Part shown: positions 1-64,000 of the stretch, piece after piece
Layout of the letters: each line of letters begins with the position of its first letter
Position numbering within the stretch: position 1 is the first letter of the stretch
Assembly: GCA_016934515.1 (NCBI GenBank)
Contig: JAFGSR010000009.1
Location: 2,375-66,374 of the forward strand
Length of the DNA: 64,000 nucleotides
DNA from: Sedimentisphaerales bacterium
GTDB taxonomy: Bacteria > Planctomycetota > Phycisphaerae > Sedimentisphaerales > SM23-30
Reading direction: 5' to 3'
Notes under the pieces: model-generated
Told to the model about the DNA's origin: nothing
The model's database searches: none
Seen by the model: only the letters and a program-made list of their open reading frames with translations
Translations under genes and position numbers: made by a program

Positions 1-1
1 T

Positions 2-2518
2 CTGTTGGTGTGGACGACGACGCCCTGGACGCTGGCGGCGAATGTGGCGGCGGCGGTGAATCCGGAGTTGACGTATGTGAAGGCGCGGCAAGGCGAAAGT
101 GTTTATTATCTGGCGGAAAATTTGGTGGGGATTCTGAAGGAGAAAGGCGAGCACACGGTTGAAGGGAAGCTACCGGGTAAGGAGTTGATCGGGTGGAGGT
201 ATAACGGGCCGTTCGATGATCTGGAGATTGTGCAGAGTACGTTTGCTGAAGCGGGGTATGAGCACCGGGTGATCGAGTGGGCTGAGGTATCGGATTCGGA
301 TGGGACGGGGATCGTGCATATTGCTCCGGGCTGTGGTAAGGAGGACTTCGACCTGGGGAAGGAGTTGGGGCTGCCGATTTTGATGCCGATTGACGAGACG
401 GGGATTTACACGGGCGGGTATGGATTTTTGACGGGGCAGAAGGCATCGCAGGTGGCGGAAGGTGTGATTGAGGATTTGCGGCAGAAAGAGGTTTATTACA
501 AGAAGGAGCGATACGCGCACGATTATCCGCACTGCTGGCGGTGTCATGAGCCGCTGCTGTTTCGTTCGGTGGATGAGTGGTACATTGATATGTCGTGGCG
601 GAAGGAAATTATGCAGGTGGTGGAGCAGATTAAGTGGATTCCGTCGTGGGGGCGGGAGCAGGAGCTTAACTGGCTGGAGAATATGCATGACTGGATGATA
701 AGTAAGAAGCGGTTCTGGGGGTTGGCGTTGCCGATTTTTGAGTGCGAGTGCGGGTGGTTTGATGTGATCGGCGGGCGTGAAGAGCTTGAGAAGCGAACGG
801 TTGAGGGGTGGGAGAAATTTGAGGGTCAGTCGCCGCACCGGCCTTGGGTGGACGCGTTGCGGATTAAGTGTGAGAAATGCGGTGGTTTGGCGAAGCGGAT
901 TCCGGACGTGGGTAATCCGTGGCTGGATGCGGGTATTGTGCCTTATTCGACGGTGAAGTACAACACGGACCGGGAGTACTGGGAGAAATGGATTCCGGCG
1001 GATCTGGTGCTGGAGTGTTTTCCGGGGCAGTTTCGTAATTGGTTTTACGCGTTGCTGGCGATGAGTACGATGATGGAGAACAAGGCGCCGTTCAAGACGC
1101 TGCTGGGTCATGCGCTGGTGCGGGATGAGCATGGTAAGGAGATGCACAAGTCCACGGGTAACGCAATCTGGTTCGAGGAGGCGGCGGACAGGATGGGGGC
1201 GGACGTGATGCGGTGGATTTACTGCGGGCACAACCCGACGAACAATTTGAATTTTGGGTACACGGTGGGCGAGCAGGTGCAACGGCGGGTGTTCAGTACG
1301 TGGTGGAATGTGTACAGCTTTTTTGTGAATTACGCGCGGCTGGACGGGTTCGATCCGAAGCGGGAGGCGGTGGCTTATGAGGATTTGCAGGATATTGACC
1401 GGTGGATTTTGAGCAAGCTGCAGGTGCTAGCCAAGGTGGCGAATGAATCGCTGGGCAGTTACGACACGAATGCTTTTATTCAGCAGGCGGATGATTTTGT
1501 GGAGCGGCTGAGCAACTGGTATGTGCGGCGGAACCGCAGGCGTTACTGGCGGCCGAAGAGTGATTCGGATACGGACAAACTGGCGGCGTATCAGACGCTT
1601 TACCGGGTGCTGGTGGATTTGGCGAAGTTGCTGGCGCCGGTTTGTCCGTTTGTTACGGAGGAGATGTATCAGAATCTGGTGCGTTCGCACGACGGCGAGG
1701 CGGCGGAGAGTGTGCATCACTGTGATTATCCGCAATGTGAGGAGGAGTTGCTGAATGAGAAGCTGGCGTGGGAGATGGATCTGGTGGCGGATACGGTATC
1801 GCGGGTGTTGAGCATTCGAGAGACGCGGCAGATTCGGGTTAGGCAGCCATTGTCGCGGTTGATAATTGCTTCGGGAGACGAGGCGACGCGTGAGGCGTTG
1901 GGGCGGTTCGAGGCGCATCTGCTGGATGAGTTGAATATTAAGAAGCTGGAATTTGCGGGGAATCTGGATACTTATGTGAGTTACAGCTTGAAGCCAAACC
2001 ATAAAGCGATGGGGCCGAAGTTTGGCAAGGACATGAAGTTGATAGCGGGTGCTCTGGAAGAGGCGGATGCGAGTGAGGTTGCCAAGGCGGTTAGTGCTGG
2101 TCAGGAATTTTCCGTTGGGGCGGGTGATAAGACCTGGGAACTGGCGGCTGAGGATGTGGTGGTGGAGACGGATTTCGCCGAGACGCTGGCGGTTTCGGAA
2201 GCGGTGGAGCCGGCGCTGGTGCTGGATATCGAGCTGACGGAAGAACTGCAGCGAGAAGGTTTTGCGCGGGATGTTGTTCGGCACATTCAGCAGATTCGTA
2301 AAGATATAGGTTTGGAGATTCAGAACCATATTGCGGTGCGTTTCAAGGCGGAAGCTGACGGTTTGCGGGCGGCGCTGGAGGAGTATCACGATTACATCAA
2401 GAGCGAGACGCTTTGTGATGATCTGGGGCCGGCTGCGGACGGGGAGCTGGAAGCGGCAAAGGAAATCAAGATAGCAGGAGAGCTGATGCAGTTGGTGGTC
2501 CGGAAGACGGATTTTTAA
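2..2518 (+). CDS. ileS: Isoleucyl-tRNA synthetase, 5'-truncated at window edge
   Basis: 837-aa ORF entering from the window edge. It has a class I aaRS core with a KMSKS-type loop (KMHKSTGN), a TTPWTL motif, Cys pairs (CWRCHEPL, CEKCGG) and a long anticodon-binding/C-terminal domain. Confidence 0.93.
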   Translation: MLVWTTTPWTLAANVAAAVNPELTYVKARQGESVYYLAENLVGILKEKGEHTVEGKLPGKELIGWRYNGPFDDLEIVQSTFAEAGYEHRVIEWAEVSDSDGTGIVHIAPGCGKEDFDLGKELGLPILMPIDETGIYTGGYGFLTGQKASQVAEGVIEDLRQKEVYYKKERYAHDYPHCWRCHEPLLFRSVDEWYIDMSWRKEIMQVVEQIKWIPSWGREQELNWLENMHDWMISKKRFWGLALPIFECECGWFDVIGGREELEKRTVEGWEKFEGQSPHRPWVDALRIKCEKCGGLAKRIPDVGNPWLDAGIVPYSTVKYNTDREYWEKWIPADLVLECFPGQFRNWFYALLAMSTMMENKAPFKTLLGHALVRDEHGKEMHKSTGNAIWFEEAADRMGADVMRWIYCGHNPTNNLNFGYTVGEQVQRRVFSTWWNVYSFFVNYARLDGFDPKREAVAYEDLQDIDRWILSKLQVLAKVANESLGSYDTNAFIQQADDFVERLSNWYVRRNRRRYWRPKSDSDTDKLAAYQTLYRVLVDLAKLLAPVCPFVTEEMYQNLVRSHDGEAAESVHHCDYPQCEEELLNEKLAWEMDLVADTVSRVLSIRETRQIRVRQPLSRLIIASGDEATREALGRFEAHLLDELNIKKLEFAGNLDTYVSYSLKPNHKAMGPKFGKDMKLIAGALEEADASEVAKAVSAGQEFSVGAGDKTWELAAEDVVVETDFAETLAVSEAVEPALVLDIELTEELQREGFARDVVRHIQQIRKDIGLEIQNHIAVRFKAEADGLRAALEEYHDYIKSETLCDDLGPAADGELEAAKEIKIAGELMQLVVRKTDF

Positions 2519-2598
2519 TGTTGAGTTTTGAATTTTGGATGGAAGGGAAGAAAGGGCGTCGTTAATTGACATTAATTAATCGTTTCAAGTAGCGTGAG

Positions 2599-2633
2599 AC
2601 ATGCTTAAGCTGCGCGTAATCATGCCACACAAC
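2599..2633. repeat. REP-like hairpin element, copy 1
   Basis: ACATGCTTAAGCtgcGCGTAATCATGCCACACAAC. Shares its ends with the copies at 4205 and 4401. Confidence 0.7.
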
Positions 2634-2654
2634 TTTATAGATGCGAGATTTCTT

Positions 2655-2945
2655 ATGAAGCTGGAAAAAATATTACAGGACAACCGTGATGCGATATTGC
2701 GGATTTCGGCCAAGCACGGGGCTGGGAACGTGCGGGTTTTTGGTTCGGTGGCGCGCGGACAGATGGGGCCGGACAGCGACATTGATTTTCTGGTGGATCC
2801 GGAAGAGGGGTGCAGCTTAATGGATTTGGGCGGGTTGTTGATGGATTTGCAGGAGCTGCTGCATCGCAAGGTGGATATTGCGACCGAAAAAGGGTTGCAT
2901 TGGTATATTCGCGACAAAGTTATTCAGGAGGCGCGGCCAATATGA
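2655..2945 (+). CDS. mntA: MntA-type nucleotidyltransferase (antitoxin of HepT/MntA pair)
   Basis: Minimal nucleotidyltransferase signature GSVARG...DSDIDFLV. I prefer the ATG at 2655 over the 2601 start, which lies inside a repeat element. The stop overlaps the next gene's start (ATGA at 2942-2945). Confidence 0.8.
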   Translation: MKLEKILQDNRDAILRISAKHGAGNVRVFGSVARGQMGPDSDIDFLVDPEEGCSLMDLGGLLMDLQELLHRKVDIATEKGLHWYIRDKVIQEARPI

Positions 2946-3271
2946 AGGATGATCGGCTGTATCTGATTCATGTAACCGAATGTATAGAACGGATTGAGTC
3001 TTATATGTCGGGTGTTGATCGAGAGGAATTTTTACAAACACCACTTGTCCAAGACGCGGTTATTCGGAATTTGCAGGTTTTGGCGGAATCCACACAGCGG
3101 TTATCCGAGTCGGCCAAGAAGGCCCGGCCAGAAATTGACTGGTATAAGATATCGGGCTTGCGCAATATTCTGGTGCATGACTATCTGGGGATTGATATCG
3201 ATACGGTTTGGAATATATTAGAGCGTGATTTGCCCCAGCTTAAGCCGGCGGTCAAAAACATGTTGGAATAA
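2942..3271 (+). CDS. hepT: HepT/DUF86 HEPN-domain toxin
   Basis: Rx4HxY HEPN motif (RNILVHDY) near the C-terminus. About 109 aa. ATGA overlap with the upstream nucleotidyltransferase. The longer ORF-track start at 2810 would overlap mntA by 130 nt and is rejected. Confidence 0.82.
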   Translation: MKDDRLYLIHVTECIERIESYMSGVDREEFLQTPLVQDAVIRNLQVLAESTQRLSESAKKARPEIDWYKISGLRNILVHDYLGIDIDTVWNILERDLPQLKPAVKNMLE

Positions 3272-3307
3272 GGACGAATAAAAAGTGTCTGAAGACAGAG
3301 AGATAAT

Positions 3308-3544
3308 TTGATGTGTATTAAGCCGGTAGATGAATTTCAGGCGGCGCATTTGCGTAAGGGTGAGCAGATGCAGCAGGAGATTTTTCGCAAGATGACGCCG
3401 GGGCGAAAGCTGGAAATTGCCTTTGCTCTCTACCGGGACGCTCGTGGATTAAAGGCGGCCTGGCTGAGACAATGTAATCCGGATTGGACCGAGGAGCAGG
3501 TGGAAGCCAAGGTAAGTGAGTATTTTGGGTATTCGGACATTTGA
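3308..3544 (+). CDS. Small hypothetical protein (78 aa)
   Basis: ORF in an otherwise empty gap between hepT and purN, on the same strand, with TTG/ATG starts at 3308/3311. No family recognised. Confidence 0.4.
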   Translation: MMCIKPVDEFQAAHLRKGEQMQQEIFRKMTPGRKLEIAFALYRDARGLKAAWLRQCNPDWTEEQVEAKVSEYFGYSDI

Positions 3545-3559
3545 ATAGCTAACATTGTT

Positions 3560-4201
3560 ATGAAAAATACGAGTAAGAAAATTCGATTGGGTGTTTTGTT
3601 GTCGGGGGGTGGGCGGACGATGGTTAATATTGCCCAGTGCATTGAGCGGGGAGAGTTGAAGGCGGAAATTGGGGTGGTTATCAGTTCGCGTTCGACGGTG
3701 GCGGGGGTGGAGCGGGCGCGGGAGCTGGGGCTGGAGGCGAGTGTGGTTCGGGTGAAGGATTATCCGGATGTGGATGGATTCAGCGGTGAGATTGTCCGGC
3801 GGCTGGATGAGGCGGGAGTGGACCTGATTGTGCAATGCGGATGGCTGTGTTACTGGAAAATACCGGGGCGGTATGAGAACCGGGTGATGAACATTCATCC
3901 GGCGCTGTTGCCGGCGTTCGGTGGTAAGGGGATGTGGGGCCATCATGTTCATGAGGCGGTGCTGGCGGCGGGGTGCAAGATCAGCGGGTGCACGGTTCAT
4001 TTTGTGACGAATGAATATGATGCCGGGCCGATCATTGTGCAGCGGAGTTGTGCGGTTCTGGAAAACGATACGGCGGAGAGTCTGGCAGGTCGGGTTTTTG
4101 AGCAGGAGTGCCGGGCGTATCCGGAAGCGATTAAGTTGTTTGGAGAAGATCGGCTGGCGGTGAAGGGCGGCAAGGTAATTATCCGCAAAAGAGAAAAATA
4201 A
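3560..4201 (+). CDS. purN: Phosphoribosylglycinamide formyltransferase
   Basis: GART signatures: N-terminal LLSGGG, then NIHPALLPAFGG...HVHEAVL...GCTVHFV..EYDAGPII. Confidence 0.9.
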   Translation: MKNTSKKIRLGVLLSGGGRTMVNIAQCIERGELKAEIGVVISSRSTVAGVERARELGLEASVVRVKDYPDVDGFSGEIVRRLDEAGVDLIVQCGWLCYWKIPGRYENRVMNIHPALLPAFGGKGMWGHHVHEAVLAAGCKISGCTVHFVTNEYDAGPIIVQRSCAVLENDTAESLAGRVFEQECRAYPEAIKLFGEDRLAVKGGKVIIRKREK

Positions 4202-4204
4202 GAA

Positions 4205-4240
4205 ACATGCTTAAGCTTCGCGTAAGCACGCCACCCAAGC
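4205..4240. repeat. REP-like hairpin element, copy 2
   Basis: ACATGCTTAAGCttcGCGTAAGCACGCCACCCAAGC. Inverted arms TGCTTA / TAAGCA. Confidence 0.7.
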
Positions 4241-4247
4241 GACAGAT

Positions 4248-4335
4248 TAATGACGAATGACGACACGAAGCGCAGCGGAGAGCCCGGTACGGAAACCAGA
4301 ATGATGAATCAATGACGAATAACGAATGACGAAAC
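4248..4335. repeat. Degenerate (AATGAYGA)n word-repeat spacer
   Basis: ttAATGACGAATGACGAc ... gAATGATGAATCAATGACGAATAACGAATGACGAAac. Confidence 0.65.
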
Positions 4336-4400
4336 GGATTACAACAGAACGGCGGTAATTAACAGCGATTCTGGTTTCGGCGTTTGTGCAAAAAAGGCAA

Positions 4401-4441
4401 ACATGCTTAAACCGCTTTGCGGCGTAAGCATACCACCCAGC
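4401..4441. repeat. REP-like hairpin element, copy 3
   Basis: ACATGCTTAAACCGCtttGCGGCGTAAGCATACCACCCAGC. Nested stems TGCTTA/TAAGCA and CCGC/GCGG. Confidence 0.7.
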
Positions 4442-4462
4442 ATAGAGGCAATAAATATAAAG

Positions 4463-5599
4463 ATGTATCAGGCACCATTACCGGAAAAATTTCAGAAGAT
4501 GGAGCGGGAAGAGGCGCTAGCTTTGATAGCTGAGCTGAAGGGTCAGTTGGCGGAGCGGATGGTGATCCTGGGTCATCATTATCAGCACGATGATATTATT
4601 GGTTTTGCGGACTTTACGGGGGACAGTCTGAAGCTTAGTCAGATTGCGGCGGAGCAGCGGGATAAGAAATTCATTGTTTTTTGCGGGGTGCACTTCATGG
4701 CGGAATCGGCGGACATTCTTACCGGGGGAGGGCAGAAGGTGCTGCTGCCGGACATGACGGCGGGTTGTCCGATGGCGGATATGGCGGAGATCGATCAGGT
4801 TGAGCAGTGCTGGGAAGTGCTTGGGGAGAAACTGGGCGGGAAGGCGAAGATTGTTCCGGTGACTTATGTGAACAGTGCGGCCAATATCAAGGCTTTTTGC
4901 GGTGAGCATGGGGGGATGTGCTGTACGTCGAGTAATTGTGAGGCGATTTTTGAATCGATCTGGTCGGCGGATGCTGAGGCGATGATTTTGTTTCTGCCGG
5001 ATCAGCATCTGGGGCGCAACACCGCTTTTGCGATGGGGCACGCGGTTGAAACGATGCCGGTTTGGAATCCGTTCGAAGCGGAGGGGGGGATTGAGCCGGG
5101 ACAATATGAGAGGGCGCGGGTGATTCTGTGGGATGGTTATTGTTCGGTGCACCAGGAATTCAAGCTGGAGCAGATTGTCAAAGCCCGGGCGGAGGATCCG
5201 GCGGTGAAGGTGATTGTTCACCCGGAGTGCTGTTTTGAGGTTGCTCAGAATGCGGATTATGTGGGATCGACCGAGGCGATTATTAAAACGGTCAGTGCGG
5301 CGGAGCCGGGGAGCAGTTGGGTGGTGGGTACTGAGATTCATCTGGTGAAACGACTGGCGAATCGGCTGGCGGTGAAGAATATTAAGGTTCGTTCGTTGAG
5401 CGATTCGCCGTGCATGTGCGAGACGATGTACCGGATTGATCTGGGGCATCTGGCTTGGTTGCTGGAGAAGTTGAAGGGGCACTGCGATAATCCGGAGGAG
5501 AATCCGCTGCCCAATCAGGTTAAGGTGGACGATGAAACTGCGGAAGATGCACGACAGGCATTGGAACGGATGCTCAAGGTTACGGCGGCGAAAAATTGA
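4463..5599 (+). CDS. nadA: Quinolinate synthase
   Basis: ILGHHYQ..DFTGDSL.L, FCGVHFMAESADIL, PDMTAGCPMADM and other conserved Cys residues. I prefer the ATG at 4463 because the 4403 start lies inside a repeat element. Confidence 0.9.
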   Translation: MYQAPLPEKFQKMEREEALALIAELKGQLAERMVILGHHYQHDDIIGFADFTGDSLKLSQIAAEQRDKKFIVFCGVHFMAESADILTGGGQKVLLPDMTAGCPMADMAEIDQVEQCWEVLGEKLGGKAKIVPVTYVNSAANIKAFCGEHGGMCCTSSNCEAIFESIWSADAEAMILFLPDQHLGRNTAFAMGHAVETMPVWNPFEAEGGIEPGQYERARVILWDGYCSVHQEFKLEQIVKARAEDPAVKVIVHPECCFEVAQNADYVGSTEAIIKTVSAAEPGSSWVVGTEIHLVKRLANRLAVKNIKVRSLSDSPCMCETMYRIDLGHLAWLLEKLKGHCDNPEENPLPNQVKVDDETAEDARQALERMLKVTAAKN

Positions 5600-6702
5600 T
5601 GATTAGCATTTGGAAAAAAACATCAATTCGACTGCTGGTTCTGGTATTGTGCTGGGGGGTTTGGATTTGTCTGGCGGGTTGTCAGGGGGGGGCGATTGAT
5701 GAAGCTGTGAATCTTTCAGCGGGGGAAAAGTTAGCGGTGCGTTTGGGTAAGCTGCCGACGGTGCAGAAGGTGGAAAGCTGGCAGGTGCCGGATTATCTGT
5801 CTGATGAAGTGGTCGAAGGGTTGGAGATTACCACTAATCACTATCAGATTTTCACTACTCATCAGGATCCGTTAATTATGTCGCTGGTGCCGCCATTTCT
5901 GGAGTCGGCGTTTAAAAGTTATGCGAAGTTGCTGGGTTGTCCGGTGGCTACGGAGAAGAAACTGCTGGTTTATCTGTTTGATAATCGTGAGCAGTGGGAG
6001 GCATTTACGCGGCAGTGGGTTCCGGAGCAGTCGGAGATTTATTTAAAAATCACGGCGGGTGCTTATTATGTCAAGGGTGCGTGTGTGGTTTATCGGATCA
6101 GCCGAACGGCGGATTTTTCGGTGCTGGCACATGAAGGCTGGCATCAGTTTGTCGATGAATTGTTCCGGTTTCGTTTGCCGGCCTGGCTGGACGAATCTCT
6201 GGCGACCAATTTTGAAGCATTTGTTCGGGAGAACGGCAGGATTCGCTTCGAACCCAGGCGTAACGGTTCAAGATTGTTTGCTTTGAAAAAAGCGGTGGCT
6301 GGTGGGCAACTGCTTTCGTTGGGCGAATTGCTGGTTCTGGATGCCGGTCGGGTGGTATCGCATACGCCGGAATTGTCGGGAGAGGGATCGTCGCTTATTG
6401 CTACATATTACGCGCAGCTTTATGCATTGGGGCGTTTTTTGCAGGAGGAAAAATACGGTCGGCATGTGTTGAAGTTTCAGAAGATGCTCAATGGAGCCCA
6501 GATGGGTCGCTGGCCGCTGTCGGAGGCGGATGCTGCGGAAGCGGTTCAGAGATTGCGTAATCCGAGTCGCGACTGGAACGGTCGAGTCGGGCCGCTGGTG
6601 TTTGATTATTACATAAGTCCATCGAGACGTGAAATTGAAGCGGCGTACCGGTCTTACTGCTATCGAATTGCAGCACAGGCGCGGATAATGAAATCGCGAT
6701 GA
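5599..6702 (+). CDS. Lipoprotein with HExxH motif (putative MA-clan metallopeptidase-like, DUF1570-like)
   Basis: Signal peptide with a perfect lipobox (LAGC). HEGWH motif in 'LAHEGWHQF'. The start overlaps the nadA stop. The family name is from memory only. Confidence 0.6.
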   Translation: MISIWKKTSIRLLVLVLCWGVWICLAGCQGGAIDEAVNLSAGEKLAVRLGKLPTVQKVESWQVPDYLSDEVVEGLEITTNHYQIFTTHQDPLIMSLVPPFLESAFKSYAKLLGCPVATEKKLLVYLFDNREQWEAFTRQWVPEQSEIYLKITAGAYYVKGACVVYRISRTADFSVLAHEGWHQFVDELFRFRLPAWLDESLATNFEAFVRENGRIRFEPRRNGSRLFALKKAVAGGQLLSLGELLVLDAGRVVSHTPELSGEGSSLIATYYAQLYALGRFLQEEKYGRHVLKFQKMLNGAQMGRWPLSEADAAEAVQRLRNPSRDWNGRVGPLVFDYYISPSRREIEAAYRSYCYRIAAQARIMKSR

Positions 6703-6809
6703 ACACGAATTTATTTTTAGACCTCTCACGCAAAGACGCAAATAAAATTTGAAGCGAGGATTATAAGTTAACCCCAAAAAGCACAAAAGATATAAATTTT
6801 TAAGACTGG

Positions 6810-7000
6810 ATGCCCGATCAAGTCGGGCATGACAAGTCGGGCCGAGGGTAAGTTGGGAAGATATCGGACACCCCCAAGAGTACTTGGCGGTGCCACCCGA
6901 GGGATTTATTTCGCCCCTTCAGGGCTAAAATACATAAATAATGATTATGTCCCAGGGCGTTGCTCTGGGCTATTATATTTCGCCCTTTCAGGGCGGTTAT
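6810..7000. repeat. Cluster of small hairpin repeats
   Basis: ATGCCCGAtcaagTCGGGCAT (6810-6830). Two copies of ATTTCGCCC(C/T)TTCAGGGC (about 6907 and 6976). CCCAGggcgttgctCTGGG (6951-6969). Confidence 0.65.
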
Positions 7001-7037
7001 GAGTAAGTTTTCTATATTTGAGTTGCCCTTATGCAAA

Positions 7038-7775
7038 TCAGTGTTCGTGTTTGGGTAGTACGTCCGATTCTTTGACGAACAAAAGGGGGAAAACGATATC
7101 GCTGATGCAACAGGGTAACCAGACCGCTACGAACAAAAAGAGGGCAATGCCGGCGTACACCCACAGGGTAATATGTCCGGTCAGGGCCATCATGATGTGA
7201 AAAAGTGATGCCCAGATACTGAGGAGGACATGGCCGGCGTGGGGGAATTTTGTTCGGGGCCAGAAATAAGCGATAATGATTCCAATCAGGGCGGCGGGAT
7301 TGACGATGTACCATTCTTCGATGAAGCCCAGGTGCAAGCCCCAGTTTGATTCGTGAACATGGTCCACGTGCGGAGTGTCGGTGAGGAGCTGTTCATTTTG
7401 GGTGTGAGAATCATCAGGTTCTGTTGAGCCGTGGGCGTGGGGGCTGAAATCATGCAAGCCCAGGGTAACTTCGCCAACGTAAGGGATGACGGAGTCGCTT
7501 AAGGTGGCGATTCCGACAGATCCGACATAGCCAATGAGCAGAATCGCAAGAAAACCTGCTTTTTTGACGTGGCGAATGTACATAGCCGCTGAAACTACCG
7601 CACTTAAGAGTACATGAGCGGGGTGAAAGATGTAAAAGAGCCGATAACTGGCTGAGGAGCTCAATACCTTACTGAAGACCACCATGAAGACCACCCCCAG
7701 GAGAGCTCCGAAGAAGGCAAAAGGGGCATGAGCTTCTAATTCATGTAAAATATAATTTAATTTGCGGTTTCCCAA
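7038..7775 (-). CDS. Histidine-rich polytopic membrane protein, putative metal-ion transporter
   Basis: Multiple hydrophobic helices. Duplicated motif HPAHVLLS / HAGHVLLS. Central His/Asp-rich loop (HDFSPHAHGSTEPDDSH...HVDHVHE). Function is inferred. Confidence 0.6.
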   Translation of the reverse strand: MGNRKLNYILHELEAHAPFAFFGALLGVVFMVVFSKVLSSSASYRLFYIFHPAHVLLSAVVSAAMYIRHVKKAGFLAILLIGYVGSVGIATLSDSVIPYVGEVTLGLHDFSPHAHGSTEPDDSHTQNEQLLTDTPHVDHVHESNWGLHLGFIEEWYIVNPAALIGIIIAYFWPRTKFPHAGHVLLSIWASLFHIMMALTGHITLWVYAGIALFLFVAVWLPCCISDIVFPLLFVKESDVLPKHEH

Positions 7776-7840
7776 AGCAGGCGTCTCCTTTCAGTTTCGC
7801 TCAAAATTCTACGGGGATTATACCAGATTAGGGCCTCTGC

Positions 7841-7866
7841 GGGCAAGAGAATGAATACTCTTGCCC
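7841..7866. promoter_or_regulatory. 9-bp-stem inverted repeat in a divergent promoter region
   Basis: GGGCAAGAGaatgaataCTCTTGCCC. It lies 66 nt upstream of the His-rich membrane protein start and about 140 nt upstream of mtnP. Confidence 0.4.
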
Positions 7867-8006
7867 GTGGCCAAGTTTATTATTATAATTTTCCGAGGTA
7901 TTAGAGCAATTTATTTTTCGTGCTTTAGGTGAAAGCTGTGTGAAAAAAGGCCAACTAAGTTTTTTTACGTCTGAAACGACAAAAGGTTCATGCAAAGGAG
8001 CGGATT

Positions 8007-8897
8007 TTGAGCGATAAAATCAGGCGGATAGGAATAATCGGCGGTACGGGCCTGGGTCAGGCGTTGTCTCATCGGACCGAGGGGACGGTTCACGATCTGG
8101 ATACCCCTTTTGGGTTGCCGTCGGGGAATATCATTACGACGAAGCTGCATTCGATACCGATTGCGTTTCTGGCCCGTCACGGAGCGGGGCACATGCTGGA
8201 TCCCTCGACGGTTCCTTACCGGGCGAACATCCACGCGTTGAAGCAGTTGGGCGTTACGCACATTATTGCGTCTTGTGCATGTGGGTCGCTGGTGGAGGAA
8301 ATTGCTCCGCGAGATTTGATAATTCCCGACCAGGTAATCGATAAGACTTACAAACGGCAGAGCAGTTTTTTCAGCGGTGAGCTGGCGGTACATGTTGATT
8401 TTGCCTATCCGTTCTGTGACAAACTGCGTCGTTTGCTGCTCGATGCGGCAGAAGCGGTTAAGGCCAAGGTGCATGGCGGAGGGACTTATGTGTGCATGGA
8501 AGGTCCGCAGTTTTCTACACGTGCCGAGTCGCTGATGCACCGTAGTTGGGGGGCGCAGTTGATCGGGATGACGTGCATGCCGGAAGCCAAGTTGGCGCGT
8601 GAAGCGGAGATGTGTTACGCGTTGGTGGCGCTGGCGACGGATTATGACTGTTGGAAGCCTCATGCGGGTGACAATGATAAGCATGCTTTGATGAACGATA
8701 TCATTAACAATGTTAATGTGGCAACGGACAATGCTATTGAGTTGATTGGTGAGGCGGTCAAGAATGCCGGGGCGTTGTTGGAGGAAGATTGCGAGCATCA
8801 TCATGCTTTGGAGTTGGGGATTTTTTCGGACAAGAGCCGGATTGCGGATCCGGCGTGGCATCGTCTGGAACTGCTGTTGGGAAAATATCTGGATTAG
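8007..8897 (+). CDS. mtnP: S-methyl-5'-thioadenosine phosphorylase
   Basis: PNP/MTAP family: IGIIGGTG, FLARHG.GH, VPYRANI.ALK.LGV, CGSL, PDQ.ID.T. TTG start preceded by AAAGGAG. Confidence 0.88.
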   Translation: MSDKIRRIGIIGGTGLGQALSHRTEGTVHDLDTPFGLPSGNIITTKLHSIPIAFLARHGAGHMLDPSTVPYRANIHALKQLGVTHIIASCACGSLVEEIAPRDLIIPDQVIDKTYKRQSSFFSGELAVHVDFAYPFCDKLRRLLLDAAEAVKAKVHGGGTYVCMEGPQFSTRAESLMHRSWGAQLIGMTCMPEAKLAREAEMCYALVALATDYDCWKPHAGDNDKHALMNDIINNVNVATDNAIELIGEAVKNAGALLEEDCEHHHALELGIFSDKSRIADPAWHRLELLLGKYLD

Positions 8898-8940
8898 TTT
8901 GGTGGTTGCTGATTTATTGAACGTTTAGAATAACGATTTA

Positions 8941-9387
8941 TTATTTTAGCCATTCGTACATTTCGTAGTGGTCGCGGTTCATTCCCAATTTTTCATAAAC
9001 TTCTCGGGCGACGGAGTTGGTTTTGTCAACGTAGAGTCGCAAGCCTTTGAGGTTTGGGTCCTGGATTACCTGTTGTTTGAGGTTTTGGTACAACAGCCGA
9101 AAGAGGCCTTGTTTGCGGGCTGGGGGTTTAATGTAAAGTGAATGAATCCAAAGGACTGTTCCGCAGCGCCAGTCGGACCATTCGGGAATAACCAGCATCG
9201 AACCGAGCAATTGTACTTTGGCTTCGACGACCCAGTAGGTTCCGCGGGCGGGCTCAGCGAAAACACCGGCAACACCCCGGCGGACAACTTCGATGTCCAG
9301 TTCCATTTTTTCGGTTTCCCGGGCCATCAGAATCTGGAATTGGGTGATCTGTTCGGCATCATTTTTTCGGGCTTTTCGTACGTTCAC
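8941..9387 (-). CDS. GNAT family N-acetyltransferase
   Basis: 148 aa. Acetyl-CoA-binding-like segment (IKPPARKQGLFRLLY) and typical GNAT length and layout. Confidence 0.75.
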   Translation of the reverse strand: MNVRKARKNDAEQITQFQILMARETEKMELDIEVVRRGVAGVFAEPARGTYWVVEAKVQLLGSMLVIPEWSDWRCGTVLWIHSLYIKPPARKQGLFRLLYQNLKQQVIQDPNLKGLRLYVDKTNSVAREVYEKLGMNRDHYEMYEWLK

Positions 9388-9618
9388 GCTCGGATCCTCG
9401 GTAATAAAAAAACGACTGGTTATTATGGTTTTTTTGGGCTATAATATCAACCGTTTTCCGACTATCTAACTAATGAATGTAATGGTGGAATATGGCTGTG
9501 GTTGCCAAAAGCGGTTTTTGGAAGGAAATGCCAAAATCGGGCTTTTTGGGTAAGAATCGGTGAACAGGCGGTGCGGGTGGTGCGTAATGTTAGTTGAAGT
9601 CGTGGTTTGAGGGCTGAT

Positions 9619-11286
9619 ATGCGAAAACCAATCGAGAAAAAGCTTAGTCAGGTCCGTATCAATTGTATTATAAATTTGCTTATAGAACAGTCTGGTCGGG
9701 TGTTGTTTGTGGCCGGGATTGCTGCTTTTTTGGCGGTTCTGGTGGAGAAGTTGCTGGCTTATAACGTTATTAATCAGCAAGCCATTCTGGGGATTGCTGT
9801 TGTGGCGGGGACGGTCGTTATTTGGTTATGGATAAAGAAGTGGCCGAGCAAGATGCAGGCGGCGTTGCTGGTCGATGAGCGACTCCGGCTGCATGAGCGA
9901 TTCAGTACGACGCTGGCGTTAGCTGAGAGTCAGAATCCTTTTTCGCAAGCGGCTCGTGAGGAAGCTTTGCAGATGGCGGGGCAGATTTCGCTGGAGGGGC
10001 ATTTTCCGGTTCGGCCGACGCGGCGATGGTATTGGGTGGTTAGTTTTTGGCTGACAGCCATTTTGCTTTTTGCGTATCTGCCGCAAAAAGATCTGCTGGG
10101 TTTTCTGGACAAGAAGGCAAGTGAGCAGCTAATTGCTCAGGAAAACGAGAAAGTTCAAGCGGAGATTAAAACTACCGCCGGGATTGTCAAGCAGGCGGTT
10201 AAGCAGTTGGGGAACCCGGAACTTACAGATGAGTTGGCACCGTTGGAGAATTCGTTGCCGGAATCTGATCCCTTAGCTATGAAGCAGCAAGCGATTAAAA
10301 AGCTTGGTGACCTATCTGAGAAAATCAAGAATCTCCAGAACGCTGAGCAAATGGATTCCCTAAGTTCTTTGCAACAGATGTTCAAGCAGCTCAAGGGATC
10401 GCCGGAGGAGTTTTCTCAGAAGCTATTGAGTGCTATGGCTCAGGGTGATTTTTCCAAAGCGGCGGAGATGCTGAAAAATCTTAACGAGAAAATGGCTCAG
10501 AACAACCTTCCCAAGGATCAGCAAAAGCAACTAGCTGAGCAACTCAAGCAAATTGCTAAGCAACTGGAGGGGCTGGCAGAGAAAAATCAGGAGATGGAGA
10601 GGGAGCTGGAAAAAGCGGGGCTGGATAAGAAACTGGCCAAGCTCGATCCGGAGCAACTTAAAAAGGCACTGGAGAAACAGGGGCTCAGTTCGGAGAAAAT
10701 TGAGCAGTTGATGAAAAAGGCATCGGCCTGTCGGATGGCAGCGAATCGTTGCAGCGAGCTAAGCCAGGCGATGGGAGCGTGTGCCGGTGGTGACGGCGGG
10801 CTAAGCGGGGACGATATTGAGGCTTTGGCGGGTCAGATGGAAGAGTTGGGTGCTGCCGAGGAACAGATGAAGCTTTCTCAGGCGACCCTTGACGAAATCG
10901 AACGGGCTATTGCCTGCCTTGGCCAGGGTATGTGTCAGGGGCTGGGTGGATATGGAGAATTCAAAGAGGGCTCCTCCGATAAAATCGGCACAGGTACCGG
11001 CGGGCCCGGCAAAGGATTCGGCGCTCGTGATTCGGATAGCAGCGGCCAGACCGCTACCAAGAGTACGAAAATTGAATCGCCCAGTTCAAAAGGTCCGGCG
11101 GTGGCGAGTTACTATTTTAAGGATTCGCAGGTTAAGGGTCAATCGCGGCGGGAGCTTACCGAAGTGGTGCAAGCCGCCCGCAAGAATGCTTCGGAAGCAA
11201 TTGACGACAACCAGATACCCAGGAAATATGAAGATTCCGTTAAAAATTACTTCGGGAATCTGGAACAGGAAGGTAATGACGAATGA
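9619..11286 (+). CDS. Membrane-anchored coiled-coil protein
   Basis: Three N-terminal hydrophobic helices, then about 350 aa of K/E/Q/L-rich heptad-like sequence, a Gly-rich segment and a C-terminal 'IPRKYEDSVKNYFGNLE' motif. ATG at 9619; the ORF track starts at TTG 9607. Confidence 0.65.
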   Translation: MRKPIEKKLSQVRINCIINLLIEQSGRVLFVAGIAAFLAVLVEKLLAYNVINQQAILGIAVVAGTVVIWLWIKKWPSKMQAALLVDERLRLHERFSTTLALAESQNPFSQAAREEALQMAGQISLEGHFPVRPTRRWYWVVSFWLTAILLFAYLPQKDLLGFLDKKASEQLIAQENEKVQAEIKTTAGIVKQAVKQLGNPELTDELAPLENSLPESDPLAMKQQAIKKLGDLSEKIKNLQNAEQMDSLSSLQQMFKQLKGSPEEFSQKLLSAMAQGDFSKAAEMLKNLNEKMAQNNLPKDQQKQLAEQLKQIAKQLEGLAEKNQEMERELEKAGLDKKLAKLDPEQLKKALEKQGLSSEKIEQLMKKASACRMAANRCSELSQAMGACAGGDGGLSGDDIEALAGQMEELGAAEEQMKLSQATLDEIERAIACLGQGMCQGLGGYGEFKEGSSDKIGTGTGGPGKGFGARDSDSSGQTATKSTKIESPSSKGPAVASYYFKDSQVKGQSRRELTEVVQAARKNASEAIDDNQIPRKYEDSVKNYFGNLEQEGNDE

Positions 11287-11340
11287 CGAAGTTCGAATGA
11301 CGGAATCAATGATAAATGATGAATTTTAGCAATGAATTGA
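11274..11340. repeat. Degenerate (AATGAYGA)n word-repeat spacer
   Basis: AATGACGAATGACGAAgttcGAATGACGGAATCAATGATAAATGATGAAtttt. It shares the 15-mer AATGACGAATGACGA with position 4248. Its first words encode the last codons of the upstream gene. Confidence 0.65.
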
Positions 11341-11452
11341 GCGATTTGGAAAAAGGTTGAAGATCGCTGGATTTTCAGATGCAATTTTTCGGGGTAAATT
11401 ATGGTTTCTTCATCCTCGCGGGACAGCAATAAAAAAGAAAGGGGATTATTTC

Positions 11453-12538
11453 GTGTCGTACGCTAAATTTTCTGAATTATCACGATCAGTTAGCGCTATT
11501 ATCACTCCGGCCTTGCTGATGGTTATCCTGGTCTTGCTATTGGTTGTTCAGCCGGGCTGTAGAAATCGTTCGTCGGATGGTGATTCCTCCGGCGAGCAGA
11601 AACAGGTGGTTCTTTATTGTTCAGTTGATCAGGTGGTGGCGGAGCCGATTATCCGGGAATTTGAGAGGCTTAGCGGAATAAAAGTGCTGGCCCGTTTTGA
11701 TACCGAAGCCAGCAAAACTGTTGGTCTGGTGCAGAAAATTCGTGCTGAATCGGCAGCTCCATTGGCGGATGTGTTCTGGTCGGGCGAGATTTTTCATACC
11801 ATTCGGATGGCCCGGGAAGGATTGCTGGAGGGATATTCCAGCGACCGGACCGAAAAATGGCCTGGGCAGTTTGCGGATCCTGAGGGTCGTTGGTATGCTT
11901 TTGCTTTGCGATGTCGGGTTATCGGTTACAACAGAAACCGGTTGAGTGCTGAAGAGGCGCCTAAATCACTTGAGGATCTGCTTGACGAGAAATGGGAAGG
12001 GAGGCTGGTGATGGCTACGCCTCAGTTCGGCACAACCGGTGGTGATGTTGCCAGTTGGTTTGTGCATTATGGTGAGCAGCGTGGGACAGAAATTCTCCGG
12101 CGGCTCAAGGAAAACCAGGTTCGGATCGTGGCGGGAAACAGCACCGCGGTCAGGATGGTGGTATCGGGGCAGGCTGATATTTGTCTAACTGATACCGACG
12201 ATGTTTATGCGGGCCAGAGAAATGAATGGCCGATTGCTTTGCATCCTCTCGATCAGGCGGGGCAAGGCGCTTTAGCTATTCCTAACACGGCGGCTCTAAT
12301 CAAAAAAGCTCCTCATCCGGAAGCGGCGAAGATGCTTATGGAGTTTTTGCTAAGCGATAAACTCGAAGAAATGCTGCTGGAATCGTATTCACATAACATT
12401 CCGGTCAATAAAACCATTGAGCAGTTGCCGGAAAGTCTGAGAAAGTTCGCCCTTGGTAATCATCTGGAGATTGATTACCAGAAAGTTGCCGATCAGTTGC
12501 CCGTGGCGATTGATACGGCCGGGGGAATTTTTCAGTGA
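11453..12538 (+). CDS. ABC transporter periplasmic binding protein, Fe(III)/FbpA-AfuA-like
   Basis: Hydrophobic N-terminal signal, then VVLYCSVDQ...FE..SGIKV....DTEASKT..L..KI..E....ADVFWSGE, typical of family-1 iron-binding proteins. I prefer the GTG at 11453; the ORF is open from 11357. Confidence 0.75.
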   Translation: MSYAKFSELSRSVSAIITPALLMVILVLLLVVQPGCRNRSSDGDSSGEQKQVVLYCSVDQVVAEPIIREFERLSGIKVLARFDTEASKTVGLVQKIRAESAAPLADVFWSGEIFHTIRMAREGLLEGYSSDRTEKWPGQFADPEGRWYAFALRCRVIGYNRNRLSAEEAPKSLEDLLDEKWEGRLVMATPQFGTTGGDVASWFVHYGEQRGTEILRRLKENQVRIVAGNSTAVRMVVSGQADICLTDTDDVYAGQRNEWPIALHPLDQAGQGALAIPNTAALIKKAPHPEAAKMLMEFLLSDKLEEMLLESYSHNIPVNKTIEQLPESLRKFALGNHLEIDYQKVADQLPVAIDTAGGIFQ

Positions 12539-15009
12539 AAATTGAACCTGCTGCTGCAACAAAAATAATTATTTTGGTAACGCTGGCGATCTGGGTGGGT
12601 TTATTTTTGTTGCCGCTGGTTGGAATGTTTTGGGAGCAAAACTCTGGTGCCGGCGATGCTGATGTTGTTCAGCAGTCGTCAGGATTGTGGCTGAAGTCGT
12701 TTGGGCTGGCGGGATTGATCGCGGTTGCAGCAGTGGTGCTGGGTTATCTGCCGGGGCGATTGCTGGGAACGTCCAGATCGGGCAGTTGTTGGCTGTTGAT
12801 GATTCTGCTGATGCCGCTGGTGCTGCCGCGGTATGTGCTTTACTATGCGTGGTCGCTGTTGTCGGCGCCGACGACGGAACTTGGTCGGGCCATTGCTGCT
12901 AATGCGGAGTTGGCCCGTTTTGTGGGTTGGGCTGGTGCGGGTTTGGTTTTGATTTTGTGGTACTGGCCTTTGTCGGCATTGTTAATTGGTCAGGGATGGC
13001 GAAATCTTGATCGGCAGATTTTTATGGCAGCTTCGCTGGAGGCGGATAATCGCCGGAGATTTACGAAAATTACTTTGCCGCTGCTGGCCCGGCCAATGCT
13101 GCTGGCTTTGGGGGTTTGTTTTGTTCTGGTGTTGTCGGAATTTGCCACTTTTCATCTGGCTGGTGTAAAAACCATCGGCACCGAGTTAGCGGTGCTCTAC
13201 GAACTTACCGGTTCGTCGGCTGTTGTGGTGCAGGCTGCGTGGCCGGTTGGGTTGGTTGCGTTGGTGGTGGCGGTTATTCTCAGTTGGGTGTGCCCGGAAT
13301 GGTCGGACAAGACCAGTATCCTGGAACCGCCTCGACGGGAAAGATCTTTCAATGCCTGGCTGGTTACGATATTGCTTTTGGCGATTTCCCTGCTGGTTCC
13401 GCTGGTGTTGCTGATTGGGAATCTCAGCAGTGTGGAACCCTTTGTGCAGTTTTTCAGTCTGCACCTGGACGGACTGGCGTGGTCTTGGGCAATTGCGACG
13501 GTTACCGCCCTAGGTGCTTACCTGCTAGCTTGGGGTACTATGGTTCTGGGTGATTATGGGAAATTTGGCAAATGGCTGGCTTTTATGGTGCGGTTTTCAA
13601 TCTTTTTTATGATGTTTATTCCCGCCTCATTACCGGCAGCGTCATTGCTTAGTCTGCTCTCGGTTAATTCGGCTGGTCAGGCTGTGCGGCAAAGCTGGCT
13701 TTTGGTTTGTGCGGGCCAGGTGGGTCGTTTTGCCGGGGTGGGTCTGATCGTTCTGCTATTGAACCGGGACAGTCACCAAAAGGTTCTTACGGAAATGACC
13801 CGGTTGGATACGTCGTCGCGATTCAAAACTTTTTTCTTTGTGCACCTGCGGCAGTCCTGGCCGATTTTTGTGGGGACTTTTCTGCTGCTGGTGATGTTCA
13901 GTCTAACGGAACTGTCGGCTACAATGGTGCTACTGCCGGCCGGGCTGCCGAATTTTGCCCAGCGGTTGCTCAATCAGATGCATTATGCCCGCGATCAGCA
14001 GGTTATCGTTTCGTGCCTGGCGTTGGTGGGACTTTTTATGGTACTTACTTTGATAGTCGTTGTACTTTTCCATGCAAGGAAGCTAACCCGCTCGGCAATG
14101 TTGATTGCGATGAGCTTTTGCGTCCTAGCGATTGGAGGCTGCGAAGACACGCTTAGCGGCGATACCGGGCCTGAGGTAATTGATTCATTCGGAGTACTGG
14201 GGCGAGGACAGGGACAATTTACTTATCCGCGGGCAATTGAATTGGCGGGGGATAACTCCGTCTTTATCGTGGACAAGACCGGTCGCATACAACATTTCGA
14301 TGGGCGGGGTAATTATCTCGACCAGATAGACATGCCCCAGACAGAAGCGGGCAAACCTGTTGGTCTCAGTTTTGCACCAGATGGAAATTTGTACGTTGCT
14401 GATACCCATTACCACCGGGTGGTTGTTTTTTCATCGAAGGGAAAATTAATCCACGAGTTCGGCAGTTTCGGTGAGACTGATGGGTGCTTTATCTATCCCA
14501 CGGATGTTGCTTTTGCCGATGATGGGCGGATTTTTGTCAGTGAATACGGTGGTAATGATCGGATAAGTGTTTTTAATCGTCAGTTTGAATTTTTATATTC
14601 GTTTGGCAGTGCCGGTTCCGAGTCTGGCCAATTCTCCCGGCCTGGGGGTTTGGCGGTGGATAGCCAGTGTGGACGACTTTACGTAGCCGACGCCTGCAAC
14701 CACCGCATCGCTGTGTATGACTTCGACGGTAACCTGATCGGTTATTTCGGTTCAGTCGGGTGCGGTGCGGGGCAGTTGCGTTATCCTTATGATCTTGACA
14801 TCCTCGAAAATGGGACATTGTTAGTTTGCGAATACGGCAATAATCGGATACAATTGTTTGATTCCGATGGTAATTCATTAGCAGTATTTGGTCGAGCCGG
14901 ACGTCAGCCTGGTCAACTGGCCTATCCGTGGGGATTAGCCGTTGACGAGAAAAATCGCGTTTATATTGTTGATGCCGGAAATAACCGTATTCAGATTTGG
15001 CAGTTATGA
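12535..15009 (+). CDS. Double-domain ABC permease (FbpB/AfuB-like, two EAA loops) fused to a C-terminal six-blade NHL-repeat domain
   Basis: About 520 aa with roughly 12 TM helices and two EAA-type loops (AASLEADNRRRF..ITLPLL; TEMTRLDTSSRF). At the junction sits a lipoprotein-like signal (MLIAMSFCVLAIGGC). It is followed by six NHL-type repeats (YP..(A/L)A.D...(L/I)(Y/F)V(A/V)D..N.RI..F). GTGA overlap with the binding-protein gene. Confidence 0.8.
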   Translation: MKIEPAAATKIIILVTLAIWVGLFLLPLVGMFWEQNSGAGDADVVQQSSGLWLKSFGLAGLIAVAAVVLGYLPGRLLGTSRSGSCWLLMILLMPLVLPRYVLYYAWSLLSAPTTELGRAIAANAELARFVGWAGAGLVLILWYWPLSALLIGQGWRNLDRQIFMAASLEADNRRRFTKITLPLLARPMLLALGVCFVLVLSEFATFHLAGVKTIGTELAVLYELTGSSAVVVQAAWPVGLVALVVAVILSWVCPEWSDKTSILEPPRRERSFNAWLVTILLLAISLLVPLVLLIGNLSSVEPFVQFFSLHLDGLAWSWAIATVTALGAYLLAWGTMVLGDYGKFGKWLAFMVRFSIFFMMFIPASLPAASLLSLLSVNSAGQAVRQSWLLVCAGQVGRFAGVGLIVLLLNRDSHQKVLTEMTRLDTSSRFKTFFFVHLRQSWPIFVGTFLLLVMFSLTELSATMVLLPAGLPNFAQRLLNQMHYARDQQVIVSCLALVGLFMVLTLIVVVLFHARKLTRSAMLIAMSFCVLAIGGCEDTLSGDTGPEVIDSFGVLGRGQGQFTYPRAIELAGDNSVFIVDKTGRIQHFDGRGNYLDQIDMPQTEAGKPVGLSFAPDGNLYVADTHYHRVVVFSSKGKLIHEFGSFGETDGCFIYPTDVAFADDGRIFVSEYGGNDRISVFNRQFEFLYSFGSAGSESGQFSRPGGLAVDSQCGRLYVADACNHRIAVYDFDGNLIGYFGSVGCGAGQLRYPYDLDILENGTLLVCEYGNNRIQLFDSDGNSLAVFGRAGRQPGQLAYPWGLAVDEKNRVYIVDAGNNRIQIWQL

Positions 15010-18000
15010 CAGGCAATTATCACATTTATTTTGCACAGCCGGTCTGGCTGATTGGCTGGGTGCTGATTATCCCGCTGCTGTGGCTGGCGAGGTATAACCT
15101 TGCTACCCTGGGGCCTGTGCGGCGTTTTTTGGCGGTTATTTTTCGGTGTCTGACTATCGCTTTGCTGGTTGGATTGCTGGCTCAGCCCAAGTTGACCAGG
15201 GAAAATCAAAATCTTTGTGTAATCGGTGTCCTGGACCGCAGTTTGTCCATTCCCGAGCCATTGGCCAAAGCGTCTCTGCAATATCTTATTGATTCCCTGC
15301 CGGACAAACTTGTTCAAAATCGTTTTGCGGTTGTCGATATTGCCGAAGCCGCCAGCATTTCCAAACTGCCCAGCAACACTACTGAAATCAGGCAGCGCAA
15401 CACTACTCTTTTTGGTCGGCAGACCAAGCTTTCTGATGGGGTGCAAATGGCCCTTGCTATAGCACCGCCCGATACGGCTACCCGATTGTTGCTTATCAGC
15501 GACGGGAACGAAACTGACGGCGATCTCAAGGAAGCCGCCCGCATCGCCGCTGCCAACCAAATTCCTATTGATGTGCTTGCCCTGCGATATCAATATGAAA
15601 ATGAGGTGATTTTCAAGCGGCTGGTTGCTCCGGCTCATGCGCGCAGCGGGCAAACTGTTTCACTGCGTTTTGTGTTGGCTTCGACGGTAGAAACTCAGGG
15701 AAAACTTTTTCTCACTCTCAACGGTAAAAGTGTTGATATTGATCCTGATTCTGACCAAGTTGCTGCTGTGGTGCATCTGAAACCGGGCACGAATGTCAAG
15801 ACTATTTCTTTGCCGTTGGGTACGCGTGGGATCCATGATTTCAAGGCAACGTTTATTCCTGATGATCCGCAACGGGACAAGATTACTCAGAACAACCAGG
15901 TTTCGGCGTTGACGGCGGTTCTCGGTCCCGGCCATGTTCTGGTAGTTGATGCCGACGGGTCCTCCGGGCAAACTCTGCGCGGTTTGCTGGGCAATACTAA
16001 CCTGGATATTCGGTCTTGCCTGGTTGATGATTTTCCCACAGATCTGTCGCAGCTAATTGATGCGGACGCTATAATTCTGGCCAACACCGATTGCGGAAGC
16101 TTCTCTTTCCATCAGCAACAATTGCTCACCCGTTATGTTAACGATCTCGGCGGCGGGTTGATTATGACCGGCGGCCCGAGCGCATTTGGTGCCGGTGGAT
16201 GGATTGGTTCGCCGGTGGCGGATATTTTGCCGGTCGATCTTGATCCGCCCCAGAAAAAACAACTTCCCAAAGGTGCTCTGGTGTTGGTCATGCACGCCTG
16301 CGAAATGCCCCAGGGAAATTACTGGGGCAAAAAAGTTGCCCAAGCGGCGGTTAAGACTCTCAGCCGCCATGACCTGGTGGGCATTCTCGCATACGGTTGG
16401 CAAGAGGGCGGCAGTAATTGGGTTTTCCCGCTTTCGGTAGCTGGAAACAAATCGGCGGTAATGGCTGCTATCAACCAAATGCAGATGGGTGATATGCCCG
16501 ATCTGGCTTCTCACATTCAGGCTGCTTATGACAAACTCAAGGATAGTGACGCCGCCCAGAAGCATATTATTGTCATCAGCGACGGTGACCCCTCTCCGCC
16601 AAGTGGTAATCTGCTTGGCCAACTCAAACAGGCCGGCATCACCTGCACAGGCGTGGGGATTTTTCCTCATTCGCCTGCTGACGTTAACAGCCTTCGGCGT
16701 ATTGCCCAGCTTACCGGTGGGCGATTTTACAATGTTAAAAATCCAAACCAGTTACCCCAGATTTTTATCAAGGAAGCTCAGGTTGTTCGCCGAGCTCTAA
16801 TTGTCGAAGAAACCTTTACCCCACAAATCAGCTATTCGCTCAACGAAATCACCCAGGGGCTATCTGTGCCGCTTCCTGATCTGGATGGTTATGTACTGAC
16901 CGGGCCCAAACCCGGTTTGTCTCAGATGATCCTTAACAGTAATCAGAGCGATCCGGTTCTGGCCACCTGTCAGTCGGGGCTGGGTCGATGTCTGGTATTC
17001 ACCAGTTCCCTCGACAGCCGGTGGGGATCGAAGTGGCTGAGTTGGAGCCAGGCAGAAAACTTCTGGGAACAGGCTCTGCTGTGGAGTGCTAAATCCGCCC
17101 AAACCGGTGATTGCGAGATTCTGACCGATGTTAATGGTCGCGACGTTACCGTCAACATCGAAGCGATTGATCCGGAGGGCAAATTCCAGACCCTTTCCAA
17201 CATTGGCGCCCAGGTTATCAGCCCGGACGTTTCCGCCAAAAATTTGCAACTGACTCAAACCGGGCCCGGACAATACCAAGGTCGCTTTCAGGCGGACAGT
17301 GCCGGAAATTACATTTTAAACCTGCGTTATCAAAAGCTCGGTGAAGATGCCCAGCCTCAAATCACCCAAACGCCCATAACGGTTCCGTTTGCACCGGAAT
17401 ATCGCGATCTATCTGATAATTTTGCGCTGCTTCAGCAGGTCAGCACTATTACCGGTGGCCGAATTCTACCGGAGGATCCCGAGATGGCTGACATTTTCTC
17501 AACAGCAGGTGTTAAGTTTCCTGAAACGCACCTGCCGCTTAATCAGCCTTTGATGCTGATCTGGCTGGCGGTTTTTCTGCTCGATGTAGCGATCCGCAGA
17601 ATCGCCTTTGATTTCAAAGCCCTGACAAAAAAGCTGGCGATCATTTTCCGTTCACCTGCGTCGGCGAAAGAATCGGAACAAACCCTGGAAAGATTGAAAG
17701 TTACCCGTCGAAAAGTTCAGGACAGCTACACCAGTAGCGGCCAGGATATTGCTGTTTCAAAAGCTCAGGCTAAAAAGCGTTACCAAGGCGCCGACCAGAT
17801 TGCCGATCAGTCTGCTGTGGAAATGCCTCAGGCCGGCGGGGCGCAAGCGGTTCAGCAGGCCGGTGGGAAGTTTGATGGGCAATCTTCACCGGACTCGGAT
17901 AAGAAAGCTGCTGACGACTCGAAAACAACCGCTTCGCCTGAGGACCAGGAACAATCTCATATTCAGCAGCTTCTGCGGGCTAAACGTAGAGCTGCGGATC

Positions 18001-18029
18001 GAAAAAATAAAGACAAACCAGAAAGATGA
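15006..18029 (+). CDS. Large membrane protein: BatA-type N-terminal anchor, two VWA domains and a GATase1-like domain
   Basis: N-terminal 'aerotolerance regulator'-type TM pair. VWA-like segments (VIGVLDRSLS...LLLISDGNETDG; HIIVISDGDPSPP). GATase1/ThuA-like segment (HVLVVDADG...ADAIILAN...GGGLIMTGG). C-terminal TM helix and charged tail. ATGA overlap with the upstream gene. Confidence 0.8.
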   Translation: MTGNYHIYFAQPVWLIGWVLIIPLLWLARYNLATLGPVRRFLAVIFRCLTIALLVGLLAQPKLTRENQNLCVIGVLDRSLSIPEPLAKASLQYLIDSLPDKLVQNRFAVVDIAEAASISKLPSNTTEIRQRNTTLFGRQTKLSDGVQMALAIAPPDTATRLLLISDGNETDGDLKEAARIAAANQIPIDVLALRYQYENEVIFKRLVAPAHARSGQTVSLRFVLASTVETQGKLFLTLNGKSVDIDPDSDQVAAVVHLKPGTNVKTISLPLGTRGIHDFKATFIPDDPQRDKITQNNQVSALTAVLGPGHVLVVDADGSSGQTLRGLLGNTNLDIRSCLVDDFPTDLSQLIDADAIILANTDCGSFSFHQQQLLTRYVNDLGGGLIMTGGPSAFGAGGWIGSPVADILPVDLDPPQKKQLPKGALVLVMHACEMPQGNYWGKKVAQAAVKTLSRHDLVGILAYGWQEGGSNWVFPLSVAGNKSAVMAAINQMQMGDMPDLASHIQAAYDKLKDSDAAQKHIIVISDGDPSPPSGNLLGQLKQAGITCTGVGIFPHSPADVNSLRRIAQLTGGRFYNVKNPNQLPQIFIKEAQVVRRALIVEETFTPQISYSLNEITQGLSVPLPDLDGYVLTGPKPGLSQMILNSNQSDPVLATCQSGLGRCLVFTSSLDSRWGSKWLSWSQAENFWEQALLWSAKSAQTGDCEILTDVNGRDVTVNIEAIDPEGKFQTLSNIGAQVISPDVSAKNLQLTQTGPGQYQGRFQADSAGNYILNLRYQKLGEDAQPQITQTPITVPFAPEYRDLSDNFALLQQVSTITGGRILPEDPEMADIFSTAGVKFPETHLPLNQPLMLIWLAVFLLDVAIRRIAFDFKALTKKLAIIFRSPASAKESEQTLERLKVTRRKVQDSYTSSGQDIAVSKAQAKKRYQGADQIADQSAVEMPQAGGAQAVQQAGGKFDGQSSPDSDKKAADDSKTTASPEDQEQSHIQQLLRAKRRAADRKNKDKPER

Positions 18030-18051
18030 TAAATAACACAGGAGGTTTATT

Positions 18052-19086
18052 ATGCCTGAAAACCAGAGGCCATCCGAAAAAGTTGAAAAGCAGTGCGGTG
18101 AATTTCGAGACATGTTTACCAAACTGCATGGTGAAATTTCCCGGGTAATTGTCGGTCATGACGATATTATCGACAACACTCTAATCTGCTTGTTCTGCGG
18201 CGGTCATGTTCTGCTCGAAGGTGTTCCCGGGCTGGGTAAAACCCTGCTGGTTCGCACGTTGAGTTCCGCGTTGTCATTAGAGTTCGGTCGGATTCAGTTC
18301 ACTCCCGATCTCATGCCGGCTGACATCATCGGCACCAACATTGTCATGGAAGACCAAGCTACGGGGCGACGCAGATTTGAGTTTCAGAAGGGTCCCATCT
18401 TCGGTCAGATTATCCTCGCGGACGAAATCAACCGTGCCACTCCCAAGACCCAGTCCGCCATGCTGGAAGCTATGCAGGAATGCTCAGTCACTTCCGGTGG
18501 CACAATTTATCAACTTCCGCAGCCTTTTATCGTGCTGGCCACTCAGAATCCCATCGAACAGGAAGGCACTTATCCGTTGCCGGAAGCGCAGCTTGACCGT
18601 TTCTTTTTCAAATTGCTCGTGCCCTACAGCAATCGCGAAGAATTACGCACCATTATCGACCGCACGACCACTGCTGAAACTCCCCAGGCTAAACCCGTTA
18701 TCAACGCCGAGCAGATAAACTCTGCGCGGGAGTTGGTCAAGCGGGTTGCGGTTGCCGATCATGTTCAGGACTACGCTATCCGACTTACGCTGGCCACTCA
18801 TCCTCAGGGTGAATTCGCTCCCGAGATTACCAACAAATACATCCGTTTTGGCTCCTCGCCTCGTGGTGTTCAGGCGTTGATCCTGTCCGGTAAGGTCCGC
18901 GCGATGCTCGATGGTCGCTATCATCTCAGTTTCGCCGACATTGCTGATTCATTTTTGCCGGCTGTTCGCCACCGCATTTTGCTAAACTTTGAAGGTCAGG
19001 CCGAGGGCATCTACAACGACGATATTCTCCAGCAAATCCTTAGCGAAATCCCGAAATCGGCTGAACAGTCGCTTAACGTGCCATAA
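18052..19086 (+). CDS. MoxR-family AAA+ ATPase
   Basis: Walker A GVPGLGKT, Walker B ILADEINRA, TPKTQSAMLEAMQE, QNPIEQEGTYPLPEAQLDRF. AGGAGG RBS 7 nt upstream. Confidence 0.92.
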   Translation: MPENQRPSEKVEKQCGEFRDMFTKLHGEISRVIVGHDDIIDNTLICLFCGGHVLLEGVPGLGKTLLVRTLSSALSLEFGRIQFTPDLMPADIIGTNIVMEDQATGRRRFEFQKGPIFGQIILADEINRATPKTQSAMLEAMQECSVTSGGTIYQLPQPFIVLATQNPIEQEGTYPLPEAQLDRFFFKLLVPYSNREELRTIIDRTTTAETPQAKPVINAEQINSARELVKRVAVADHVQDYAIRLTLATHPQGEFAPEITNKYIRFGSSPRGVQALILSGKVRAMLDGRYHLSFADIADSFLPAVRHRILLNFEGQAEGIYNDDILQQILSEIPKSAEQSLNVP

Positions 19087-19237
19087 AATTGTTGTAAACC
19101 ATGCGAACCATACAAACCTTTAAACCGTAATAAAAGGAGAAAGCCTTATAAGCCCGAAATTATCTGGGCTGTTATAGCAGCCAGAATGTCCGATTGAACG
19201 GTCGGCATTAACAGTGGTTTTTATAAGGATAATCAGA

Positions 19238-20212
19238 ATGGCAAATTCAACTGCCAAAACTCAACCGCGTATTACCGATCTACTGGACCCGGGTTTCATG
19301 GCCCGGCTGGATGCGCTCGATTTGCTCAGTCGAAAAATCCTCCAGGGTAAGCTCCAGGGACAACGTCGTTCCAAACGTCGCGGCCAGAGTGTCGAGTTTG
19401 CCGATCATCGTCCTTATGTTGTCGGTGATGATTTGCGTTTTGTGGACTGGAATATTTACGGTCGGCTTGAACAGTTATTTCTTAAATTGTTCCTGGAAGA
19501 GCAGGACCTCACCGTGCACATCGTCATGGACGTCAGTGCCTCGATGGATCCGCCGGCTTCACCTTCCTCACCATTATTCTCCGGGAAAACCAAGGATCAG
19601 CCGGCGGATAAAATTTCCAGCAATTCCAAGGCCGTGTTCGTTAAAAAATTGACGGCTGCTCTAGGTTATGTCAGCCTGGTTAACAACAACCGCGTAACTA
19701 TCAGCTCTTTTTCCAGCGGAGTTCAACGTCAACTTCCCAACATGCGCGGCCGCAATTATTTGGCGCAGATGGCGGAATTTCTGGTTACTGAAAAATTCGA
19801 GCGGCCTACAAATTTCGACCAGACCTGCCGACAACTAGCCGCGGGGCGCATCGGCAGCGGCATCATAATTATTTTGTCCGACTTTTTTTTCAAAGAAGGG
19901 TATGATTCCGGTCTGCGGCGAATGATTTCGCCAAAATACGATATTTACGCCATCCAAATCCTTTCTCCCGATGAACTCAATCCCAAGTTGACCGGCGATT
20001 TGCAACTGCTCGACGTTGAAGATGACGACACCGCCGAAATCACCGCCAGCAGTGCTTTGCTGAAATATTACCAGAAAAATCTCGCGGCCTATTGTAACGA
20101 ACTTAAGGATTTTTGTACTCGCCGCGGTGCGACTTATGTGTTGGCGAATTCCGCTGAGCCTGTCGAAACTCTCGTGCTCAACTATCTCCGCCTAATCCGA
20201 CTGATACACTAA
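19238..20212 (+). CDS. DUF58 (VWA-like) protein, MoxR partner
   Basis: G.S.EF...R.Y..GDD.R..DW. motif (RRGQSVEFADHRPYVVGDDLRFVDWN), then DVSASM. The position directly after MoxR is typical. Confidence 0.85.
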   Translation: MANSTAKTQPRITDLLDPGFMARLDALDLLSRKILQGKLQGQRRSKRRGQSVEFADHRPYVVGDDLRFVDWNIYGRLEQLFLKLFLEEQDLTVHIVMDVSASMDPPASPSSPLFSGKTKDQPADKISSNSKAVFVKKLTAALGYVSLVNNNRVTISSFSSGVQRQLPNMRGRNYLAQMAEFLVTEKFERPTNFDQTCRQLAAGRIGSGIIIILSDFFFKEGYDSGLRRMISPKYDIYAIQILSPDELNPKLTGDLQLLDVEDDDTAEITASSALLKYYQKNLAAYCNELKDFCTRRGATYVLANSAEPVETLVLNYLRLIRLIH

Positions 20213-20375
20213 AATAAATACAACCTGGCAGGCAACAAATTGCTCCCGAAAAAAATAAGGACCCGAAAAAAGTAATGAAATGGTTTTTGAAACGTCAATA
20301 ACTTAACAGGTTTTATGAGGTTTTCTAACGCCATAATCGTTCGGGATCAATAATCCCGCTAAAGATGAGATTATT

Positions 20376-22433
20376 ATGCAGTGGCTAACTCCTACAATCG
20401 CACTCTACGCAGCCTCAGTTGCGATTCCGCTTTTGCTGTTGATGTATTTTCTCAAGCTCAAGCGTCAGCAGCACTTCGTTTCCAGTACATTGCTCTGGAA
20501 ACGAGCGGTTCAGGACCTGCAGGTGAACGCTCCTTTCCAGAAAATCCGCCGCAATATTCTACTGCTGCTTCAGATGCTGGCGATTTTGGCTGTGCTGCTG
20601 GCCCTGGCTGGTCCGCTGCTTTCGCTAAACACCACTACGGCTGACCGCCATGTTCTGCTCATCGACCGCTCCGCCAGCATGAAAACCATCGAAAACCAGA
20701 CCACCCGTCTGGAGCTCGCCAAGAAACAGGCCCGCAACTACATTGAATCCCTTCGCAGTCGTGATGTATTCACTTTTCAGGACACTTCTGACCAGGCCAT
20801 GATCATCACTTTTGATAACCAGGCTAAGGTGATGTGCAATTTCACCTCCGACAAGCGACAACTGCTAGCTGCTATCGACAGCATTACCCCCACCGATGCC
20901 GGTTCTTCAATTGCCCAGGCGGTAACTGTCGCTCGCGCTTTCGCCCAGTCCCCCGGAGAGGACAACGTCAATTTATCCGTCAGCAATCCCGCTCAACTAG
21001 TTCTGTTCAGCGACGGCCAAATAAGTGATGCTGAAAAGATTACCATCGGCCCCGATGAAATGATTTTCAACTGTCTGGGCACTTCCGCCGATAATTTTGC
21101 TCTGACTGCTATGCAGGCCCGTCGCTCATACGAAAATCCGGATGAACTTAACATCTTTGCCACGGTTGCCAACTTTTCTGATTCCGCCAGGACAATCGAC
21201 ATTCAACTCGCACTGAATGATCAGGTTCGCGCCGTAAAATCGGTAACCGTCGATCCTCTCAGGCAGGATCCCGCCATCGGCAGTGACCTCCCCGGCAAGG
21301 TGTCTGTCAGCTTCACCCTGAACGGTGTCGAATCCGGCCTGTTGGAAGTCCGACAACTGAAGAAGGATTCGCTCAGCGCCGACGATGCCGCATGGGCAGT
21401 GGTTTCTCCGCCCAAAAGAATTACGGCACTGCTGGTTACCAAGGGCAATCCGCCTCTGGAAACTGCTTTGTCAAGTTGTCCCCTGGCAGCTTTGGACACC
21501 TGCCTGCCCGGTGAGTTCAATGCTAAATTCAATCTTAATTCCAACAGCGGCACTAATGATAATTCCAACGACGACTCCAATACTGATTCCGACGACAATA
21601 CCTATACTAATTCCAACTTAAACCAGACCGATTCATTACCTAAAAATTACGATATTATTATCCTGGATAAATACGTTCCCGAAAACCTGCCTCGGGCACG
21701 ATACCTCGTTTTCGGCCGGCCGCCCAGTGATCTGGGTGTTACTGCCGACGAGCTTATCAAAAACCAGTTTATCGCCGACTGGCGACCCCAGCACCCGGTT
21801 CTCAAATACGTCAACCTTAACAACGTCTTTGCCACCGATTCCCTGAAATACACCTTGCCCCGCGATGCTGAAATCCTTGCCGAATTTAACGAAGCTCCCG
21901 CTATCGTACTGCTGCGGCGACATGGCAGCGTCTTTTTGCTGGTGGGATTCGATGTTATGGAATCCAACTGGCCTTTTGAACCGTCGTTCGTTTTGTTTTG
22001 CTACAACGCTGTAAATTTCCTGGCACTGGAATACAACCAGGATCAACAATACAATCTACCCGTATCCAAACCAGTTACCATCGAAAATCTTCCCCCCGAA
22101 ACCATTGCCCGGATTTCAGTGCCCAACCTCCCGGAGCAAGAAATCATCATTGGTGATTCCGGGGTACTACGTTACTCCGCCACCGAACGCGCTGGTATTT
22201 ACGTTGTCGAAATCCCAGACCAGCCCCCCCGTTATTTTGCGGTGAACCTGTTGAACGAAAACGAAAGCAATATCAATCCACAAAAGGAACTGACTTTCAC
22301 CGGCTTAACATTGCAGGCGCGTGATGAATCACTCTCATTGGCCAATTTACCTTTGTGGCCTTACCTGGTTGCTTTTGCCTTATTCATTGCCGTGCTGGAA
22401 TGGCTGGTTTATATTAAAAAAGTTCGCTTATAA
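20376..22433 (+). CDS. BatA-like membrane protein with VWA domain
   Basis: N-terminal TM pair with the L.LKR motif typical of the BatA N-terminal domain. VWA MIDAS-like LLIDRSASM. N/D/S-rich linker. C-terminal TM helix. Confidence 0.8.
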   Translation: MQWLTPTIALYAASVAIPLLLLMYFLKLKRQQHFVSSTLLWKRAVQDLQVNAPFQKIRRNILLLLQMLAILAVLLALAGPLLSLNTTTADRHVLLIDRSASMKTIENQTTRLELAKKQARNYIESLRSRDVFTFQDTSDQAMIITFDNQAKVMCNFTSDKRQLLAAIDSITPTDAGSSIAQAVTVARAFAQSPGEDNVNLSVSNPAQLVLFSDGQISDAEKITIGPDEMIFNCLGTSADNFALTAMQARRSYENPDELNIFATVANFSDSARTIDIQLALNDQVRAVKSVTVDPLRQDPAIGSDLPGKVSVSFTLNGVESGLLEVRQLKKDSLSADDAAWAVVSPPKRITALLVTKGNPPLETALSSCPLAALDTCLPGEFNAKFNLNSNSGTNDNSNDDSNTDSDDNTYTNSNLNQTDSLPKNYDIIILDKYVPENLPRARYLVFGRPPSDLGVTADELIKNQFIADWRPQHPVLKYVNLNNVFATDSLKYTLPRDAEILAEFNEAPAIVLLRRHGSVFLLVGFDVMESNWPFEPSFVLFCYNAVNFLALEYNQDQQYNLPVSKPVTIENLPPETIARISVPNLPEQEIIIGDSGVLRYSATERAGIYVVEIPDQPPRYFAVNLLNENESNINPQKELTFTGLTLQARDESLSLANLPLWPYLVAFALFIAVLEWLVYIKKVRL

Positions 22434-22506
22434 AACGTACCTTATGAAAACTGAAATCATTCAGCTCCGGCTTTGAGATGAAACTGATAAGATAAGAGGT
22501 TTTGCT

Positions 22507-24747
22507 ATGAAACAAATGAAGTTTTTCACGATTCTGGTCTTAGTGATTTGCTTTTGCGGTACTGCAGTCGCCGAAAAACCGGAATACAACGTTGATATCT
22601 TTATCGGTTGGAACGGCTGCTTTCGCCCGCTCGAATGGACGCCTGTCGAAATCGGTATCGGCAGCAATCTTACCGAACCGCTGGCCGGACAGATATTAAT
22701 ATCCGCTCAGCAGGATGAGCTTAACGTCATGAACATCTCCCAGGATTTTGTGCTCCAACCTGACCTGCCCCTGCATCTGCCGATGGTTACCAAGCTGGCT
22801 TTCGCCGCCGACAAATGCCGCCTGCGTCTGGTGAACCAGAACGGCAAAACCTTATGGAAACACGATCTTGACCTCTGGGATTACTCCGACGAGAATCGTT
22901 ATCTTAAGGCCGTCGAAAAAAACGATCTGCTTATCGGTGTGATCGGTCCTCGAAAATTCGGTCTGACCCGCCTGGCGAAAAACACCTCCTGCTGTATTCG
23001 ATATTTCGATCCGGATGACGCCCAAAAAACGCGTGGACAACAAATCGGCCAGGTCTATCTCGAAGAAAAGCTGCCCGCCATGGCTCCCTGGGACTGGACC
23101 GGGTACGTCTCTGTTGACCTGCTCATCCTCTACAATCCGGATTGGCAGGGTTTCCGCATTCAACAACTGAACGCTATCGCTCAGTGGGTGTCCAACGGTG
23201 GAAAATTACTTGTTGTTTTGGCAGACAATCCAGTGCCGCCTAAAAATCCCCTTGCTCAACTGCTGCCCGCCAACATCCAGTCCGCTCGCCAGGGGCAGAT
23301 ATCCCCCGGTCTGCTCCGCCAGTGGTCCCTCGATCCCCAACAAAGCGAATCTGTTACCTGCTGGCCTTTGACACCCAAGCCCGATGCAAACTTTAGCCGC
23401 ACTCAAAAAAACACCCAGGGGCAAACTCTATTCTGCCAAGCATATCGCGGTTTCGGTCGGGTCGGCGTCATCGCCTTTGACCCCGCCCAAATGTCCGAAA
23501 AACAACAAAGCCATGCCGGACAATTCTGGACCAGTCAAATCGCCGCCATCCTGGAAGATTCTGCTATCGACTATGCTGATGCTCCCACCCCGAATAATGA
23601 TGAGAAATCTCAAAATTACTATGGCAGACAAACCTTCCATCAGAAGCGTTCCATAATCTACACCCCTGAAAGTGAAAAAACCCCCGGCGAAGAAGATGAA
23701 AATCAATATTACGACAGTTCTTCTTACAGACTCGGTTTTGCACAAATAGGCAGCAACGCCATTATGGAACACCTCTACAGTATCTCCGAAATGCGTCCCT
23801 TGAGCATCTGGTGGGTCATTCTCCTGCTTACCTTGTTGGCTCTGCTGCTCGGTCCGATTGATTACAAATTCCTCAAAAGCCGCGGTAAACTACCCCTTAC
23901 GTGGCTGACCTCAACCTTCTGGATTATCGTTTTCTCGGTCGGTGCCTATTACGGTATCCAGGCTATCCGCGGTGGTAAGATGCAACTTCGTACGGTATCC
24001 GTAATTGACGGCATCAAAAACTCAGATCACAACTGGAGCACTTCCTACACCGGTTTGTTCGCCCCTTTTAGTGAAAACTATCAGTTTGAAAATCTCCAGG
24101 AGCAACAATGGTGGTCAGGTATTTCACCCGCTCAGGACTATCTTTACCTCCACGACCACGGCGTCGGCAGCCGCAACATCTTTTGTCGACAGGTTGACGG
24201 ATCGAACCTGCCCACTGCGCTGCCCGTTAATATCTGGTCCATGCAAACCCTGCTCAACGAATCACCCCTGGACCAGATGCCCATTGATGCATCACTGACA
24301 AAACAGCAAAATCAATGGACCCTTACCATTATCAACCTTTCCGACCACCCGGTTAAAAATGGTTACGTTCTGATGGATAATAATCAAATTATTCCCTTCG
24401 AAAAGGTGCCGCCACACACAACCATAACCTTCAACAATAATATCGTCACCGATAATCCCTGGGCCAAACCCTTTGGAACGAATGGAACTCATGAATATAA
24501 CTCCTTCGAACCTACCCCAAAAATATCTTCCAAAAACGAAATAGCCTTCTTTGCCCGCGGCATCCTGCAACGCACCGAAGCCATCCAGGCCTATCTTGCT
24601 CACGGGGCCGCTGTCGTCTGCGCCGAATTCGAAAACGCTCCCACGCCTTTCCAGGTTAAAGACTATGCCTGTGAATACAACCATATACAAATAGCACGCT
24701 TAATTATATTTCCCTTAAGCCTTGATGAGGTAACCAAAAATGATTGA
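22507..24747 (+). CDS. Hypothetical exported/membrane protein (746 aa)
   Basis: Signal peptide, about 420-aa extracytoplasmic region, two central TM helices and about 250-aa C-terminal domain. The stop overlaps the ABC ATPase start by 8 nt. Confidence 0.7.
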   Translation: MKQMKFFTILVLVICFCGTAVAEKPEYNVDIFIGWNGCFRPLEWTPVEIGIGSNLTEPLAGQILISAQQDELNVMNISQDFVLQPDLPLHLPMVTKLAFAADKCRLRLVNQNGKTLWKHDLDLWDYSDENRYLKAVEKNDLLIGVIGPRKFGLTRLAKNTSCCIRYFDPDDAQKTRGQQIGQVYLEEKLPAMAPWDWTGYVSVDLLILYNPDWQGFRIQQLNAIAQWVSNGGKLLVVLADNPVPPKNPLAQLLPANIQSARQGQISPGLLRQWSLDPQQSESVTCWPLTPKPDANFSRTQKNTQGQTLFCQAYRGFGRVGVIAFDPAQMSEKQQSHAGQFWTSQIAAILEDSAIDYADAPTPNNDEKSQNYYGRQTFHQKRSIIYTPESEKTPGEEDENQYYDSSSYRLGFAQIGSNAIMEHLYSISEMRPLSIWWVILLLTLLALLLGPIDYKFLKSRGKLPLTWLTSTFWIIVFSVGAYYGIQAIRGGKMQLRTVSVIDGIKNSDHNWSTSYTGLFAPFSENYQFENLQEQQWWSGISPAQDYLYLHDHGVGSRNIFCRQVDGSNLPTALPVNIWSMQTLLNESPLDQMPIDASLTKQQNQWTLTIINLSDHPVKNGYVLMDNNQIIPFEKVPPHTTITFNNNIVTDNPWAKPFGTNGTHEYNSFEPTPKISSKNEIAFFARGILQRTEAIQAYLAHGAAVVCAEFENAPTPFQVKDYACEYNHIQIARLIIFPLSLDEVTKND

Positions 24748-25666
24748 AACCAAAAACCTTACCAAACACTATGGCGATCTGGCTGCCCTGGTCAACCTGA
24801 ACCTGAATATTCAGACCGGTGACATTTTCGGTTTCATCGGTCCTAACGGCGCCGGTAAGACAACCACCATGCGTATCCTGGCCACGTTGCTTGAACCAAC
24901 CTCGGGCCAAGCCTTTATCGACAGCTACGACGTTACCAAAGCCGGTCAAAAGGTCCGCCGCTGCGTCGGCTATATGCCGGACTTCATGGGTGTTTATGAT
25001 GATCTGAAAGTTTTTGAGTATTTGGAATTTTTCGCTGCCGCTTTCAATATCGAACGCAAAAAAAGAAAATCTATCGTCGAAGGCGTCCTCGAACTTACCG
25101 ACCTCCAATCCAAAAGCACCACCGCAGTTGACAGTCTGTCCCGTGGTATGCAGCAAAGACTCGGACTGGCCCGGGTGCTTATCCACGATCCCAAAGTGCT
25201 CATTCTGGATGAGCCCGCCAGCGGCCTGGACCCGCGCGCCCGCATCGAAATTCGTGAGCTGCTGCGTGAATTGAAACGCATGAACAAAACCATCATGATC
25301 TCCAGCCACATTCTCAGCGAACTGGAGGAAATCTGCAACCAAGTGGGCATCATCGAAAGCGGCAAACTGGTCTTTAGCGGGACCATGGACGAAATCAAAC
25401 AACGCATGGGTATCCTAAGCAGGGTTAAGGTCCGCGTCGCCGACCAGCCACAACAGGCTGTGGAGTTGCTCATTGCCCTGCCCCAGATCCAAAACGCCAC
25501 CATCGTTGGCGACCATATCGCCGTAACCTTCAACGAAGGTGCCGATGGAGACGGCATCATCGCCCGCACCCTGGTTTTGGGTAACATTGACGTTATCTCG
25601 CTGGAACCCGAACAGCTAAAACTTGACGACGCGTTTCTGCAACTAACCAAAGGAATCGTCAACTAA
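24740..25666 (+). CDS. ABC transporter ATP-binding protein (ABC-2 type)
   Basis: Walker A GPNGAGKTT, signature LSRGMQQRL, Walker B LILDEPASGLD, H-loop SSHIL. Confidence 0.93.
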   Translation: MIETKNLTKHYGDLAALVNLNLNIQTGDIFGFIGPNGAGKTTTMRILATLLEPTSGQAFIDSYDVTKAGQKVRRCVGYMPDFMGVYDDLKVFEYLEFFAAAFNIERKKRKSIVEGVLELTDLQSKSTTAVDSLSRGMQQRLGLARVLIHDPKVLILDEPASGLDPRARIEIRELLRELKRMNKTIMISSHILSELEEICNQVGIIESGKLVFSGTMDEIKQRMGILSRVKVRVADQPQQAVELLIALPQIQNATIVGDHIAVTFNEGADGDGIIARTLVLGNIDVISLEPEQLKLDDAFLQLTKGIVN

Positions 25667-25732
25667 ACCGAATCAACATTGACTGAACCGGATTAATTTT
25701 GAAATCGTTCGACGTTAACAGGTTGCTTCATA

Positions 25733-27523
25733 ATGGCGCAAATCATAACCAACATCATCGCCCGCCTTAATCCGGCCGCACTAACCGGGCCTATTTTCGA
25801 AAAGGAACTCCTTGTCTCCAGCCGGCGAAAAAGAAACTATTACCTTCGCTTTGTTTATTTAGCTCTTTTGACCATCTTTGTCGGTTACACCTGGTACAAT
25901 ATCGTCGGAGAATTCAGCAACGATTCTGCCGTTTACCGTGCGTCACACATGGCCGAGGCCGGCATTGCCATTACCGCCACTATCGTCTGGTCCCAGTTCA
26001 TCATGATTCAGCTCGTGGCTGTTTCGCTATTGTCCGGTGCCATCAGCGACGAAACCAACAGCCGCACACTCGGCGCACTCATGACCACCCCCATTAGCTC
26101 ACTGCAAATTGTCCTGGGCAAACTCTTCAGTCGATTGCTCCAGCTTTTTCTGCTCCTGGCACTTAGCCTGCCAATCCTGGCCATCGTCCGTGTCTTGGGC
26201 GGTGTACTCTGGGGCTACATCATTTCCAGTCTCTGCATCACTTTCACCGCCATGCTTTTGGCCGGCTCACTCAGCCTTTTATTTTCTATCGACAGCAAAA
26301 AATCTTCCCAGGCATCTGGTGCGGCCCTGGCAACTTTATTTATTTTTTATGGCTTGATACCCTTATTACTCACTTGGCTGATTTTCGAAAATCACCTGTC
26401 GCAAAACTTCCTGGATTATTTTCTCTGTCTGACTAATCCTTTCTACGTCCTAACCTTCAACACCGGCATAATGTTTTCCACAGGTGCTGCTGTCCCGATC
26501 ATTCCCTGGTGGGTGCATTGTCTTTTTTCGCTGGGTGTTTCCGTTGCCATTCTCGCTTTCGCGACGGTGCGAGTTCGCAAAGCGGCCCTAGCCCAGCTTT
26601 TCGGTAAATCAAAAAAATCCAGAAAAAAGCTTCTCGCTGCCCAATCCTCCAACTCATCTGGCTTGCCTTCCAAACGCTCTGATAAAATCAGCCACGTCAA
26701 AGGCCATCCAATCGCCTGGAAAGACCTCATCACTTTCACTCGCAAGCAAACCAAAACTGCCACCAACCGTATCGCAGGGGGAATGGTTCTCATTGGTGCG
26801 CTGTCTTTATATGCTCTTTGCTTTGCCAAAGGATGGTTCAAGGAAGAAGTCTGTCAGTTCGCCTATATTCTGGTTTACATGGTCGTCCTGATAATTTGCA
26901 ATGCCACCATGGCCGCTGAATCCATTACTTCCGAAAAAGAATCACAAACCTGGCCCCTGCTGCTGAACACTTCTCTGACTGACTGGCAAATCATTTTTGG
27001 CAAATATCTCGGTGTGTTGCGCCGCTGCCTGCCAATTTACATTTTACTCGCTGCCCATTTGTTGTTGTTCACCCTGCTTGGCTATATTCACCCGTCCGCA
27101 TTGTTTCATCTGCTCCTGATAGTAATCGGTATCTTTGCCTGGTTTGCCGGATCCGGAATGTTTTTCAGTACCCTAACCAAAAAAACCTCCACCGCCATTA
27201 GTCTGACTATTTTCCTGTCTCTGATGCTGGGTCTCTTTATTCCTATTTGCGGTGGAGTGGGAACGAATGGAGACGCTGCTGAAGTATTATTTTCTGCCAA
27301 CCCACTCGTCCAAACTGGCGTTGTCTTAAATGAAACTCTCGGCGAACGAAATGTTCGTAAACCAGTAAGCCATCTTCGCTACGAATGGCCCACTGACAAA
27401 TACAATTTCAGAGAAACTACATTAATAATTTCTCCATCGACTTTTTTCTATCTCGTTGCCGGATTTTTCTTTACTATCTTTGCCCGAGGCAGCTTGCGTC
27501 GGAACATTTTCGCAAAAACCTAA
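25733..27523 (+). CDS. Internally duplicated ABC-2-type permease, paralog 1
   Basis: About 12 TM helices. Both halves carry an ABC-2 permease signature (ISDE.NSRTLGALMTTPI...I.GK and ITSEKESQTWPLLLNT.L....I.GK). Conserved N-terminus LTGPIFEKEL..SSRRKRNY. Confidence 0.8.
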   Translation: MAQIITNIIARLNPAALTGPIFEKELLVSSRRKRNYYLRFVYLALLTIFVGYTWYNIVGEFSNDSAVYRASHMAEAGIAITATIVWSQFIMIQLVAVSLLSGAISDETNSRTLGALMTTPISSLQIVLGKLFSRLLQLFLLLALSLPILAIVRVLGGVLWGYIISSLCITFTAMLLAGSLSLLFSIDSKKSSQASGAALATLFIFYGLIPLLLTWLIFENHLSQNFLDYFLCLTNPFYVLTFNTGIMFSTGAAVPIIPWWVHCLFSLGVSVAILAFATVRVRKAALAQLFGKSKKSRKKLLAAQSSNSSGLPSKRSDKISHVKGHPIAWKDLITFTRKQTKTATNRIAGGMVLIGALSLYALCFAKGWFKEEVCQFAYILVYMVVLIICNATMAAESITSEKESQTWPLLLNTSLTDWQIIFGKYLGVLRRCLPIYILLAAHLLLFTLLGYIHPSALFHLLLIVIGIFAWFAGSGMFFSTLTKKTSTAISLTIFLSLMLGLFIPICGGVGTNGDAAEVLFSANPLVQTGVVLNETLGERNVRKPVSHLRYEWPTDKYNFRETTLIISPSTFFYLVAGFFFTIFARGSLRRNIFAKT

Positions 27524-27607
27524 AGAACTCAGCATTTTGCATAACCGCTCAGGCTTAACAAAGCCCAAGATTACGAACTGTTGCAACCGGGCAAAAAAAC
27601 TGTAACA

Positions 27608-29443
27608 ATGAAATCGGACTCAAAAAAATTAATCACTCACTTCAGTCTGGCAGCTCTAACCGGCCCGGTCCTGACCAAGGAACTCCGCGTCGCCAGCCGC
27701 CGAAAAAGAAACTACCTCCTCCGTTTCATTTACCTGGCTTTGATGACCTGTTTTGTGGTGTTGGTCTGGTTCAACACTGTTGAAAGCTACAAGTCCGCCT
27801 CCTACGCCACCAGCCGCATGGCCGAAGCCGGAAAAACCATCATCGCCACCATCATCGCCTTTCAGTTCCTCACCACCCAGATCATCGCCGTCATCATGCT
27901 GTCCAACTCCATCAGCGACGAAATCTACCACCGCACCCTCGGCGTGCTCATGACCACGCCCATTAACAGCTTTCAGATTGTCTTTGGCAAGCTCACCGGC
28001 AAACTGCTCCAGATCATTCTGCTCCTGGCTATTTCGCTACCCTTGTTGGCCATCGTCCGCATCTTTGGCGGGGTACCCTGGAATTTTGTCGTTTCCGCCG
28101 CTTGCGTAACTTTCACCGCGGTTATCTTCGCCGGCTCGCTCAGCCTGCTGCTCTCGATCAGCGGACGACGTTCTTATGCTGTCATTCTTAAAACCCTCTT
28201 TATCCTTGGCACTCTTTACGGATTTTTCCCCGCCCTGATCGAATACTGCCTGCAGGGCACCGTATTTATAAGCCTTCTCCCTTCGGTTTTCTATTACCCC
28301 AATCCATTTGGCGTCATGATCCAGATGATCGGCCAAATGCTCAATCCCGGCGCTTTTACCATACAATTCAATTGGCTTCTCCATTGCGCCATCATGCTCA
28401 CCGCTTCAGCTTTTAACATCGCCCTGGCCGTCAAGCTCGTTCGTAAAGCCGCCCTCGCCCAGGCCGTCGGACAAATCAAACACCAAGCCGAATCACAAAT
28501 CATCACCCGAATCCTCAAGCCCAAAAACACCTCCGCTTCATCAAATTCCTCCGCCCTTACAAAAAACTTTCCATCCACCCAAGATTCCCAATCCCTCAGA
28601 TCGGTAACCGGCCCTGCGATTATCTGGAAAGAGCTCCGCACTCCCTTCATCCAGGGCGGTCGAGATTACAACGCCATCGGCCTGATCGTCGGCTGCATCG
28701 CCCTGCTTATTACGTATTTCTCCTCCGCTTACAACCAGGCCCTCGACGAAGATTTTACCCATAGCACTTATGTAATTGTTTTTGTTATGCTCGCCTTGCT
28801 TACTAACATCGTTCTTATCGCCACTTCGATCACCACTGAAAAGGAATCCCGCACTTGGCCCGTTCTGTTGGCCACCACCCAGACCGATTGGCAAATCCTT
28901 CTTGGTAAAGCGGTCGGGGCCTTTCGCCGCTGTCTGGTGTTCTGGCTCTTCCTGGGTGGACACCTGCTGCTGTTCACTCTGGTAAGATACATCCACCCCA
29001 TCGCGATTGTCCACCTAACCATGATTTTCGTCGGCATCGTTATTTTTCTGGCTGGTTCCGGTTTATATTTCAGTGCCCGGTTCAAACGCTCCACCTCTGC
29101 CGTCGTCGCTCACCTTACGCTGCTGCTGATCCTCTGGGCCGGCGTACCTACCATAGTCGCCCTTACCCTTGGTATCGCCAACATCTCCCGCGGTAACCGT
29201 GCCATGGAATTATCCGCCGCTGCCAATCCCGTCATTCAGTCCGGCGTCGTTGCCCATGCCGCCGCGGGCCTTTCCAATGCCCACAATCCCATCACCGAAC
29301 TTAAATACGAATGGGGCTTCCGTTACGACTGGAAAGCCCTGCCCACCACGATCCTGGTTTTCACTTACATGGTGATGTATATAATACTCGGACTGTTATT
29401 TGCCTGGCGCGCCAAACACCGAATCCGAAAAAACATCTTTTAA
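27608..29443 (+). CDS. Internally duplicated ABC-2-type permease, paralog 2
   Basis: Same architecture and motifs as paralog 1 (LTGPVLTKELRVASRRKRNY; ITTEKESRTWPVLLATT). I prefer the ATG at 27608 over TTG 27581. Confidence 0.8.
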   Translation: MKSDSKKLITHFSLAALTGPVLTKELRVASRRKRNYLLRFIYLALMTCFVVLVWFNTVESYKSASYATSRMAEAGKTIIATIIAFQFLTTQIIAVIMLSNSISDEIYHRTLGVLMTTPINSFQIVFGKLTGKLLQIILLLAISLPLLAIVRIFGGVPWNFVVSAACVTFTAVIFAGSLSLLLSISGRRSYAVILKTLFILGTLYGFFPALIEYCLQGTVFISLLPSVFYYPNPFGVMIQMIGQMLNPGAFTIQFNWLLHCAIMLTASAFNIALAVKLVRKAALAQAVGQIKHQAESQIITRILKPKNTSASSNSSALTKNFPSTQDSQSLRSVTGPAIIWKELRTPFIQGGRDYNAIGLIVGCIALLITYFSSAYNQALDEDFTHSTYVIVFVMLALLTNIVLIATSITTEKESRTWPVLLATTQTDWQILLGKAVGAFRRCLVFWLFLGGHLLLFTLVRYIHPIAIVHLTMIFVGIVIFLAGSGLYFSARFKRSTSAVVAHLTLLLILWAGVPTIVALTLGIANISRGNRAMELSAAANPVIQSGVVAHAAAGLSNAHNPITELKYEWGFRYDWKALPTTILVFTYMVMYIILGLLFAWRAKHRIRKNIF

Positions 29444-29556
29444 CACCCATTAACTACTTATGCAGGCAAGCTTTGATTGTCGATTAAAATCCAAAATTGG
29501 AATAATTCCAAAGCTATCCTTTTACATTTTTTCAAATAATATCACTGGATTTAACT

Positions 29557-31212
29557 GTGTCCGAAACCTTAATAAACATCTTTAGCCGTTTGAATCCTGC
29601 TATCCTGACCGGCCCTATCTTCGATAAGGAACTCCGCATTTCCAGCCGTCGAAAAAGCAATTATTGGCTACGCTGTATCTATCTGGCCCTTTTGGCTTTC
29701 TTCATTATTATGGCCTGGCTTCAGGCGACTGTTTTAAGCGGCGGTTTTTCTAACGTTGTTCGCATTTCCCGCATGGCCGAGATCGGTCGCACCACTATTG
29801 TCACCATCATCTGGTTCCAGTTTATTGCTACCCAACTAATAGCCGTGGTCATGCTCAGCAATGCCGTCAGCGAAGAAATCTCCAAACGAACCTACGCCGT
29901 TATGCTCACCACCCCCATTACCAATACCCAGTTCATTCTGGGGAAATTCTTCTCGAAAATCATCCAGTTGATATTACTGCTCATCCTCAGCTTTCCCGTG
30001 CTGGTCATCTTAAGAATCATGGGCGGCATGCCCTGGAACTTTGTCACTGTCGGCTTTTGTGTAACTTTTACCGCTGTGCTCTTTGCCGCCGCGGTCAGCC
30101 TGTTAATTTCCATCGTTAACCGACAAGCTTGGTCCGTCATCTTCCTGGTCACGGCTCTGTTAGCATTGCTCTATGGATTATTACCTCTGATTCTGAATAT
30201 TACAAAATCCCTGTCCGGCTCCGCCGAAACCTTCCTGCTGCTTACTAATCCCTATTACTATCTCATCCGACTTACCGAAAATACCGTTTTTCTCAGAGGC
30301 TCAGCCCTTAGCCTGCCCTGGGTTACCCACTGTCTGTTCATGATTGTCGCATCGGGACTGGTATTGTTTGTCGCTGCTCTGGGCCTGAGAAAAACCGCCC
30401 TCCGCCAGGCCTTTGTACCTCGAACGAACTTATTTAAATCAACATTTTTCAAAAAAATCCCCATATTAGGAAAATCTTCTGATAATCGTCTTAGACCGGT
30501 TAATCGCAAACCAATTATCTGGAGAGAATTATTAATCCCTCCCCTGATCCCGGGTTTTTCAGGTGTTACAACTTATATAGTCCTGCTTGTCCTGCTGCTT
30601 ATTCTGAATGCTTTATTGTTTTATTTTAATTTTTTCGACGAGCCGTCCATCCAGATAGGTTGCCTGTCCATTTTATTGTTCATTACTCTTATCAGAACCG
30701 CCACTTACGCCGCCTCTACCTTCACCCGCGAAAAAGAAGCCCGCACCCTCACACCACTGCTAACCACACCTCTAAGCGACGATGACATTCTCCGCCATAA
30801 AGCCCTGGCCTCGTTTTTACGCAGCCTTCCCTTATGGGCCATCATTTTCACACACCTGCTTTTCTTCTCCCTTGCCGGCATTATCAACTCCCTCAGCTTT
30901 GTTATTGTCCCCCTGATGATGACCGGACCAATATTTTTCCTGATCGGCTCCGGAGTTTATTTCAGCACCCGCCTGAAAACCACAACTAAAGCAGTTGTTG
31001 CCACTTTCGCACTGGCACTGGGTACTTGGTTTATATGTCCCTGCTGTGGTATGGCTAATCCATTTTATATACTCTTTTTTATGTCAACAGAAGTTGACGA
31101 ATTTATAGGTTTTTACTTCTTATTTTGCTTGATCGCCTCCATTGTAGAACTGATTGTCGGATTTTGTTTTTATGTTGCTGCCAAAAAGCATATACGCTGT
31201 AATCTTACGTAA
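29557..31212 (+). CDS. Internally duplicated ABC-2-type permease, paralog 3
   Basis: Same architecture (LTGPIFDKELRISSRRKSNY; FTREKEARTLTPLLTTPL). GTG start. The most divergent copy. Confidence 0.78.
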   Translation: MSETLINIFSRLNPAILTGPIFDKELRISSRRKSNYWLRCIYLALLAFFIIMAWLQATVLSGGFSNVVRISRMAEIGRTTIVTIIWFQFIATQLIAVVMLSNAVSEEISKRTYAVMLTTPITNTQFILGKFFSKIIQLILLLILSFPVLVILRIMGGMPWNFVTVGFCVTFTAVLFAAAVSLLISIVNRQAWSVIFLVTALLALLYGLLPLILNITKSLSGSAETFLLLTNPYYYLIRLTENTVFLRGSALSLPWVTHCLFMIVASGLVLFVAALGLRKTALRQAFVPRTNLFKSTFFKKIPILGKSSDNRLRPVNRKPIIWRELLIPPLIPGFSGVTTYIVLLVLLLILNALLFYFNFFDEPSIQIGCLSILLFITLIRTATYAASTFTREKEARTLTPLLTTPLSDDDILRHKALASFLRSLPLWAIIFTHLLFFSLAGIINSLSFVIVPLMMTGPIFFLIGSGVYFSTRLKTTTKAVVATFALALGTWFICPCCGMANPFYILFFMSTEVDEFIGFYFLFCLIASIVELIVGFCFYVAAKKHIRCNLT

Positions 31213-31256
31213 AGATTCACCAAAATTATTAAACGGTTTTCTGCTAGGTAAAATTC

Positions 31257-33041
31257 ATGATCAAACACCTTGCCAATTTATCCTCTTATATCAGCCCTGC
31301 GTCTCTAACGGGACCCATCTTTGAAAAAGAACTTTGCGTATCCAGCCGACGTCGGCGAAATTACCTGCTTCGTTTTGTCTATCTTATCCTGTTAACCTTT
31401 TTCGTCGTGCTGGTCTGGCTCGGCGAAACACAATTTTCTCGCAACCGCTCGGTCGTTTATCAGGTTTCCCGCCTGGCCGAAGTTGGTAAAACCGTTGTCC
31501 TGACTATTGTCTGGTTTCAGTTTTGCTTCACTCAACTGGTCGCCGTTATCATGCTCTCCAACTCCATCAGCGACGAAATCTACCACAAAACCCTCGGCAC
31601 CCTCATGACCACCCCCATCAATGCCCTGCAAATCGTCCTGGGAAAATTGCTCAGCAAGCTCCTGCAAATCCTTATCCTGATCGGTCTGTCCCTGCCTCTG
31701 CTAGCTGTCGTCCGCGTCTTCGGCGGCATCCCCTGGGATTTTGTCGTCTCCAGCCTCTGCATTAACCTCACCACCGTCATCTTCGTCGCCTCCATCAGCA
31801 TGTTCTTTTCCATCTTCACCCGCCACAGCTATCTCGTTATCATCTTTACTGCCCTGACCATGGCTGTTCTTTTTTATCTGCTACCGATTATTGCCGGACT
31901 AATTTACTTGGGTTGTCATATATGTAACGAAAACACTTTCTTATCTGTTCTTTGCAACTTTAATCCTTATATTACCCAGATAGCCGCAACTGTAAAATTA
32001 ATGTCAGCGCGCGGAATGCCATTTTCTTGCTACTGGCCGGCACACTGCCTGATCTCTCTAGCCGGCTCCGCTGTCATACTAATCTTTTGCGTTAAAATGG
32101 TCCGCAAAGCCGCCCTCGCCCAAGCCGCCGGCATCCCCATTTTTGCCCCCAGAAAAAAATCCTCCCCATCCGCCAAAATCTCCAACCACCCCACAAAAAC
32201 CTCTCCCGTCGCCCGTATAAGAACTGTCTCCGGCTCCGCGGTCCTCTGGAAAGAACTTAGGAAACCTTCCTACTTTCGCCGCGCTAAAATACTTAAATAC
32301 CTCTTTTTTATTTTCGCCCTGGCTGTCCTGGTATTCACCTATATCGGCCTCGCTTTAGAAGACGATTTAAAACACGATGAAGTTCAGATTACTTACGTCA
32401 TTACCATGATGTCCCTGGCCATGCTCTTTACCATCACTCTGCCGGCCACCTGCATCACCACGGAAAAGGAATCCCGCGCCTGGCCTATCCTGCTCGGCAC
32501 TACGCTAAACGACAATCAGATTCTCATCGGTAAATTCCTCGGCCAGATTCGTCGCTGCCTGCCCGCCTGGATATTGATGTTCGCCCACATTACCTTTTTT
32601 ATATTGGATGGAATCATTCGCCCCATTGCTCTTCCCATGATGATTATCATTTCCGCCTGGGTCATAATCTTCTTTTGCTCCACTGGCATCTACTTCAGTG
32701 CCCGCTTCAAACACACCACCACCGCCGTCATTATGAATTTCGCCTTGGCAATATTCCTCTGGTTTCTCGTCCCCTTTGTTTTGCTGCTACTTTGTGAAGC
32801 CTTCAACCTGATTAACGACGACATCGCCGAAGGCTACATTAATTGCATTCCCTTTGTTCAGGCTGTTGTAGTTATCGATGGCGCCTGTAAGCCTGAGTTC
32901 TCATTTTATTGGCCGGAAATCAGACGCATTGGCACCATTTCATCCCTGCTGCTGCTGTCGGTGTTTTTCATTGGCTATTCCACCCTTGCCGCCGCCTTCC
33001 TCTGGCGCGCAAAAAAACTTTTCCGCAAAAAAATCTTCTGA
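31257..33041 (+). CDS. Internally duplicated ABC-2-type permease, paralog 4
   Basis: Same architecture (LTGPIFEKELCVSSRRRRNY; ITTEKESRAWPILLGTTL). Confidence 0.8.
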   Translation: MIKHLANLSSYISPASLTGPIFEKELCVSSRRRRNYLLRFVYLILLTFFVVLVWLGETQFSRNRSVVYQVSRLAEVGKTVVLTIVWFQFCFTQLVAVIMLSNSISDEIYHKTLGTLMTTPINALQIVLGKLLSKLLQILILIGLSLPLLAVVRVFGGIPWDFVVSSLCINLTTVIFVASISMFFSIFTRHSYLVIIFTALTMAVLFYLLPIIAGLIYLGCHICNENTFLSVLCNFNPYITQIAATVKLMSARGMPFSCYWPAHCLISLAGSAVILIFCVKMVRKAALAQAAGIPIFAPRKKSSPSAKISNHPTKTSPVARIRTVSGSAVLWKELRKPSYFRRAKILKYLFFIFALAVLVFTYIGLALEDDLKHDEVQITYVITMMSLAMLFTITLPATCITTEKESRAWPILLGTTLNDNQILIGKFLGQIRRCLPAWILMFAHITFFILDGIIRPIALPMMIIISAWVIIFFCSTGIYFSARFKHTTTAVIMNFALAIFLWFLVPFVLLLLCEAFNLINDDIAEGYINCIPFVQAVVVIDGACKPEFSFYWPEIRRIGTISSLLLLSVFFIGYSTLAAAFLWRAKKLFRKKIF

Positions 33042-33085
33042 TCCTTCCCCCTAAAAAACTGCACAATCCATGGAAAAACCGCATC

Positions 33086-35236
33086 TTATTCCTGCTCTGC
33101 AAAACTCGCTCGGGTCTCCACCGGCGGCAAATACCCCTCATCCCCACAAGCTTCAAAAATTCGCCGCGCAATCGGTGCCGCCACCGTTCCACCGCCGCCA
33201 TCATCTTCCACCACCACCGCCAATGCAATAGTCACACCGTCCGCAACGTGTCCGTAACCACCAAACAACGAACAATGCGTTGTCGAACCGGTCTTGCCGT
33301 ACAACTGCACCGTTTCTTTGGGCCAGGGTGCTGGATTAAATGCTTTATAACCCGATCCGCCCCTTTCGTAAACCACCGCTTGCATTCCCTCGCGCACCCA
33401 CCGAATATTTTCGGCATTAACACTTAGCTTTTGCCTTTGATCAGCAATTGAAAAATCATCTATCAGCCTTGGCCGCATCAATACCCCATCCCGCGCGATC
33501 GTGCAAAAACTGTTGGCAATTTGCAACAGTGAGTCATCCAGGGTCCCAAGTCCAACTGACATAGATTGCAAATCCCTAACGCTCGGCTCGCTGCCATCCC
33601 AAGGCCCCATGTGCCCTACTGCCTCCCGGAACGCGATGTGAATCCTGCTGTCCGAAAGCCCACTTGGCCAGGCCAGCTCCCGCCTGCCAAATCCCGCTTG
33701 CCTGAGCCAATTTAAAAACCGCTCGTACCCCATTTTGCTCACCAATTCAATAAAATAAAAATCGCAACTGCGCTTCAACGCATCGCGACCATCAACCTCA
33801 CCATGTCCATACAGATAACAAACCGACCGCGGCAGCATATTAAAATTCCCCGGCACGCACAGATATTTCCACTCGAAAGACACCACCCCATCTTCCAACA
33901 GTCCAAACAGCAAAGTCGGCTTGATCGTAGAACCCGGTTCATAAACTTCGCTAAGTGCCCGATTGAGCTTGACCTTTTCCACATCACCTGCCCCCGGAAA
34001 GTTAATCCGCTTAAACTCCTCCGCCAGATAATACCGGCTCAAATCAAACGTCGGCACCGACACCATCGCCAACACTTTTCCCGTCACCACATCAATCACC
34101 ACCGCCGCACCACGATAAATTTTACCCTGGGCATTGTCCCCCTCAAAAAATCTCGCTATCCTCCGCTGCAACTCAATATCAATCGTCAACCGCACATTAC
34201 TGCCGATTACCCGCTCAATTTCACTTACAATCTGTCCGTGACGATCCAACTTCACCCAACCTCGCCGGCCCCGAAGCTGCTGTTCAAACAAATACTCAAC
34301 GCCCCACTCGCCCCGCCGCTCACCCAGACGATACCTCAACAATTCCTGCAAATCAGGCTTATCCCTCTCCGCCTCACCTGCTCCTTCCGCCAAACCAGCC
34401 ACTTCCGCCTGAATATCATCTTTTATCGTCTCTTCCGCCTGTACCGCCCGAACCTGACCGATCAGATGACAACCTGCCCGCCCATACGGAAAAACTCTTC
34501 TCTTGCCCAAACGAATGCTTATCAAACGATTGCTCCCCTCACTCCCAAACCAGCCCCCCACCATCCGCTCTTCAATCGTCAATGCTTCATCTCTACTGAT
34601 GTTCGCCAATATCACTTGCGGCTCATACATCTCCCGCACCGCGTTTTCCGCCTGATACAGTTGCCACAAACGCTTATCCTCATCCGGTACCCTTTCCGCA
34701 TAATCCCTCAATATCTCCGCCGCACCGGCCATCGTCCGCCACTGAAGCTTCTCGTTTTCATAGTGCCGCCGCCGCGCTCGTGCCGTTTGCAAAACATGAA
34801 TGCTGTCATTAATCTCATTGATACTCTCCAGCAATTGCTCACATGAAACACTGCACAACTCCGACAGGTCCTCCAGCAGATCATCCGCTTCCGACCGCTG
34901 CTTCAGTAACTTCTCCCGCTGCTCCTGTTGTTTATCAGGATTTTTCTGCCAGAACAATTCCTGATACTGCCAGAATCGCTCATCATATAAACGTGTCAAC
35001 TTGTAGGTCAGACAAACATCAAAACTTGCCCGATCCAAGGCTAATACCCGCCCCTTGCTATCATAAATCGTCCCCCGGACGGTTTCAATTTGCCGGCCCG
35101 GCAACTCCAACGCCGCCTTCGATAACAACTGGTATTTCTCCCCCTCCAAAACCTGCAACCAAATCAGCCGACAGGCCAACATCCCCAATCCCAACCCCAT
35201 AACTATCGCAAAAATTCTCAGCCGACGCTGGAACAT
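33086..35236 (-). CDS. mrdA: Penicillin-binding protein 2-type transpeptidase
   Basis: N-terminal TM anchor. SxxK (GSTIKP), an SxN-like motif (SCD) and KTG (GKTGST). Unusually long, charged pedestal region. Confidence 0.85.
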   Translation of the reverse strand: MFQRRLRIFAIVMGLGLGMLACRLIWLQVLEGEKYQLLSKAALELPGRQIETVRGTIYDSKGRVLALDRASFDVCLTYKLTRLYDERFWQYQELFWQKNPDKQQEQREKLLKQRSEADDLLEDLSELCSVSCEQLLESINEINDSIHVLQTARARRRHYENEKLQWRTMAGAAEILRDYAERVPDEDKRLWQLYQAENAVREMYEPQVILANISRDEALTIEERMVGGWFGSEGSNRLISIRLGKRRVFPYGRAGCHLIGQVRAVQAEETIKDDIQAEVAGLAEGAGEAERDKPDLQELLRYRLGERRGEWGVEYLFEQQLRGRRGWVKLDRHGQIVSEIERVIGSNVRLTIDIELQRRIARFFEGDNAQGKIYRGAAVVIDVVTGKVLAMVSVPTFDLSRYYLAEEFKRINFPGAGDVEKVKLNRALSEVYEPGSTIKPTLLFGLLEDGVVSFEWKYLCVPGNFNMLPRSVCYLYGHGEVDGRDALKRSCDFYFIELVSKMGYERFLNWLRQAGFGRRELAWPSGLSDSRIHIAFREAVGHMGPWDGSEPSVRDLQSMSVGLGTLDDSLLQIANSFCTIARDGVLMRPRLIDDFSIADQRQKLSVNAENIRWVREGMQAVVYERGGSGYKAFNPAPWPKETVQLYGKTGSTTHCSLFGGYGHVADGVTIALAVVVEDDGGGGTVAAPIARRIFEACGDEGYLPPVETRASFAEQE

Positions 35237-35388
35237 CTATCTACACCATTAGTGCACACTTCACAACTTCTGGAACTCATTTCACGATCTCTGAAACACA
35301 TTTCACAAATCCCCCCTCAGATTCACACCGCAAAACCAACGCTGCCATTCGCAACAATTTACTTGCCCCCTCAACCAACTCCGGCAAA

Positions 35389-37158
35389 TTACTTGCCCCC
35401 CGGCACCAACACAATATCCAGTCCGTCAGCAAATCTCAATATCCCGCTCGAACCGACTTCACAGCCAATCAAACCCAAAGAATCCTTTATCGGCTTCTTA
35501 ATCAAATATATAATTTTCACTGTCTCCATACTGCCGCTCTTTTTGACCAACTCAAGCTTTTCCGGATAACCGGCAAAATTATTCGCCGTCAAATTTTTAT
35601 CCGACGTAACGTAACCAAACTCAATCGCCTTGTTGGTGCCTATCTTGCCCACCACTATCATACCCGCATGTGGATAGGTTCTTAACTGACTGTCCACCAG
35701 TTTGGGTACTTCAAAGTTTGATCCCGATTTATAATCCTTGGCGTCAATTTCCAAAAGCACTGCGGTATAATCAGGGGGAACAAAAACGCCTCTGGTCGAT
35801 TTGCCGTCAGTCTTGCCCTCCAATTTAACCAGAAAATGACCGCTCTTAACCAAATCACCCTCAAGCTTTAAAGCCGCCACTTCTACATAATTACCTTCCT
35901 CTTTCTCCTTCTCTTTCTCTTTCTCCTTCTCCTTCTCCTTCGCTTTATTGATCATTTCCTCACCGGGCACTCCCAGTTTCTTCAGCAACTCCTGATTTTC
36001 CTTGGAAATAACCGTCAATTTCTCAAAATTGTAAACAATTGAGCTGTCCATAGGCTTCAGAATTTTCCCTTCACCTGCCGCACTCACCGCCGCATAACGA
36101 TTCTCCACCGGCGGCTCAGCTTCGGCCAGCATTTTTGCGCTGGTAAATTCCACCCAGGCCGTTCGCTTAAACTCGATATATTTCGGAGCAATCTCCTGCA
36201 TATCACCAGGCCACTCAAAAAGCAAATCTACCTCACGAGTGTTCGGCAACATCTTGCCGTCGCCCAATCCCACGCTATCCACCACCTTCCAATCCGGCAG
36301 CAAAAACCCCATCGGATAAATCGAAGTCCCCGGCTCCCGGTGATCCTCCGAATCGAATCCTACCAGCCGAAAATTACCCAGCGTAAACCTTATCTTACCG
36401 TCTGCGTCCTTTGCCCCAGGCTTCGCCTCGCTACCCGCCGAAATTTGAACCCGCGCCGCAATAAATCGACCATCTGCTTCAGGAATTAATGTAGTGCCGC
36501 TCGACAAATCTTTTAATCCATCCCCGATTATCCACGCCTTAACCAGCCGTATCGATTCCGGTGCCGCTTCCTGACGACTACCCTGAGCCAACGTAAAACG
36601 ATTCATATACAACTCACGACGCATATCCGGATGAAAACGACAAAAATTGGTCGAACCGCTAAAACCATAATTGCTCGACTGCTTCACCAGCGAAAGTACA
36701 AAACCGTCCGCGTTGGGAAATAAATTCTTGGCTTCTTCAAGCTTACCCAAATCCGGATACCGGTCATACCCCTTAATCTGCGGCGAAATCGGCATCATCT
36801 GAAATCCCAATGCGATAATGCCTACCATCGTCAAACTGCTCAACAAACCAAAAAAACTCGCACCAATCCGGTCTATCAACATCGAAAATTTCATATTCCC
36901 TTTAATAAAACGATCCGTCAATAATCTCAAAATCAGTAACGTCACCAGAAAAATCGCTATCAGACTTCCCCCCTTGGTACCACCGGCCGCGAATCCCTTA
37001 CTATTCAACAGCCCCGCCAGCAACTCAAAATAGTTGAACGCCACTAGCGCCGACATCATGCTCAACATCGACATAATCAATGAACTGAACAAACCCTGGG
37101 TAAAAACCAGATAACTTGCCAGCCCCAACACCAGAACAAAAACAATAAATACCACCAT
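35389..37158 (-). CDS. CvpA-like four-TM membrane protein with a large C-terminal soluble domain
   Basis: The N-terminal 130 aa resemble the colicin V production (CvpA) membrane domain. The remaining roughly 450 aa are unrecognised and contain a (KE)n run. Confidence 0.65.
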   Translation of the reverse strand: MVVFIVFVLVLGLASYLVFTQGLFSSLIMSMLSMMSALVAFNYFELLAGLLNSKGFAAGGTKGGSLIAIFLVTLLILRLLTDRFIKGNMKFSMLIDRIGASFFGLLSSLTMVGIIALGFQMMPISPQIKGYDRYPDLGKLEEAKNLFPNADGFVLSLVKQSSNYGFSGSTNFCRFHPDMRRELYMNRFTLAQGSRQEAAPESIRLVKAWIIGDGLKDLSSGTTLIPEADGRFIAARVQISAGSEAKPGAKDADGKIRFTLGNFRLVGFDSEDHREPGTSIYPMGFLLPDWKVVDSVGLGDGKMLPNTREVDLLFEWPGDMQEIAPKYIEFKRTAWVEFTSAKMLAEAEPPVENRYAAVSAAGEGKILKPMDSSIVYNFEKLTVISKENQELLKKLGVPGEEMINKAKEKEKEKEKEKEKEEGNYVEVAALKLEGDLVKSGHFLVKLEGKTDGKSTRGVFVPPDYTAVLLEIDAKDYKSGSNFEVPKLVDSQLRTYPHAGMIVVGKIGTNKAIEFGYVTSDKNLTANNFAGYPEKLELVKKSGSMETVKIIYLIKKPIKDSLGLIGCEVGSSGILRFADGLDIVLVPGGK

Positions 37159-37263
37159 AATATCGAAACCTCCAGCGTTCTCTTTAAAACACCGAACATA
37201 ATTGTTCAGAAATAACCGGTCTTGATCTTTAATCCAGCCGAAAACTTATTTTGTCAGAGCTAA

Positions 37264-38991
37264 TTACTTCCCCACCTGTTCAGAACTCGCCTGGTTCTGC
37301 TTCTTGGCCGGGGGCCGGTTCTTCTTCTCCGTCGTCACACGCAAAACTTCCTGGATACTCGTCGTACCATCAATTACCCTGCGCAAAGCCTCTTCCTGCA
37401 AATATAGCATCTTCTCCTTGCGGCATTGCGCTCTTATCGAATTTACCGGTGAGTCCTGTCGTATTAATTCACGCAGACCATCTGAAATAAATAACGTCTC
37501 AAAAATGGCCGTCCGACCAAGATAACCTGTCCCCTGACATACCGGACACACTATGGGACGACCCCGCTTGTCATATTCAATTTCACCCGGACGGTAAAAC
37601 TCTTTTATCTTGTTCGACGGCAAATTCAACTTCTTCAGCAATTCCTTATCCGGCGTATACTCCACTCGGCATTCCGTACATAACTTACGAAACAAATTCT
37701 GACAAATCACTGCCAATAGAGTATCTGCCACCGCCTCGTTCTTCTGAACCATATTCAACCAAGCCTGCAATCCATGAAATGTACTCTGCGCAGCTAAACC
37801 AAAATAAAGCTTCTTGCCGTCTAAAGCCCCCTTGGTCCCCACCTGAGCCATCTTATTACCCTCGCAAAAACCCACCATCACCACGTCCGGGTCACTACGC
37901 AAAACACTCTGCAATTGCCGGGCATAATCCTTACCCTCCACTGTCGGATCAGTAGTGAATCGCTGGGAAACATTATCCATATCCAACAATTCCTTTTTCT
38001 CCAAACTCGACACATTCTGAATAAAAGCATCGTGAGTCAACGCCATACTATACAAAGTCGTCGATATCCCCGAGTCCTGCTCGCCACACACCAGCACCAC
38101 CCCCTTAGGCTTGGCAATTATCTCTTTTATTACTTCCAACTGACTACTGTTAAATCCCAAAGATTCCAACTTTAAGGTCCGTGCCTCCTCCACCCGTTCC
38201 AATTCCATCCGTTCTCCCTGAGTGCTTCCCGCAGTACGGATTCGCCATCGACAGTCTCGATGCTCACCTAATTGAACCGAAAAATGGCCCTCCTGAGGTT
38301 TACGCCGGTCCTTAACTTCCAGTCCCCCCACCGCCTTCAAATAAGTTATCGCCTGCTCCGTCTCCAGATTCGTCCACTCGCCAGCTACCCCTTTGACGCC
38401 ATCGATAACATATAGCATCTGATAGTTCTCACCCATCGGATTCATTTCTACCAGACTAACCCGCCCGTTGGAAATCTCATATACCAGCCGCTCACCCGCA
38501 ATGTGCCCCGCATACTCCGGCTCCTGACGCAATGGCACCGGTAACTTGTTGCCGTGCGATGACACAAACACCAACCGCGATTTTACTTCTTTCTTACCTT
38601 CCCGTGCCAGAATACTCCTGATATGATCCGCTGTAAAAATACGCAACTCACGCGAAACTCGCACATTTCGGTGCATCACATAGATTATCATCAATGTCAC
38701 CCAGATAGACAAAAACAGCAACATATCGACAATAAAACTCGTCGGCAAAATTATCCACAGCAAAAACGCCCCACTACCCGCTCCAACATACAAATTATTC
38801 CAAAACGACTGCCTGGTCTGAACCAGCAGCGTATCCTTGTCCAACCACTGCCCCACCCACGCCCATATTCCAAACAGAAGAATAAATATCACTACCTTCC
38901 AGATAGCAAAATAGCCTCCTAACGCTACCGACTCACCTAAAATATACATAAACATGCACGACTCCATAACCAAAATTCCCATTAAGGTCAA
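37264..38991 (-). CDS. Membrane-anchored GspE/PilB-family homolog with degenerate ATPase motifs
   Basis: Four N-terminal TM helices, then the T2SS/T4P ATPase fold. Walker A reads GEQDSGIST instead of GPTGSGKST. The Walker B region reads DPDVVMVGFCEG instead of ...VGEIRD. The His box is lost. The tetra-Cys motif is kept (CTEC...CPVC). The start is uncertain (TTG 38991 or ATG 38982). Confidence 0.75.
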   Translation of the reverse strand: MTLMGILVMESCMFMYILGESVALGGYFAIWKVVIFILLFGIWAWVGQWLDKDTLLVQTRQSFWNNLYVGAGSGAFLLWIILPTSFIVDMLLFLSIWVTLMIIYVMHRNVRVSRELRIFTADHIRSILAREGKKEVKSRLVFVSSHGNKLPVPLRQEPEYAGHIAGERLVYEISNGRVSLVEMNPMGENYQMLYVIDGVKGVAGEWTNLETEQAITYLKAVGGLEVKDRRKPQEGHFSVQLGEHRDCRWRIRTAGSTQGERMELERVEEARTLKLESLGFNSSQLEVIKEIIAKPKGVVLVCGEQDSGISTTLYSMALTHDAFIQNVSSLEKKELLDMDNVSQRFTTDPTVEGKDYARQLQSVLRSDPDVVMVGFCEGNKMAQVGTKGALDGKKLYFGLAAQSTFHGLQAWLNMVQKNEAVADTLLAVICQNLFRKLCTECRVEYTPDKELLKKLNLPSNKIKEFYRPGEIEYDKRGRPIVCPVCQGTGYLGRTAIFETLFISDGLRELIRQDSPVNSIRAQCRKEKMLYLQEEALRRVIDGTTSIQEVLRVTTEKKNRPPAKKQNQASSEQVGK

Positions 38992-39118
38992 TTGCTATCT
39001 ACCGTCATCTTAGAGCCCTTAACAAAACACACCAAAAACGAGGCCTACCGACCATTAATACAGCCGATATTTCATTTTGTTAGAACCAATTATCCGCTTT
39101 TCACTCGATTCACTCAGC

Positions 39119-40231
39119 CTATAAAATGCTCGCTCCGCCGGACGAAATACCCTTCAACGCCATCTTTAACTCGTCCGCGTTCGGTGAGTACGCATAAGCC
39201 GTCTTCAGATCAATGTATTCCTTTTCAACCAGTTGCTTCAATGATTCCGAAAAATTAATCATCCCCTCCGCATGTGACGATTTTATCACCGTTGCCAACT
39301 CCACTTCACGCTCATCAGCTATCAGCTTTTTCACCGATGCATTAACCAGCAGTATCTCCGCCGCCGGCACCCGCGAAAATTCATCACATATCGTCGGTAA
39401 CAACCGCTGCGAAATCACCGACCGCAGGTTACCTACTATCGCCTGTCGAACCATGTGCCTCTCAATTTGCGGAGTCAGATCCAGTAACCGCGTGACTGTC
39501 TGATAGGCATCCGTGCTGTGCAGCGTACCAAAAACCAAATGCCCCGTCTCCGCCGCTCGCAATCCCGCTATCAACGTCGGATAGTCACGAATCTCACCGA
39601 TTAGCACTACATCCGGATCTTCACGCATCAGCGAACGCAGCGCTTCATCGTAATCCGCTACATCCACGCCGATCTCCCGCTGACTTACCAACGCCTTGTC
39701 GTCCTGAAAAATAAACTCAATCGGATCTTCAATCGTAATGATATGGCAGGCTCGATTACGATTGATAAAATCCAGTATCGACGCAATCGTCGTACTCTTG
39801 CCACAACCGGTTACCCCCGTCACCAGCACCAGCCCCTGATAATATTCCGCAATCTTCTCCACCGATCCCGGTAGATGCAATTGCTCAAACGGCGGCACCT
39901 GGCTGTTCACCCGACGCGCCGCCAACGCCGCATGTCCACGCGCCCGATAAATATTCACCCGAAACCGATCCGTACCTCCCATGTCATAAGCAAAATCCAG
40001 AGAACCATTCTCCAGAAAATAAGCCTTCTGCTCCGGACTCAATAACTCAAATATCAACTCCTCCGCTTTATCACCCGGAATCGGATCACCTGTGGTCGTT
40101 TTCAATCGCCCGCCCGCCCGAATCCGAGGCTTCTCCCCACCCTTGATGTGCAAATCCGATCCCTCAGACTTGATAACCAGACTGAAATACTTATCCAACT
40201 GTGCCGGCTTATCCGACAACAAACGCTTCAT
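39119..40231 (-). CDS. pilT: PilT-type type IV pilus retraction ATPase
   Basis: Walker A GVTGCGKST, DPDVVLIGEIRD, AETGHLVFGTLHS. I prefer the ATG at 40231 (MKRLL...). Confidence 0.9.
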   Translation of the reverse strand: MKRLLSDKPAQLDKYFSLVIKSEGSDLHIKGGEKPRIRAGGRLKTTTGDPIPGDKAEELIFELLSPEQKAYFLENGSLDFAYDMGGTDRFRVNIYRARGHAALAARRVNSQVPPFEQLHLPGSVEKIAEYYQGLVLVTGVTGCGKSTTIASILDFINRNRACHIITIEDPIEFIFQDDKALVSQREIGVDVADYDEALRSLMREDPDVVLIGEIRDYPTLIAGLRAAETGHLVFGTLHSTDAYQTVTRLLDLTPQIERHMVRQAIVGNLRSVISQRLLPTICDEFSRVPAAEILLVNASVKKLIADEREVELATVIKSSHAEGMINFSESLKQLVEKEYIDLKTAYAYSPNADELKMALKGISSGGASIL

Positions 40232-40309
40232 CAACGGTTGCTTAGCCAATTTACAACTCCATTCCCAAACACACTTATTCACTGAGAAACATTATTGCAC
40301 CATTGTTTT

Positions 40310-41110
40310 TCAGTTAACCGATGTCAAGTTCTTCTCCTGATTGTCCAGCCTAACATTCACTCCTTTGTCCCGTAAATATCGCTTCGCCTGTTCAATCGTG
40401 TACTTACCAAAATGAAAAACACTCGCCGCCAACGCCGCATCCGCCTTTCCTTTCGTCAGCACATCATACATATCTTCCAGCGTACCCGCACCGCCGCTGG
40501 CCACTACCGGAATATTCACCTCTTCACTTACTGCCGAGGTCATCTCCAAATCATAACCCGCTTTGGTCCCGTCCGCATTCATCACGTTCAGCACAATCTC
40601 ACCGGCTCCGTCATCACGACCCTTACGCACCCAACGCATTACTTCGATCCCGGTTGCCTTGCGCCCGCCGTTGACGAAAACCTCCCAAAACTCCTTGCCG
40701 TTCTTCTTCACCCGGTTGGCGTCTATCGCCAGAACAATGCACTGACTGCCAAACCGCAATGCCGACTGCTTTATCAAACTCTCATCCAGCACCGCTGCTG
40801 AATTGATACTTACCTTATCCGCCCCGTTATTCAACATCAGCCGCACATCTTCAATTGTTCTTATCCCGCCCCCCACCGTCAACGGCATAAACACCCGTTC
40901 CGACGCCTCTCGCAAAATATTCAGCGTCAGTTCCCTCTCCTCGTGGCTGGCTGTTATGTCATAAAAAACCAACTCATCCGCACCCTGCTGCTCATACCGA
41001 ACCGCACATTCTGACACACTGCCCGCGTCCACGTGGTCAAAAAATTTCACGCCTTTGACCACTCGCCCCTTGTCAACATCCAAACATGGTATGATTCTCT
41101 TGGCCAGCAT
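40310..41110 (-). CDS. hisF: Imidazole glycerol phosphate synthase cyclase subunit
   Basis: [49 protein letters not shown]. Confidence 0.92.
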
Positions 41111-41294
41111 AACAAAATCGGTGGGTAAAATTCCTTAATTTTTGCTTTAAGCATATAAAAATACAGCATTTACGACGCAGCCGCCCCGCCTCGGCCGTCG
41201 CAAAAACCAGCCCAAACACCACTTTCATCCCCAAAATGGGCGAATTACTCAATTTTAGTCATTATCACCCACTTAGCAAATGAATTTTCAGCAG

Positions 41295-41312
41295 GATTCG
41301 AAGCTTCGAATC
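41295..41312. promoter_or_regulatory. Perfect 18-bp palindrome
   Basis: GATTCGAAGCTTCGAATC. It lies about 185 nt upstream of the hisF start, between the ppdK terminator and hisF. Confidence 0.4.
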
Positions 41313-41353
41313 GAATCCACCTGCCCCAAAAACCAGTATTCGCCACCCACCCA

Positions 41354-41387
41354 CAAAAACAACCCCCGGCTGTTGTTGCCGGGGGTT
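41354..41387 (-). terminator. Rho-independent terminator downstream of ppdK
   Basis: Perfect 10-bp stem AACCCCCGGC / GCCGGGGGTT with a 7-nt loop. It is followed on the minus strand by GTTTTTG. Confidence 0.75.
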
Positions 41388-41437
41388 ACATTTTTCTAAC
41401 TTAGGTCTCGACTTCCACAATAAGCGAATCGCCGAAC

Positions 41438-44182
41438 TTATTTCTGCTCAGCCAGCACCGCTTGAGCCGCTGCCAATCGGGCAATCGGCACCCTGAACGG
41501 CGAGCAGGAAACATAATTCATGCCAACTTCATGACAGAATTCGATACTGCTCGGATCACCGCCGTGCTCGCCGCAGATACCAACCTTCAGCTTCGGATTA
41601 ATCTCGCGGCCCAACTGAATCCCCAAATCCACCAGACGCCCGATCCCCATCTGGTCCAGACTCTGGAACGGATCCTTTTCATAAATACCCAGCTCGGTGT
41701 ATTCGCCCAGGAATTTACCCGCGTCATCACGACTGAATCCCATCCCCATCTGCGTCAGATCATTCGTGCCAAAACTGAAAAATTCCGCTTCGGTAGCTAT
41801 TTCATCAGCCGTCAACGCCGCCCGCGGAACCTCAATCATCGTTCCAACCATGTAAGCAACCTTGGTTTTCTTCTCTTTGAAAACCTTTTCTATCTCATCG
41901 ATGATGTGCTTTTTAACAAATACCAGCTCGCTCACCGCGCCTACCAGCGGAATCATAATCTCCGGAAGCACTTTTTTTCGCTTCTTTGCCACAATAATCG
42001 CCGCTTCCATGATTGCCCGCGCCTGCATCCGGGCAATTTCCGGATATGTCACCGACAACCGACAACCACGATGACCCAACATCGGATTGAATTCATGCAA
42101 ATCCTCCACCTTGGCCTGAACCTCAGCCGGCTTGACTTTCAACCGACGGGCCATTTCCTTCTGGCTCTTGGCGTCCTGCGGCAAAAACTCATGTAGCGGC
42201 GGATCCAGCAAACGAATCGTCACCGGCAATCCCGCCATCGCCGTGAAAATCCCCACAAAATCCTTCCGCTGATAAGGCAGTAGTTTCTTGAGAGCACCCT
42301 CGAATTCCGCTTGGGGAACCTTAAATTCCTTTTTCAATCCCGCCAACTCCTTCTTCTGATCAGCTTCCAGATCACCCTGCTCTTCCAGCTTAACTATTTT
42401 ATCCCGCAGGTCCGCATAAACATCCGCCGACAGAATCATCTGCCGAACCGCCCAGATCCGGTCGCCTTCGAAAAACATGTGCTCGGTCCGGCAAAGCCCG
42501 ATCCCTTCAGCTCCAAACGCCCGCGCCCGGATCGCGTCTTCCGGCGTATCAGCGTTGGTACGAACACCCAGCTTGCGAATCTCATCCGCCCAGCTCATTA
42601 ACTTGGCAAAATTACCGCTCATCTTCGGCTCCACCAGCGGCAACTGTCCCAGCAGTACCTCTCCACGGGTACCGTCCAGCGTAATCCAGTCACCCTCCTT
42701 GATAATCCGAGCGCCGGCTTTCATCTGCTTTTTGGCATAGCTGATTTCAATATCCGAAGCTCCCGCCACACAACAGCGACCCATCCCCCGGGCCACGACC
42801 GCCGCGTGACTGGTCATCCCGCCCCGCTGGGTCAGAATACCCTTGGCCGCGTCCATCCCGCCAATGTCTTCCGGGCTGGTCTCGATCCGCACCAGCAAAA
42901 CATCCTTACCCCTGGCCTTCCAGGCTTCGGCGTCTTCGGCATTGAATACCACCTGGCCAACCGCCGCTCCCGGTGAAGCAGGCAGCCCCGTAGCAATAAC
43001 CTGACGCTTGGCTTTGCTGTCCAGATGCGGATGCAGCAACTGATCAATCTGCGCCGGCTCAATCCTGCTCACCGCCACCTTCTTATCAATCAGCTTTTCC
43101 CCCACCATTTCCACCGCACAACGCATCGCCGCTTCCGCCGTGCGCTTGCCGCTGCGCGTCTGCAAAATATACAACTTATTCTGCTGGATCGTGAACTCAA
43201 TGTCCTGCATATCTTTGTAATGCTTCTCGAGCTTGTCCATCAAACCGGTCAGTTGTTTGTATATTTTGGTATTTACCTTATTCAACTCAATCATCGGCAC
43301 CGGCGTACGAATCCCCGCCACCACATCCTCGCCTTGGGCGTTCATCAAAAATTCACCGTAATATTCCTTCTCGCCCGTGCTGGGATTCCTGGTAAAACAC
43401 ACCCCCGTCCCGCAATCATCACCCATGTTGCCGAACACCATCGCCTGAACATTAACCGCCGTGCCCTTTAGCCCGGTGATATTGTTCAACTCGCGATATT
43501 TAACCGCCCGAGAACTGTTCCAGGAACCAAACACCGCGTTAATCGAAAGCTCCATCTGCTTGATCGGATCCTGCGGAAATGTCTTGCCCACATGCTTTTT
43601 GTAAACCGCTTTGTATAACTTAACCAGTTCCTTAAGATCGTCAGCCGTCAGATCGGTATCATCTTTGACACCACGCTGCTTTTTGAGCCCCCCGATAGCA
43701 TGTTCAAAATGCTCATGATCGCACCCCATAACCACATCACCGAACATATCAATAAACCGACGGTAGGAATCATAAGCAAAACGGGCGTTCCCGGTCTTGG
43801 CGATAATCCCATCGACAACCTTATCGTTAAGCCCCAGATTTAAAACCGTGTCCATCATCCCCGGCATGGATACCGCCGCACCGCTGCGAACCGACACCAA
43901 CAGCGGACTGTCGTGGTCGCCAAAACTGGCCTTCATTGCTTTTTCCAGCTTCTTCAGGTTATCTTCCACCTGCTTTTTCAACCCGACCGGCCATTTTCCC
44001 CCCGCCTTGTCGTATGCCGCACAGGTCTCGGTCGTAATTGTAAAACCACCCGGAACCGGCACGCCGAGATTGGTCATCTCTGCCAGATTGGCACCCTTGC
44101 CACCCAGCATTTCTTTCATTTTCGCCGTTCCTTCAGCCTTACCGTTACCGAAAAAATATACCATTTTCTTACTTTTGCTCAT
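41438..44182 (-). CDS. ppdK: Pyruvate, phosphate dikinase
   Basis: 914 aa. [10 protein letters not shown], phospho-His region [14 protein letters not shown]-terminal PEP-utilising TIM barrel ([10 protein letters not shown]). Confidence 0.95.
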
Positions 44183-44541
44183 CGCGGGTCACTCCTGCTA
44201 TAGGTTTGTATATATTGGATTGTTTCTGTTAATTATCTAAGGTCTGTCAATACTGTTGTTAATTCATCAGGGGGGCTTATCATAAAAACCTAACCTGGAG
44301 GTGTCAACGCAAAAGAAGGATTTTAAAGGAATTATACACTTAAAAAAGCCTCAGACGCACTTTTCTACACATAAATTTTTAAAAATGCTCCCCCGCAGGA
44401 ATTGCTCTATTCCAGCCCAACAAATTAGTTGAAACCGATAATCTTCTCACTCGCACCCCCGGCTTAAAACCCTGCCGATTAAGACATTATGCGATTTTGG
44501 TAACAGTTGCAGAATAGGTAACTTGCCCCCAAGCAGCCGGC

Positions 44542-45405
44542 TCACCCTCTTAAATAGCGAATTAAGAGCACATCAATAACCACCGCTATTGCCGCCGCCA
44601 CCACCAGATAAGCCTTCCGCACGCCCCAAACTCCCCCAGCCGCTTCAACTATCACCGGCTCATTCTGAACCGCTCCGTCCCCATTTTCTGCCCTGCCGTT
44701 ACCCTTGGCTCCACCGCTGCCTTTCCGCCATAACTGCATCTCCCGCCGACTGGCTACGTAAAGCTTCTTCTGCCGCACTGCTTCCACAATCTGAGCCATC
44801 AACATATTCGCCCGAAACGGATGAATTTCCCCCTGCCGCGCAATCCACAACAGCTCCAGCCGACTGTCATAACGAATTAAATCACCCTCCAGCCGGCAAA
44901 TCACCTCCCGACAGAACGCATCCTCGATCGCCGTCTTGTCCGGCTCGCTTAACTGCCGTGCTTCCTGCCCCGTCCCGGCAAATCCCTGAGCCCGCGATTC
45001 CTGGTTCGCCCGCCCCTGCCAGTACCCAATACTCCGCCCCTGCAAATTAATCTTCCGCTCTTTCGCTAACGAAATCCGCCCTGACATTCCTCCGCCCGTC
45101 CTGCCCAGTTGCTCCACCCGCCGGGCCACCACACTTTTCCGCCCCGCCGTCCCCGCCTCACCACTGACAAATCTCCTTCTCCCGAACCCTTCACCATCTG
45201 CCAGCGTTTTCTTCAACTCAACATAAGCCCGCTCCACATCTTCCAGCAAAGACTTTCGATAATAGCGCAGCCCGCTCCGCTCCGCCGTCAGACGTTCATA
45301 CCGCGCCCGGCTCACCTGATAAGCCCGCTCCAGACGCTCCGCCGTCAAAGGCTCACCAGCCTGCAAAATCACCAGATAATCCGAAATTTCCTTCTTGCCT
45401 AACAT
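44542..45405 (-). CDS. Hypothetical protein with C-terminal TM anchor
   Basis: 287-aa ORF co-oriented with its neighbours, with normal amino-acid composition and a C-terminal hydrophobic helix. The overlapping plus-strand ORFs are P/S/T-rich shadows. Confidence 0.5.
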   Translation of the reverse strand: MLGKKEISDYLVILQAGEPLTAERLERAYQVSRARYERLTAERSGLRYYRKSLLEDVERAYVELKKTLADGEGFGRRRFVSGEAGTAGRKSVVARRVEQLGRTGGGMSGRISLAKERKINLQGRSIGYWQGRANQESRAQGFAGTGQEARQLSEPDKTAIEDAFCREVICRLEGDLIRYDSRLELLWIARQGEIHPFRANMLMAQIVEAVRQKKLYVASRREMQLWRKGSGGAKGNGRAENGDGAVQNEPVIVEAAGGVWGVRKAYLVVAAAIAVVIDVLLIRYLRG

Positions 45406-45647
45406 GATTGTTCCTCTATACAGATTATATCACACTTAACTGCTCACGGTTAAGCCATTTTCACCTAAAAACCTTGAACCAAACCCTCACCCACCCCTAT
45501 AATGTTGCGGATGTGACGGTTAAGACAATTGGCTGATTTTATTCCACCGCACGATTACTTAACCTCAACTGTTTATCGGACCTGAACCAGAACTTTACCC
45601 CTGGCATTTTCGATAGTTATGAACTGCTGAATTTTGAAAAAATCCCA

Positions 45648-46427
45648 ATGAAACCCCACCGAACTCCCAAAACCATCCCTCAACTAATAAAAAGCATCAT
45701 GATTATCACCCTGGTCAGCATCACCTCCGCCGCTGTACTCGTCGGCCTCACCATGTATTTCCTGCTCAAACACCAACCAGCCGATTACCGCCCCGTCGCC
45801 CTCGATCCGCCCCAACAAAAACTGGCCAAAAAACACGGCGACCAAAAATACAACGAACTCTACAACAGCACCCACCGCATGCAGCCGTTCGTTATCAATT
45901 TCGACCAAGTCCTCCTCAACCAACTGCTCAGCCTGGACAACACTCGCGATTTCATCAAAACTCGTTGGCCTGAATTCGCCCAACAGTTCCGCAATCCCCA
46001 GATCAGCTTCGACAACGGCAAAATCCATCTCATGGGCCAAACCACCCTAAAACAACGCCAATTCGTAATGGTCCTCACCTTCGTCCCCCGCCTCACCAAC
46101 GATGGACAACTCGAAATCACTCTCGACTCCGTCAGTGCCGGCGCCCTCAAAATCCCCAACTCCATCCTCGATACCCAACTGCGTAACCTCACCCAAAAAT
46201 TCATCCACGAAACAAACACTCCCCTGAAAACCTCCTACCCCAACGACCAAAACACTCAAATGGTTGACGACCTCACAATTCAACTGGCCGAACTCATCAA
46301 CAAACGTAAAATCCTGCTGGATTCCCAGTTCCGCGTCGTCGAAGACAAATCCACCCGCATCGAAGCCCTCCGCATCGACAACGGTCGCATTGAACTGCTC
46401 CTCCAACCCATCGAACTTGACGACTAA
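45648..46427 (+). CDS. Hypothetical N-terminally anchored protein
   Basis: 259-aa ORF with one N-terminal TM helix and balanced composition. The antisense ORFs look spurious. Confidence 0.55.
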   Translation: MKPHRTPKTIPQLIKSIMIITLVSITSAAVLVGLTMYFLLKHQPADYRPVALDPPQQKLAKKHGDQKYNELYNSTHRMQPFVINFDQVLLNQLLSLDNTRDFIKTRWPEFAQQFRNPQISFDNGKIHLMGQTTLKQRQFVMVLTFVPRLTNDGQLEITLDSVSAGALKIPNSILDTQLRNLTQKFIHETNTPLKTSYPNDQNTQMVDDLTIQLAELINKRKILLDSQFRVVEDKSTRIEALRIDNGRIELLLQPIELDD

Positions 46428-46494
46428 AGGTTCCATAAAAACCCAGCTACAAAAAAACTTGCCATAACCTCCCCCCGCAAGTTAAGCTCTAATA

Positions 46495-47283
46495 ATGATC
46501 AAACTGACCCGTGGACTTGATTTCACCCTGAATTCCGCCACCCGGAGACTCACGCTCGGCTGCCCCACCGCCGCCGACCTGACCCAAATCCCTCTGCGCC
46601 TCTGGCTCACTCTCACCGGCCCGCTCAATCCCCAAACCGGCATGCTCATCAACGTCACCGACATCAACGCCGCCTTCCGCCAGGCCCTTACCGAATTCCC
46701 CTTCCACCCCCAAACCCCCACCGACATCCTAAACTGGTCCCGAAAAATAACTAACACCCACCTGCCCAATCTCGACTTTCTCACCGCCCGCCTCGAACTT
46801 CACCCCCATCTTTCCATCAGCATAAATCTGGAGGATCAAAACATGATCGAATTAACCACCCAATACGAATTAGCTGCCTCTCACCGCCTCTGCAATCCCA
46901 ACTGGGACCCACAGCAAAACCTCGACGCCTTCGGCAAATGCAGCAATCCCCAAGGCCATGGCCACAACTACACCCTCCAGATCACCCTCCGCGGCATTCC
47001 CAACCCCCGCACCGGCCAACTCGCCGAACCTCAACAGATCGACCAGACCGTCCAGGAATTCATCCTCGACCGCTTCGACCACAAAAACCTCAACGAAGAC
47101 ACCCCCGAATTCGCCGAACTCATCCCCACCGTCGAAAACATGGTCAAGGTCTTCTGGGAACTGCTCGACGGTCGCTTCCCCAACACCCACCTCGCCCGCG
47201 TCGCTCTCTGGGAAACCCCCAAAACTTACGCCGAATACCTCGGCCCCTCCGCCGGCCCCCTACGCTACAGCAACTCCGTCTGA
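46495..47283 (+). CDS. 6-pyruvoyl-tetrahydropterin/6-carboxytetrahydropterin synthase family protein (two-domain)
   Basis: The C-terminal half carries the PTPS/QueD signature (ELAASHRL...CSNPQGHGHNY...DHKNLNED). The N-terminal roughly 115 aa lack the Cys/His triad. Confidence 0.75.
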   Translation: MIKLTRGLDFTLNSATRRLTLGCPTAADLTQIPLRLWLTLTGPLNPQTGMLINVTDINAAFRQALTEFPFHPQTPTDILNWSRKITNTHLPNLDFLTARLELHPHLSISINLEDQNMIELTTQYELAASHRLCNPNWDPQQNLDAFGKCSNPQGHGHNYTLQITLRGIPNPRTGQLAEPQQIDQTVQEFILDRFDHKNLNEDTPEFAELIPTVENMVKVFWELLDGRFPNTHLARVALWETPKTYAEYLGPSAGPLRYSNSV

Positions 47284-47320
47284 AAAACCGCCTCCATACC
47301 CCAGTAGCACGAACTCACCC

Positions 47321-47375
47321 TTCTAGCTCTCTTCTTCCCCTTCAGGCTTCAAGCTTCAAGCTTCAGGCTTTCTTC
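47321..47375. repeat. TTCTAGCT...CTTCAGGCTTTCTTC element, copy A
   Basis: TTCTAGCTctcttcttccccTTCAGGCTTCAagCTTCAagCTTCAGGCTTTCTTC. It overlaps the stop and last codons of the minus-strand gene 47363-47743. Confidence 0.65.
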
Positions 47376-47743
47376 CCAATCACCTTTTTCAACCGCGCCC
47401 TGGTTTCTCGCCGGATCATATCCACCTGCTGCTGATTCACCCCGATCTGACGCGCAAAATCCACCACAATCTCCTTCTCCACCTCTTCCAGCTTCACATC
47501 CCGACCCGCCACAAACAGCATATCCTCCATATTCCGAATCCGCTCCGACAGCCGCGCCGGAAACACCACCTTAAAATCCGCCTGCCCCGCCATATCCAGC
47601 GCTTTACGCGTCTGAAAATATCCCGCCCCAATATCCTTAGCCATCTGCTCCACCGCCTTGTCCTCAACCGGGTCCACCTTCCCATCCGACCGCGCCACAT
47701 GAAACACGTTCGCCAAATATTGAATCTGCTCCGCTTCCGTCAT
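47363..47743 (-). CDS. TerB-like small protein
   Basis: 126 aa. ..VARSDGKVDP.E motif typical of TerB/DjlA-N-type helical domains. Assignment is tentative. Confidence 0.5.
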   Translation of the reverse strand: MTEAEQIQYLANVFHVARSDGKVDPVEDKAVEQMAKDIGAGYFQTRKALDMAGQADFKVVFPARLSERIRNMEDMLFVAGRDVKLEEVEKEIVVDFARQIGVNQQQVDMIRRETRARLKKVIGKKA

Positions 47744-47849
47744 AACTGCCTCACTTTCAACCTGTCATTAACTAACCAAACCGACCGGCTCTATTCTGTC
47801 TGACACAATAAACACATTATATACAACCGTTTACGCATTAAATGAATAT

Positions 47850-47877
47850 AAAAATTCCCGTCCGCCAAAGGCGGACG
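47850..47877 (-). terminator. Rho-independent terminator downstream of the YbjQ-like gene
   Basis: 8-bp stem CGTCCGCC / GGCGGACG with a 3-nt loop. It is followed on the minus strand by GGAATTTTTAT. Confidence 0.6.
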
Positions 47878-47976
47878 TGTCCCGCCGTAGCTTTGCTTGT
47901 CATGTCGTAGCTTCATGCGAAGACAGATGCGAAGGCGGATACCTTAATTTTGATTTTTTATCTTTGATTTTTGATT

Positions 47977-48531
47977 TTAACCTAACTTCACCGCCGTTCC
48001 ATACACCAGCAGCTCCGCCGCACTACCCACCACGCTCGTAGTCATGTATCGCACATTAATCACCGCATCCGCCCCCAGCTTCACCGCATCCGCCGTCATC
48101 CGCCCCGTCGCCACCGACCGCGCCTTACCCATCATCTCGGTATATTCGGTAAGCTCCCCGCCCAGTATCAGCCGCAACAACGCCGACAGATCATTACCCA
48201 GCCATATCGCAAACACCGTGTGCCCCTGCACCAGCCCCAACACTTCTCGCGTTTCCCGGCCCGGCACCACATCGCTGTTCAACAACAACACTTCGCCTGC
48301 CGCCTCATCCACCGCCGGCTCACCGCCCGCCGCCTTAAACTTCCGCTGCTCAAACGCCACCGTCCCCAACACCACCAGAATCCCACCCAACAGAAAAAAC
48401 ACCGCAACCTGTAACCACCTCGGCACTGCCGGATCCTCCGCCGCCACCACCTGCCACGGCACCCCCGCAAACACCACCACAAACAACCCCAACACAAACC
48501 CCAACGACCCAATCTGCCTTATCACCTTCAT
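47977..48531 (-). CDS. YbjQ/UPF0145-family domain protein with N-terminal TM helices
   Basis: The C-terminal 100 aa match the YbjQ pattern (GLVQG....LGGE..EY..M...R..A..RM...A..LGADAVINVRY......G.AAE.LVYGTAV). Two N-terminal hydrophobic helices. Confidence 0.7.
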   Translation of the reverse strand: MKVIRQIGSLGFVLGLFVVVFAGVPWQVVAAEDPAVPRWLQVAVFFLLGGILVVLGTVAFEQRKFKAAGGEPAVDEAAGEVLLLNSDVVPGRETREVLGLVQGHTVFAIWLGNDLSALLRLILGGELTEYTEMMGKARSVATGRMTADAVKLGADAVINVRYMTTSVVGSAAELLVYGTAVKLG

Positions 48532-48714
48532 AACTCTCTCCTAAAAAGATTTTCATTCAACTAATCGCCCATTCAAAAAAGAATATCTTCTTAACGCCCC
48601 GGATAAAATGCGTTGCCAAATTCACTCTGGCTTATTTTACAGACCTGCAGATTAGATAATATCAGCCGACTTCAGCCCTGATCTCCCCTGTTCGTTCACG
48701 TTTTTCGGAGGTGT

Positions 48715-49293
48715 TTATTTTACAGTTTGACCGGCAAGTAAGCCCTTGGCGAATTCCGCGCCCTTGTAAAGCGCCTTTTCATTTATCGGTATCGTTTTGT
48801 GATGCCGCTTGGCCAACACCTTTTCCAGGCATTTCACCGCTGTCTCCAACGGAATCACACCGCGCTTCTGCAGATAAGCTCCTATCGCCACCATGTTCGT
48901 CGATCTGGGCGAACCCAACTCAACCGCAATATCATCCGAAGGGATCGCCAGCACTTCCGCATCGACAGGTGGAATTACCGATCCAATCTTGCTGCTGTTA
49001 TATAACAACAATCCGCCCGGTTTCAAACGTGGGCTGAACCTTTCGCAGGAAGCTTTGTTCAGCACGATAACACTGTCAAAACTGGTAACCAGCGGCGAAG
49101 CAATCGGCTCATTCGAAATCACCACCATGCAGTTGGCCGTCCCCCCGCGAACCTCCGCTCCATAAGAAGGGAAATAAGTAACTTCCAGTCCATCAATCAT
49201 TGCCGCGTTCGCCAACAGCTTGCCCAGCATGATAATGCCCTGGCCCCCGAAACCAGCTATAATAATCTCTTCGTAATAATCTTGTTCTGTCAT
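48715..49293 (-). CDS. 2-oxoacid:ferredoxin oxidoreductase, gamma subunit
   Basis: IIIAGFGGQGI...G......A......V..FPSYGAEVRGG. ATGA overlap with the beta subunit. Confidence 0.88.
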   Translation of the reverse strand: MTEQDYYEEIIIAGFGGQGIIMLGKLLANAAMIDGLEVTYFPSYGAEVRGGTANCMVVISNEPIASPLVTSFDSVIVLNKASCERFSPRLKPGGLLLYNSSKIGSVIPPVDAEVLAIPSDDIAVELGSPRSTNMVAIGAYLQKRGVIPLETAVKCLEKVLAKRHHKTIPINEKALYKGAEFAKGLLAGQTVK

Positions 49294-50039
49294 AAAGTGG
49301 TATCCTTGATGCATCCCAGCGGAAACACTTTTGTCATCTCCTGCTCAATCCATTTCATCGCCTGCACCGGGCTCTTACGCCAGTAAGTCGGACACGGCGA
49401 AAGCACTTCCACAAGTGACAATCCCTCTGCTCCGTCGATTTGCAACTGAAAAGCCTTCTGGATAGCTTTTTTGGTTTTACGCACCTGTGCCGGATTGTAC
49501 ACCGAGCAACGCTCGATGTAAATGCTGCCCGGCAACACCGCCAAAATCTCCGAAACCTGCAACGGATATCCGTCGTGTTTAACCGTGCGCCCCTGCGGTG
49601 AAGTCGAAGTTACCTGGTCATTCAGGGTCGTCGGTGCCATCTGCCCGCCCGTCATGCCGTAAACCGCATTATTCACAAAAATCACCGTCAGATTCTCCGC
49701 CCGATGAGTGGCGTGCAGAATCTCCGCCGCCCCAATCGACGCCAGATCACCATCGCCCTGATAAGAAAAAACAATATTCCCCGGCAGCACCCGCTTAATC
49801 CCCGTCGCTACTGCCGGCGCCCGCCCGTGCGGCACTTCCACCATATCCACATCCATATAATTATATGCCAGCACCGCACAACCCACCGGCGCTATCCCTA
49901 TTGTGCGATCATGGATACCCAGTTCGTCAATAGTTTCGGCCACCAGCCGATGCACAATACCATGACCGCAACCCGGACAATAATGTGTATGACATTCCTT
50001 TATCGATGGCGTTCGCTCGAAAACCTTCTGCATTTTCAA
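49290..50039 (-). CDS. 2-oxoacid:ferredoxin oxidoreductase, beta (TPP-binding) subunit
   Basis: YCPGCGHG, GDGD...IG..E..HA, NN.VYGMTGGQ. Confidence 0.9.
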   Translation of the reverse strand: MKMQKVFERTPSIKECHTHYCPGCGHGIVHRLVAETIDELGIHDRTIGIAPVGCAVLAYNYMDVDMVEVPHGRAPAVATGIKRVLPGNIVFSYQGDGDLASIGAAEILHATHRAENLTVIFVNNAVYGMTGGQMAPTTLNDQVTSTSPQGRTVKHDGYPLQVSEILAVLPGSIYIERCSVYNPAQVRKTKKAIQKAFQLQIDGAEGLSLVEVLSPCPTYWRKSPVQAMKWIEQEMTKVFPLGCIKDTTL

Positions 50040-50100
50040 AAATACCTCTCGCGACTCGCGGTTTTGAATTTCATATTTCGGTAATTGAAATTTTTCATCC

Positions 50101-50135
50101 TTCTAGCTTCAGGCTTCATCCTTCAGGCTTTCTTC
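50101..50135. repeat. TTCTAGCT...CTTCAGGCTTTCTTC element, copy B
   Basis: TTCTAGCTTCAGGCTTCAtcCTTCAGGCTTTCTTC. It overlaps the stop and last codons of the OFOR alpha-subunit gene. Confidence 0.65.
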
Positions 50136-51196
50136 ATAACTTCAGGCAGCATAATTTTTTCAATGTGTTCCAATACTTCATCCACAGTAGGAACCGCCCC
50201 ACCGGCCCTGCCGTAAAACAGCACCGGTCCGCCGCCGCCAACCGCCAGACGAACATCCTCAACCATCTGACCATTGCTCATTTCAACAGCCAAAAAGATT
50301 CGTGGTTCTTTTGCCAATTCCGTCAACACTTTACTCGGGAACGGCCACAACGTAATCGGGCGAACCCAACCGGCTTTGATTCCTTTTTGACGAGCCTTGC
50401 TTACCGCCGCACGGGTTATCTTGGAGGTAATTCCATAAGCCACTAAAATAATGTCCGCATCTTCAACCTGATATGTATCGTAACGGGTTTGCTCATCCCC
50501 GATTTGCCGGTAAACTTCCTGCAACTTAAGATTCAAAACTTCCAACTCATTCCCCTGCAGTAAAAGCGTTTTAATGATGTTTTGCTTACGACCCTTGGCA
50601 CCGGTCAAAGCCCAGGGTTTTGCTTTGGTTTTTATCGGCTTGAGATGATCTAATGTAATCGGCTCCATCATCTGGCCTAACAGCCCATCTGCCAGAACCA
50701 TCACCACAATACGATACAAATCCGCCAGTTCAAAAGCCTTGTGCGTCAGATCCGCCATCTCCTGCACCGACCCCGGTGCCAGCACAATCGTGCGATAATC
50801 ACCATGCCCGCCCCCGCGGGTCGCCTGAAAGTAATCACCCTGGCTTGGCGAAATGTTCCCCAATCCCGGACCACCGCGCATAACGTTAACCACAACCGCC
50901 GGCATCTGTGCCGCACACATATAGCTTATCCCCTCCTGCATCAGACTGATTCCCGGCGATGATGAACTCGTCATCGCCAGCTTACCTGCCGCCGCCGCAC
51001 CGAAAACCATGTTGATCGCAGCCAATTCCGACTCGCTTTGCAGAAACACCCGCCCTTCCTGCGGCATTCGTCGCGCCATGTAGGCCGGCACCTCGTTTTG
51101 CGGAGTAATAGGATATCCAAAATATGCATCCACCCCGGCAATAATCGCAGCCTCGGATAACGCTTCATTGCCGCACATTAATATTTTTTCGCTCAC
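50123..51196 (-). CDS. 2-oxoacid:ferredoxin oxidoreductase, alpha subunit
   Basis: GNEA..EAAI.AG...FGYPITPQNEV, SE.AAINM..GAA..G. GTGA overlap with the delta subunit. Confidence 0.9.
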   Translation of the reverse strand: MSEKILMCGNEALSEAAIIAGVDAYFGYPITPQNEVPAYMARRMPQEGRVFLQSESELAAINMVFGAAAAGKLAMTSSSSPGISLMQEGISYMCAAQMPAVVVNVMRGGPGLGNISPSQGDYFQATRGGGHGDYRTIVLAPGSVQEMADLTHKAFELADLYRIVVMVLADGLLGQMMEPITLDHLKPIKTKAKPWALTGAKGRKQNIIKTLLLQGNELEVLNLKLQEVYRQIGDEQTRYDTYQVEDADIILVAYGITSKITRAAVSKARQKGIKAGWVRPITLWPFPSKVLTELAKEPRIFLAVEMSNGQMVEDVRLAVGGGGPVLFYGRAGGAVPTVDEVLEHIEKIMLPEVMKKA

Positions 51197-51459
51197 GATT
51201 TTTCCTTAATCATTGCTTTAGGACGTGCTGCCCCGGACTCAACTTCCTGAACCTTATCCCGGAAAACTTCTATCGCAACATCCGGACACATAACTGCACA
51301 TGCTCCGCAGCCTATACAACTGTCTCCACAGCACTCAGCGGGAAAATACCCCATGGCATTGGAATTTTTAGATATTCGGACCGCCCCCTTAGGACATACC
51401 TCAACGCAAAGGCCGCAACCTTTGCATTTCTCGGCATCTATTAATATTTTACCTGCCAT
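51193..51459 (-). CDS. 2-oxoacid:ferredoxin oxidoreductase, delta subunit (2x[4Fe-4S] ferredoxin)
   Basis: CKGCGLCVEVCP and CIGCGACAVMCP motifs. First gene of the delta-alpha-beta-gamma operon. Confidence 0.88.
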   Translation of the reverse strand: MAGKILIDAEKCKGCGLCVEVCPKGAVRISKNSNAMGYFPAECCGDSCIGCGACAVMCPDVAIEVFRDKVQEVESGAARPKAMIKEKS

Positions 51460-51833
51460 TTATCGATGAACCTTTCTTTCCTTGCCGATATCTAAAATTG
51501 TAACAGAGCAACTGGCCCTTGGCAAAAATAATAACCTCATTGTACCGGTAGAGACTGGCTCCTATACACATTATAAACGATACGAAGAGCCGCTTCAGCA
51601 ACATATAGAGCTGCGCCAGCAAAAATGTTTGTTTCCTTATACCATAAAACCATTCAAAGCAATAGCTTACATTCTCGACCGCCAGGTTTTTTCATCTGGC
51701 TTGAGTATAACAACCAGACAAAAATCAACAGGACCGGTGGCGACGTAAATGCTTCTATAAGAACAGTTTATGTTTGAAATGGCAGCAATTTATTGCTTGA
51801 TTGTTTTTTAACTTACTGTAGAAAAATTTTATC

Positions 51834-52109
51834 ATGAGTAATGAACCGGATTATACCGTTGAAATTGGCGGACAGATAATTCAAGGGCCCGTGGGCTCCG
51901 ATGACCTCGGAAACGGCGATAATCCCGGTACTTCTTTCTATGGACGTGCTTATATCAGCGTTCTATTTGAATGCTGTAACGTTTATCAGCGAATTTACCG
52001 CAATACCTCCGCTACCGCTTATGAAGGTTTCTGCCCCAAATGTTTGCGAAAAGTGCGGGTGCGTATCGGCCCCGGCGGCACCGATGCCCGCTTCTTTACC
52101 GCCAAATAA
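51834..52109 (+). CDS. Small Cys-containing hypothetical protein (91 aa)
   Basis: ATG-initiated ORF in an AT-rich spacer. CC...CPKC arrangement suggests a zinc-ribbon-like fold. No family recognised. Confidence 0.45.
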   Translation: MSNEPDYTVEIGGQIIQGPVGSDDLGNGDNPGTSFYGRAYISVLFECCNVYQRIYRNTSATAYEGFCPKCLRKVRVRIGPGGTDARFFTAK

Positions 52110-52361
52110 TTGATGTATTGGTTGCAAGTCTTTACCTGATAGGGTTTTATCAATTTCGGGCAGGGAAGGGGAATTATCTTTACTCATTTATAGACTGATC
52201 CATGTAGCAAAATTTTCGTAAAAAAACAATTGGCGGGATTTCATGAACCGATCAACCATAAATTAGATCAAAACTAACCCACTTTAATGTCTTATTTAGC
52301 AATATATTACGCCAATCAATGTTTTCTTGGGGTAATTTAACAAAAAATTCCTGAGTTTTTA

Positions 52362-52390
52362 TTGACATTTGACGATATTAATCTTATATT
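52362..52390 (+). promoter_or_regulatory. Sigma70-like promoter upstream of rex
   Basis: TTGACA (52362-52367), a 17-nt spacer, then TATATT (52385-52390), about 55 nt upstream of the rex ATG. Confidence 0.55.
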
Positions 52391-52391
52391 A

Positions 52392-52410
52392 CTGTTAAAT
52401 AAATAACAAC
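52392..52410 (+). promoter_or_regulatory. Candidate Rex operator
   Basis: cTGTTAAATAAATAACAAc compared with the Rex consensus TTGTTAAnnnnTTAACAA. There are two symmetric mismatches. The site lies immediately downstream of the -10 box. Confidence 0.5.
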
Positions 52411-52443
52411 GTTAATATTATAACATATACAAACGCTGGCGAT

Positions 52444-53076
52444 ATGGAATCAATAAACATGGCTGACTTATCAAAAAAAACCGTTGAAAGATTATGTGTT
52501 TACCATCGGGAACTGCTGGAGTTGGAAAACGAAGGAACAGACCACATTTTTTCCCACCAGTTGGCCAAACGGGCCGGGGTATCACCGGTACAACTCAGAC
52601 ATGACATCATGGGTATCGGTTATTCCGGCAGCCCGGCACGGGGGTATGAAATCTCCGAAATGCTTAAAAGCATCGCCAAGCAACTGCTGTCAACTAAGCA
52701 GCAAAATGTTGCTATCGTGGGCATTGGAAATCTGGGCCGGGCAATAATGGCTTATTTTCACGGACGGCGCGAAAACATCAGGATAATTGCCGGCTTTGAT
52801 TCCGATTTGCAGAAAATCAATCGCACCATAAGTGGTTGTTATTGTTACTCCATGAACGACATCGAAAGAATATGTAAATATCACAAAATCAAGGCCGCAA
52901 TTATCGCCGTTCCCGAAAGAGAAGCACAAGATATTGCGGAAAAACTCTCTCAGGCGGGTATCCGGGGAATAATGAACTTTGCTCCGGTTAGGTTGGTGTT
53001 GCCGGACAGTATATATGTCGAAAACCTGGACATGGCTCTTACCCTGGAAAAGGTAGCTTATTTTGCCCGCCAGTAG
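52444..53076 (+). CDS. rex: Redox-sensing transcriptional repressor Rex
   Basis: Winged-helix N-terminus (RL..Y...L......G....S.QLA...GV...Q.R.D) and a Rossmann domain (VAIVGIGNLGRA). Confidence 0.9.
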   Translation: MESINMADLSKKTVERLCVYHRELLELENEGTDHIFSHQLAKRAGVSPVQLRHDIMGIGYSGSPARGYEISEMLKSIAKQLLSTKQQNVAIVGIGNLGRAIMAYFHGRRENIRIIAGFDSDLQKINRTISGCYCYSMNDIERICKYHKIKAAIIAVPEREAQDIAEKLSQAGIRGIMNFAPVRLVLPDSIYVENLDMALTLEKVAYFARQ

Positions 53077-53095
53077 TACCCCCGAAAGGATTAAA

Positions 53096-53608
53096 ATGTC
53101 GCATTCTGATGAAATAACTGCCGTCCTTAAAGAACATCCCCAAGCCCGGCGGGACTCTTTGATACCAATCTTGCAGCAGATTCAAGACCGCACCGGTTTC
53201 ATCTCCCCTCAAGCTGTACAGATGGTCTCGGATGAATTGTCCCTGCCGACCAGCAAAATTTACGGCGTGGCAACTTTTTACAATCAGTTTCGTTTTCAGC
53301 CCCTGGGAAAATTTCATGTTCAGGTTTGCCGCGGAACTGCCTGTCACGTTAAGGGCTCGGCCGCGGTTTTGGACATGTTGATCAGGGAGCTTAACATCAA
53401 GCCCGACGAAACCACTCGCGACGGCTTGTTCAGCCTGGAAATTGTCGCCTGCATCGGGGCTTGCGGCTTGGCTCCGGTAATCAGCGTAAACGGCGAATTT
53501 CACGGCGGTGTTACGCCGGACAATATCAAAAAAATCTTGGATTCTTATCGCGCTCAAGCTCAGAAAGATCAATCTCAAAACGATGCTCAGGAAGATAAAG
53601 CAAAATGA
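53096..53608 (+). CDS. hydC: [FeFe]-hydrogenase NuoE-like [2Fe-2S] subunit
   Basis: LIPILQ.IQ...G.I.......V...L.....K.YGVATFY..F...P.GK....VC.GTAC...G, and C.GACGLAP. Confidence 0.88.
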   Translation: MSHSDEITAVLKEHPQARRDSLIPILQQIQDRTGFISPQAVQMVSDELSLPTSKIYGVATFYNQFRFQPLGKFHVQVCRGTACHVKGSAAVLDMLIRELNIKPDETTRDGLFSLEIVACIGACGLAPVISVNGEFHGGVTPDNIKKILDSYRAQAQKDQSQNDAQEDKAK

Positions 53609-55590
53609 ATAAACCATCCAACAGCAATGTTTCCCCAACAAAAAACGCTCAGGACATCCCGGAAGTTATGGAATGCGTAATGGCGGGTTTGTCCTATCAG
53701 AACAATGAGCCGATTAGCCAGGTCCAGACCGAACTTCTGGAACGGCTGCGGCGTGAAAAACTTATCCGACCGGCTTTATTTGTCGGAACCGGCACCTGCG
53801 GTCTGGGGGCCGGTGCCGGTAAAACGCTGAAAAAAATAAGCGATTATCTCGAATCTAACACTATCGATGCCGATATCGTTGAGGTCGGCTGCATTGGTTT
53901 GTGCTCGGCAGAACCCATTGTGGATTTGCAGATCCCCGGCAAAACCCGGGTGTCGTTTAGTTCGGTTACCCAGGAAAAAGTTGAAGCTCTGCTCTCGGCG
54001 GTTTTCGCCGATGATATTCCAACGGATCAGGTTCTGGGCCAACATCGACAATTGGGCCTGGAAGCCTGGCAGGATGTTCCTTATCTCGATGAACATCCCT
54101 TTTTCGCCCCCCAGACCCGCTGGGTATTGGCCAACTGCGGCATTATCGATCCCGCCAGTATCGACGAATACATTGCCCGGGGCGGATACAAAAGCCTGGC
54201 CATGGCTCTGCAAAATATAACCGCGCCGGATTTGTGTGATATCGTCGAAAAAAGCGGCTTACGCGGCAGGGGCGGCGGCGGGTTTTTAACCGGAAAAAAA
54301 TGGCGTTTTGCCTCCCAGACACCCGGCGATCAAAAATATCTGATCTGTAACGCCGACGAGGGTGATCCGGGAGCGTTCATGGACCGGGCTGTCATCGAGG
54401 GTGACCCACATCGCCTGCTCGAAGGAATGGCTCTTGCAGCTTACGCAATCGGTGCCTCAAAAGCCTACGTTTACATCCGTGCCGAATATCCCTTGGCGAT
54501 TGCACGTTTGAAAACCGCCATCGCTCAGGCTCAGGAGTATGGTTTACTGGGCAGCAACATCCTGAGCAGTGGTTTCAACCTGAAAATCATCATCAAACAG
54601 GGAGCCGGTGCGTTTGTTTGCGGTGAAGAAACAGCCCTGATTAACAGCATCGAAGGAAAACGCGGAATGCCTCGGCCTCGGCCGCCGTTCCCGGCAATTG
54701 AAGGGCTTTTCGGCAAGCCCACGATTATCAATAACGTGGAAACCCTGGCGAATCTGCCCGGAATAGTAGTCAACGGCCACCAGTGGTTCAGCAACGTTGG
54801 CACCGAAAACAGCAAGGGCACCAAGGTTTTCGCTCTCTCGGGTAAGGTCTGTCGCACCGGATTAATCGAAGTGGCGATGGGAACCATGATTCGGCAGATT
54901 ATTTTCGATATCGGTGATGGCATCCCAAACGGCAAAGAGTTCAAAGCAGTGCAAATGGGCGGTCCCTCAGGCGGCTGCATTCCTGCTCAACATCTGGATA
55001 TCAAAGTTGATTACGAATCGCTCAAAACCGTCGGCGCAATGATGGGCTCCGGCGGCATGGTGGTTATGGACGAAAACACCTGCATGGTCGATTTGGCTAA
55101 ATTCTTTATGGATTTCATTCAACGCGAAAGCTGCGGCAAGTGCATCCCCTGCCGCGAGGGAACACGACGGATGCTGGAAATTCTACAGCGGATCACCCGG
55201 GCCCGGCGTAACGAAACCGGCTCCGAAGCTCTGGAACGCTTCCAGGGCGTAATGTACATGAATCGCCTGGCCGAAGTTATCAAAGACACCAGCTTGTGCG
55301 GACTAGGACAAACGGCACCAAATCCGGTGTTAAGTACCTTACGCTGGTTCAGATCCGAATACGAAGCGCACATTTACGAACGCCGCTGCCCGGCGGGGGC
55401 TTGTAAAGAATTGCTGCTTTATCGGATTGATGAAGAAAAGTGCAAGGGCTGCACACTCTGTGCCAAAAAATGTCCCACCGACGCAATCATGGGTTCGGCC
55501 CGCAGTCCGCATTATATCATCCCCGACAAATGCATCGGTTGCGGGAATTGTCTGGAAGTTTGCCGTTTTGACGCGGTAATTGCTGAATAA
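53605..55590 (+). CDS. hydB: [FeFe]-hydrogenase NuoF-like FMN/NAD(H)-binding subunit
   Basis: N-terminal thioredoxin-like [2Fe-2S] domain, GLRGRGGGGF.TG.KW, NADEGDPGAF.DR, ESCGKC.PCREG and a C-terminal 2x[4Fe-4S] domain. ATGA overlap with hydC. Confidence 0.92.
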   Translation: MNKPSNSNVSPTKNAQDIPEVMECVMAGLSYQNNEPISQVQTELLERLRREKLIRPALFVGTGTCGLGAGAGKTLKKISDYLESNTIDADIVEVGCIGLCSAEPIVDLQIPGKTRVSFSSVTQEKVEALLSAVFADDIPTDQVLGQHRQLGLEAWQDVPYLDEHPFFAPQTRWVLANCGIIDPASIDEYIARGGYKSLAMALQNITAPDLCDIVEKSGLRGRGGGGFLTGKKWRFASQTPGDQKYLICNADEGDPGAFMDRAVIEGDPHRLLEGMALAAYAIGASKAYVYIRAEYPLAIARLKTAIAQAQEYGLLGSNILSSGFNLKIIIKQGAGAFVCGEETALINSIEGKRGMPRPRPPFPAIEGLFGKPTIINNVETLANLPGIVVNGHQWFSNVGTENSKGTKVFALSGKVCRTGLIEVAMGTMIRQIIFDIGDGIPNGKEFKAVQMGGPSGGCIPAQHLDIKVDYESLKTVGAMMGSGGMVVMDENTCMVDLAKFFMDFIQRESCGKCIPCREGTRRMLEILQRITRARRNETGSEALERFQGVMYMNRLAEVIKDTSLCGLGQTAPNPVLSTLRWFRSEYEAHIYERRCPAGACKELLLYRIDEEKCKGCTLCAKKCPTDAIMGSARSPHYIIPDKCIGCGNCLEVCRFDAVIAE

Positions 55591-57339
55591 ATGAGGAAAT
55601 ATACCCAAGTGATTAAGATTGAAGTTAACAACCAAAGCATTGAAGCAAAAAAAGGCGAAACGATTTTGACGGCACTGAAACGGGCGGGTATTAAGGTACC
55701 CACGCTCTGCCACATGGAAAACCTGGCGCCGACCGGTGCCTGTCGAATGTGCGTTGTGCAGGTCGAAGGCCGACCCGGCTTGATCCCCAGTTGTGCCTAC
55801 CCGGTTGAAAACGGAATGAAAATCCAGACCCACAGCAATCGGGTCTTACGCGCCCGAAAAACCATCGTGGAATTGCTGCTCGCCGATCACCCCGACGACT
55901 GCTTGTACTGCGTCCGTAACGGCAACTGTGAATTACAGCGCCTGGCAGAAGAATTCCAGGTACAGCAACGGCGCTACACCGGAAAAAAGTGTGACTATAA
56001 AGTGGACATGTCGAGTCCGGCGATAGTACGCGACCCGGCTAAATGCATCTTGTGCGGGCGCTGCGTCCGAATGTGCGAGGAAGTCCAGGGCGTCTCCTGC
56101 ATTGATTTCGTCGGACGGGGAAGCAAAACAATTGTCGGCACCGCTTTTGACCAGGGCTTGAATGTTTCCAGCTGCGTTAACTGCGGACAGTGCATCAAAG
56201 TTTGCCCCACCGGTGCCTTGAGCGAAAAAAGCCAGGTTAAACAGGTGCTCGCCGCGCTGCGTGATCCGGAAAAAATCGTGGTCGTTCAGCACGCCCCGAG
56301 CGTCTCGGTTACGCTGGCCGAAGAATTTGGCATGAAGCCGGGGGTGGACATTTGCGGCATTATGGTTTCGGCCTTGCGCCGGATGGGTTTCGACAAGGTT
56401 TTCGACACCGCCTTTACCGCCGACCTGACCATCATGGAAGAAGCTTCCGAACTGGTACACCGGATTCAAACCGGCGGCAAGTTGCCCATGATGACCAGCT
56501 GCTCGCCAGGCTGGGTTAATTTCGTCGAAAAGTTCTACCCCGATTTGATAGATAACATTTCCTCCTGCAAAAGCCCTCAGCAGATGATGGGAGCGGTCAT
56601 CAAAAGTTATTTTGCCCAACGCGAAGGGATCGACCCAACCAACATCTACAGCGTCTCGATCATGCCCTGCACCGCCAAAAAATTCGAGGCCCAGCGACCG
56701 GAAATGAACAACAAAAATGTTTTTGATGTGGACGCCGTGCTGACCACGCGGGAACTGGCCCGGATGATTCGTTCGCACGGCCTGGATATCAACTCGTTGT
56801 CCTCCGATTTGGCCGATTCTCCTTTCGGCCAGAGAAGTTCTGCCGGAAAACTCTTTGGCGCAACCGGTGGAGTAATGGAAGCAGCTTTACGAACCGCTTA
56901 TCATCTGTTGACCGGCGAAGAATTGAAGGACTTAACCTTAAAGCCCTTACGCGGCTTGAAGGGTGTTAAACATATGCAGGTCAGCATCGCCGGTCTGGAT
57001 TTGAAAGTGGCCGTAGTCAGCGGCCTGGGTAACGCCCGTAAGTTGCTGGAAGAAATTCGCTCCGGCCGGGAAAACCTCCACTTTATCGAAGTGATGACCT
57101 GCCCGGGCGGTTGTATCGACGGCGGTGGGCAGCCCCTGGGAACCGATCTCCAGGCGGTTCGCAAACGGATGCAGGCGTTGTACAAAATCGACCGGGACGA
57201 CCATCTGCAGTGCTCCCATCATAACAAGGAGGTCCAGCGTCTCTACGAAGAATTTCTCGGCGAACCACTCAGCGAAAAAAGCCACCATTTACTGCACACC
57301 CATTATACGCAAAGAAAAGTCTCAGTTAACAGAAATTAA
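55591..57339 (+). CDS. hydA: [FeFe]-hydrogenase catalytic subunit (multi-cluster, bifurcating-type architecture)
   Basis: N-terminal [2Fe-2S] plus His-ligated and 2x[4Fe-4S] domains. H-cluster motifs L2 MPCTAKKFE and L3 EVMTCPGGCIDGGGQP. L1 is TSCSPGW (atypical). Confidence 0.92.
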   Translation: MRKYTQVIKIEVNNQSIEAKKGETILTALKRAGIKVPTLCHMENLAPTGACRMCVVQVEGRPGLIPSCAYPVENGMKIQTHSNRVLRARKTIVELLLADHPDDCLYCVRNGNCELQRLAEEFQVQQRRYTGKKCDYKVDMSSPAIVRDPAKCILCGRCVRMCEEVQGVSCIDFVGRGSKTIVGTAFDQGLNVSSCVNCGQCIKVCPTGALSEKSQVKQVLAALRDPEKIVVVQHAPSVSVTLAEEFGMKPGVDICGIMVSALRRMGFDKVFDTAFTADLTIMEEASELVHRIQTGGKLPMMTSCSPGWVNFVEKFYPDLIDNISSCKSPQQMMGAVIKSYFAQREGIDPTNIYSVSIMPCTAKKFEAQRPEMNNKNVFDVDAVLTTRELARMIRSHGLDINSLSSDLADSPFGQRSSAGKLFGATGGVMEAALRTAYHLLTGEELKDLTLKPLRGLKGVKHMQVSIAGLDLKVAVVSGLGNARKLLEEIRSGRENLHFIEVMTCPGGCIDGGGQPLGTDLQAVRKRMQALYKIDRDDHLQCSHHNKEVQRLYEEFLGEPLSEKSHHLLHTHYTQRKVSVNRN

Positions 57340-57357
57340 CTGTTTTAGAAAGTAACG

Positions 57358-59355
57358 ATGGTTATTCCACTGAATATATCATTTATCCAAACCGCTAAAG
57401 AGCGTTGTCGTGTCTGTTACACCTGCGTACGGGAATGCCCCGCTAAAGCCATCCGAATCGCAGACGGCCAGGCTGAGGTAATTCCCGAACGCTGCATCAG
57501 TTGTGGTAATTGCGTGCGGGTTTGCTCTCAGCAAGCCAAGCAGGTGGTCAGTACCATCGACCAGGTTGATAATTTGCTGGCAGGACCCGACCCGGTTGCA
57601 GCTTGTATCGCACCGACTTTCCCGGCGGATTTTCCTGATTACGATTATCGCTGCCTGGTCGGAATGATACGCCAGTTGGGTTTCAACTTGGTAAACGAGG
57701 TGGCTTTTGGCGCAGACCTCGTGGCAAAAGAATACAAAAAATTGTTCTCGGCTGAACCGAACGGAAAAAATTACATCTCCACTGCCTGCCCGGCAATCAT
57801 CGGATACGTGGAAAAATATCATCCCGACCTGGTCGATTCTTTAGTTCCAATTGTCTCACCGATGTTAGCTACCGCCCGGGCTCTGCACCTCCTGCACGGA
57901 AATCATTTGAAGGTGGTTTTCATCGGACCCTGCATTGCAAAAAAATGCGAAGCGGTAAGCGAAAACACTCTCGATGAAGTGGATGCGGTGCTGACTTTCG
58001 CAGAATTGCGACAAATGTTCGAACAAAAACACCTCGATCCGAAAAAAGTTACACCAGACGATTTCGACCCCCCACATGCCGGACTGGGTGCTTTGTTCCC
58101 CATCAGCCGCGGGTTGCTCCAGGCCGCCGACATTACCGAAGACCTGGTTGCCGGTGAAGTTGTCGCCACCGACGGCAAAACCAATTTCGTCGAAGCAATT
58201 CGCGAATTTGAAAGCGGGGCTCTGGATGCCCGTTTGCTGGAAGTCCTGGCTTGCAACGGCTGCATTATGGGAGCCGGCATGACCGACGATGCTCCCCTGT
58301 TCAGCCGACGCTCGAGGGTCAGTCGCTATGTCCGAAAACGCATGGAAAACTTCAACAAACAGCAATGGAAAAGTGACCTGAAAACTTTCAATAACCTGGA
58401 CTTGTCACGAATATTCACCAAAAACGACCAAAGAATTCCAGTGCCCTTCGAGGATGAAATCAACCTGATCATGGTCAGAATGGGCAAACACCAACCCGAG
58501 GACGAACTTAACTGCGGGGCTTGTGGATACGACACCTGCCGCGAACATGCCGTCGCAATTTTCAAAGGCCTGGCCGAAAGTGAAATGTGCCTGCCCAACA
58601 CTATCGAACAGTTACGCAGCATGATTAACCAACTCGCCAGTTCCAACGAACTGCTTGCCAATACCCAGGAAGCCCTCATGCAATCGGAAAAACTCGCCAG
58701 CATGGGACAACTCGCCGCGGGAATCGCCCACGAAGTCAACAACCCCCTCGGTGTGGTGCTCATGTACGCCCATATGCTCCTGGAACAGTTTGAGGAAAAA
58801 CCGGAATTAAGCGAAGATCTGCGGATGATTACCGAACAGGCGGACCGCTGCAAAAAAATCGTCTCCGGCCTGCTCCACTTCGCACGACAAAATAAAGTTC
58901 AGCTAAAGCCCACCGACATTTGCGACCTCGTCAACCGGATCATCAAGGTTAATCCGCCTCCCGATGGAATCGAAGTGCATCAGGATATCCAGATCGATGA
59001 CCCCGTAGTGAAAATCGATCCCGATCAGATTATTCAGGTAATTACCAATCTGGTGAAAAACGCCTTTTCCGCCATGGACAGCCGGGGAAATTTAACCCTG
59101 CGAATTACCGGTGACGACAACAACATCAAAATTTCGGTTATCGACACCGGTTCGGGAATCCCCAGGGAAAACATCCCGAAACTGTTTGAACCATTCTTCA
59201 CCACCAAAAAAATCGGCAAAGGCACCGGCCTGGGATTGGCCGTAACCTATGGAATTATTAAAATGCACCAGGGAAATATTACCGTCGAATCCAACGACGA
59301 TCCCACAACGGGACCGACCGGTTCAACTTTCACGGTACAACTGCCCCGAATATAA
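57358..59355 (+). CDS. Hydrogenase-like (HydS-type) sensory domain fused to a histidine kinase
   Basis: 2x[4Fe-4S] ferredoxin motifs. H-domain with STACP / GPCIAKKCE / [12 protein letters not shown] Cx2Cx4Cx16C motif. HisKA H-box (IAHEVNNPL) and HATPase_c (DTGSGIP...GKGTGLGL). Confidence 0.88.
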
Positions 59356-59421
59356 TGTTGAATAACCCGAACAAAATTGTCCGAAAGTGATGAAAATTTA
59401 ACTTCAGTAACCAGGCAAAAA

Positions 59422-59823
59422 ATGACTATGGAAAAAACAAAGACAACCGTTTTAATAGTGGACGATGATTTCGACTTCCGCAACCAAATGGAAATTCAAC
59501 TCAAAGCAGCCGGTTATCAGGTCGTTACCGCCCAAGGCCAGGCCGACGCCGAGAAAAAACTCAAAGACCTCTGCCCGGACATAGCGGTAATCGATCTCAT
59601 GATGGAAAACACCGACGGCGGCTTTGCCCTCTGCTACCACATCAAAAAACTTTATCCCTCGGTCCCCGTCATTATCGTTACCGCCGTAACCAGCGAAACC
59701 GGCTACGAATTCGACGCCTCTACCGCCGAAGAAAAATCATGGATCAAAGCCGACCGCATGCTTACCAAACCGGTTCGCTTTGAACAATTAGATGGCGAAA
59801 TCCAAAAACTCCTAAACAGGTAA
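59422..59823 (+). CDS. Stand-alone response-regulator receiver protein
   Basis: CheY-like: VLIVDDD, acceptor Asp in AVIDLMM, and LTKP. No output domain. I prefer the ATG at 59422 over 59377. Confidence 0.85.
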   Translation: MTMEKTKTTVLIVDDDFDFRNQMEIQLKAAGYQVVTAQGQADAEKKLKDLCPDIAVIDLMMENTDGGFALCYHIKKLYPSVPVIIVTAVTSETGYEFDASTAEEKSWIKADRMLTKPVRFEQLDGEIQKLLNR

Positions 59824-59828
59824 ATAAA

Positions 59829-61040
59829 ATGGAAACCTTACGTGTTCTTGTCGTCGATGATGAACCCGGAATGCTCAGCAGTATCCAAAGAGTGTTACGC
59901 AACACCCGTATTGATCTTGCCGACCTCGAAACCCAGGTCAACTTTGACGTTCAAACCTCCGACACCGGCGAAAAAGCCTTGGAAATCATCAGCAATTCAC
60001 CGCCGGACATCTTGCTGCTGGATCATCAGTTACCCGGCATGTCCGGCCTGGATGTGCTCGACAACATCGCCGACCAGAAGGAAAATATCCTGACCGTGAT
60101 GATCACCGCTTACGCTTCTCTGGAAACCGCAGTCGTCGCCATTAAACGCGGCGCTTATGATTTCCTGGCCAAGCCCTTCACCCCCGGCGAACTCAAAGCT
60201 ACCATTCGCAAAACCGCAAAAAGCCTCATTGTCACCCGGCACGCAAGAAAACTGGCCCGCGAAAAACGACAGGTCCGCTTTCAGTTCATCTCGGTACTGG
60301 CCCATGAGTTGAAATCTCCCATAGCCGCCCTCGAAGGCTACCTCAACATCATCAAGGACAAAACCGCCGGCGACGACCCTGCCGTTTACGAAAAAATGCT
60401 GGACCGCTGCTCAATACGTCTGGACGGCATGCGCAAGTTGATCTTCGATTTGCTCGATCTTACCCGCATCGAGTCCGGACAGAAAAAACGTGAACTCAAC
60501 ATTGTCGATCTCCGCGAAATCGCTCAACGTTCTATCGAATCTGTGCTGCCCCAGGCTGATTCTCGCAGCATCACCATCAACCTGCTTGCCGACGAAAAAC
60601 TAAACATGACCGCCGACCCCGGTGAAATTGAAATCATCTTAAACAACCTCATCTCTAACGCCGTTAAGTACAACCGCGACAACGGCCGCGTTAACATCGT
60701 CATGACCGCCCGCAACGGTAAAGTAAATATTTCCGTCTCCGATACCGGAATCGGCATGTCCCAGCAGGAAACCGACCGACTGTTCAACGATTTCGTACGC
60801 ATCAAAAACGCCAAAACCCGAAACATCCTGGGCAGCGGTCTCGGACTGTCCATTATGAAGAAACTCGTTAATCTTTATGAGGGCGAAATTTCCGTCCAAA
60901 GCACCCCGGACGCAGGAACCACCTTCACCGCAGTACTCAACCAACACATTCAACAGCCCCAGGAAAACGCAGTACTCACACAACACACTCAACAGCCCCA
61001 GGAAAACGATGAACACCCAACAAATCATCAAGTGGCTTAA
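59829..61040 (+). CDS. Hybrid receiver-histidine kinase (REC-HisKA-HATPase_c)
   Basis: REC (VLVVDDE...LLLDHQLPGMSG...AKPF), H-box (LAHELKSPI), N/G boxes (NLISNAVKYN, DTGIGM, GSGLGLS). The C-terminal tail is encoded by a 39-bp tandem duplication. Confidence 0.88.
   Translation: METLRVLVVDDEPGMLSSIQRVLRNTRIDLADLETQVNFDVQTSDTGEKALEIISNSPPDILLLDHQLPGMSGLDVLDNIADQKENILTVMITAYASLETAVVAIKRGAYDFLAKPFTPGELKATIRKTAKSLIVTRHARKLAREKRQVRFQFISVLAHELKSPIAALEGYLNIIKDKTAGDDPAVYEKMLDRCSIRLDGMRKLIFDLLDLTRIESGQKKRELNIVDLREIAQRSIESVLPQADSRSITINLLADEKLNMTADPGEIEIILNNLISNAVKYNRDNGRVNIVMTARNGKVNISVSDTGIGMSQQETDRLFNDFVRIKNAKTRNILGSGLGLSIMKKLVNLYEGEISVQSTPDAGTTFTAVLNQHIQQPQENAVLTQHTQQPQENDEHPTNHQVA
60930..61007 (+). 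repeat. 39-bp tandem duplication (2 copies)
   Basis: gcagtactcaaccaacacattcaacagccccaggaaaac / gcagtactcacacaacacactcaacagccccaggaaaac, matching at 36 of 39 positions by hand alignment. Confidence 0.85.
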
Positions 61041-62145
61041 AGAACAGGACTCCCACAAGCTCGATCAGCTTTGGCAGCAGGCCGACCGGTCCCGCTACGA
61101 ACACGTCGGCAACCAGGTGCACCTGCGCGGCCTCATCGAAATTTCCAACCATTGCTCACGACAGTGTCAATATTGCGGCATCCAGGCCGGCAACCGGTCC
61201 CTCCAACGCTACCGCATGACCATGGATGAAATTCTTACCTGCGCTCTTCAGGCCCAGGAGCTAGGCTACGGCACCGTCGTCCTCCAGGCCGGCGAAGATT
61301 TCGGCCTGACCACCGAATGGATAACCAAACTAATCTACAAAATAAAAACGAAAACCGCTTTGGCAATCACCCTTAGCCTGGGTGAAAGAAATGACTCCGA
61401 ACTTCGCAAATGGCAACAAGCCGGGGCCGACCGCTACCTTTTACGCTTCGAAACTTCCGACAGCGAACTTTTCCACCGCATTCACCCCGGACACGCAAAT
61501 AAAATATCCGATCGTTTCGCAATCCTCGAAACTCTTAACCAATTGGGATACGAAACCGGCAGCGGCGTAATGATCGGCATCCCCGGCCAAACTTACGATT
61601 CCCTGGCAAACGACCTCCTTCAGTTTCAAAAAATCAACCTCGACATGATCGGCGTCGGACCTTTCATCCCCCACCCAGCTAGCCCGCTCGGAAAACAGCA
61701 TGCTAACCTCAACGAAAAAAACAACCCTGATCCCAATCAGGTACCCAACACTGAGCTGATGACCTACAAAGTCGTCGCTCTGACTCGGCTCCTTTGCCCA
61801 CAAACCAACATCCCCAGCACCACCGCACTTGCCAGCCTCAACCAAAACAACGGACGCGAACTGGGGTTGCAACGCGGAGCTAACGTAGTAATGCCCAACC
61901 TGACTCCGCTTCAGTATCGAAAATTATACGAAATTTATCCCGCCAAAGCGTGCCTGCAGGAAAAACCCGACGATTTCCACAAACACTTGATTAACCGCAT
62001 CACCGAACTGGGCAGAACGATTGGACTGGGACGCGGAGATTCTCCCCATTTCAAAGCAAAAAAAAAGGACAATGTGACTCGCTTCACATTAAGGCGAAAA
62101 ACACCAACACCAAAAATTATGCAAAGGCAGGTACGCCGTGACTAA
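61009..62145 (+). CDS. hydE: [FeFe]-hydrogenase maturase HydE (radical SAM)
   Basis: CSRQCQYC radical-SAM motif about 60 aa from MNTQQII. Biotin-synthase-like fold length. Located next to hydG and hydF. The ATG at 61009 is preceded by AGGAAAA. Confidence 0.85.
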   Translation: MNTQQIIKWLKEQDSHKLDQLWQQADRSRYEHVGNQVHLRGLIEISNHCSRQCQYCGIQAGNRSLQRYRMTMDEILTCALQAQELGYGTVVLQAGEDFGLTTEWITKLIYKIKTKTALAITLSLGERNDSELRKWQQAGADRYLLRFETSDSELFHRIHPGHANKISDRFAILETLNQLGYETGSGVMIGIPGQTYDSLANDLLQFQKINLDMIGVGPFIPHPASPLGKQHANLNEKNNPDPNQVPNTELMTYKVVALTRLLCPQTNIPSTTALASLNQNNGRELGLQRGANVVMPNLTPLQYRKLYEIYPAKACLQEKPDDFHKHLINRITELGRTIGLGRGDSPHFKAKKKDNVTRFTLRRKTPTPKIMQRQVRRD

Positions 62146-63562
62146 ATTGGCAACCATGACATTAAGTGAAAATTGTAAAGATTTCATCGACGATGATTTT
62201 CTTAACAAATTGCTCACCGGCCCCCAACCCTCCCCCTCCCGCATACAGGAAATCATCAGCAAAAGCCTCGCCAAAGAAGCGCTAACCGTCGAAGAAACCG
62301 CCCAGTTGCTCCGCGCCGATGACCCCGAATCCGTCGAAAGCATCTTCGCCGCCGCTCGACAACTGAAAACCCAGGTTTATGGCAACCGAATCGTCCTCTT
62401 CGCCCCGCTTTACATCGGCAATGCCTGCGTTAACAACTGCCTCTATTGTGCATTCCGCTCCAGCAACCAACAAGCCGTTCGAAGAACCCTCACCACCACC
62501 GAAATCCGACAGCAGGTCGAAGCCCTCGAAAACGTCGGCCACAAACGCTTGATTCTCGTCTTCGGCGAACACCCAAAATACAACGCCGATTACATCGCCG
62601 ATTGCGTCCGCGAAGTTTATGACACCCGCGTCGGCCACGGCGAAATCCGACGCGTAAACATCAACGCCGCCCCCATGGACCACCAAGGCTACAAAAAAAT
62701 CAAAGCCGCCGGCATCGGCACCTACCAGATCTTCCAGGAAACCTACCATCACCAAACTTACGCCAAAGTCCATCCCTCCGCCACCCGCAAGGGAGATTAC
62801 CTTTATCGACTCGACGGACTGAGCCGGGCTTTCGAAGCCGGCTGCGATGACGTCGGAATCGGCGCACTCTTTGGACTTTACGATTGGCGCTTTGAAGTGC
62901 TCGGCCTGGTCAGCCACGCCTTGCATTTGCAGCAGCGCTACGGTGTCGGCCCCCACACCATCAGCTTCCCCCGGCTCCAACCGGCCAGCGGCGTTGACCT
63001 GGACGAAAAATTTCTGGTTAACGATCACAACTTCAAACGCCTCGTTGCCATACTACGCCTGGCCGTCCCCTACACCGGCTTGATTCTCACCGCCCGCGAA
63101 AATCCCGAACTACGCCGCGAAGTCATGGCTTTCGGCGTCTCACAAATCGACGCTGGCAGCCGCATCGAAATCGGCGGTTACACCGAAGCCGGTGACGCCC
63201 AGGTAATGGAACGCGAACAGTTCTGCCTGGGTGACATCCGTTCGCTCGATGAAGTAATCTGCGAATTACTCCAGGACGGCTACCTCCCCAGCTTCTGCAC
63301 CGCCTGCTATCGACTCGGACGCACCGGCGAACACTTCATGGAATTCGCCATCCCTGGTTTCATCAAACGCTATTGCACTCCCAACGCCCTCACCACCGTC
63401 ACCGAATACCTCACCGATTACGCCTCCCCAAAAACCCGCGCCGCCGGAAAAAAACTAATCCAAAAAGAACTGGACAACCTCGAAAACAACCCACAAAAAA
63501 ATGAACTACTCAAAAGACTACAACGAATTAAACAAACCAACGACCGCGACCTGTACTTCTAA
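62138..63562 (+). CDS. hydG: [FeFe]-hydrogenase maturase HydG (radical SAM tyrosine lyase)
   Basis: CVNNCLYCAF radical-SAM motif and a C-terminal Cys cluster (SFCTACYR). About 470 aa. Alternative ATG at 62156. Confidence 0.88.
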   Translation: MTKLATMTLSENCKDFIDDDFLNKLLTGPQPSPSRIQEIISKSLAKEALTVEETAQLLRADDPESVESIFAAARQLKTQVYGNRIVLFAPLYIGNACVNNCLYCAFRSSNQQAVRRTLTTTEIRQQVEALENVGHKRLILVFGEHPKYNADYIADCVREVYDTRVGHGEIRRVNINAAPMDHQGYKKIKAAGIGTYQIFQETYHHQTYAKVHPSATRKGDYLYRLDGLSRAFEAGCDDVGIGALFGLYDWRFEVLGLVSHALHLQQRYGVGPHTISFPRLQPASGVDLDEKFLVNDHNFKRLVAILRLAVPYTGLILTARENPELRREVMAFGVSQIDAGSRIEIGGYTEAGDAQVMEREQFCLGDIRSLDEVICELLQDGYLPSFCTACYRLGRTGEHFMEFAIPGFIKRYCTPNALTTVTEYLTDYASPKTRAAGKKLIQKELDNLENNPQKNELLKRLQRIKQTNDRDLYF

Positions 63563-63660
63563 CAAATAGGTTTTGAATTTATAAATTTGGAAAATTTGAA
63601 TTTGTTTAGGATTTCGGATTTAGTGCTTAGGATTTCCAGTACCTGGCTAAGGAATTAAAA

Positions 63661-64000
63661 ATGCAGAAGGTTCACAAAGGCCTAAGGTTACACATCGGCA
63701 TCTTCGGCAGACGCAACGTCGGCAAAAGTTCACTGCTCAACGCTCTTACTCGCCAGGCAGTTTCGATTGTCTCCGAAGTCGCCGGCACCACCACCGACCC
63801 CGTCGAAAAGCCCATGGAAATGCTCCCCGTCGGCCCGGTCCTCTTCATCGACACCGCCGGCATAGACGATGTCGGCGCTCTGGGCCGCGAAAGAGTCCAG
63901 AAATCCCGAAAGATCATCGAACGAACCGACGTCGGCCTGATCATAGCCACCGGAGACGACTGGAGCGATTTCGAAAAAGACCTGCTCACCCAGTTCCAAC
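63661..64000 (+). CDS. hydF: [FeFe]-hydrogenase maturation GTPase HydF, 3'-truncated at window edge
   Basis: My own translation from the ATG at 63661: MQKVHKGLRLHIGIFGRRNVGKSSLLNALT...VAGTTTDPV...FIDTAGIDD, showing the G1/G2/G3 GTPase motifs. This ORF is not in the track because it is open-ended. Confidence 0.8.
   Translation, partial: MQKVHKGLRLHIGIFGRRNVGKSSLLNALTRQAVSIVSEVAGTTTDPVEKPMEMLPVGPVLFIDTAGIDDVGALGRERVQKSRKIIERTDVGLIIATGDDWSDFEKDLLTQFQ

Follow-up and report, generated by a model that had tools for sequence, protein, structure and literature searches.

One ABC ATPase gene followed by four tandem fused ABC-2 permease genes in an envelope gene cluster of Sedimentisphaerales

Introduction

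The Rv1217c protein is a single polypeptide with two transmembrane domains (TMDs) that is combined with a homodimer of the ATPase Rv1218c, and it possesses the connecting and coupling helices of type V transporters (PMC11406275). Arrangements in which one ATPase is used by several membrane units are known from the multitask importer ATPases MsiK, MsmK, MsmX and FhuC and from shared ECF modules (PMC7658222, PMC4519317, PMC10147376). Here we analyzed a 64-kb stretch of DNA (64,000 nt, hereafter the window) from a Sedimentisphaerales (Planctomycetota) MAG and confirmed that positions 24740-33041 contain one ABC ATPase gene (NBD) and four tandem genes for fused ABC-2 permeases (P1 to P4). The region is the ABC half of an envelope gene cluster that is conserved in Sedimentisphaerales, and its layout of one NBD and a permease array appears to be undescribed.

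Results

The five ORFs of the region were found on the same strand with permease lengths of 551-620 aa and spacings of 44-113 nt, exactly as originally predicted (Table 1). The intergenic gaps NBD-P1, P1-P2, P2-P3, and P3-P4 measure 66, 57, 113, and 44 nt, respectively, and P4 is followed after 44 nt by a convergent PBP2 gene. The TTG at 27581 is merely the first possible start in the ORF call for P2, and alignment of the paralogs suggests that the start is the ATG at 27608, nine codons downstream, which would give a protein of 611 aa and a preceding gap of 84 nt. The predicted overlap between the start of the NBD gene and the stop codon of the 746-aa ORF (X746) upstream was also observed and spans 8 nt (AAAAATGATTGAAAC). 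Scans for promoter-like and terminator-like sites were uninformative, returning 24 (19 expected) and 21 (21.6 expected), respectively. The genes of the string may be co-transcribed. An internal promoter could lie in the 113 nt that separate P2 from P3.

Table 1. Features of the ABC array and of the genes upstream of it in the window.
Feature	Position	Strand	Description
559-aa protein	9607..11286	+	coiled-coil protein with membrane anchor; conserved as the first gene of the larger cluster
Solute-binding protein	11357..12538	+	PhnS/ThiB/Fe3+ class; Pfam SBP_bac_6, SBP_bac_11, SBP_bac_1
Importer permease-NHL fusion	12535..15009	+	type I importer permease (BPD_transp_1) with C-terminal NHL beta-propeller
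VWA/GATase1-like protein	14997..18029	+	1010 aa; VWA 63 bits, GATase1_like (PF07090) 44.9 bits
MoxR-type AAA+ ATPase	18052..19086	+	Pfam AAA_3 208.7 bits, AAA_lid_2
DUF58 protein	19214..20212	+	VWA-like partner of MoxR; Pfam DUF58 101.9 bits
BatA-type membrane protein	20376..22433	+	N-terminal double-TM domain and VWA; BatA 42.4, VWA_2 64.7 bits
X746	22507..24747	+	746-aa membrane protein directly upstream of NBD
NBD (ABC ATPase)	24740-25666	+	308 aa; DrrA/GldA/ABCA class, with C-terminal domain
P1	25733-27523	+	596 aa; fused two-TMD ABC-2 permease; divergent, class-less
P2	27581-29443	+	620 aa; fused two-TMD ABC-2 permease; ortholog of core class A
P3	29557-31212	+	551 aa; fused permease; shortest and most divergent of the four
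P4	31257-33041	+	594 aa; fused two-TMD ABC-2 permease; class B ortholog

The NBD was the one ABC ATPase gene detected in the window (Pfam ABC_tran, 102 bits). Its motifs are intact (Walker A GPNGAGKT, signature LSRGMQQR, Walker B VLILDEP, D-loop SGLD, H-loop SSH), and the Q-loop position reads GYMPD. The NCBIfam models TIGR01188 and TIGR03522 scored ~245 bits each, below cutoff, and comparison with PDB sequences returned the first NBDs of ABCA3 and ABCA1, NosF, and, over residues 2-300, Rv1218c. At equal expression, the four permeases would require eight NBD chains, a point against sharing of the NBD.

All four permeases exceeded the gathering score of Pfam ABC2_membrane_2 (PF12679; 27.2 bits), with 87.6, 52.3, 42.9, and 67.7 bits for P1 to P4, respectively, and two matched stretches in each. 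Pairwise identities were 37-42% over the full length with E-values of 1e-80 to 1e-132, so that the similarity is not due to chance. The internal duplication is real, as a profile of the N-terminal halves aligned with that of the C-terminal halves (hhalign probability 96%, E 3e-9) and half-specific HMMs matched the opposite half of P2 (E 5e-13 and 4e-12). The AlphaFold2 model of P2 (pLDDT 84.6, pTM 0.81) contains 12 long membrane helices plus short interface helices, and Foldseek identified Rv1217c as its closest full-length structural match (~650 aligned columns). Each half of the model matched NosY (TM-score ~0.7, normalised to target), and ABCG2, PmtCD, and CcmB came next among the Foldseek matches. 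Sequence comparison recovered NosY (E 2.7e-4) and no other solved permease. The outer loops are short (~40-50 residues) and include no large periplasmic domain. These results support the predictions that the paralogs are ABC-2 permeases and that each joins two ABC-2 (type V) membrane domains in one chain, thereby supplying a complete TMD pair. The motifs said to be common to all four were present in the paralog alignment, but P3 reads LRKTALRQ rather than VRKAALAQ.

In metagenomic data, the gene order VWA/GATase1-like protein, MoxR, DUF58, BatA/VWA, 746-aa protein, ATPase, and n permeases was found at ~85 loci, so that both the link to MoxR/DUF58/BatA genes and the succession of one NBD and n fused permeases recur in relatives. 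Complete arrays (n = 42) contained 1 to 6 permeases, and one permease is sufficient, being all that six of them possess. The ATPase ahead of the array was of the 308-aa type in 55 of the 55 arrays with a visible start, and the window NBD had a median identity of 78% to these 55 orthologs (about 50% for class A permeases, described below). No second NBD of the same type was found in any of these arrays, which agrees with the predicted single motor gene, but an additional ATPase of UgpC/MalK type (370-420 aa) followed the array on the same strand in 27 of the 42 complete arrays of relatives. It is possible that the single NBD is a local artefact and that some paralogs pair with this downstream ATPase or with NBDs elsewhere, given that our view spans 64 kb, that orphan NBD genes might lie outside it, and that, among importers, multitask ATPases serving several permeases encoded at unlinked loci are well established (PMC7658222, PMC4519317). 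We consider this explanation improbable. All 38 downstream ATPases were of the UgpC/MalK importer type; the protein passes the cutoff of the NCBIfam UgpC subfamily and carries MalK OB and TOBE_2 domains. Both features mark it as the ATPase of a type I importer, and ATPases of this class are not known to pair with ABC-2 membrane domains. Moreover, it is absent from the window and from loci L086, L087, and L090 despite their arrays of four, four, and at least two permeases, and in the few loci with both ends visible it tracks the importer genes described below (both are present in L085 and both are missing from L086 and L087). The same docking motifs are also kept by all paralogs.

Identity among the permeases of these loci was 62-67% within classes and about 40% between them, and the classes occurred in a preferred order (A; AB; DAB or EAB; DEACB). 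Within each of classes C, D, and E, identity stayed at 66-67% over many loci and the positions were kept, which indicates long-term purifying selection. Where the 746-aa protein is short, new copies stand ahead of class A, and where it is long they stand behind class B. Identity between as opposed to within classes was 0.80 vs. 0.83 for CnH1, 0.73 vs. 0.84 for CpH1, and 0.82 vs. 0.85 for TM3, and it was 0.16 vs. 0.54 for TM7, 0.23 vs. 0.54 for TM8, 0.18 vs. 0.42 for ext2, and 0.25 vs. 0.52 for TM12. The ATPase-docking helices and TMD1 are therefore conserved across classes, whereas TMD2 and the outer loops are class-specific, and the four paralogs of the window followed the same trend. We found neither near-identical DNA repeats nor inverted repeats through which switching could occur. 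Because the old classes stand in a preferred order, the permeases are not freely swappable cassettes, and the original description of interchangeable cartridges was overstated.

The mean identity of P2 to class A, which is the sole class in single-permease loci, was 53%, and P2 was 93% identical to its ortholog in the closest sister lineage (L090) across the 293 C-terminal residues that L090 contains. P4 showed 50% mean identity to class B, which is usually last in the array; its nearest neighbours were the last genes of 2- and 3-gene arrays, and it was 79% identical to the sister-lineage protein P0001. P1 (GC3 0.54) and P3 (GC 0.456, GC3 0.53) had at most 43% and 40% mean identity, respectively, to any class. 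In L090, the P4 ortholog directly follows the P2 ortholog without an intervening P3, and the spacer between them is homologous to the P2-P3 spacer of the window. As P1 and P3 are class-less and lower in GC3, and the sister lineage does without P3, the contribution of some copies may be small. An extension of this argument, that only P2 and perhaps P4 are functional and the remaining copies are drifting tandem duplicates, would also be in keeping with the copy number of 1 to 6 and with a dN/dS of 0.29 for P4 against P0001, compared with 0.06-0.13 in neighbouring genes. It is nevertheless very unlikely, since the four ORFs are intact, the NBD-docking motifs are preserved, classes C, D, and E are under purifying selection, and expansion occurred at different positions in different clades. 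Rather, the preferred class order and the same dN/dS value suggest that the paralogs are maintained and non-redundant.

Upstream of the array, the 559-aa protein was 44% identical over its full length to the product of a 553-aa gene of L086 located just upstream of the VWA/GATase1-like gene; family searches returned generic coiled-coil matches alone and no curated family. The original prediction held that no binding protein was present; this was inaccurate for the gene string, as a solute-binding protein gene and a type I importer permease gene lie upstream on the same strand (Table 1). The solute-binding protein matched NCBIfam PhnS and sfuA below cutoff. The importer permease fusion (Pfam NHL 115 bits, BPD_transp_1 sub-threshold) was 57% identical to its L085 and L088 orthologs, and its start overlaps the stop of the solute-binding protein gene while its stop overlaps the next gene. 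The solute-binding protein gene occurs in L085 and L088 and is absent from L086 and L087, and it belongs to a type I importer whose genes have been inserted into the cluster of certain lineages. This importer is of a different transporter class from the ABC-2 array. The VWA/GATase1-like gene occupies the same position in L001, L002, and L085-L089, and dN/dS was 0.064 for MoxR (against the sister lineage) and 0.095 for the BatA-type protein.

X746 consists of a signal/anchor helix, a beta-rich domain, a GATase1-like domain, a TM hairpin (~434-487), and a C-terminal domain. Its AlphaFold2 model had a mean pLDDT of 57.5, with confidence confined to residues ~200-350, and Foldseek matched it to GATase1-like folds (2gk3, 3rht, and the GH42 trimerisation domain). 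As sub-threshold HMM matches of X746 homologs were to DUF4350 (28/37) and ABC_transp_aux (GldG; 17/37), the GATase1-like domain is probably of the GldG/DUF4350 kind. X746 was located immediately 5′ of NBD in 39 of 40 loci, with junctions of -4 nt in 15 loci and -8 nt in the window; this adjacency and the 4-8 nt overlaps indicate that it is translationally coupled to NBD.

The coupling of X746 to NBD in nearly all loci raises the question of whether the array is a mechanotransducer complex rather than a set of exporters. On the model of NosDFY or the presumed GldAFG system, ATP hydrolysis would serve to shift the permease's outer face and thereby drive a periplasmic partner (X746, the VWA/GATase1-like protein, or BatA), nothing need cross the membrane, and the classes would differ in the partner, or the client of the MoxR/VWA system, that they engage. 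The GldG/DUF4350-like domain of X746, the position of NosY as nearest solved homolog by sequence and per-half fold, itself working with a periplasmic partner, and the class-specific variation in TMD2 and the outer loops fit such a complex. For archaea, proteins of the DUF4350/GldG-like kind that cluster with MoxR and vWA genes have also been predicted to form a secretion or membrane-remodelling complex (PMC5898192). However, the number of candidate partners is constant while permeases vary from 1 to 6, arguing against one-to-one pairing, the permeases have short outer loops and lack a large periplasmic domain, and Pfam scans of the neighbours found no NosD or NosL homologs. We therefore regard a mechanotransducer as rather unlikely.

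Discussion

Considering the gene content, fold, internal duplication, synteny, variable copy number, class structure, and conservation pattern of these loci, we think it reasonably probable that several specialised full transporters, set within a MoxR/VWA envelope system, share a single ATPase dimer. A homodimer of the 308-aa ATPase would dock on each of the four fused permeases singly, so that the NBD would be physically shared among them. Each permease would be a pseudo-heterodimer of type V (ABC-2) fold (TMD1-linker-TMD2) and thus a complete transporter with two NBD copies, as in Rv1217c with Rv1218c. Every paralog retains the connecting and coupling helices as docking elements on the cytoplasmic side, as well as a shared TMD1 core, whereas the class-specific TMD2 and outward-facing loops imply that the paralogs may be adapted to different cargo or to different periplasmic partners. 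P2 (class A) would be the ancestral core unit, working alone in single-permease relatives, P4 (class B) a common second unit, and P1 and P3 lineage-specific additions. The work performed is presumably outward or mechanical, and X746 is a likely periplasmic accessory that would tie the ABC module to the MoxR/DUF58/VWA module.

Among known systems, Rv1217c-Rv1218c of Mycobacterium tuberculosis (PDB 8k1m-8k1p; PMC11406275) likewise has two non-identical type V TMDs in one polypeptide and a separately encoded NBD homodimer of ~300 aa with a C-terminal domain, which the window NBD matches over its full length. It differs in that sequence identity to the window system is only ~12%, each NBD gene has one permease gene (1-6 here), MoxR/VWA/GldG-like neighbours are lacking, and its role is drug efflux. 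NosDFY (PDB 7o0y and related) falls in the same ABC-2/COG1277 annotation space ("multi-copper enzyme maturation permease"); the NBD matches include NosF, and NosY can be superposed on either half of P2. However, NosY is an unfused, homodimerising 6-TM protein encoded by a single permease gene, and it requires the periplasmic beta-helix protein NosD plus NosL, neither of which was found at the window locus. In the gliding system of Bacteroidota, GldA is the second-best NCBIfam match of the NBD and GldF the best of the permeases, and X746 carries weak GldG (ABC_transp_aux) and DUF4350 signals with a GATase1-like fold. These scores are far below the equivalog cutoffs (245 vs. 402.6 for GldA, 39 vs. 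288.5 for GldF), GldF is not a fusion, the TM helices of GldG are terminal where X746 has a central hairpin, and T9SS and gliding genes are absent here.

The DUF4350-MoxR-vWA neighbourhoods of Makarova et al. 2015 (PMC5898192) and Bat/MoxR operons resemble the window cluster in combining, in one string, genes for MoxR, a DUF58/vWA protein, a BatA-type VWA membrane protein, and a membrane-anchored protein with an extracytoplasmic flavodoxin/GATase1-like domain. The components given in the section on these neighbourhoods and in Table 2 of that study do not include an ABC transporter, whereas in the window cluster an ABC ATPase is translationally coupled to the GldG-like gene and followed by the permease array; BatB-E are absent here. 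The multitask NBDs, finally, belong to type I, type II, or ECF importers, whose permeases are usually scattered around the genome, whereas the array described here consists of candidate type V exporter-fold permeases in tandem, directly behind their ATPase.

The ATPase gene and its permease array

The original prediction placed one gene for an ABC ATPase (NBD) ahead of four tandem permease paralogs (P1-P4), and our ORF list gave exactly the same coordinates for all five genes. The intergenic gaps NBD-P1, P1-P2, P2-P3, and P3-P4 are 66, 57, 113, and 44 nt, respectively, and the NBD start overlaps by 8 nt the stop of the ORF encoding the 746-aa membrane protein upstream. Judging from the paralog alignment, the ATG at 27608 is probably the true start of P2. 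Full-length pairwise comparison of P1-P4 showed 37-42% identity with E-values of 1e-80 to 1e-132, bearing out their predicted paralogy, and the sequence motifs they were said to share were found in the alignment, with LRKTALRQ as the P3 variant. A convergent PBP2 gene follows P4 at a distance of 44 nt, an arrangement also found in L090, the closest sister lineage of the window. Promoter and terminator scans of the region gave counts at chance level.

Coordinates of the NBD, the fused permeases and neighboring genes in the window
Feature	Coordinates	Strand	Length	Remark
Coiled-coil membrane protein	9607-11286		559 aa	Conserved first gene of cluster
Solute-binding protein	11357-12538			Between coiled-coil gene and VWA/GATase1-like gene
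BPD_transp_1 type I importer permease	12535-15009			Fused to C-terminal NHL beta-propeller
746-aa membrane protein	22507-24747	+	746 aa	Closes MoxR/DUF58/BatA gene set
NBD	24740-25666	+	308 aa	ABC ATPase
P1	25733-27523	+	596 aa	Fused permease
P2	27581-29443	+	620 aa	Fused permease
P3	29557-31212	+	551 aa	Fused permease
P4	31257-33041	+	594 aa	Fused permease
Convergent genes	33086-40282	-		PBP2-type transpeptidase, CvpA (colicin V production) protein, two T2SSE-type ATPases (secretion or pilus type)

Recurrence of the array in relatives

Ninety loci were collected from relatives (L001-L090), and L001-L084 were annotated together with the window using HMMs made from the window's own genes. Across the annotated loci the gene order was kept: VWA/GATase1-like, MoxR, DUF58, BatA/VWA, 746-aa family, 308-aa NBD, permease array. 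Of the 42 arrays whose two ends could both be seen, 6 had a single permease, 5 had two, 13 had three, 12 had four, 5 had five, and 1 had six. The arrangement of one NBD with n fused permeases (n = 1-6) therefore recurs, as does its link to the MoxR/BatA genes. In L085, public gene calls show small ORFs at 13189-14911, where an intact 573-aa permease is encoded (family HMM E 3e-168), so that array counts taken from such calls can be too low.

Searching 1.84 billion representatives with a profile returned 1368 permease clusters (50% identity) at E-values up to 1e-30. Almost all of the best 150 of these 1368 are ~600 aa long, i.e., fused, and the named homologs came from MAGs of Planctomycetota, Sedimentisphaerales, and Phycisphaerae. 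A scan of a genome collection with the four-paralog alignment, using narrow patterns, yielded one locus, L001, labelled Pirellulales. The family seems to be limited to planctomycetes that are uncultured or seldom studied, with taxonomic sampling poor beyond Sedimentisphaerales and Phycisphaerae. In the published literature we found no description of fused type V permeases arrayed in tandem after a single NBD, and no account of such an array coupled to a MoxR/VWA/GldG-like set.

Permease classes and changes in copy number

When 219 complete permeases were clustered by identity over 574 well-aligned columns, they formed class A (68 members, ~614 aa), class B (54, ~600 aa), class C (16), class D (13, ~570 aa), class E (13), and class F (5, from single-permease loci). 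Identity was 62-67% within classes A-E and 74% within F, versus ~38-51% between A-E. The classes occurred in ordered strings: A or F alone; AB; DAB, EAB, or ACB; DEAB or EACB; and DEACB or EDACB. Within the window, P2 and P4 belong to classes A and B (mean identities of 53% and 50%, respectively); P1 and P3 are class-less, with mean identities to any class of at most 43% and 40%, respectively. Given this class structure and the ordered strings, the paralogs are old, maintained, and ordered by position, and the proposal that they are interchangeable cartridges was not upheld. Recombinational cassette switching was likewise rejected: the direct repeats of the array are old (60-70% identity) with a gene-length period, long identical segments are absent, and the inverted repeats, short at 18-22 nt with 79-83% complementarity, carry no weight.

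In L090 the ortholog of P2 (93% identical) is directly followed by that of P4 (79% identical). Between them lies a 112-nt spacer with homology to the one that separates P2 from P3 in the window (L090 1-2792 against window 27581-33041), showing that P3 is missing in L090; one permease gene has been either gained or lost recently. GC3 is lower in P1 and P3 (0.53-0.54) than in P2, P4, and NBD (0.61-0.65). Measured against the sister lineage, dN/dS was 0.29 for P4, 0.13 for the 746-aa gene, 0.095 for BatA, and 0.064 for MoxR; P4 is thus under purifying selection, although less constrained than the other three. That the duplicates are largely non-functional is an explanation to which the class-less P1 and P3 and the P3 difference might be fitted; with all four ORFs intact and the classes maintained among relatives, we regard it as very improbable.

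Two sizes of 746-aa family protein were seen, ~710-775 aa and ~910-950 aa, separating loci L002, L024, L025, L048, and L062 from the others. Where the protein is long (~920 aa), extra permeases lie after the A-B pair; where it is short, they lie before A or between A and B. This placement suggests that the array expanded independently in two clades.

Each paralog as a fused type V permease

All four paralogs scored above the curated threshold of Pfam PF12679 (ABC2_membrane_2; cutoff 27.2 bits), with 87.6, 52.3, 42.9, and 67.7 bits for P1-P4 and two matched stretches in each, which confirms the predicted ABC-2 identity. The proposed internal duplication was also recovered: hhalign of the N-half against the C-half profile gave 96% probability (E 3e-9), and half-specific HMMs each matched the opposite half of P2 at ~1e-12. 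An AlphaFold2 model of P2, made from 48 homologs (pLDDT 84.6, pTM 0.81), shows one pattern twice, consisting of a connecting helix, TM1, TM2, a coupling helix, TM3-TM5, external helices, and TM6. The linker between the two membrane domains (TMD1 and TMD2; linker residues 297-345) is modeled with low confidence. In Foldseek searches of the PDB, the structure that matched P2 best over its full length was Rv1217c (8k1o_A and related chains, ~650 aligned columns). Further matches were to ABCG2, PmtCD, CcmB, and ABCA7; all matches were type V, from which we infer that P2 probably has no domain swap. Because P2 matches the fold of Rv1217c, which has two TMDs in one polypeptide, there is good ground for the prediction that every paralog brings its own complete pair of TMDs.

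Each half of P2 matched NosY best (TM-score ~0.7, normalised to target), and NosY was the sole solved permease detected by sequence search. The array could accordingly be read as a NosDFY-like mechanotransducer that moves no cargo across the membrane. The likeness to NosDFY(L), in fold and weakly in sequence, extends only to NosY, and NosD and NosL families were absent from Pfam and NCBIfam scans of the cluster genes; we consider this reading rather unlikely, and prefer to see the paralogs as transporters.

A permease variant of ~835 aa was observed in L002 (13592-16108) and in P0026, P0040, and P0242. It carries an extra partial TMD1 copy between TMD1 and TMD2 (HMM positions 42-210, roughly TM1-TM4/5) and has ~16 TM helices, a number at odds with a simple two-TMD transporter.

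A conserved docking face and a single ATPase

Regions were defined on the P2 model and identity was compared by region. Mean pairwise identity among P1-P4 was 0.51 at the cytoplasmic interface (first connecting helix, CnH1, 0.72; coupling helices CpH1 and CpH2, 0.58 and 0.53), 0.38 in TM segments, and 0.21 in outer loops. All motifs listed in the original prediction sit on the NBD-facing side. In the first connecting helix, first coupling helix, TM3, and TM4, conservation between classes almost equals that within them (CnH1, 0.80 vs. 0.83; TM3, 0.82 vs. 0.85), whereas TM7, TM8, TM11, TM12, and the second outer region showed 0.42-0.59 within classes and 0.16-0.28 between. On these alignments, class identity resides mostly in TMD2. 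The pattern is what would be expected, though not proof, if all classes docked one ATPase and differed in cargo. The array may thus serve as a natural specificity experiment, in which a constant docking face and TMD1 are paired with a variable TMD2.

The NBD retains intact Walker A, signature, Walker B, D-loop, and H-loop motifs, and has Asp at the glutamine position of the Q-loop (GYMPD), identically in the two orthologs compared (L044 and L059), whose NBD genes are intact. Searches of PDB sequences matched it to NosF, to the NBDs of ABCA proteins, and, across residues 2-300, to Rv1218c; with its catalytic motifs intact, it qualifies as an ABCA/DrrA/NosF-class partner NBD. It is the sole ABC ATPase among the window ORFs. 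All 55 NBDs found ahead of arrays were of the 308-aa type (69-100% identity to the window NBD, median 78%), and no array had a second one. Partner NBDs hidden elsewhere in the genome would account for several permeases behind one ATPase gene; with the docking face conserved across classes, we find this explanation quite improbable and favor sharing of the one NBD.

Importer genes and other neighbors

It had been stated that no binding protein is present; for the gene string this proved incorrect, since a solute-binding protein gene, belonging to a different class of transporter, lies upstream in it. The stops and starts of the importer genes (11357-15009) overlap, and no matching importer ATPase was found in the window. 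In 27 of 42 complete arrays, an ATPase of 370-420 aa follows the last permease. All 38 such downstream ATPases compared cluster with a protein of the UgpC/MalK type, one that scores above the NCBIfam UgpC subfamily cutoff and carries MalK OB and TOBE_2 domains, and are on this basis type I importer ATPases. Importer genes and a terminal UgpC-type ATPase are both present in L085 and both missing in L086 and L087, and on this co-occurrence we assign the second ATPase to the importer rather than to the ABC-2 permeases, an assignment based on three loci and to which the window is an exception. In relatives, the importer genes would then bracket the whole MoxR/ABC-2 cluster.

In L086 and L087 (~20380-22154), dTDP-rhamnose genes (NTP_transferase, dTDP_sugar_isom, RmlD-like) follow the array in place of the UgpC-type ATPase, and may reflect a cell-surface glycan context or mere neighborhood. 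The GC skew of the window is extreme and smooth, from +0.39 at 1-2 kb through ~0 at 16-18 kb to -0.44 at 34-36 kb and 46-48 kb, then ~0 at 52-58 kb and negative again. Third-codon-position skew on the same strand ranged from +0.48 (559-aa gene) to -0.52 (P4), so gene orientation does not explain it. Skew of this magnitude and gradient is unusual for bacteria.

The 746-aa protein and the MoxR/VWA module

The 746-aa protein is 100% identical to JXD22_00575, a hypothetical protein of a Sedimentisphaerales MAG. Its family adjoins the NBD upstream in 39 of 40 loci, with a 4-nt overlap in 15. No Pfam domain was found above threshold in the family; weak sub-threshold matches were to DUF4350 (28/37 homologs) and ABC_transp_aux (GldG, PF09822; 17/37). 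The model of the protein has a mean pLDDT of 57.5, and its confident part, residues ~200-350, resembles GATase1-like folds (2gk3; 3rht, from a planctomycete; and the GH42 trimerisation domain). This putative GATase1-like domain alone is usable, the N- and C-terminal domains falling outside the confident part. Membership of the upstream genes in the MoxR/DUF58/BatA set was supported by AAA_3 (208.7 bits), DUF58 (101.9), BatA (42.4; cutoff 25.9), and VWA_2 (64.7). A defence-system reading of the MoxR/VWA genes was set aside when PADLOC gave generic ABC-ATPase and coiled-coil similarities and no specific match.

Proposed mechanism and comparison with known systems

ABC transporters are usually described as one motor paired with one membrane unit. 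We give a somewhat better than even chance to a model in which one NBD homodimer would serve several complete, specialised type V transporters in turn, the class A permease would be the ancestral unit, and an accessory, the 746-aa GldG-like protein, would tie the transporters to the MoxR/VWA module. To our knowledge, ATPase sharing has been documented for importers only, and a conserved operon that combines a lone ATPase gene with as many as six complete exporter-fold permeases would extend it to type V transporters. More tentatively, and on balance doubtfully, the whole string from the coiled-coil gene through the permeases might be one undescribed envelope machine of Phycisphaerae, its ATPase dimer time-shared among class-specific permeases that hand cargo or force to a periplasmic scaffold assembled by MoxR/VWA. 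If true, this would be the first case in which exporter-fold ABC transporters share an NBD, and it would connect MoxR-VWA functionally with GldAFG-like systems, two kinds of system that have long gone uncharacterised. The coupling to MoxR/DUF58/VWA and a GldG/DUF4350-like protein gives two widespread gene sets of unassigned function, the Bat/MoxR-VWA operons and the GldAFG-like "uncharacterised ABC transport systems," a concrete partner that can be put to the test.

Parts of this design are already known: fused type V permeases from Rv1217c, and NBD sharing from importers (PMC7658222, PMC4519317, PMC10147376). Rv1217c-Rv1218c has the type V fold, connecting and coupling helices included; a single chain holds both of its TMDs, and the NBD is a homodimer of two Rv1218c copies (PMC11406275). 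The paralogs are alike in having two homologous TMDs in one chain with a cytoplasmic linker, and a 1:2 complex with the NBD is predicted here. Relative to the DrrAB drug exporter, the NBD falls below the DrrA subfamily cutoff (TIGR01188; 247.8 vs. 312.45 bits). The NBD scored 245.2 against a GldA cutoff of 402.6 (TIGR03522), the permeases at most 39.2 against 288.5 for GldF (TIGR03518), and the 746-aa protein had no NCBIfam GldG match; scores so far under the equivalog cutoffs indicate resemblance to GldAFG, not membership. The Bat aerotolerance operon is similar in its MoxR, DUF58, and BatA-type VWA protein with an N-terminal double TM, but BatB, BatC, BatD, and BatE families (TPR, BatD, SH3) were not found among the cluster genes. 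Makarova et al. (PMC5898192) established DUF4350 proteins as GldG-like and located them beside MoxR and vWA genes in archaeal neighborhoods, for which they predicted a secretion or membrane-remodelling complex. In the present cluster, by comparison, a translationally coupled junction connects a similar set, made up of MoxR, DUF58, BatA/VWA, the 746-aa protein, and the VWA/GATase1-like protein, with a GldA-like NBD and GldF-like permeases.

Follow-up and report, generated by a model that had tools for sequence, protein, structure and literature searches.

A conserved, membrane-anchored GspE/PilB homologue with degenerate ATPase motifs in a pilT – TM-gspE – cvpA-like gene triad of Planctomycetota

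The ATPases of the GspE, PilB and PilT families are hexameric, soluble motors, and the membrane proteins to which they dock are separate from them. GspE, PilB and PilF (PF00437, TIGR02533 and TIGR02538; structures 4ksr, 5tsh and 5it5) have an N2D plus CTD fold, a tetra-cysteine motif and an RxPQxG signature in common with the protein described here, which we refer to as pseudo-GspE. However, they have the Walker A Lys, Asp box, catalytic Glu and His-box histidines that pseudo-GspE lacks, and they carry an N1E/GSPII domain where it has three transmembrane (TM) helices instead. The pseudo-GspE gene, unlike theirs, is also not located beside genes for GspF/PilC, GspL/PilM, pilins or a secretin. 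The GspL and PilM-PilN tethers likewise anchor an assembly ATPase to the inner membrane, but a GspL-type tether is a bitopic protein in its own right and binds N1E, whereas pseudo-GspE has no N1E and its anchor is fused in cis.

PilT and PilU are hexameric ATPases that, like two members of the gene triad analyzed here, are homologous and encoded side by side, and ATPase-dead PilT still supports PilU-driven pilus retraction (PMC6762196). This indicates that a homologous motor can use a dead hexamer as its adaptor. Both PilT and PilU are soluble and naturally active, with a dead state that is a laboratory or strain variant and not fixed across lineages, whereas the dead partner in the triad is of the PilB/GspE type and membrane-integral. 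For E. coli CvpA, whose function is 'largely unknown', a connection with the sigma-E envelope stress response has been described (bioRxiv 10.1101/2020.09.25.314492). No ATPase is known to partner E. coli CvpA, in contrast to the CvpA-like gene of this locus, which is operon-linked to two PilT/GspE-family proteins.

We define here an unnamed TM-anchored GspE-like family of Planctomycetota by its three-TM module and by its position between PilT-family and CvpA-like genes. No description of this family, or of the triad, was found in the full-text literature searched (GspE/PilB/PilT, pseudo-ATPase, Planctomycetes and CvpA).

Reading frame, fold and membrane module of pseudo-GspE

The gene lies on the minus strand of the window, by which we mean the whole 64-kb stretch of DNA that was analyzed. 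Its reading frame and N-terminal regions are:

37264..38991, minus strand: maximal open reading frame of the membrane-anchored pseudo-GspE/PilB, uninterrupted, 575 codons, TTG start
37264..38955, minus strand: probable coding sequence of pseudo-GspE/PilB, ATG start at Met13
38659..38904, minus strand: N-terminal membrane module of three TM helices (residues 30-57, 61-81 and 86-111; AlphaFold2 pLDDT >90, hydropathy)
38515..38658, minus strand: conserved cytoplasmic linker (residues 112-159; T120, H123, N148, P151, P153)

An earlier note on this DNA, made from the sequence alone, had described a frame intact over 575 codons, which is confirmed. The probable start is nevertheless Met13 (38955), since a 95%-identical orthologue (P0001) begins at that residue and residues 1-24 are modeled with a pLDDT <50. 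A start at Met13 places the first of the four TM helices counted in that note upstream of the protein, and AlphaFold2 and hydropathy together give only three.

Pseudo-GspE has a complete GspE/PilB fold, consisting of N2D and a RecA-like CTD with a tetra-Cys motif of the zinc type. Specifically, Pfam T2SSE matches residues 169-551 (E=2.9e-45), the V. cholerae EpsE sequence (4ksr) aligns with E=4e-43 by phmmer, and the AlphaFold2 model (pLDDT 90) matches PilB/PilF in Foldseek with E of about 1e-36 and a TM-score to target of 0.86-0.89, at 24-28% identity over about 395 residues. The resemblance along the whole fold to type II secretion (T2SS) and type IV pilus (T4P) assembly ATPases, noted earlier by eye, is thus borne out, also by structure prediction of the protein alone. 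The scores against the NCBIfam models for GspE (TIGR02533, 192 bits against 630) and PilB (TIGR02538, 184 against 676) fall far short of the equivalog cut-offs, and the model for PilT/PilU retraction ATPases (TIGR01420, 50 against 319) is also below its cut-off. Several homologues carry the NCBI name TadA/CpaF, an assignment that we rejected for the query, which has the tetra-Cys motif and whose best NCBIfam matches are GspE, PilB, TfpB and ComGA, no TadA/CpaF model being among those listed.

The N1E domain, which tethers soluble GspE to GspL, is replaced in pseudo-GspE by the three TM helices, and the linker stands where soluble GspE/PilB has its N1E/GSPII domain. The GspE-GspL complex 4pht is among the structure and sequence matches. 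Residues W49, D53, W64, P83, Y104 and H107-R108-N109 of the TM module are invariant in the family and all occur in the query, and a profile search with the module recovered 788 proteins at E<=1e-3.

Catalytic motifs and what is retained around them

All motif positions were located in the EpsE alignment, and each falls where the earlier note had put it. The coordinates below were checked by re-translation:

38191..38514, minus strand: N2D domain, with invariant R230-x-P232-Q233-x-G235
38056..38085, minus strand: degenerate Walker A, GEQDSGISTT (EpsE GPTGSGKSTT; Lys replaced by Ile)
37984..38010, minus strand: degenerate Asp box, SSLEKKELL (SLEKKEL against EpsE TVEDPIE; only E331 retained)
37858..37893, minus strand: degenerate Walker B, DPDVVMVGFCEG (EpsE DPDVVMVGEIRD; catalytic Glu replaced by Phe)
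37783..37824, minus strand: degenerate His box, LDGKKLYFGLAAQS (EpsE LTGHLVMSTLHTNT; first His replaced by Lys393, second His lost)
37537..37680, minus strand: tetra-cysteine motif C438, C441, C482, C485 (invariant in 116/116 sequences)

The query does not meet the canonical patterns for Walker A (GxxGxGK[ST]; GEQDSGIST in the query), the Asp box (EDPIE; LEKKE, with only the first Glu conserved across the family), Walker B (hhhhGE; VMVGF) or the His box (TGHxxxxTxH; DGKKLYFGLAAQ, with Lys or Arg for the first His and no second). Judged from the sequence, the query's clade has therefore lost the residues required for ATP hydrolysis: the Lys of Walker A, the Mg-binding Asp box, the catalytic Glu and the two histidines of the His box. 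The losses read earlier in Walker A and in the Walker B/catalytic Glu region stand when aligned to EpsE, and the tetra-Cys motif is intact as had been stated; binding of a metal by it is inferred. A functional P-loop elsewhere in the protein, which would have refuted the earlier reading, was looked for and none is present.

Across the family the Walker A Lys is present in 0/116 and 0/85 of the members checked, and it is missing in all but 1 of 45 full-length representatives that have the TM module, with Arg in its place in four representatives. The search for orthologues with the same substitution, as had been proposed, thus gave loss of this Lys in 116/116 and 85/85. The catalytic-Glu position (375) varies more, being Asp in 48, Phe in 45 and Glu in 9 of the 116 sequences. 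The claim that every motif is degenerate consequently holds for the query's clade but not for other dead clades, which keep an Asp or Glu there. Similarly, the His box is gone in that both histidines are replaced or lost, but its first position (393) is not free, since it holds a conserved Lys (74 of 116) or Arg (35 of 116).

These retained residues raise the question of whether pseudo-GspE is still an enzyme, with a rewired active site that hydrolyzes ATP or a different NTP and in which, for example, Lys/Arg393 takes over from the Walker A Lys. Each of the P-loop positions G303, G308 and T/S310-312 is kept by between 113 and all of the 116 sequences, residue 393 is basic in 109/116, R230 is invariant, and the Asp or Glu at 375 of the other dead clades also fits such an enzyme. 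However, in the query's clade both histidines, the catalytic Glu (with Phe in its place) and the acidic residues of the Asp box are lost together, no conserved acidic residue has taken their place, and the HMM scores are down to about 30% of the equivalog cut-offs. We therefore regard a rewired enzyme as improbable, although residual activity is not excluded in those dead clades that keep Asp/Glu at the catalytic position or have Arg for Lys.

The same scaffold would suit a regulatory sensor of a nucleotide or second messenger that gates PilT activity or localization and is not a mechanical coupler, since a retained P-loop and N2D arginine are compatible with a ligand being bound but not turned over. 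PilB-family proteins are reportedly known targets of regulatory partners, which we also count in favor of a sensor. Yet Pfam and NCBIfam give no recognizable MshEN/GSPII, PilZ or other sensor domain, and the strict conservation of the TM module together with linkage to a polytopic membrane protein exceeds what a cytoplasmic regulator would need. A sensor thus seems unlikely to us, if a little less so than a rewired enzyme.

Selection and distribution of dead and active orthologues

Loss of all catalytic motifs could also mean a recently inactivated pseudogene that happens to keep an open frame. This explanation is refuted by the evidence. The dN/dS against the 95%-identical orthologue is 0.114 for pseudo-GspE, as compared to 0.119 for the adjacent intact PilT, and none of four sub-regions, the dead P-loop core among them, reaches 0.17. 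In addition, full-length homologues of 34-95% identity are present in at least 548 species-representative genomes, all of them Planctomycetota, so that decaying orthologues, the other outcome named as refuting, are not what is seen. The P-loop glycines with their Thr/Ser, the R-x-P-Q-x-G of N2D and the four Cys residues are invariant or nearly so in the family, and the high-confidence AlphaFold2 model likewise argues against decay. Thus, purifying selection acts on pseudo-GspE as strongly as on PilT and the gene is not decaying, which supports the earlier proposal of a pseudo-ATPase scaffold as opposed to a decayed gene.

A different state is observed in Isosphaeraceae (e.g. Singulisphaera and Tundrisphaera). 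There the positional orthologue, for which the only annotation is 'GspE/PulE family protein', combines this same TM module with ATPase motifs that are all intact. GPTGSGKTTT, EDPIEY, GEIRD and TGHMVFSTVH are kept in 120/120 of these proteins, in contrast to pseudo-GspE, which is without them. The two forms have in common the W-D-W, P and Y-x-x-R-N residues, the length class and the hisF-pilT-gspE-cvpA synteny; the CvpA-like partner in Isosphaeraceae is short (241-258 aa). Intact-motif orthologues with the same synteny were found at loci L087, L088 and L089, and this gene order also accompanies a second dead clade at L090. Since the intact orthologue shares the TM module, membrane anchoring is ancestral and phylum-wide and the loss of motifs is derived. 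The N-terminal TM fusion, which had been called unusual for this normally soluble family, is therefore real but not peculiar to the dead form.

The ATPase motifs were probably lost more than once. In a neighbor-joining tree with the motif columns masked, the dead forms were monophyletic in only 16/100 bootstraps. This speaks against a single origin of the dead state and suggests multiple losses, but it does not settle the question.

The gene triad and the proposed role of pseudo-GspE

TM-gspE occupies the middle of a pilT – TM-gspE – cvpA-like triad that often has hisF in front. The neighboring genes in the window are:

40310..41110, minus strand: hisF, the syntenic upstream neighbor of the triad in several Planctomycetota classes
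39119..40282, minus strand: PilT-family ATPase with all catalytic motifs intact, probable start Met18 at 40231
35389..37158, minus strand: CvpA-like membrane protein, with four TM helices ahead of beta-rich domains that are probably periplasmic (Pfam Colicin_V, 34.4 bits)
33086..35236, minus strand: PBP2-type transpeptidase, downstream of the triad

The adjacent PilT scores 377 bits against TIGR01420, over the 319-bit cut-off, and 272 bits to A. aeolicus PilT (2ewv). Its Lys and Glu are intact in 78/78 orthologous neighbors of pseudo-GspE, so that PilT is intact wherever its GspE-like partner is dead. The CvpA-like protein is homologous across loci and matches CvpA (PF02674) in its four-TM N-terminus but differs by about 460 extra beta-rich residues, for which no PDB fold match was found by Foldseek at E<1e-3 (AlphaFold2 pLDDT 79). 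The CvpA-like protein also has a conserved loop with R78 and D82. One structure model was built from 13 sequences. No strong terminator was found between hisF and pbp2, and hisF and the triad probably belong to the same transcription unit, which does not imply a functional link. The PBP2-type gene is linked to the triad only in the query's clade (members at >=49% identity).

Among 80 species loci, PilT adjoins TM-gspE in 69/74 and a CvpA-like gene does so in 69/74, with both present at 61 of the 69 loci that have both flanks. An adjacent PilT or CvpA-like gene is missing at about 10% of loci, such as L046. A database-called protein on one short contig (P0236) has a Colicin_V domain fused to TM-GspE. 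Apparent fusion frames of 935-952 aa (PilT–pseudoGspE or pseudoGspE–CvpA) at L062, L070, L079 and L083 are separate genes, the tblastn HSPs having crossed a stop codon. An anti-phage defense system was considered and set aside, as neither the pseudo-ATPase nor the CvpA-like protein has a PADLOC match and their surroundings are syntenic and of a housekeeping kind.

Given a PilT-family partner and GspE/PilB ancestry, the triad might not be autonomous, with pseudo-GspE serving as a dedicated membrane platform for an ordinary type IV pilus or T2SS that has its remaining genes at other places in the genome. Planctomycetota genomes also contain many prepilin-like genes, one example being beside the gene at L046. 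However, no pilin, PilC/GspF, PilM/N/O, GspL or secretin genes were found in the 64-kb window or in the inspected locus flanks (whole genomes were not covered), and an inactive assembly ATPase could not extend a pilus. We give this platform little credence, although genes in other parts of the genome may supply pilins, PilC or a secretin that work together with the triad.

With confidence moderately better than even, we instead read pseudo-GspE as the catalytically dead, inner-membrane-anchored middle component of the triad, a non-catalytic adaptor or stator by which the PilT-like motor is coupled to the CvpA-like protein. The ancestral module would have comprised two homologous motors, like a PilB/PilT pair, of which the membrane-anchored one would have turned into a permanent non-catalytic ring or adaptor in Phycisphaerae as well as in one or more further lineages. 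We infer, without interaction data, that this adaptor would dock the PilT-like hexamer at the membrane, hexamer formation being itself an inference, and that ATP-driven conformational changes in PilT could then pass through the pseudo-GspE TM helices to the CvpA-like protein and its periplasmic beta-domains. Conservation of the P-loop glycines and threonines, of the first arginine of N2D and of a Lys/Arg at the old His-box position suggests that pseudo-GspE may have kept the ability to bind a nucleotide or phosphate ligand that it does not hydrolyze. The likely target of the machine is the cell envelope; its substrate or output has not been identified.

A wider proposal, which we hold only tentatively and think may well be wrong, is that the hisF-linked triad goes back to the ancestor of Planctomycetota as an envelope machine that works autonomously and without pilins. 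The PilT motor would drive a CvpA-family protein through a membrane-integral GspE-like ring, which several lineages would independently have made into a pseudo-ATPase stator.

The family provides a phylum-wide GspE-type version that is fused to its own membrane anchor and mostly paired with PilT and a CvpA-like protein. As the same orthologue is naturally active in some lineages and dead in others, it constitutes a natural experiment in which a motor subunit turns into a pseudoenzyme scaffold, and it sets a fixed, wild-type case beside the dead-PilT/PilU adaptor known from the laboratory. The poorly understood CvpA family also gains a concrete genomic partner, and an uncharacterized envelope system is pointed to in a phylum whose cell biology is unusual. 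Cultured Isosphaeraceae, or tractable planctomycetes if they bear the triad, could make this system directly testable. Finally, should the triad indeed be an autonomous machine, it would represent a new use of the PilT/GspE motor family and would supply the first mechanistic partner for a CvpA-family protein.

Motif replacement in a conserved open reading frame

The ORF of pseudo-GspE, a GspE/PilB-fold protein with replaced catalytic motifs, occupies 37264..38991 on the minus strand and, as the earlier note had stated, runs without interruption over 575 codons. The CDS probably starts at 38955 (Met13 in the numbering of this maximal ORF); P0001, a 95% identical orthologue, starts at query Met13, and the AlphaFold2 model shows disorder over residues 1-24. 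Pfam T2SSE covers residues 169-551 (E=2.9e-45), and the NCBIfam equivalog models for GspE and PilB align over the entire catalytic regions with bit scores of 192 (cut-off 630) and 184 (cut-off 676), respectively. A phmmer alignment with V. cholerae EpsE (4ksr; E=4e-43) paired all motifs unambiguously, with all motif coordinates confirmed by re-translation. Specifically, the Walker A, Asp box, Walker B and His box are all replaced and the CxxC...CxxC motif is kept, which bears out the earlier reading of degenerated ATPase motifs beside an intact tetra-Cys motif. The protein has no other P-loop outside the aligned Walker A site.

Motifs in the phmmer alignment (pseudo-GspE; EpsE)
Walker A: GEQDSGISTT; GPTGSGKSTT
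Asp box: SLEKKEL; TVEDPIE
Walker B / catalytic Glu: DPDVVMVGFCEG; DPDVVMVGEIRD
His box: LDGKKLYFGLAAQS; LTGHLVMSTLHTNT

Among 5.8 billion proteins searched, at least 120 were full-length homologues, 545-590 aa long and 34-95% identical, and they belonged to MAGs of Sedimentisphaerales, Anaerohalosphaeraceae and further Phycisphaerae/Planctomycetota. At least 548 species-representative genomes encode a relative, among which the genomes retrieved were all Planctomycetota (80/80). The Walker A Lys is absent from each of 116 aligned sequences (V52, L24, I21, Q5, T5, R5, A3, S1) and from 85/85 sequences drawn from loci. The catalytic-Glu position holds mainly D48, F45 and E9. The first His-box position is Lys or Arg in 109/116, and a rewiring of catalysis through the conserved Lys/Arg393 was considered as an alternative to a non-catalytic protein. 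Other positions are strongly retained, namely G303 (113/116), G308 (116/116), T/S 310-312 (115 to 116 of 116), E331 (115/116), P232 (115/116) and G235 (114/116), while R230, Q233, the four Cys and, in the TM module (the N-terminal three-helix part), W49, D53 and W64 are invariant.

Nei-Gojobori comparison with the 95% identical orthologue (dS ~0.18) gave a dN/dS of 0.114 for pseudo-GspE, very near the 0.119 of PilT, with 0.240 for the CvpA-like protein and 0.186 for PBP2. Each of four sub-regions, including the dead P-loop core, remained below 0.17. This low dN/dS, the full-length homologues down to 34% identity and the conserved residues refute a pseudogene, in agreement with the earlier view that the gene is not decayed.

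The membrane module and the loss of catalysis

An AlphaFold2 model built from the 116-sequence alignment (mean pLDDT 90, pTM 0.76) begins with three long helices, from which a conserved linker leads into a complete N2D and CTD. The TM helices span residues 30-57, 61-81 and 86-111; the four proposed earlier are thus reduced to three. Foldseek matched the model to PilF, PilB and GspE in the PDB (E 5e-38 to ~1e-33), with target-normalised TM-scores up to 0.89 and 24-28% identity over ~395 columns.

A TM-module profile (residues 13-172) matched 788 of 1.84 billion representative proteins at E<=1e-3, of which 440 also pass E<=1e-10. Among the best 150 of the 788 matches, 45 proteins are full-length, and all but one of these lack the Walker A Lys, four having Arg in its place. 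A second, more degenerate dead clade is also present (APxxGL[TR]TT ... VVRDL). The sole Lys carrier, P0268 (GPSGSGKTTT and IGEIRD; L087 6001-7779), lies in a hisF–pilT–P0268–cvpA locus. Although it keeps an intact Lys and catalytic Glu, degeneration has already reached its Asp box (TIEQATDY) and its His box (AGNTMMLAGVTAKD). Judged from these motifs, P0268 is an intermediate between intact and dead TM-anchored GspE-like proteins.

With P0268 as query, 120 Isosphaeraceae proteins of ~582 aa were retrieved, among them sequences of Singulisphaera and Tundrisphaera. The Walker A Lys and the catalytic Glu are present in all 120, and those inspected all show GPTGxGK[ST]TT, EDPIEY, GEIRD and TGHMVFSTVH. 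These intact proteins share the TM module with pseudo-GspE, and their loci read hisF – pilT – TM-gspE – short CvpA-like, a synteny (with a CvpA-like gene in the last place) also found in the second dead clade (L090). Because module and synteny are common to both, pseudo-GspE has as its positional orthologue a membrane-anchored GspE-like ATPase with intact motifs, and the membrane module predates catalytic loss. In an NJ tree with motif columns masked and only EpsE and PilF as outgroups, TM-anchored proteins were monophyletic in 93/100 bootstraps and dead forms in just 16/100, with at least two state changes inferred in 84/100. This suggests that catalysis may have been lost recurrently, on evidence that is weak because of the NJ method, the two outgroups and the long branches.

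Genomic neighbourhood and the CvpA-like partner

On the minus strand the gene order is ppdK, hisF, pilT, pseudo-GspE, CvpA-like and a PBP2-type transpeptidase. A strong terminator follows ppdK, and no strong one was found between hisF and pbp2.

Genes flanking pseudo-GspE
40310-41110, minus: hisF
39119-40282, minus: pilT
35389-37158, minus: CvpA-like protein, 589 aa, CvpA/Colicin_V four-TM N-terminus
33086-35236, minus: PBP2-type transpeptidase

Across 80 species loci surveyed, PilT lies directly upstream in 69 of the 74 with sufficient flank, a CvpA-like homologue directly downstream in 69/74, and both flank the gene in 61/69; hisF and PBP2 belong to the linked genes in some clades only. The PilT of the window exceeds the TIGR01420 cut-off (377 bits vs 319) with a full set of motifs, and the PilT partner retains the Walker A Lys and catalytic Glu in 78/78 loci. 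That pseudo-GspE is a ligand sensor gating this PilT was considered, as was its use as a platform by a pilus system with genes elsewhere; neither the 64-kb window nor the inspected locus flanks hold pilin, PilC/GspF, PilM/N/O or secretin genes. A solitary orthologue (SAPSGHGLTTT) without neighbouring PilT or CvpA-like genes occurs in Phycisphaerales bin470 (L046; CP070718.1, 5926-7617), where the convergent downstream gene encodes a protein with a prepilin-type N-terminal motif.

The AF2 model of the CvpA-like protein (pLDDT 79) has TM helices at 2-20, 23-53, 61-84 and 93-120, followed by beta-rich domains, and matched no PDB fold at E<1e-3. Residues ~408-425 form an (EK)n low-complexity insert (KEKEKEKEKEKEKEE) separating two beta-rich parts. 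Conservation is highest in the loop between TM3 and TM4 (R78, D82), which is positively charged. Under the positive-inside rule a cytoplasmic location is expected for this loop, and the topology so inferred would leave the beta-domains periplasmic. In P0236, a database-called protein, a Colicin_V domain (33.6 bits) is joined to TM-GspE, a single predicted case that supports a link between the two. Apparent PilT–GspE or GspE–CvpA fusions at four loci were rejected as an analysis artefact. CvpA function is 'largely unknown' and has been tied to the sigma-E envelope stress response (bioRxiv 10.1101/2020.09.25.314492).

Elsewhere, the window (1-64000) shows extreme compositional asymmetry between strands. 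Third-codon-position GC skew on the plus strand is +0.65 at genes 5-5599, ~0 at 14997-18029 and -0.5 to -0.73 at 27-47 kb and 59-63 kb, easing to ~-0.2 at 53.6-57.3 kb; it changes smoothly regardless of gene orientation, the sign change being spread over ~15 kb and not abrupt. The gene at 57358-59355 (plus) fuses a [FeFe]-hydrogenase large-subunit-like domain with Fe-S motifs to HisKA and HATPase_c, and its predicted product is a sensory hydrogenase-histidine kinase. It neighbours a HydA-type hydrogenase (55591-57339) and a NuoF-like subunit (53605-55590), and the nearby radical-SAM proteins (60877-62145 and 62138-63562) are putative hydrogenase maturases by resemblance only. An unusual 824-aa fusion (12535-15009, plus) joins a BPD_transp_1 ABC-importer permease domain to a C-terminal NHL-repeat beta-propeller. 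At 24740-33041 (plus) an ABC ATPase precedes four successive large ABC-2-type permease paralogues (551-620 aa), each apparently a duplicated ABC2_membrane_2 domain.

A proposed role for pseudo-GspE

We observe the loss of four catalytic motifs together with conservation, selection and synteny, and as read from its sequence pseudo-GspE is a membrane-integral, non-catalytic subunit of the GspE/PilB type. Most likely it would form a fixed ring or adaptor in the membrane and serve as the base for the neighbouring active PilT-type hexamer, with both ring formation and docking being inferred. ATP-driven movements would then pass via pseudo-GspE to the CvpA-like protein and thence to the periplasm, an output that is likewise inferred, and pseudo-GspE may bind nucleotide without hydrolysing it. 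The closest experimental precedent for such an adaptor is the PilT–PilU pair, where PilU-dependent retraction persists with PilT variants impaired in binding or hydrolysing ATP (PMC6762196).

Database labels for the family are generic ('TadA', 'GspE/PulE family', 'CvpA family'). Full-text literature searches, which left most subscription journals uncovered so that absence is no proof, turned up no account of a membrane-anchored GspE/PilB, of a naturally dead GspE/PilB paralogue or of a PilT–CvpA link. What appears to be new here is a predicted pseudoenzyme derived from a GspE/PilB motor, within a new phylum-wide three-gene module.

What the first reader, a model, noticed from the sequence alone, without database searches (positions are those of the whole stretch)
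57358..61040. Hydrogenase-like sensor fused directly to a histidine kinase, feeding a phosphorelay with no output domain, between hydCBA and hydEGF
ORF 57358-59355 starts with two ferredoxin-type Cys motifs and then an [FeFe]-hydrogenase H-domain.
- The cluster-ligand motifs L2 (GPCIAKKCE) and L3 ([11 protein letters not shown]) are retained.
- L1 reads STACP (57778-57792), so the proton-relay Cys of catalytic enzymes (TSCCP) is Ala.
- A Cx2Cx4Cx16C motif follows (58513-58590).
- After that come a coiled linker, an H-box and HATPase_c, with no PAS domain that I can see.

Loss of the relay Cys together with this accessory Cys motif are the reported hallmarks of putative sensory HydS/group C hydrogenases. 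Downstream are a stand-alone receiver and a REC-HisKA-HATPase hybrid. Neither has a DNA-binding or enzymatic output in this window.

The module sits inside the hydrogenase structural/maturase locus and downstream of rex. That suggests combined NADH/NAD+ and H2 control. To my knowledge, signal transduction from a hydrogenase-type sensor to a kinase has not been shown biochemically.
Basis: partly seen in the sequence, partly recalled or inferred. Interest (0 to 1): 0.72.

Follow-up and report, generated by a model that had tools for sequence, protein, structure and literature searches.

The report
Hydrogenase-type H2 sensor fused to kinase
This gene encodes a non-catalytic, hydrogenase-like iron-sulfur sensor joined directly to a histidine kinase, inside a hydrogenase operon. 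It belongs to an already catalogued but biochemically untested class, and could be a convenient system for testing whether such proteins really sense hydrogen.

Summary
ORF 57358-59355 carries two ferredoxin-type clusters, an [FeFe]-hydrogenase H-domain, a Cx2Cx4Cx16C motif, HisKA and HATPase_c, with no PAS domain.

- **H-domain:** all four H-cluster Cys are present, and the proton-relay Cys is Ala.
- **Downstream genes:** a stand-alone receiver and a REC-HisKA-HATPase hybrid.
- **Operon:** a Rex-box promoter is followed by rex-hydCBA-hydS/HK-REC-REC/HK-hydEGF.
- **Source:** the contig is a Sedimentisphaerales MAG.

The architecture is not rare or new.
- At least 120 cluster representatives share it at 62-70% identity.
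- About 30% of the 150 nearest 50%-identity representatives of the sensor module are kinase fusions.
- The whole cassette recurs in MAGs labelled as more than ten phyla.
- HydDB (2016) lists a "histidine kinase-linked" putative sensory class.
- A 2024 Hydrogenedentota paper describes a group C3 "BfuT" subunit with a histidine-kinase domain next to bfuA.

- The distance from the last FeS Cys to the phospho-His keeps heptad register (47 of 50 are 5 mod 7).
- Family resemblance suggests a two-tier cascade: HydS-HK to hybrid REC, then hybrid kinase to the single REC.
- Rex operators are conserved upstream of the cassette.

Function is inferred, not shown. Verdict: a new member of a known kind, of moderate interest.

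The parts
52362..52390 (+). sigma-70-like promoter TTGACA-17-TATATT upstream of rex
   Evidence: 11 of 12 hexamer matches, the best in the 51.7-64 kb scan. This is a consensus match only.
52392..52409 (+). Rex-operator-like palindrome CTGTTAAATAAATAACAA
   Evidence: the only match in the window with at most 2 mismatches to TTGTTAANNNNTTAACAA; 13 of 100 shuffles gave at least one match; comparable boxes lie upstream of the first cassette gene in 12 of 14 loci, against a background of 0.037 per kb at 2 mismatches or fewer.
52444..53076 (+). rex (redox-sensing repressor)
   Evidence: NF003995 scores 201 bits against a cut-off of 126. Put_DNA-bind_N plus CoA_binding.
53096..53608 (+). hydC (NuoE-like [2Fe-2S] subunit); the ORF is open from 53063
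   Evidence: 2Fe-2S_thioredx, E = 9e-51; the ATG at 53096 has an AAAGGA ribosome-binding site.
53605..55590 (+). hydB (NuoF-like FMN/NADH subunit)
   Evidence: Complex1_51K, NADH_4Fe-4S and Fer4.
55591..57339 (+). hydA, the catalytic [FeFe]-hydrogenase subunit of the HydABC type
   Evidence: NF040763 'NADH-dependent [FeFe] hydrogenase, group A6' scores 865 bits against a cut-off of 765. Fe_hyd_lg_C (3e-98) plus Fe_hyd_SSU.
57358..59355 (+). hydS-HK: a sensory-type [FeFe]-hydrogenase module fused to a histidine kinase (665 aa)
57406..57525 (+). two ferredoxin-type [4Fe-4S] motifs (aa 17-56)
   Evidence: The eight Cys are nearly invariant in alignment A1.
57592..58275 (+). H-domain (aa 79-306), with L1 STACP at 57778-57792, L2 GPCIAKKCE at 57925-57951 and L3 [11 protein letters not shown] at 58240-58272
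   Evidence: C144, C192, C299 and C302 are invariant. Gly sits at the M353 position, Leu at M497 and Met at Q325. K358 and E361 are kept. The position equivalent to CpI C299 is never Cys.
58513..58590 (+). C-terminal accessory cluster motif Cx2Cx4Cx16C (PF04060)
   Evidence: All four Cys are conserved in every HK-fused relative aligned.
58591..58728 (+). helical linker (aa 412-457) from the last FeS Cys to the phospho-acceptor His458 (58729-58731)
   Evidence: helices 412-428 and 431-477; the Cys-to-His distance is 47, and 47 of 50 non-close direct fusions are 5 mod 7.
58702..59346 (+). HisKA (aa 449-511) plus HATPase_c (aa 554-663) kinase core, of the ZraS/AtoS/NtrB type
   Evidence: ZraS 9jfj, E = 2e-35. 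AtoS and ZraS are the top kinase models; residues of the H-, N-, G1-, F- and G2-box regions are invariant.
59422..59823 (+). stand-alone receiver (REC only); the ORF is open from TTG 59377
   Evidence: Response_reg, E = 1.5e-17; best PDB relatives are RR468, YycF and PhoP; the translation shows residues fitting the usual receiver positions (DD, D, T, K). These were read by eye, not aligned.
59829..61040 (+). REC-HisKA-HATPase hybrid kinase
   Evidence: the REC is closest to LuxO/NtrC receivers; the kinase core is closest to HK853/WalK/PhoR types.
61009..62145 (+). hydE (radical SAM maturase); the ORF is open from 60877
   Evidence: TIGR03956 scores 324 bits against a cut-off of 255, matching from residue 43; the ATG at 61009 has an AGGAAA ribosome-binding site.
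62138..63562 (+). hydG (radical SAM maturase)
   Evidence: TIGR03955 scores 499 bits against a cut-off of 312.
63661..64000 (+). 5' part of hydF (GTPase maturase); it runs off the window
   Evidence: MQKVHKGLRLHIGIFGRRNVGKSSLLNALT..., with a P-loop. No profile search was run on this fragment.

Best explanation
ORF 57358-59355 is a one-polypeptide hydrogen sensor kinase. Steps 1-4 describe its anatomy and are shown. Steps 5-7 are inferred.

1. Its N-terminal 430 residues are the input module of putative sensory (group C-type, HydS-like) [FeFe]-hydrogenases.
2. That module has two ferredoxin-type clusters.
3. It has an H-domain that keeps the H-cluster ligands and the residues contacting the cofactor's cyanide ligand. 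The H-domain has lost the catalytic proton-transfer pathway, so turnover should be slow.
4. It ends in a C-terminal Cx2Cx4Cx16C cluster domain.
5. H2 binding or oxidation at the H-cluster changes the state of the H-domain and FeS domain.
6. A continuous, register-preserving coiled-coil helix of 47 residues runs from the last FeS Cys to the phospho-acceptor His. It carries that change into the DHp bundle of a ZraS/NtrB-type kinase and alters its autokinase/phosphatase balance.
7. The phosphoryl group most likely goes to the NtrC/LuxO-like receiver of the downstream REC-HK hybrid. The hybrid's HK853/PhoR-like kinase then acts on the RR468-like single-domain receiver. That receiver, or an unlinked regulator, delivers the output by protein-protein contact.

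The module is co-transcribed with the bifurcating-type hydrogenase HydABC and the maturases from a Rex-controlled promoter. NADH/NAD+ (through Rex) and H2 (through HydS-HK) would therefore both bear on hydrogen metabolism.
For: **Anatomy**
- Domains and motifs are as described.
- The AF2 model has mean pLDDT 80, with most of the H-domain above 90. Residues 306-411 are helical apart from one isolated strand residue. A helix runs from 412 to 477 through His458.
- Foldseek matches the N-terminal ~430 aa to catalytic [FeFe]-hydrogenases (CbA5H, DdH, HydA of HydABC, CpI; E about 1e-20). The C-terminus matches the ZraS kinase.

**Purifying selection on cofactor sites**
- Across 39 HK-fused relatives (19 from the window and MAG loci, 20 close database representatives), C300, C355, C499, C503, K358, E361, P231, S323 and P324 (CpI numbering) are invariant. 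S232 is Ser or Thr in all.
- The C299 position is never Cys.
- The TIME segment that carries E279 in catalytic enzymes is deleted.
- S319 is mostly Ala or Val (a few Ser), and Q325 is Met.
- Gly at M353 matches the group C enzyme TmHydS rather than group D, where it is Ser/Thr (PMC8163306).

**A portable input module**
- Among the 150 nearest 50%-identity representatives of aa 1-430, 45-48 carry HisKA/HATPase, 14-15 carry a sigma-54 activator plus HTH, and at least 36 carry PAS.

**Linker**
- The distance from the last FeS Cys to the phospho-His is 33, 40, 47, 54 or 68 in 47 of 50 non-close direct fusions.

**Kinase competence**
- Residues of the H-, N-, G1-, F- and G2-box regions are invariant.

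**Partners**
- HydS-HK, REC and REC-HK are adjacent in about 15 MAG loci.
- The HydS-HK core is closest to ZraS/AtoS, and the hybrid's REC to LuxO/NtrC1.
- The hybrid's kinase is closest to HK853, and the single REC to RR468, which is co-crystallised with HK853 in the same PDB entries, for example 3dge and 4jas.

**Operon and Rex**
- Gaps between genes are short or overlapping, and terminator-like sites are not in excess.
- There is a promoter followed by a Rex box, and such boxes occur in 12 of 14 loci.
Against: - No experiment shows H-cluster insertion, H2 reactivity or H2-dependent phosphorylation for this protein or any [FeFe] sensor.
- For the group D enzyme TamHydS, the C-terminal cluster is not reduced under H2. 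Its redox state appears not to carry the signal (PMC13104023). The transmission step therefore cannot simply be 'the cluster gets reduced'.
- The partner assignment rests on family-level resemblance with modest E-value differences, not on specificity-residue analysis.
- No output domain or regulated target is identified anywhere in the window or conserved in related loci.
- Taxonomic labels of MAG bins may be partly wrong.
- The model coordinates could not be inspected, so the geometry of the four Cys was not checked.
Confidence: 0.6

Rival explanations
1. It is a redox or electron-flux sensor rather than an H2 sensor. The N-terminal ferredoxin-type clusters would exchange electrons with ferredoxin or with HydABC. 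The kinase would then report the reduction state of the cellular Fd/NADH pool. The H-cluster would act only as a slow vent or as a reference electrode against H2/H+.
For: - The two N-terminal [4Fe-4S] motifs are nearly invariant.
- In TamHydS the N-terminal clusters are the ones reduced under H2, and they form the main electron path (PMC13104023).
- The gene sits beside a ferredoxin-linked 2-oxoacid oxidoreductase operon and HydABC.
Against: - The complete set of H-cluster ligands and the CN-contacting Lys is invariant over more than ten labelled phyla. That is hard to explain if the diiron site were dispensable.
- Rex already supplies a redox input to the same operon.
- This reading is partly compatible with the main one, since a sensor could compare H2 with ferredoxin.
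Confidence: 0.2
2. The H-domain carries no diiron subcluster. Like Nar1/NARF-type proteins it would bind only [4Fe-4S] clusters. The protein would then sense O2, NO or Fe-S cluster integrity.
For: - No spectroscopic data exist for any HK-fused member.
- The 2024 Hydrogenedentota study could hardly find the P1-P3 motifs in its group C1 sequences (PMC11406978).
Against: - In this family L1, L2 and L3 are all present and invariant at the Cys positions, together with K358, E361, P231, S323 and P324; position 232 is Ser or Thr in all.
- The gene lies directly between hydA and hydEGF in the window. HydG or HydE follow in many related loci.
- The two characterised relatives with the same motif set, TmHydS and TamHydS, do assemble an H-cluster (PMC8163306).
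Confidence: 0.08
3. It is a subunit of the HydABC complex ('BfuT'). It would adjust the enzyme's activity or assembly directly. The kinase domain would act on the complex itself or be vestigial, rather than starting a signalling cascade.
For: - PMC11406978 treats the protein as a T subunit of sub-type V BfuABC clusters.
- It always lies adjacent to hydA.
- No transcription-factor output is encoded nearby.
Against: - The kinase catalytic boxes are invariant.
- Two receiver proteins are conserved next to it.
- The same sensor module is fused to sigma-54 transcription activators in other lineages. That points to signalling rather than to an enzyme subunit.
Confidence: 0.07

Closest known systems
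TmHydS (Thermotoga maritima), group C / M2f putative sensory [FeFe]-hydrogenase
   Same: - Two N-terminal [4Fe-4S] motifs.
- An H-domain with all four cluster Cys but without the proton-relay Cys.
- Gly at the M353 position.
- A C-terminal Cx2Cx4Cx16C cluster motif.
- The gene lies near a bifurcating HydABC.

Sources: PMC8163306.
   Different: - TmHydS ends in a PAS domain and has no kinase. Here there is no PAS, and a HisKA-HATPase core follows a 47-residue helix.
- M497 is Ser in TmHydS and Leu here.
- The sequence of TmHydS itself was not available for direct alignment.
'BfuT' of sub-type V BfuABC clusters: HydDB group C3 with a histidine-kinase domain, best HydDB hit WP_006928132.1. The same cluster layout is reported in Caldithrix abyssi; a bfuT also lies downstream of bfuA in Perlabentimonas, Tenuifilum and Williamwhitmania.
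   Same: - The gene order matches, with the sensor directly after hydA and the kinase domain fused to it (PMC11406978).
- A Hydrogenedentes MAG locus (L002) encodes a 60%-identical protein.
- Bacteroidota loci L019 and L020 also show the second, upstream sensor gene that the paper describes.
   Different: - Identity with those exact proteins could not be tested, because the accessions are not retrievable here.
- A term search of the paper's main text finds neither 'response regulator' nor 'Rex'.
- The paper treats the protein as an enzyme subunit.
HydDB [FeFe] group C1, 'histidine kinase-linked (putative)'
   Same: The idea is the same: a sensory [FeFe]-hydrogenase that regulates through histidine kinases (PMC5037454).
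   Different: - In the described C1 examples the kinase is a separate neighbouring gene (for example Vallitalea, PMC6163223), or only an HATPase_c domain is present (PMC11406978).
- The HydDB classifier could not be run here.
TamHydS (Thermoanaerobacter mathranii), group D / M2e
   Same: - No PAS domain.
- The same accessory cluster motifs.
[quoted passage not shown]
   Different: - Group D has Ser/Thr at the M353 position, whereas this protein has Gly.
- TamHydS is not fused to a kinase.
[NiFe] group 2b regulatory hydrogenases with their kinase (HoxBC-HoxJ-HoxA / HupUV-HupT-HupR)
   Same: The logic is the same. A slow, non-energy-conserving hydrogenase reports H2 to a histidine kinase that controls hydrogenase genes (PMC5037454 Table 1; details from my own knowledge of the Ralstonia and Rhodobacter systems).
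   Different: - The metal site and fold are unrelated.
- Sensor and kinase are separate proteins there.
- The output there is an NtrC-type DNA-binding regulator. No such output is encoded here.
Firmicute HydS-PP2C systems (Ruminococcus albus HydS, Thermoanaerobacterium HfsB); here represented by locus L022
   Same: The same sensor module (H-domain plus FeS motif) is encoded beside a hydrogenase (PMC8924675).
   Different: The output there is a PAS domain plus a neighbouring SpoIIE/PP2C phosphatase, not a fused histidine kinase.

Membership tests
Putative sensory [FeFe]-hydrogenase, group C (HydS-like) | H-domain with the four H-cluster cysteine ligands (CpI C300, C355, C499, C503) | tested here: met
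   C144, C192, C299 and C302 are present. They are invariant in 39 relatives and at least 90% conserved in 150 diverse representatives.
Putative sensory [FeFe]-hydrogenase, group C (HydS-like) | Loss of the proton-relay Cys (C299) and of the group A proton-transfer pathway | tested here: met
   The window has Ala. Relatives have T, S, D, A, P or N and never Cys. The segment carrying E279 is deleted, S319 is mostly Ala or Val (a few Ser), and the E282 and R286 positions are not conserved.
Putative sensory [FeFe]-hydrogenase, group C (HydS-like) | Two N-terminal [4Fe-4S] motifs and a C-terminal Cx2Cx4Cx16C motif | tested here: met
Putative sensory [FeFe]-hydrogenase, group C (HydS-like) | PAS domain after the C-terminal cluster (the M2f architecture) | tested here: not met
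   No PAS family appears in Pfam. The AF2 model has only helices between the FeS motif and the DHp. PAS is present in the comparator L022.
Putative sensory [FeFe]-hydrogenase, group C (HydS-like) | Active-site second sphere as in group C (M353 to Gly) rather than group D (M353 to Ser/Thr) | tested here: met
   GPC is invariant. The criterion comes from PMC8163306.
Putative sensory [FeFe]-hydrogenase, group C (HydS-like) | Placement in group C by the HydDB classifier or a reference phylogeny | not testable with these tools
PMC11406978 reports that HK-domain sensors next to bfuA classify as C3.
Putative sensory [FeFe]-hydrogenase, group C (HydS-like) | Binds an H-cluster and reacts slowly with H2 | not testable with these tools
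   This needs maturation followed by FTIR/EPR and activity assays.
Class I (HisKA) sensor histidine kinase | The H-box His in a DHp domain, plus the N, G1, F and G2 boxes in the catalytic domain | tested here: met
   HisKA (1e-14) and HATPase_c (1.5e-25) match. H458, N564/N568, D596-G598-G600, F610-P612-F613 and G620-G626 are invariant. ZraS 9jfj matches at E = 2e-35.
Multistep His-Asp-His-Asp phosphorelay | A histidine phosphotransfer (HPt or Spo0B-like) step between two receivers | tested here: not met
   No HPt family was found in any of the three signalling proteins. The second His is the H-box of a complete kinase, REC-HisKA-HATPase.
Group D (M2e, TamHydS-like) putative sensory hydrogenase | No PAS domain, and Ser/Thr at the M353 position | tested here: not met
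   PAS is absent, which fits. The M353 position is Gly in all 39 relatives, which does not fit.
Nar1/NARF-like proteins without a diiron site | Absence of the residues that hold the [2Fe] subcluster, and no link to HydEFG | tested here: not met
   K358, E361, P231, S323 and P324 are conserved, and position 232 is Ser or Thr. hydEGF follow in the same operon. No Nar1 reference sequence was aligned.

The most novel reading that the evidence does not exclude
The HydS-HK / REC / REC-HK triad is a self-contained signalling cassette with no transcription factor.
- Its end point would be the phosphorylated single-domain receiver. That receiver would act directly on a protein, such as HydABC, Rex or another enzyme, to give fast post-translational feedback from H2.
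- The cassette would be portable. It would move between phyla together with hydrogenase genes and exchange its sensor, HydS in this case and a Cache domain in Chloroflexota.
- The FeS domain would act as a mechanical lever on a register-sensitive coiled coil, not as a redox relay.
Probability: 0.15. Interest if true: 0.7.

Novelty: new member of a known kind. Interest (0 to 1): 0.45.

Why it matters
Whether group C/D [FeFe]-hydrogenases really sense H2, and how they pass the signal on, is still open.
- A 2022 review calls the sensory assignment putative (PMC8924675).
[quoted passage not shown] It states that finding the interaction partners is critical (PMC13104023).

In the characterised enzymes the output is a PAS domain or an unknown partner, so there is nothing simple to measure. 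A protein in which the same sensor module is wired by a short rigid helix to a standard histidine kinase has a built-in readout. Autophosphorylation, and transfer to two adjacent receivers, could be assayed with and without H2.

The class is very common in uncultured anaerobes labelled as many phyla, always beside a bifurcating-type hydrogenase. It may therefore be a widespread way of matching fermentation to ambient H2.

The gene itself is not a new kind of thing. Its value is as a tractable representative. The accompanying observations (heptad-locked linker, conserved output-less triad, Rex operator) are testable hypotheses.

Tried and rejected
- **Contig look-up:** an exact look-up of the encoding contig, meant to read beyond the window end, found nothing for the window protein or for P0001. 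HydF was instead read from the last 340 bases.
- **Pfam on all 150 representatives at once:** It was split into two alignments.
- **Cluster membership of ten representatives:** returned no cultured organism or HydDB accession. A direct link to WP_006928132.1 could not be made.
- **PDB by sequence and by fold:** no sensory HydS structure is held, only catalytic enzymes.
- **Literature searches:** searches for Sedimentisphaerales hydrogenases, and for sigma-54-fused sensors, gave nothing relevant. The Ignavibacterium genome paper was a false lead.
- **Sequencing error in hydA's TSCSPGW motif:** considered and rejected. It recurs in ten related loci and in PDB 7q4v.
- **Nearby DNA-binding response regulator:** considered and rejected. 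None was found among the ORFs of 150 aa or more that were scanned across the window. None was seen by inspection of ORFs downstream of the cassette in five related loci, which were listed but not profile-searched.
- **Not attempted:**
  - Specificity-residue or covariation analysis of kinase-receiver pairs, because there were too few paired loci.

Full report
**1.

The ORF 57358-59355 (+) encodes 665 residues.
- Two CxxCxxCxxxC motifs start at aa 17 and aa 46.
- STACP is aa 141-145 (57778-57792).
- GPCIAKKCE starts at aa 190.
- [11 protein letters not shown] starts at aa 295.
- [26 protein letters not shown] is aa 386-411 (58513-58590).

Pfam gives these domains, with no PAS family.
- A Fer4 dicluster, aa 13-60.
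- Fe_hyd_lg_C, aa 79-306, E = 6e-47.
- PF04060 'FeS', aa 384-413.
- HisKA, aa 449-511.
- HATPase_c, aa 554-663.

The next two genes are a receiver-only protein and a REC-HisKA-HATPase hybrid.

Upstream lie Rex, a NuoE-like HydC, a NuoF-like HydB, and a HydA. The HydA passes NCBI's 'NADH-dependent [FeFe] hydrogenase, group A6' model. Downstream lie HydE and HydG, both above their cut-offs. The first 113 codons of a HydF-like GTPase follow.

Likely true starts are hydC 53096, REC 59422 and hydE 61009, each preceded by a ribosome-binding-site-like sequence.

**2. Source and abundance.**

An identical protein is on record as 'MAG: 4Fe-4S dicluster domain-containing protein [Sedimentisphaerales bacterium]' on a 66,955-bp contig.

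The listed 120 best cluster representatives all have the same Pfam architecture. Those aligned are 62-70% identical to the window protein. Most come from Phycisphaerae or Planctomycetota metagenome bins.

A scan of one genome per species found full-length relatives at 47-61% identity. They come from MAGs labelled as Phycisphaerae, Hydrogenedentes, Lentisphaeraceae, Sumerlaeota, Verrucomicrobiota, Marinamargulisbacteria, Bacteroidota, Acidobacteriota, Spirochaetota, Gemmatimonadetes and Neomarinimicrobiota.

In these loci the order (Rex)-HydC-HydB-HydA-HydS/HK-REC-REC/HK-(HydG/HydE) is largely kept. Bin labels may be imperfect, but the spread is wide.

**3. What the sensor module is.**

I aligned 39 HK-fused relatives, 19 from the window and MAG loci and 20 close database representatives, with catalytic HydAs.

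*Retained positions.*
- The four cluster ligands are invariant.
- So are CpI positions P231, S323, P324, K358 and E361, and position 232 is Ser or Thr in all. These include residues that hold the diiron subcluster.

*Lost or changed positions.*
- The relay position C299 is T, S, D, A, P or N and never Cys.
- The four-residue segment carrying E279 in catalytic enzymes is deleted.
- S319 is mostly Ala or Val, with a few Ser.
- The E282 and R286 positions are not conserved.
- Q325 is Met, M353 is always Gly and M497 is always Leu.

Land et al. report M353 to Gly in the group C enzyme TmHydS. They report a conserved Ser/Thr at that position in group D (PMC8163306). On that criterion this family is group C-like.

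The AF2 model has mean pLDDT 80, and most of the H-domain is above 90. Its first ~430 residues superpose on catalytic [FeFe]-hydrogenases (E about 1e-20). Its C-terminus superposes on the ZraS kinase. The PDB holds no sensory HydS structure.

Between aa 306 and 411 the model has helices apart from one isolated strand residue. The absence of PAS is therefore supported by both profile search and predicted fold.

**4. The module is a portable input domain.**

A full HMMER search with aa 1-430 against 1.84 billion representatives gave 1018 hits at E <= 1e-30. Among the best 150:
- 45-48 carry HisKA/HATPase.
- 14-15 carry a sigma-54 activator AAA+ domain plus HTH_8.
- At least 36 carry PAS.

The canonical Firmicute layout is seen in locus L022: HydS with PAS, then a SpoIIE/PP2C phosphatase, then a second hydrogenase.

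The same Fer4-H-domain-FeS unit thus sits at the N-terminal input position of three standard signalling outputs. In my view this is the strongest comparative argument that it is a sensor.

**5. How the signal could reach the kinase.**

In the window the last FeS cysteine (C411) and the phospho-acceptor His458 are 47 residues apart. AF2 predicts helix from 412 to 477, with low confidence, as expected for a monomer model of a dimeric coiled coil.

I measured the same distance in 50 direct fusions that are not close relatives of the window protein.
- It is 33, 40, 47, 54 or 68 in 47 of the 50. All of these are 5 mod 7.
- Eight of the 120 close relatives have 40 rather than 47.
- Length variants that keep heptad register indicate a continuous coiled coil whose phase matters.
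- Insertion of a PAS domain gives distances near 159.

The FeS domain therefore seems rigidly coupled to the DHp bundle.

[quoted passage not shown] A mechanical rather than redox role for this domain fits both observations. This step is inference.

**6. The downstream proteins.**

The translations of both receivers show residues that fit the usual receiver positions: the acidic pair, the phospho-Asp, Thr and Lys. I read these by eye and did not align them.

No HPt domain is present, so this is not a classical phosphorelay.

The two kinases belong to different HisKA subfamilies.
- The HydS-HK core is closest to ZraS (2e-35), and to AtoS and NtrB models.
- The hybrid's kinase is closest to HK853 (1.9e-28), and to PhoR and WalK models.

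The receivers cross-match.
- The hybrid's REC is closest to LuxO and NtrC1 (2e-16 to 8e-14).
- The single REC is closest to RR468, which is co-crystallised with HK853, and to YycF and PhoP (1e-11 to 3e-10). NtrC scores only 2e-7.

This suggests HydS-HK to hybrid REC, then hybrid kinase to single REC. I hold this with moderate confidence only. A branched scheme, or a phosphate sink, is not excluded.

No DNA-binding response regulator was found among the ORFs of 150 aa or more that I scanned across the window. None was seen by inspection of ORFs downstream of the cassette in five related loci, which were listed but not profile-searched.

In Chloroflexota, a REC, a Cache-HAMP kinase and a REC-HK hybrid stand together. 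The kinase core is 45-48% identical to this one.
- [NiFe] hydrogenase genes are adjacent in two of these loci and nearby in a third.
- NuoEF-like genes are adjacent in another.

The triad may therefore exist with other sensors.

**7. Transcription.**

A near-consensus promoter (TTGACA-17-TATATT, 52362-52390) is followed at once by CTGTTAAATAAATAACAA (52392-52409).
- This is the only Rex-box-like site in the window at two mismatches or fewer.
- One in eight shuffles gives such a site by chance, so alone it is weak evidence.

Comparable palindromes lie within 400 bases upstream of the first cassette gene in 12 of 14 loci. Ten of those have two mismatches or fewer. The background is 0.037 per kb.

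Genes from rex to hydF are tightly spaced or overlapping, and terminator-like sites are not in excess. Rex control of the whole operon is therefore well supported. It agrees with what is generally known of Rex regulons (my own knowledge).

**8. Comparison with what is known.**

- HydDB (2016) defines [FeFe] group C1 'histidine kinase-linked (putative)', C2 'chemotactic' and C3 'phosphatase-linked' (PMC5037454).
- The 2024 Hydrogenedentota study describes group C3 'BfuT' proteins with a histidine-kinase domain directly downstream of bfuA in sub-type V clusters.
  - The best HydDB hit is WP_006928132.1.
  - The same layout occurs in Caldithrix abyssi.
  - Three Bacteroidota genera have a bfuT downstream of bfuA and also a second one upstream of bfuC.
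- That matches the window, the Hydrogenedentes locus L002, and the Bacteroidota loci L019 and L020, which also carry a second sensor gene.
- A term search of that paper's main text finds neither 'response regulator' nor 'Rex'.
- Reviews and primary papers still call the sensory role putative and the partners unknown (PMC8924675; PMC13104023).
- For [NiFe] group 2b, sensor-to-kinase signalling is accepted (PMC5037454 Table 1).

**9. Verdict.**

The finding is real and correctly read, but it is a member of an abundant, already catalogued class.

Its worth lies in being a tractable test case for [FeFe] H2 sensing. This analysis also adds three testable points: the heptad-locked linker, the conserved output-less three-protein set with a proposed order, and the conserved Rex operator.

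Function remains inferred throughout.

Noticed in passing
window 56494-56508 (hydA), also 56557-56580: The catalytic HydA has TSCSPGW where the canonical motif is TSCCPGW. By alignment the relay Cys (CpI C299) is present, but the cluster ligand C300 is Ser. A nearby SSCKSPQ has Cys where CpI has Ala321. The same variant occurs in the HydA of ten related loci and in PDB 7q4v chain A ('Iron hydrogenase HydA1'), so it is not a sequencing error. Which residue ligates the [4Fe-4S]H cluster in this subgroup was not resolved.
   Followed up: partly
not in the window; proteins P0159, P0164, P0168, P0179, P0187, P0191, P0193, P0196, P0200, P0204, P0206, P0209, P0225, P0254: The HydS sensor module (Fer4, H-domain, Cx2Cx4Cx16C) is fused directly to a sigma-54 enhancer-binding AAA+ domain plus HTH_8, with or without an intervening PAS domain. 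These would be one-component hydrogen-responsive transcription activators. A search of the held literature for this combination found nothing.
   Followed up: partly
L025 5473-11932; L026 5543-11921; L023 4063-7839; L030 6560-11946: In Chloroflexota MAGs a REC, an sCache-HAMP histidine kinase and a REC-HK hybrid stand together. The kinase core is 45-48% identical to the window's. [NiFe] hydrogenase genes are adjacent in L025 and L026 and nearby in L023. NuoEF-like genes are adjacent in L030. The three-protein signalling set may be a hydrogenase-associated cassette with exchangeable sensors.
   Followed up: partly
L019 4034-5635 (-) and L020 4020-5621 (-): Bacteroidota loci carry a second, shorter HydS-like gene (37% identity, no kinase match) upstream of hydB on the opposite strand, in addition to the HK-fused one after hydA. 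This matches the 'two bfuT' arrangement reported for Perlabentimonas, Tenuifilum and Williamwhitmania in PMC11406978.
   Followed up: no
window 1-64000, switch near 16000-18000; 52000-58000: GC skew is unusually strong: up to +0.39 on the left, and -0.2 to -0.44 from 20 to 50 kb, in 2-kb windows. It changes sign near 16-18 kb without a change of gene strand, as at a replication terminus. The rex-hydCBA stretch has skew near zero, unlike both flanks. That could reflect recent horizontal acquisition.
   Followed up: no
window 48715-51459 (-): A four-subunit 2-oxoacid:ferredoxin oxidoreductase operon (Fer4 delta, POR_N alpha, TPP beta, POR gamma) is transcribed divergently from the rex-hyd promoter region. 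A pyruvate phosphate dikinase lies further upstream at 41438-44182 (-).
   Followed up: no
window 60877-61040: The C-terminus of the REC-HK hybrid ends in a short tandem peptide repeat (QHIQQPQENAVLTQHTQQPQEN). It overlaps the long upstream extension of the hydE reading frame. The HydE profile match begins only at residue 43, so the 60877 start is probably spurious.
   Followed up: partly
window 59329-59356: A promoter-like site (TTCACG-16-TATAAT, 10 of 12) lies at the very end of hydS-HK, just upstream of the receiver gene. It is a consensus match only, and could be an internal promoter for the receivers and maturases.
   Followed up: no
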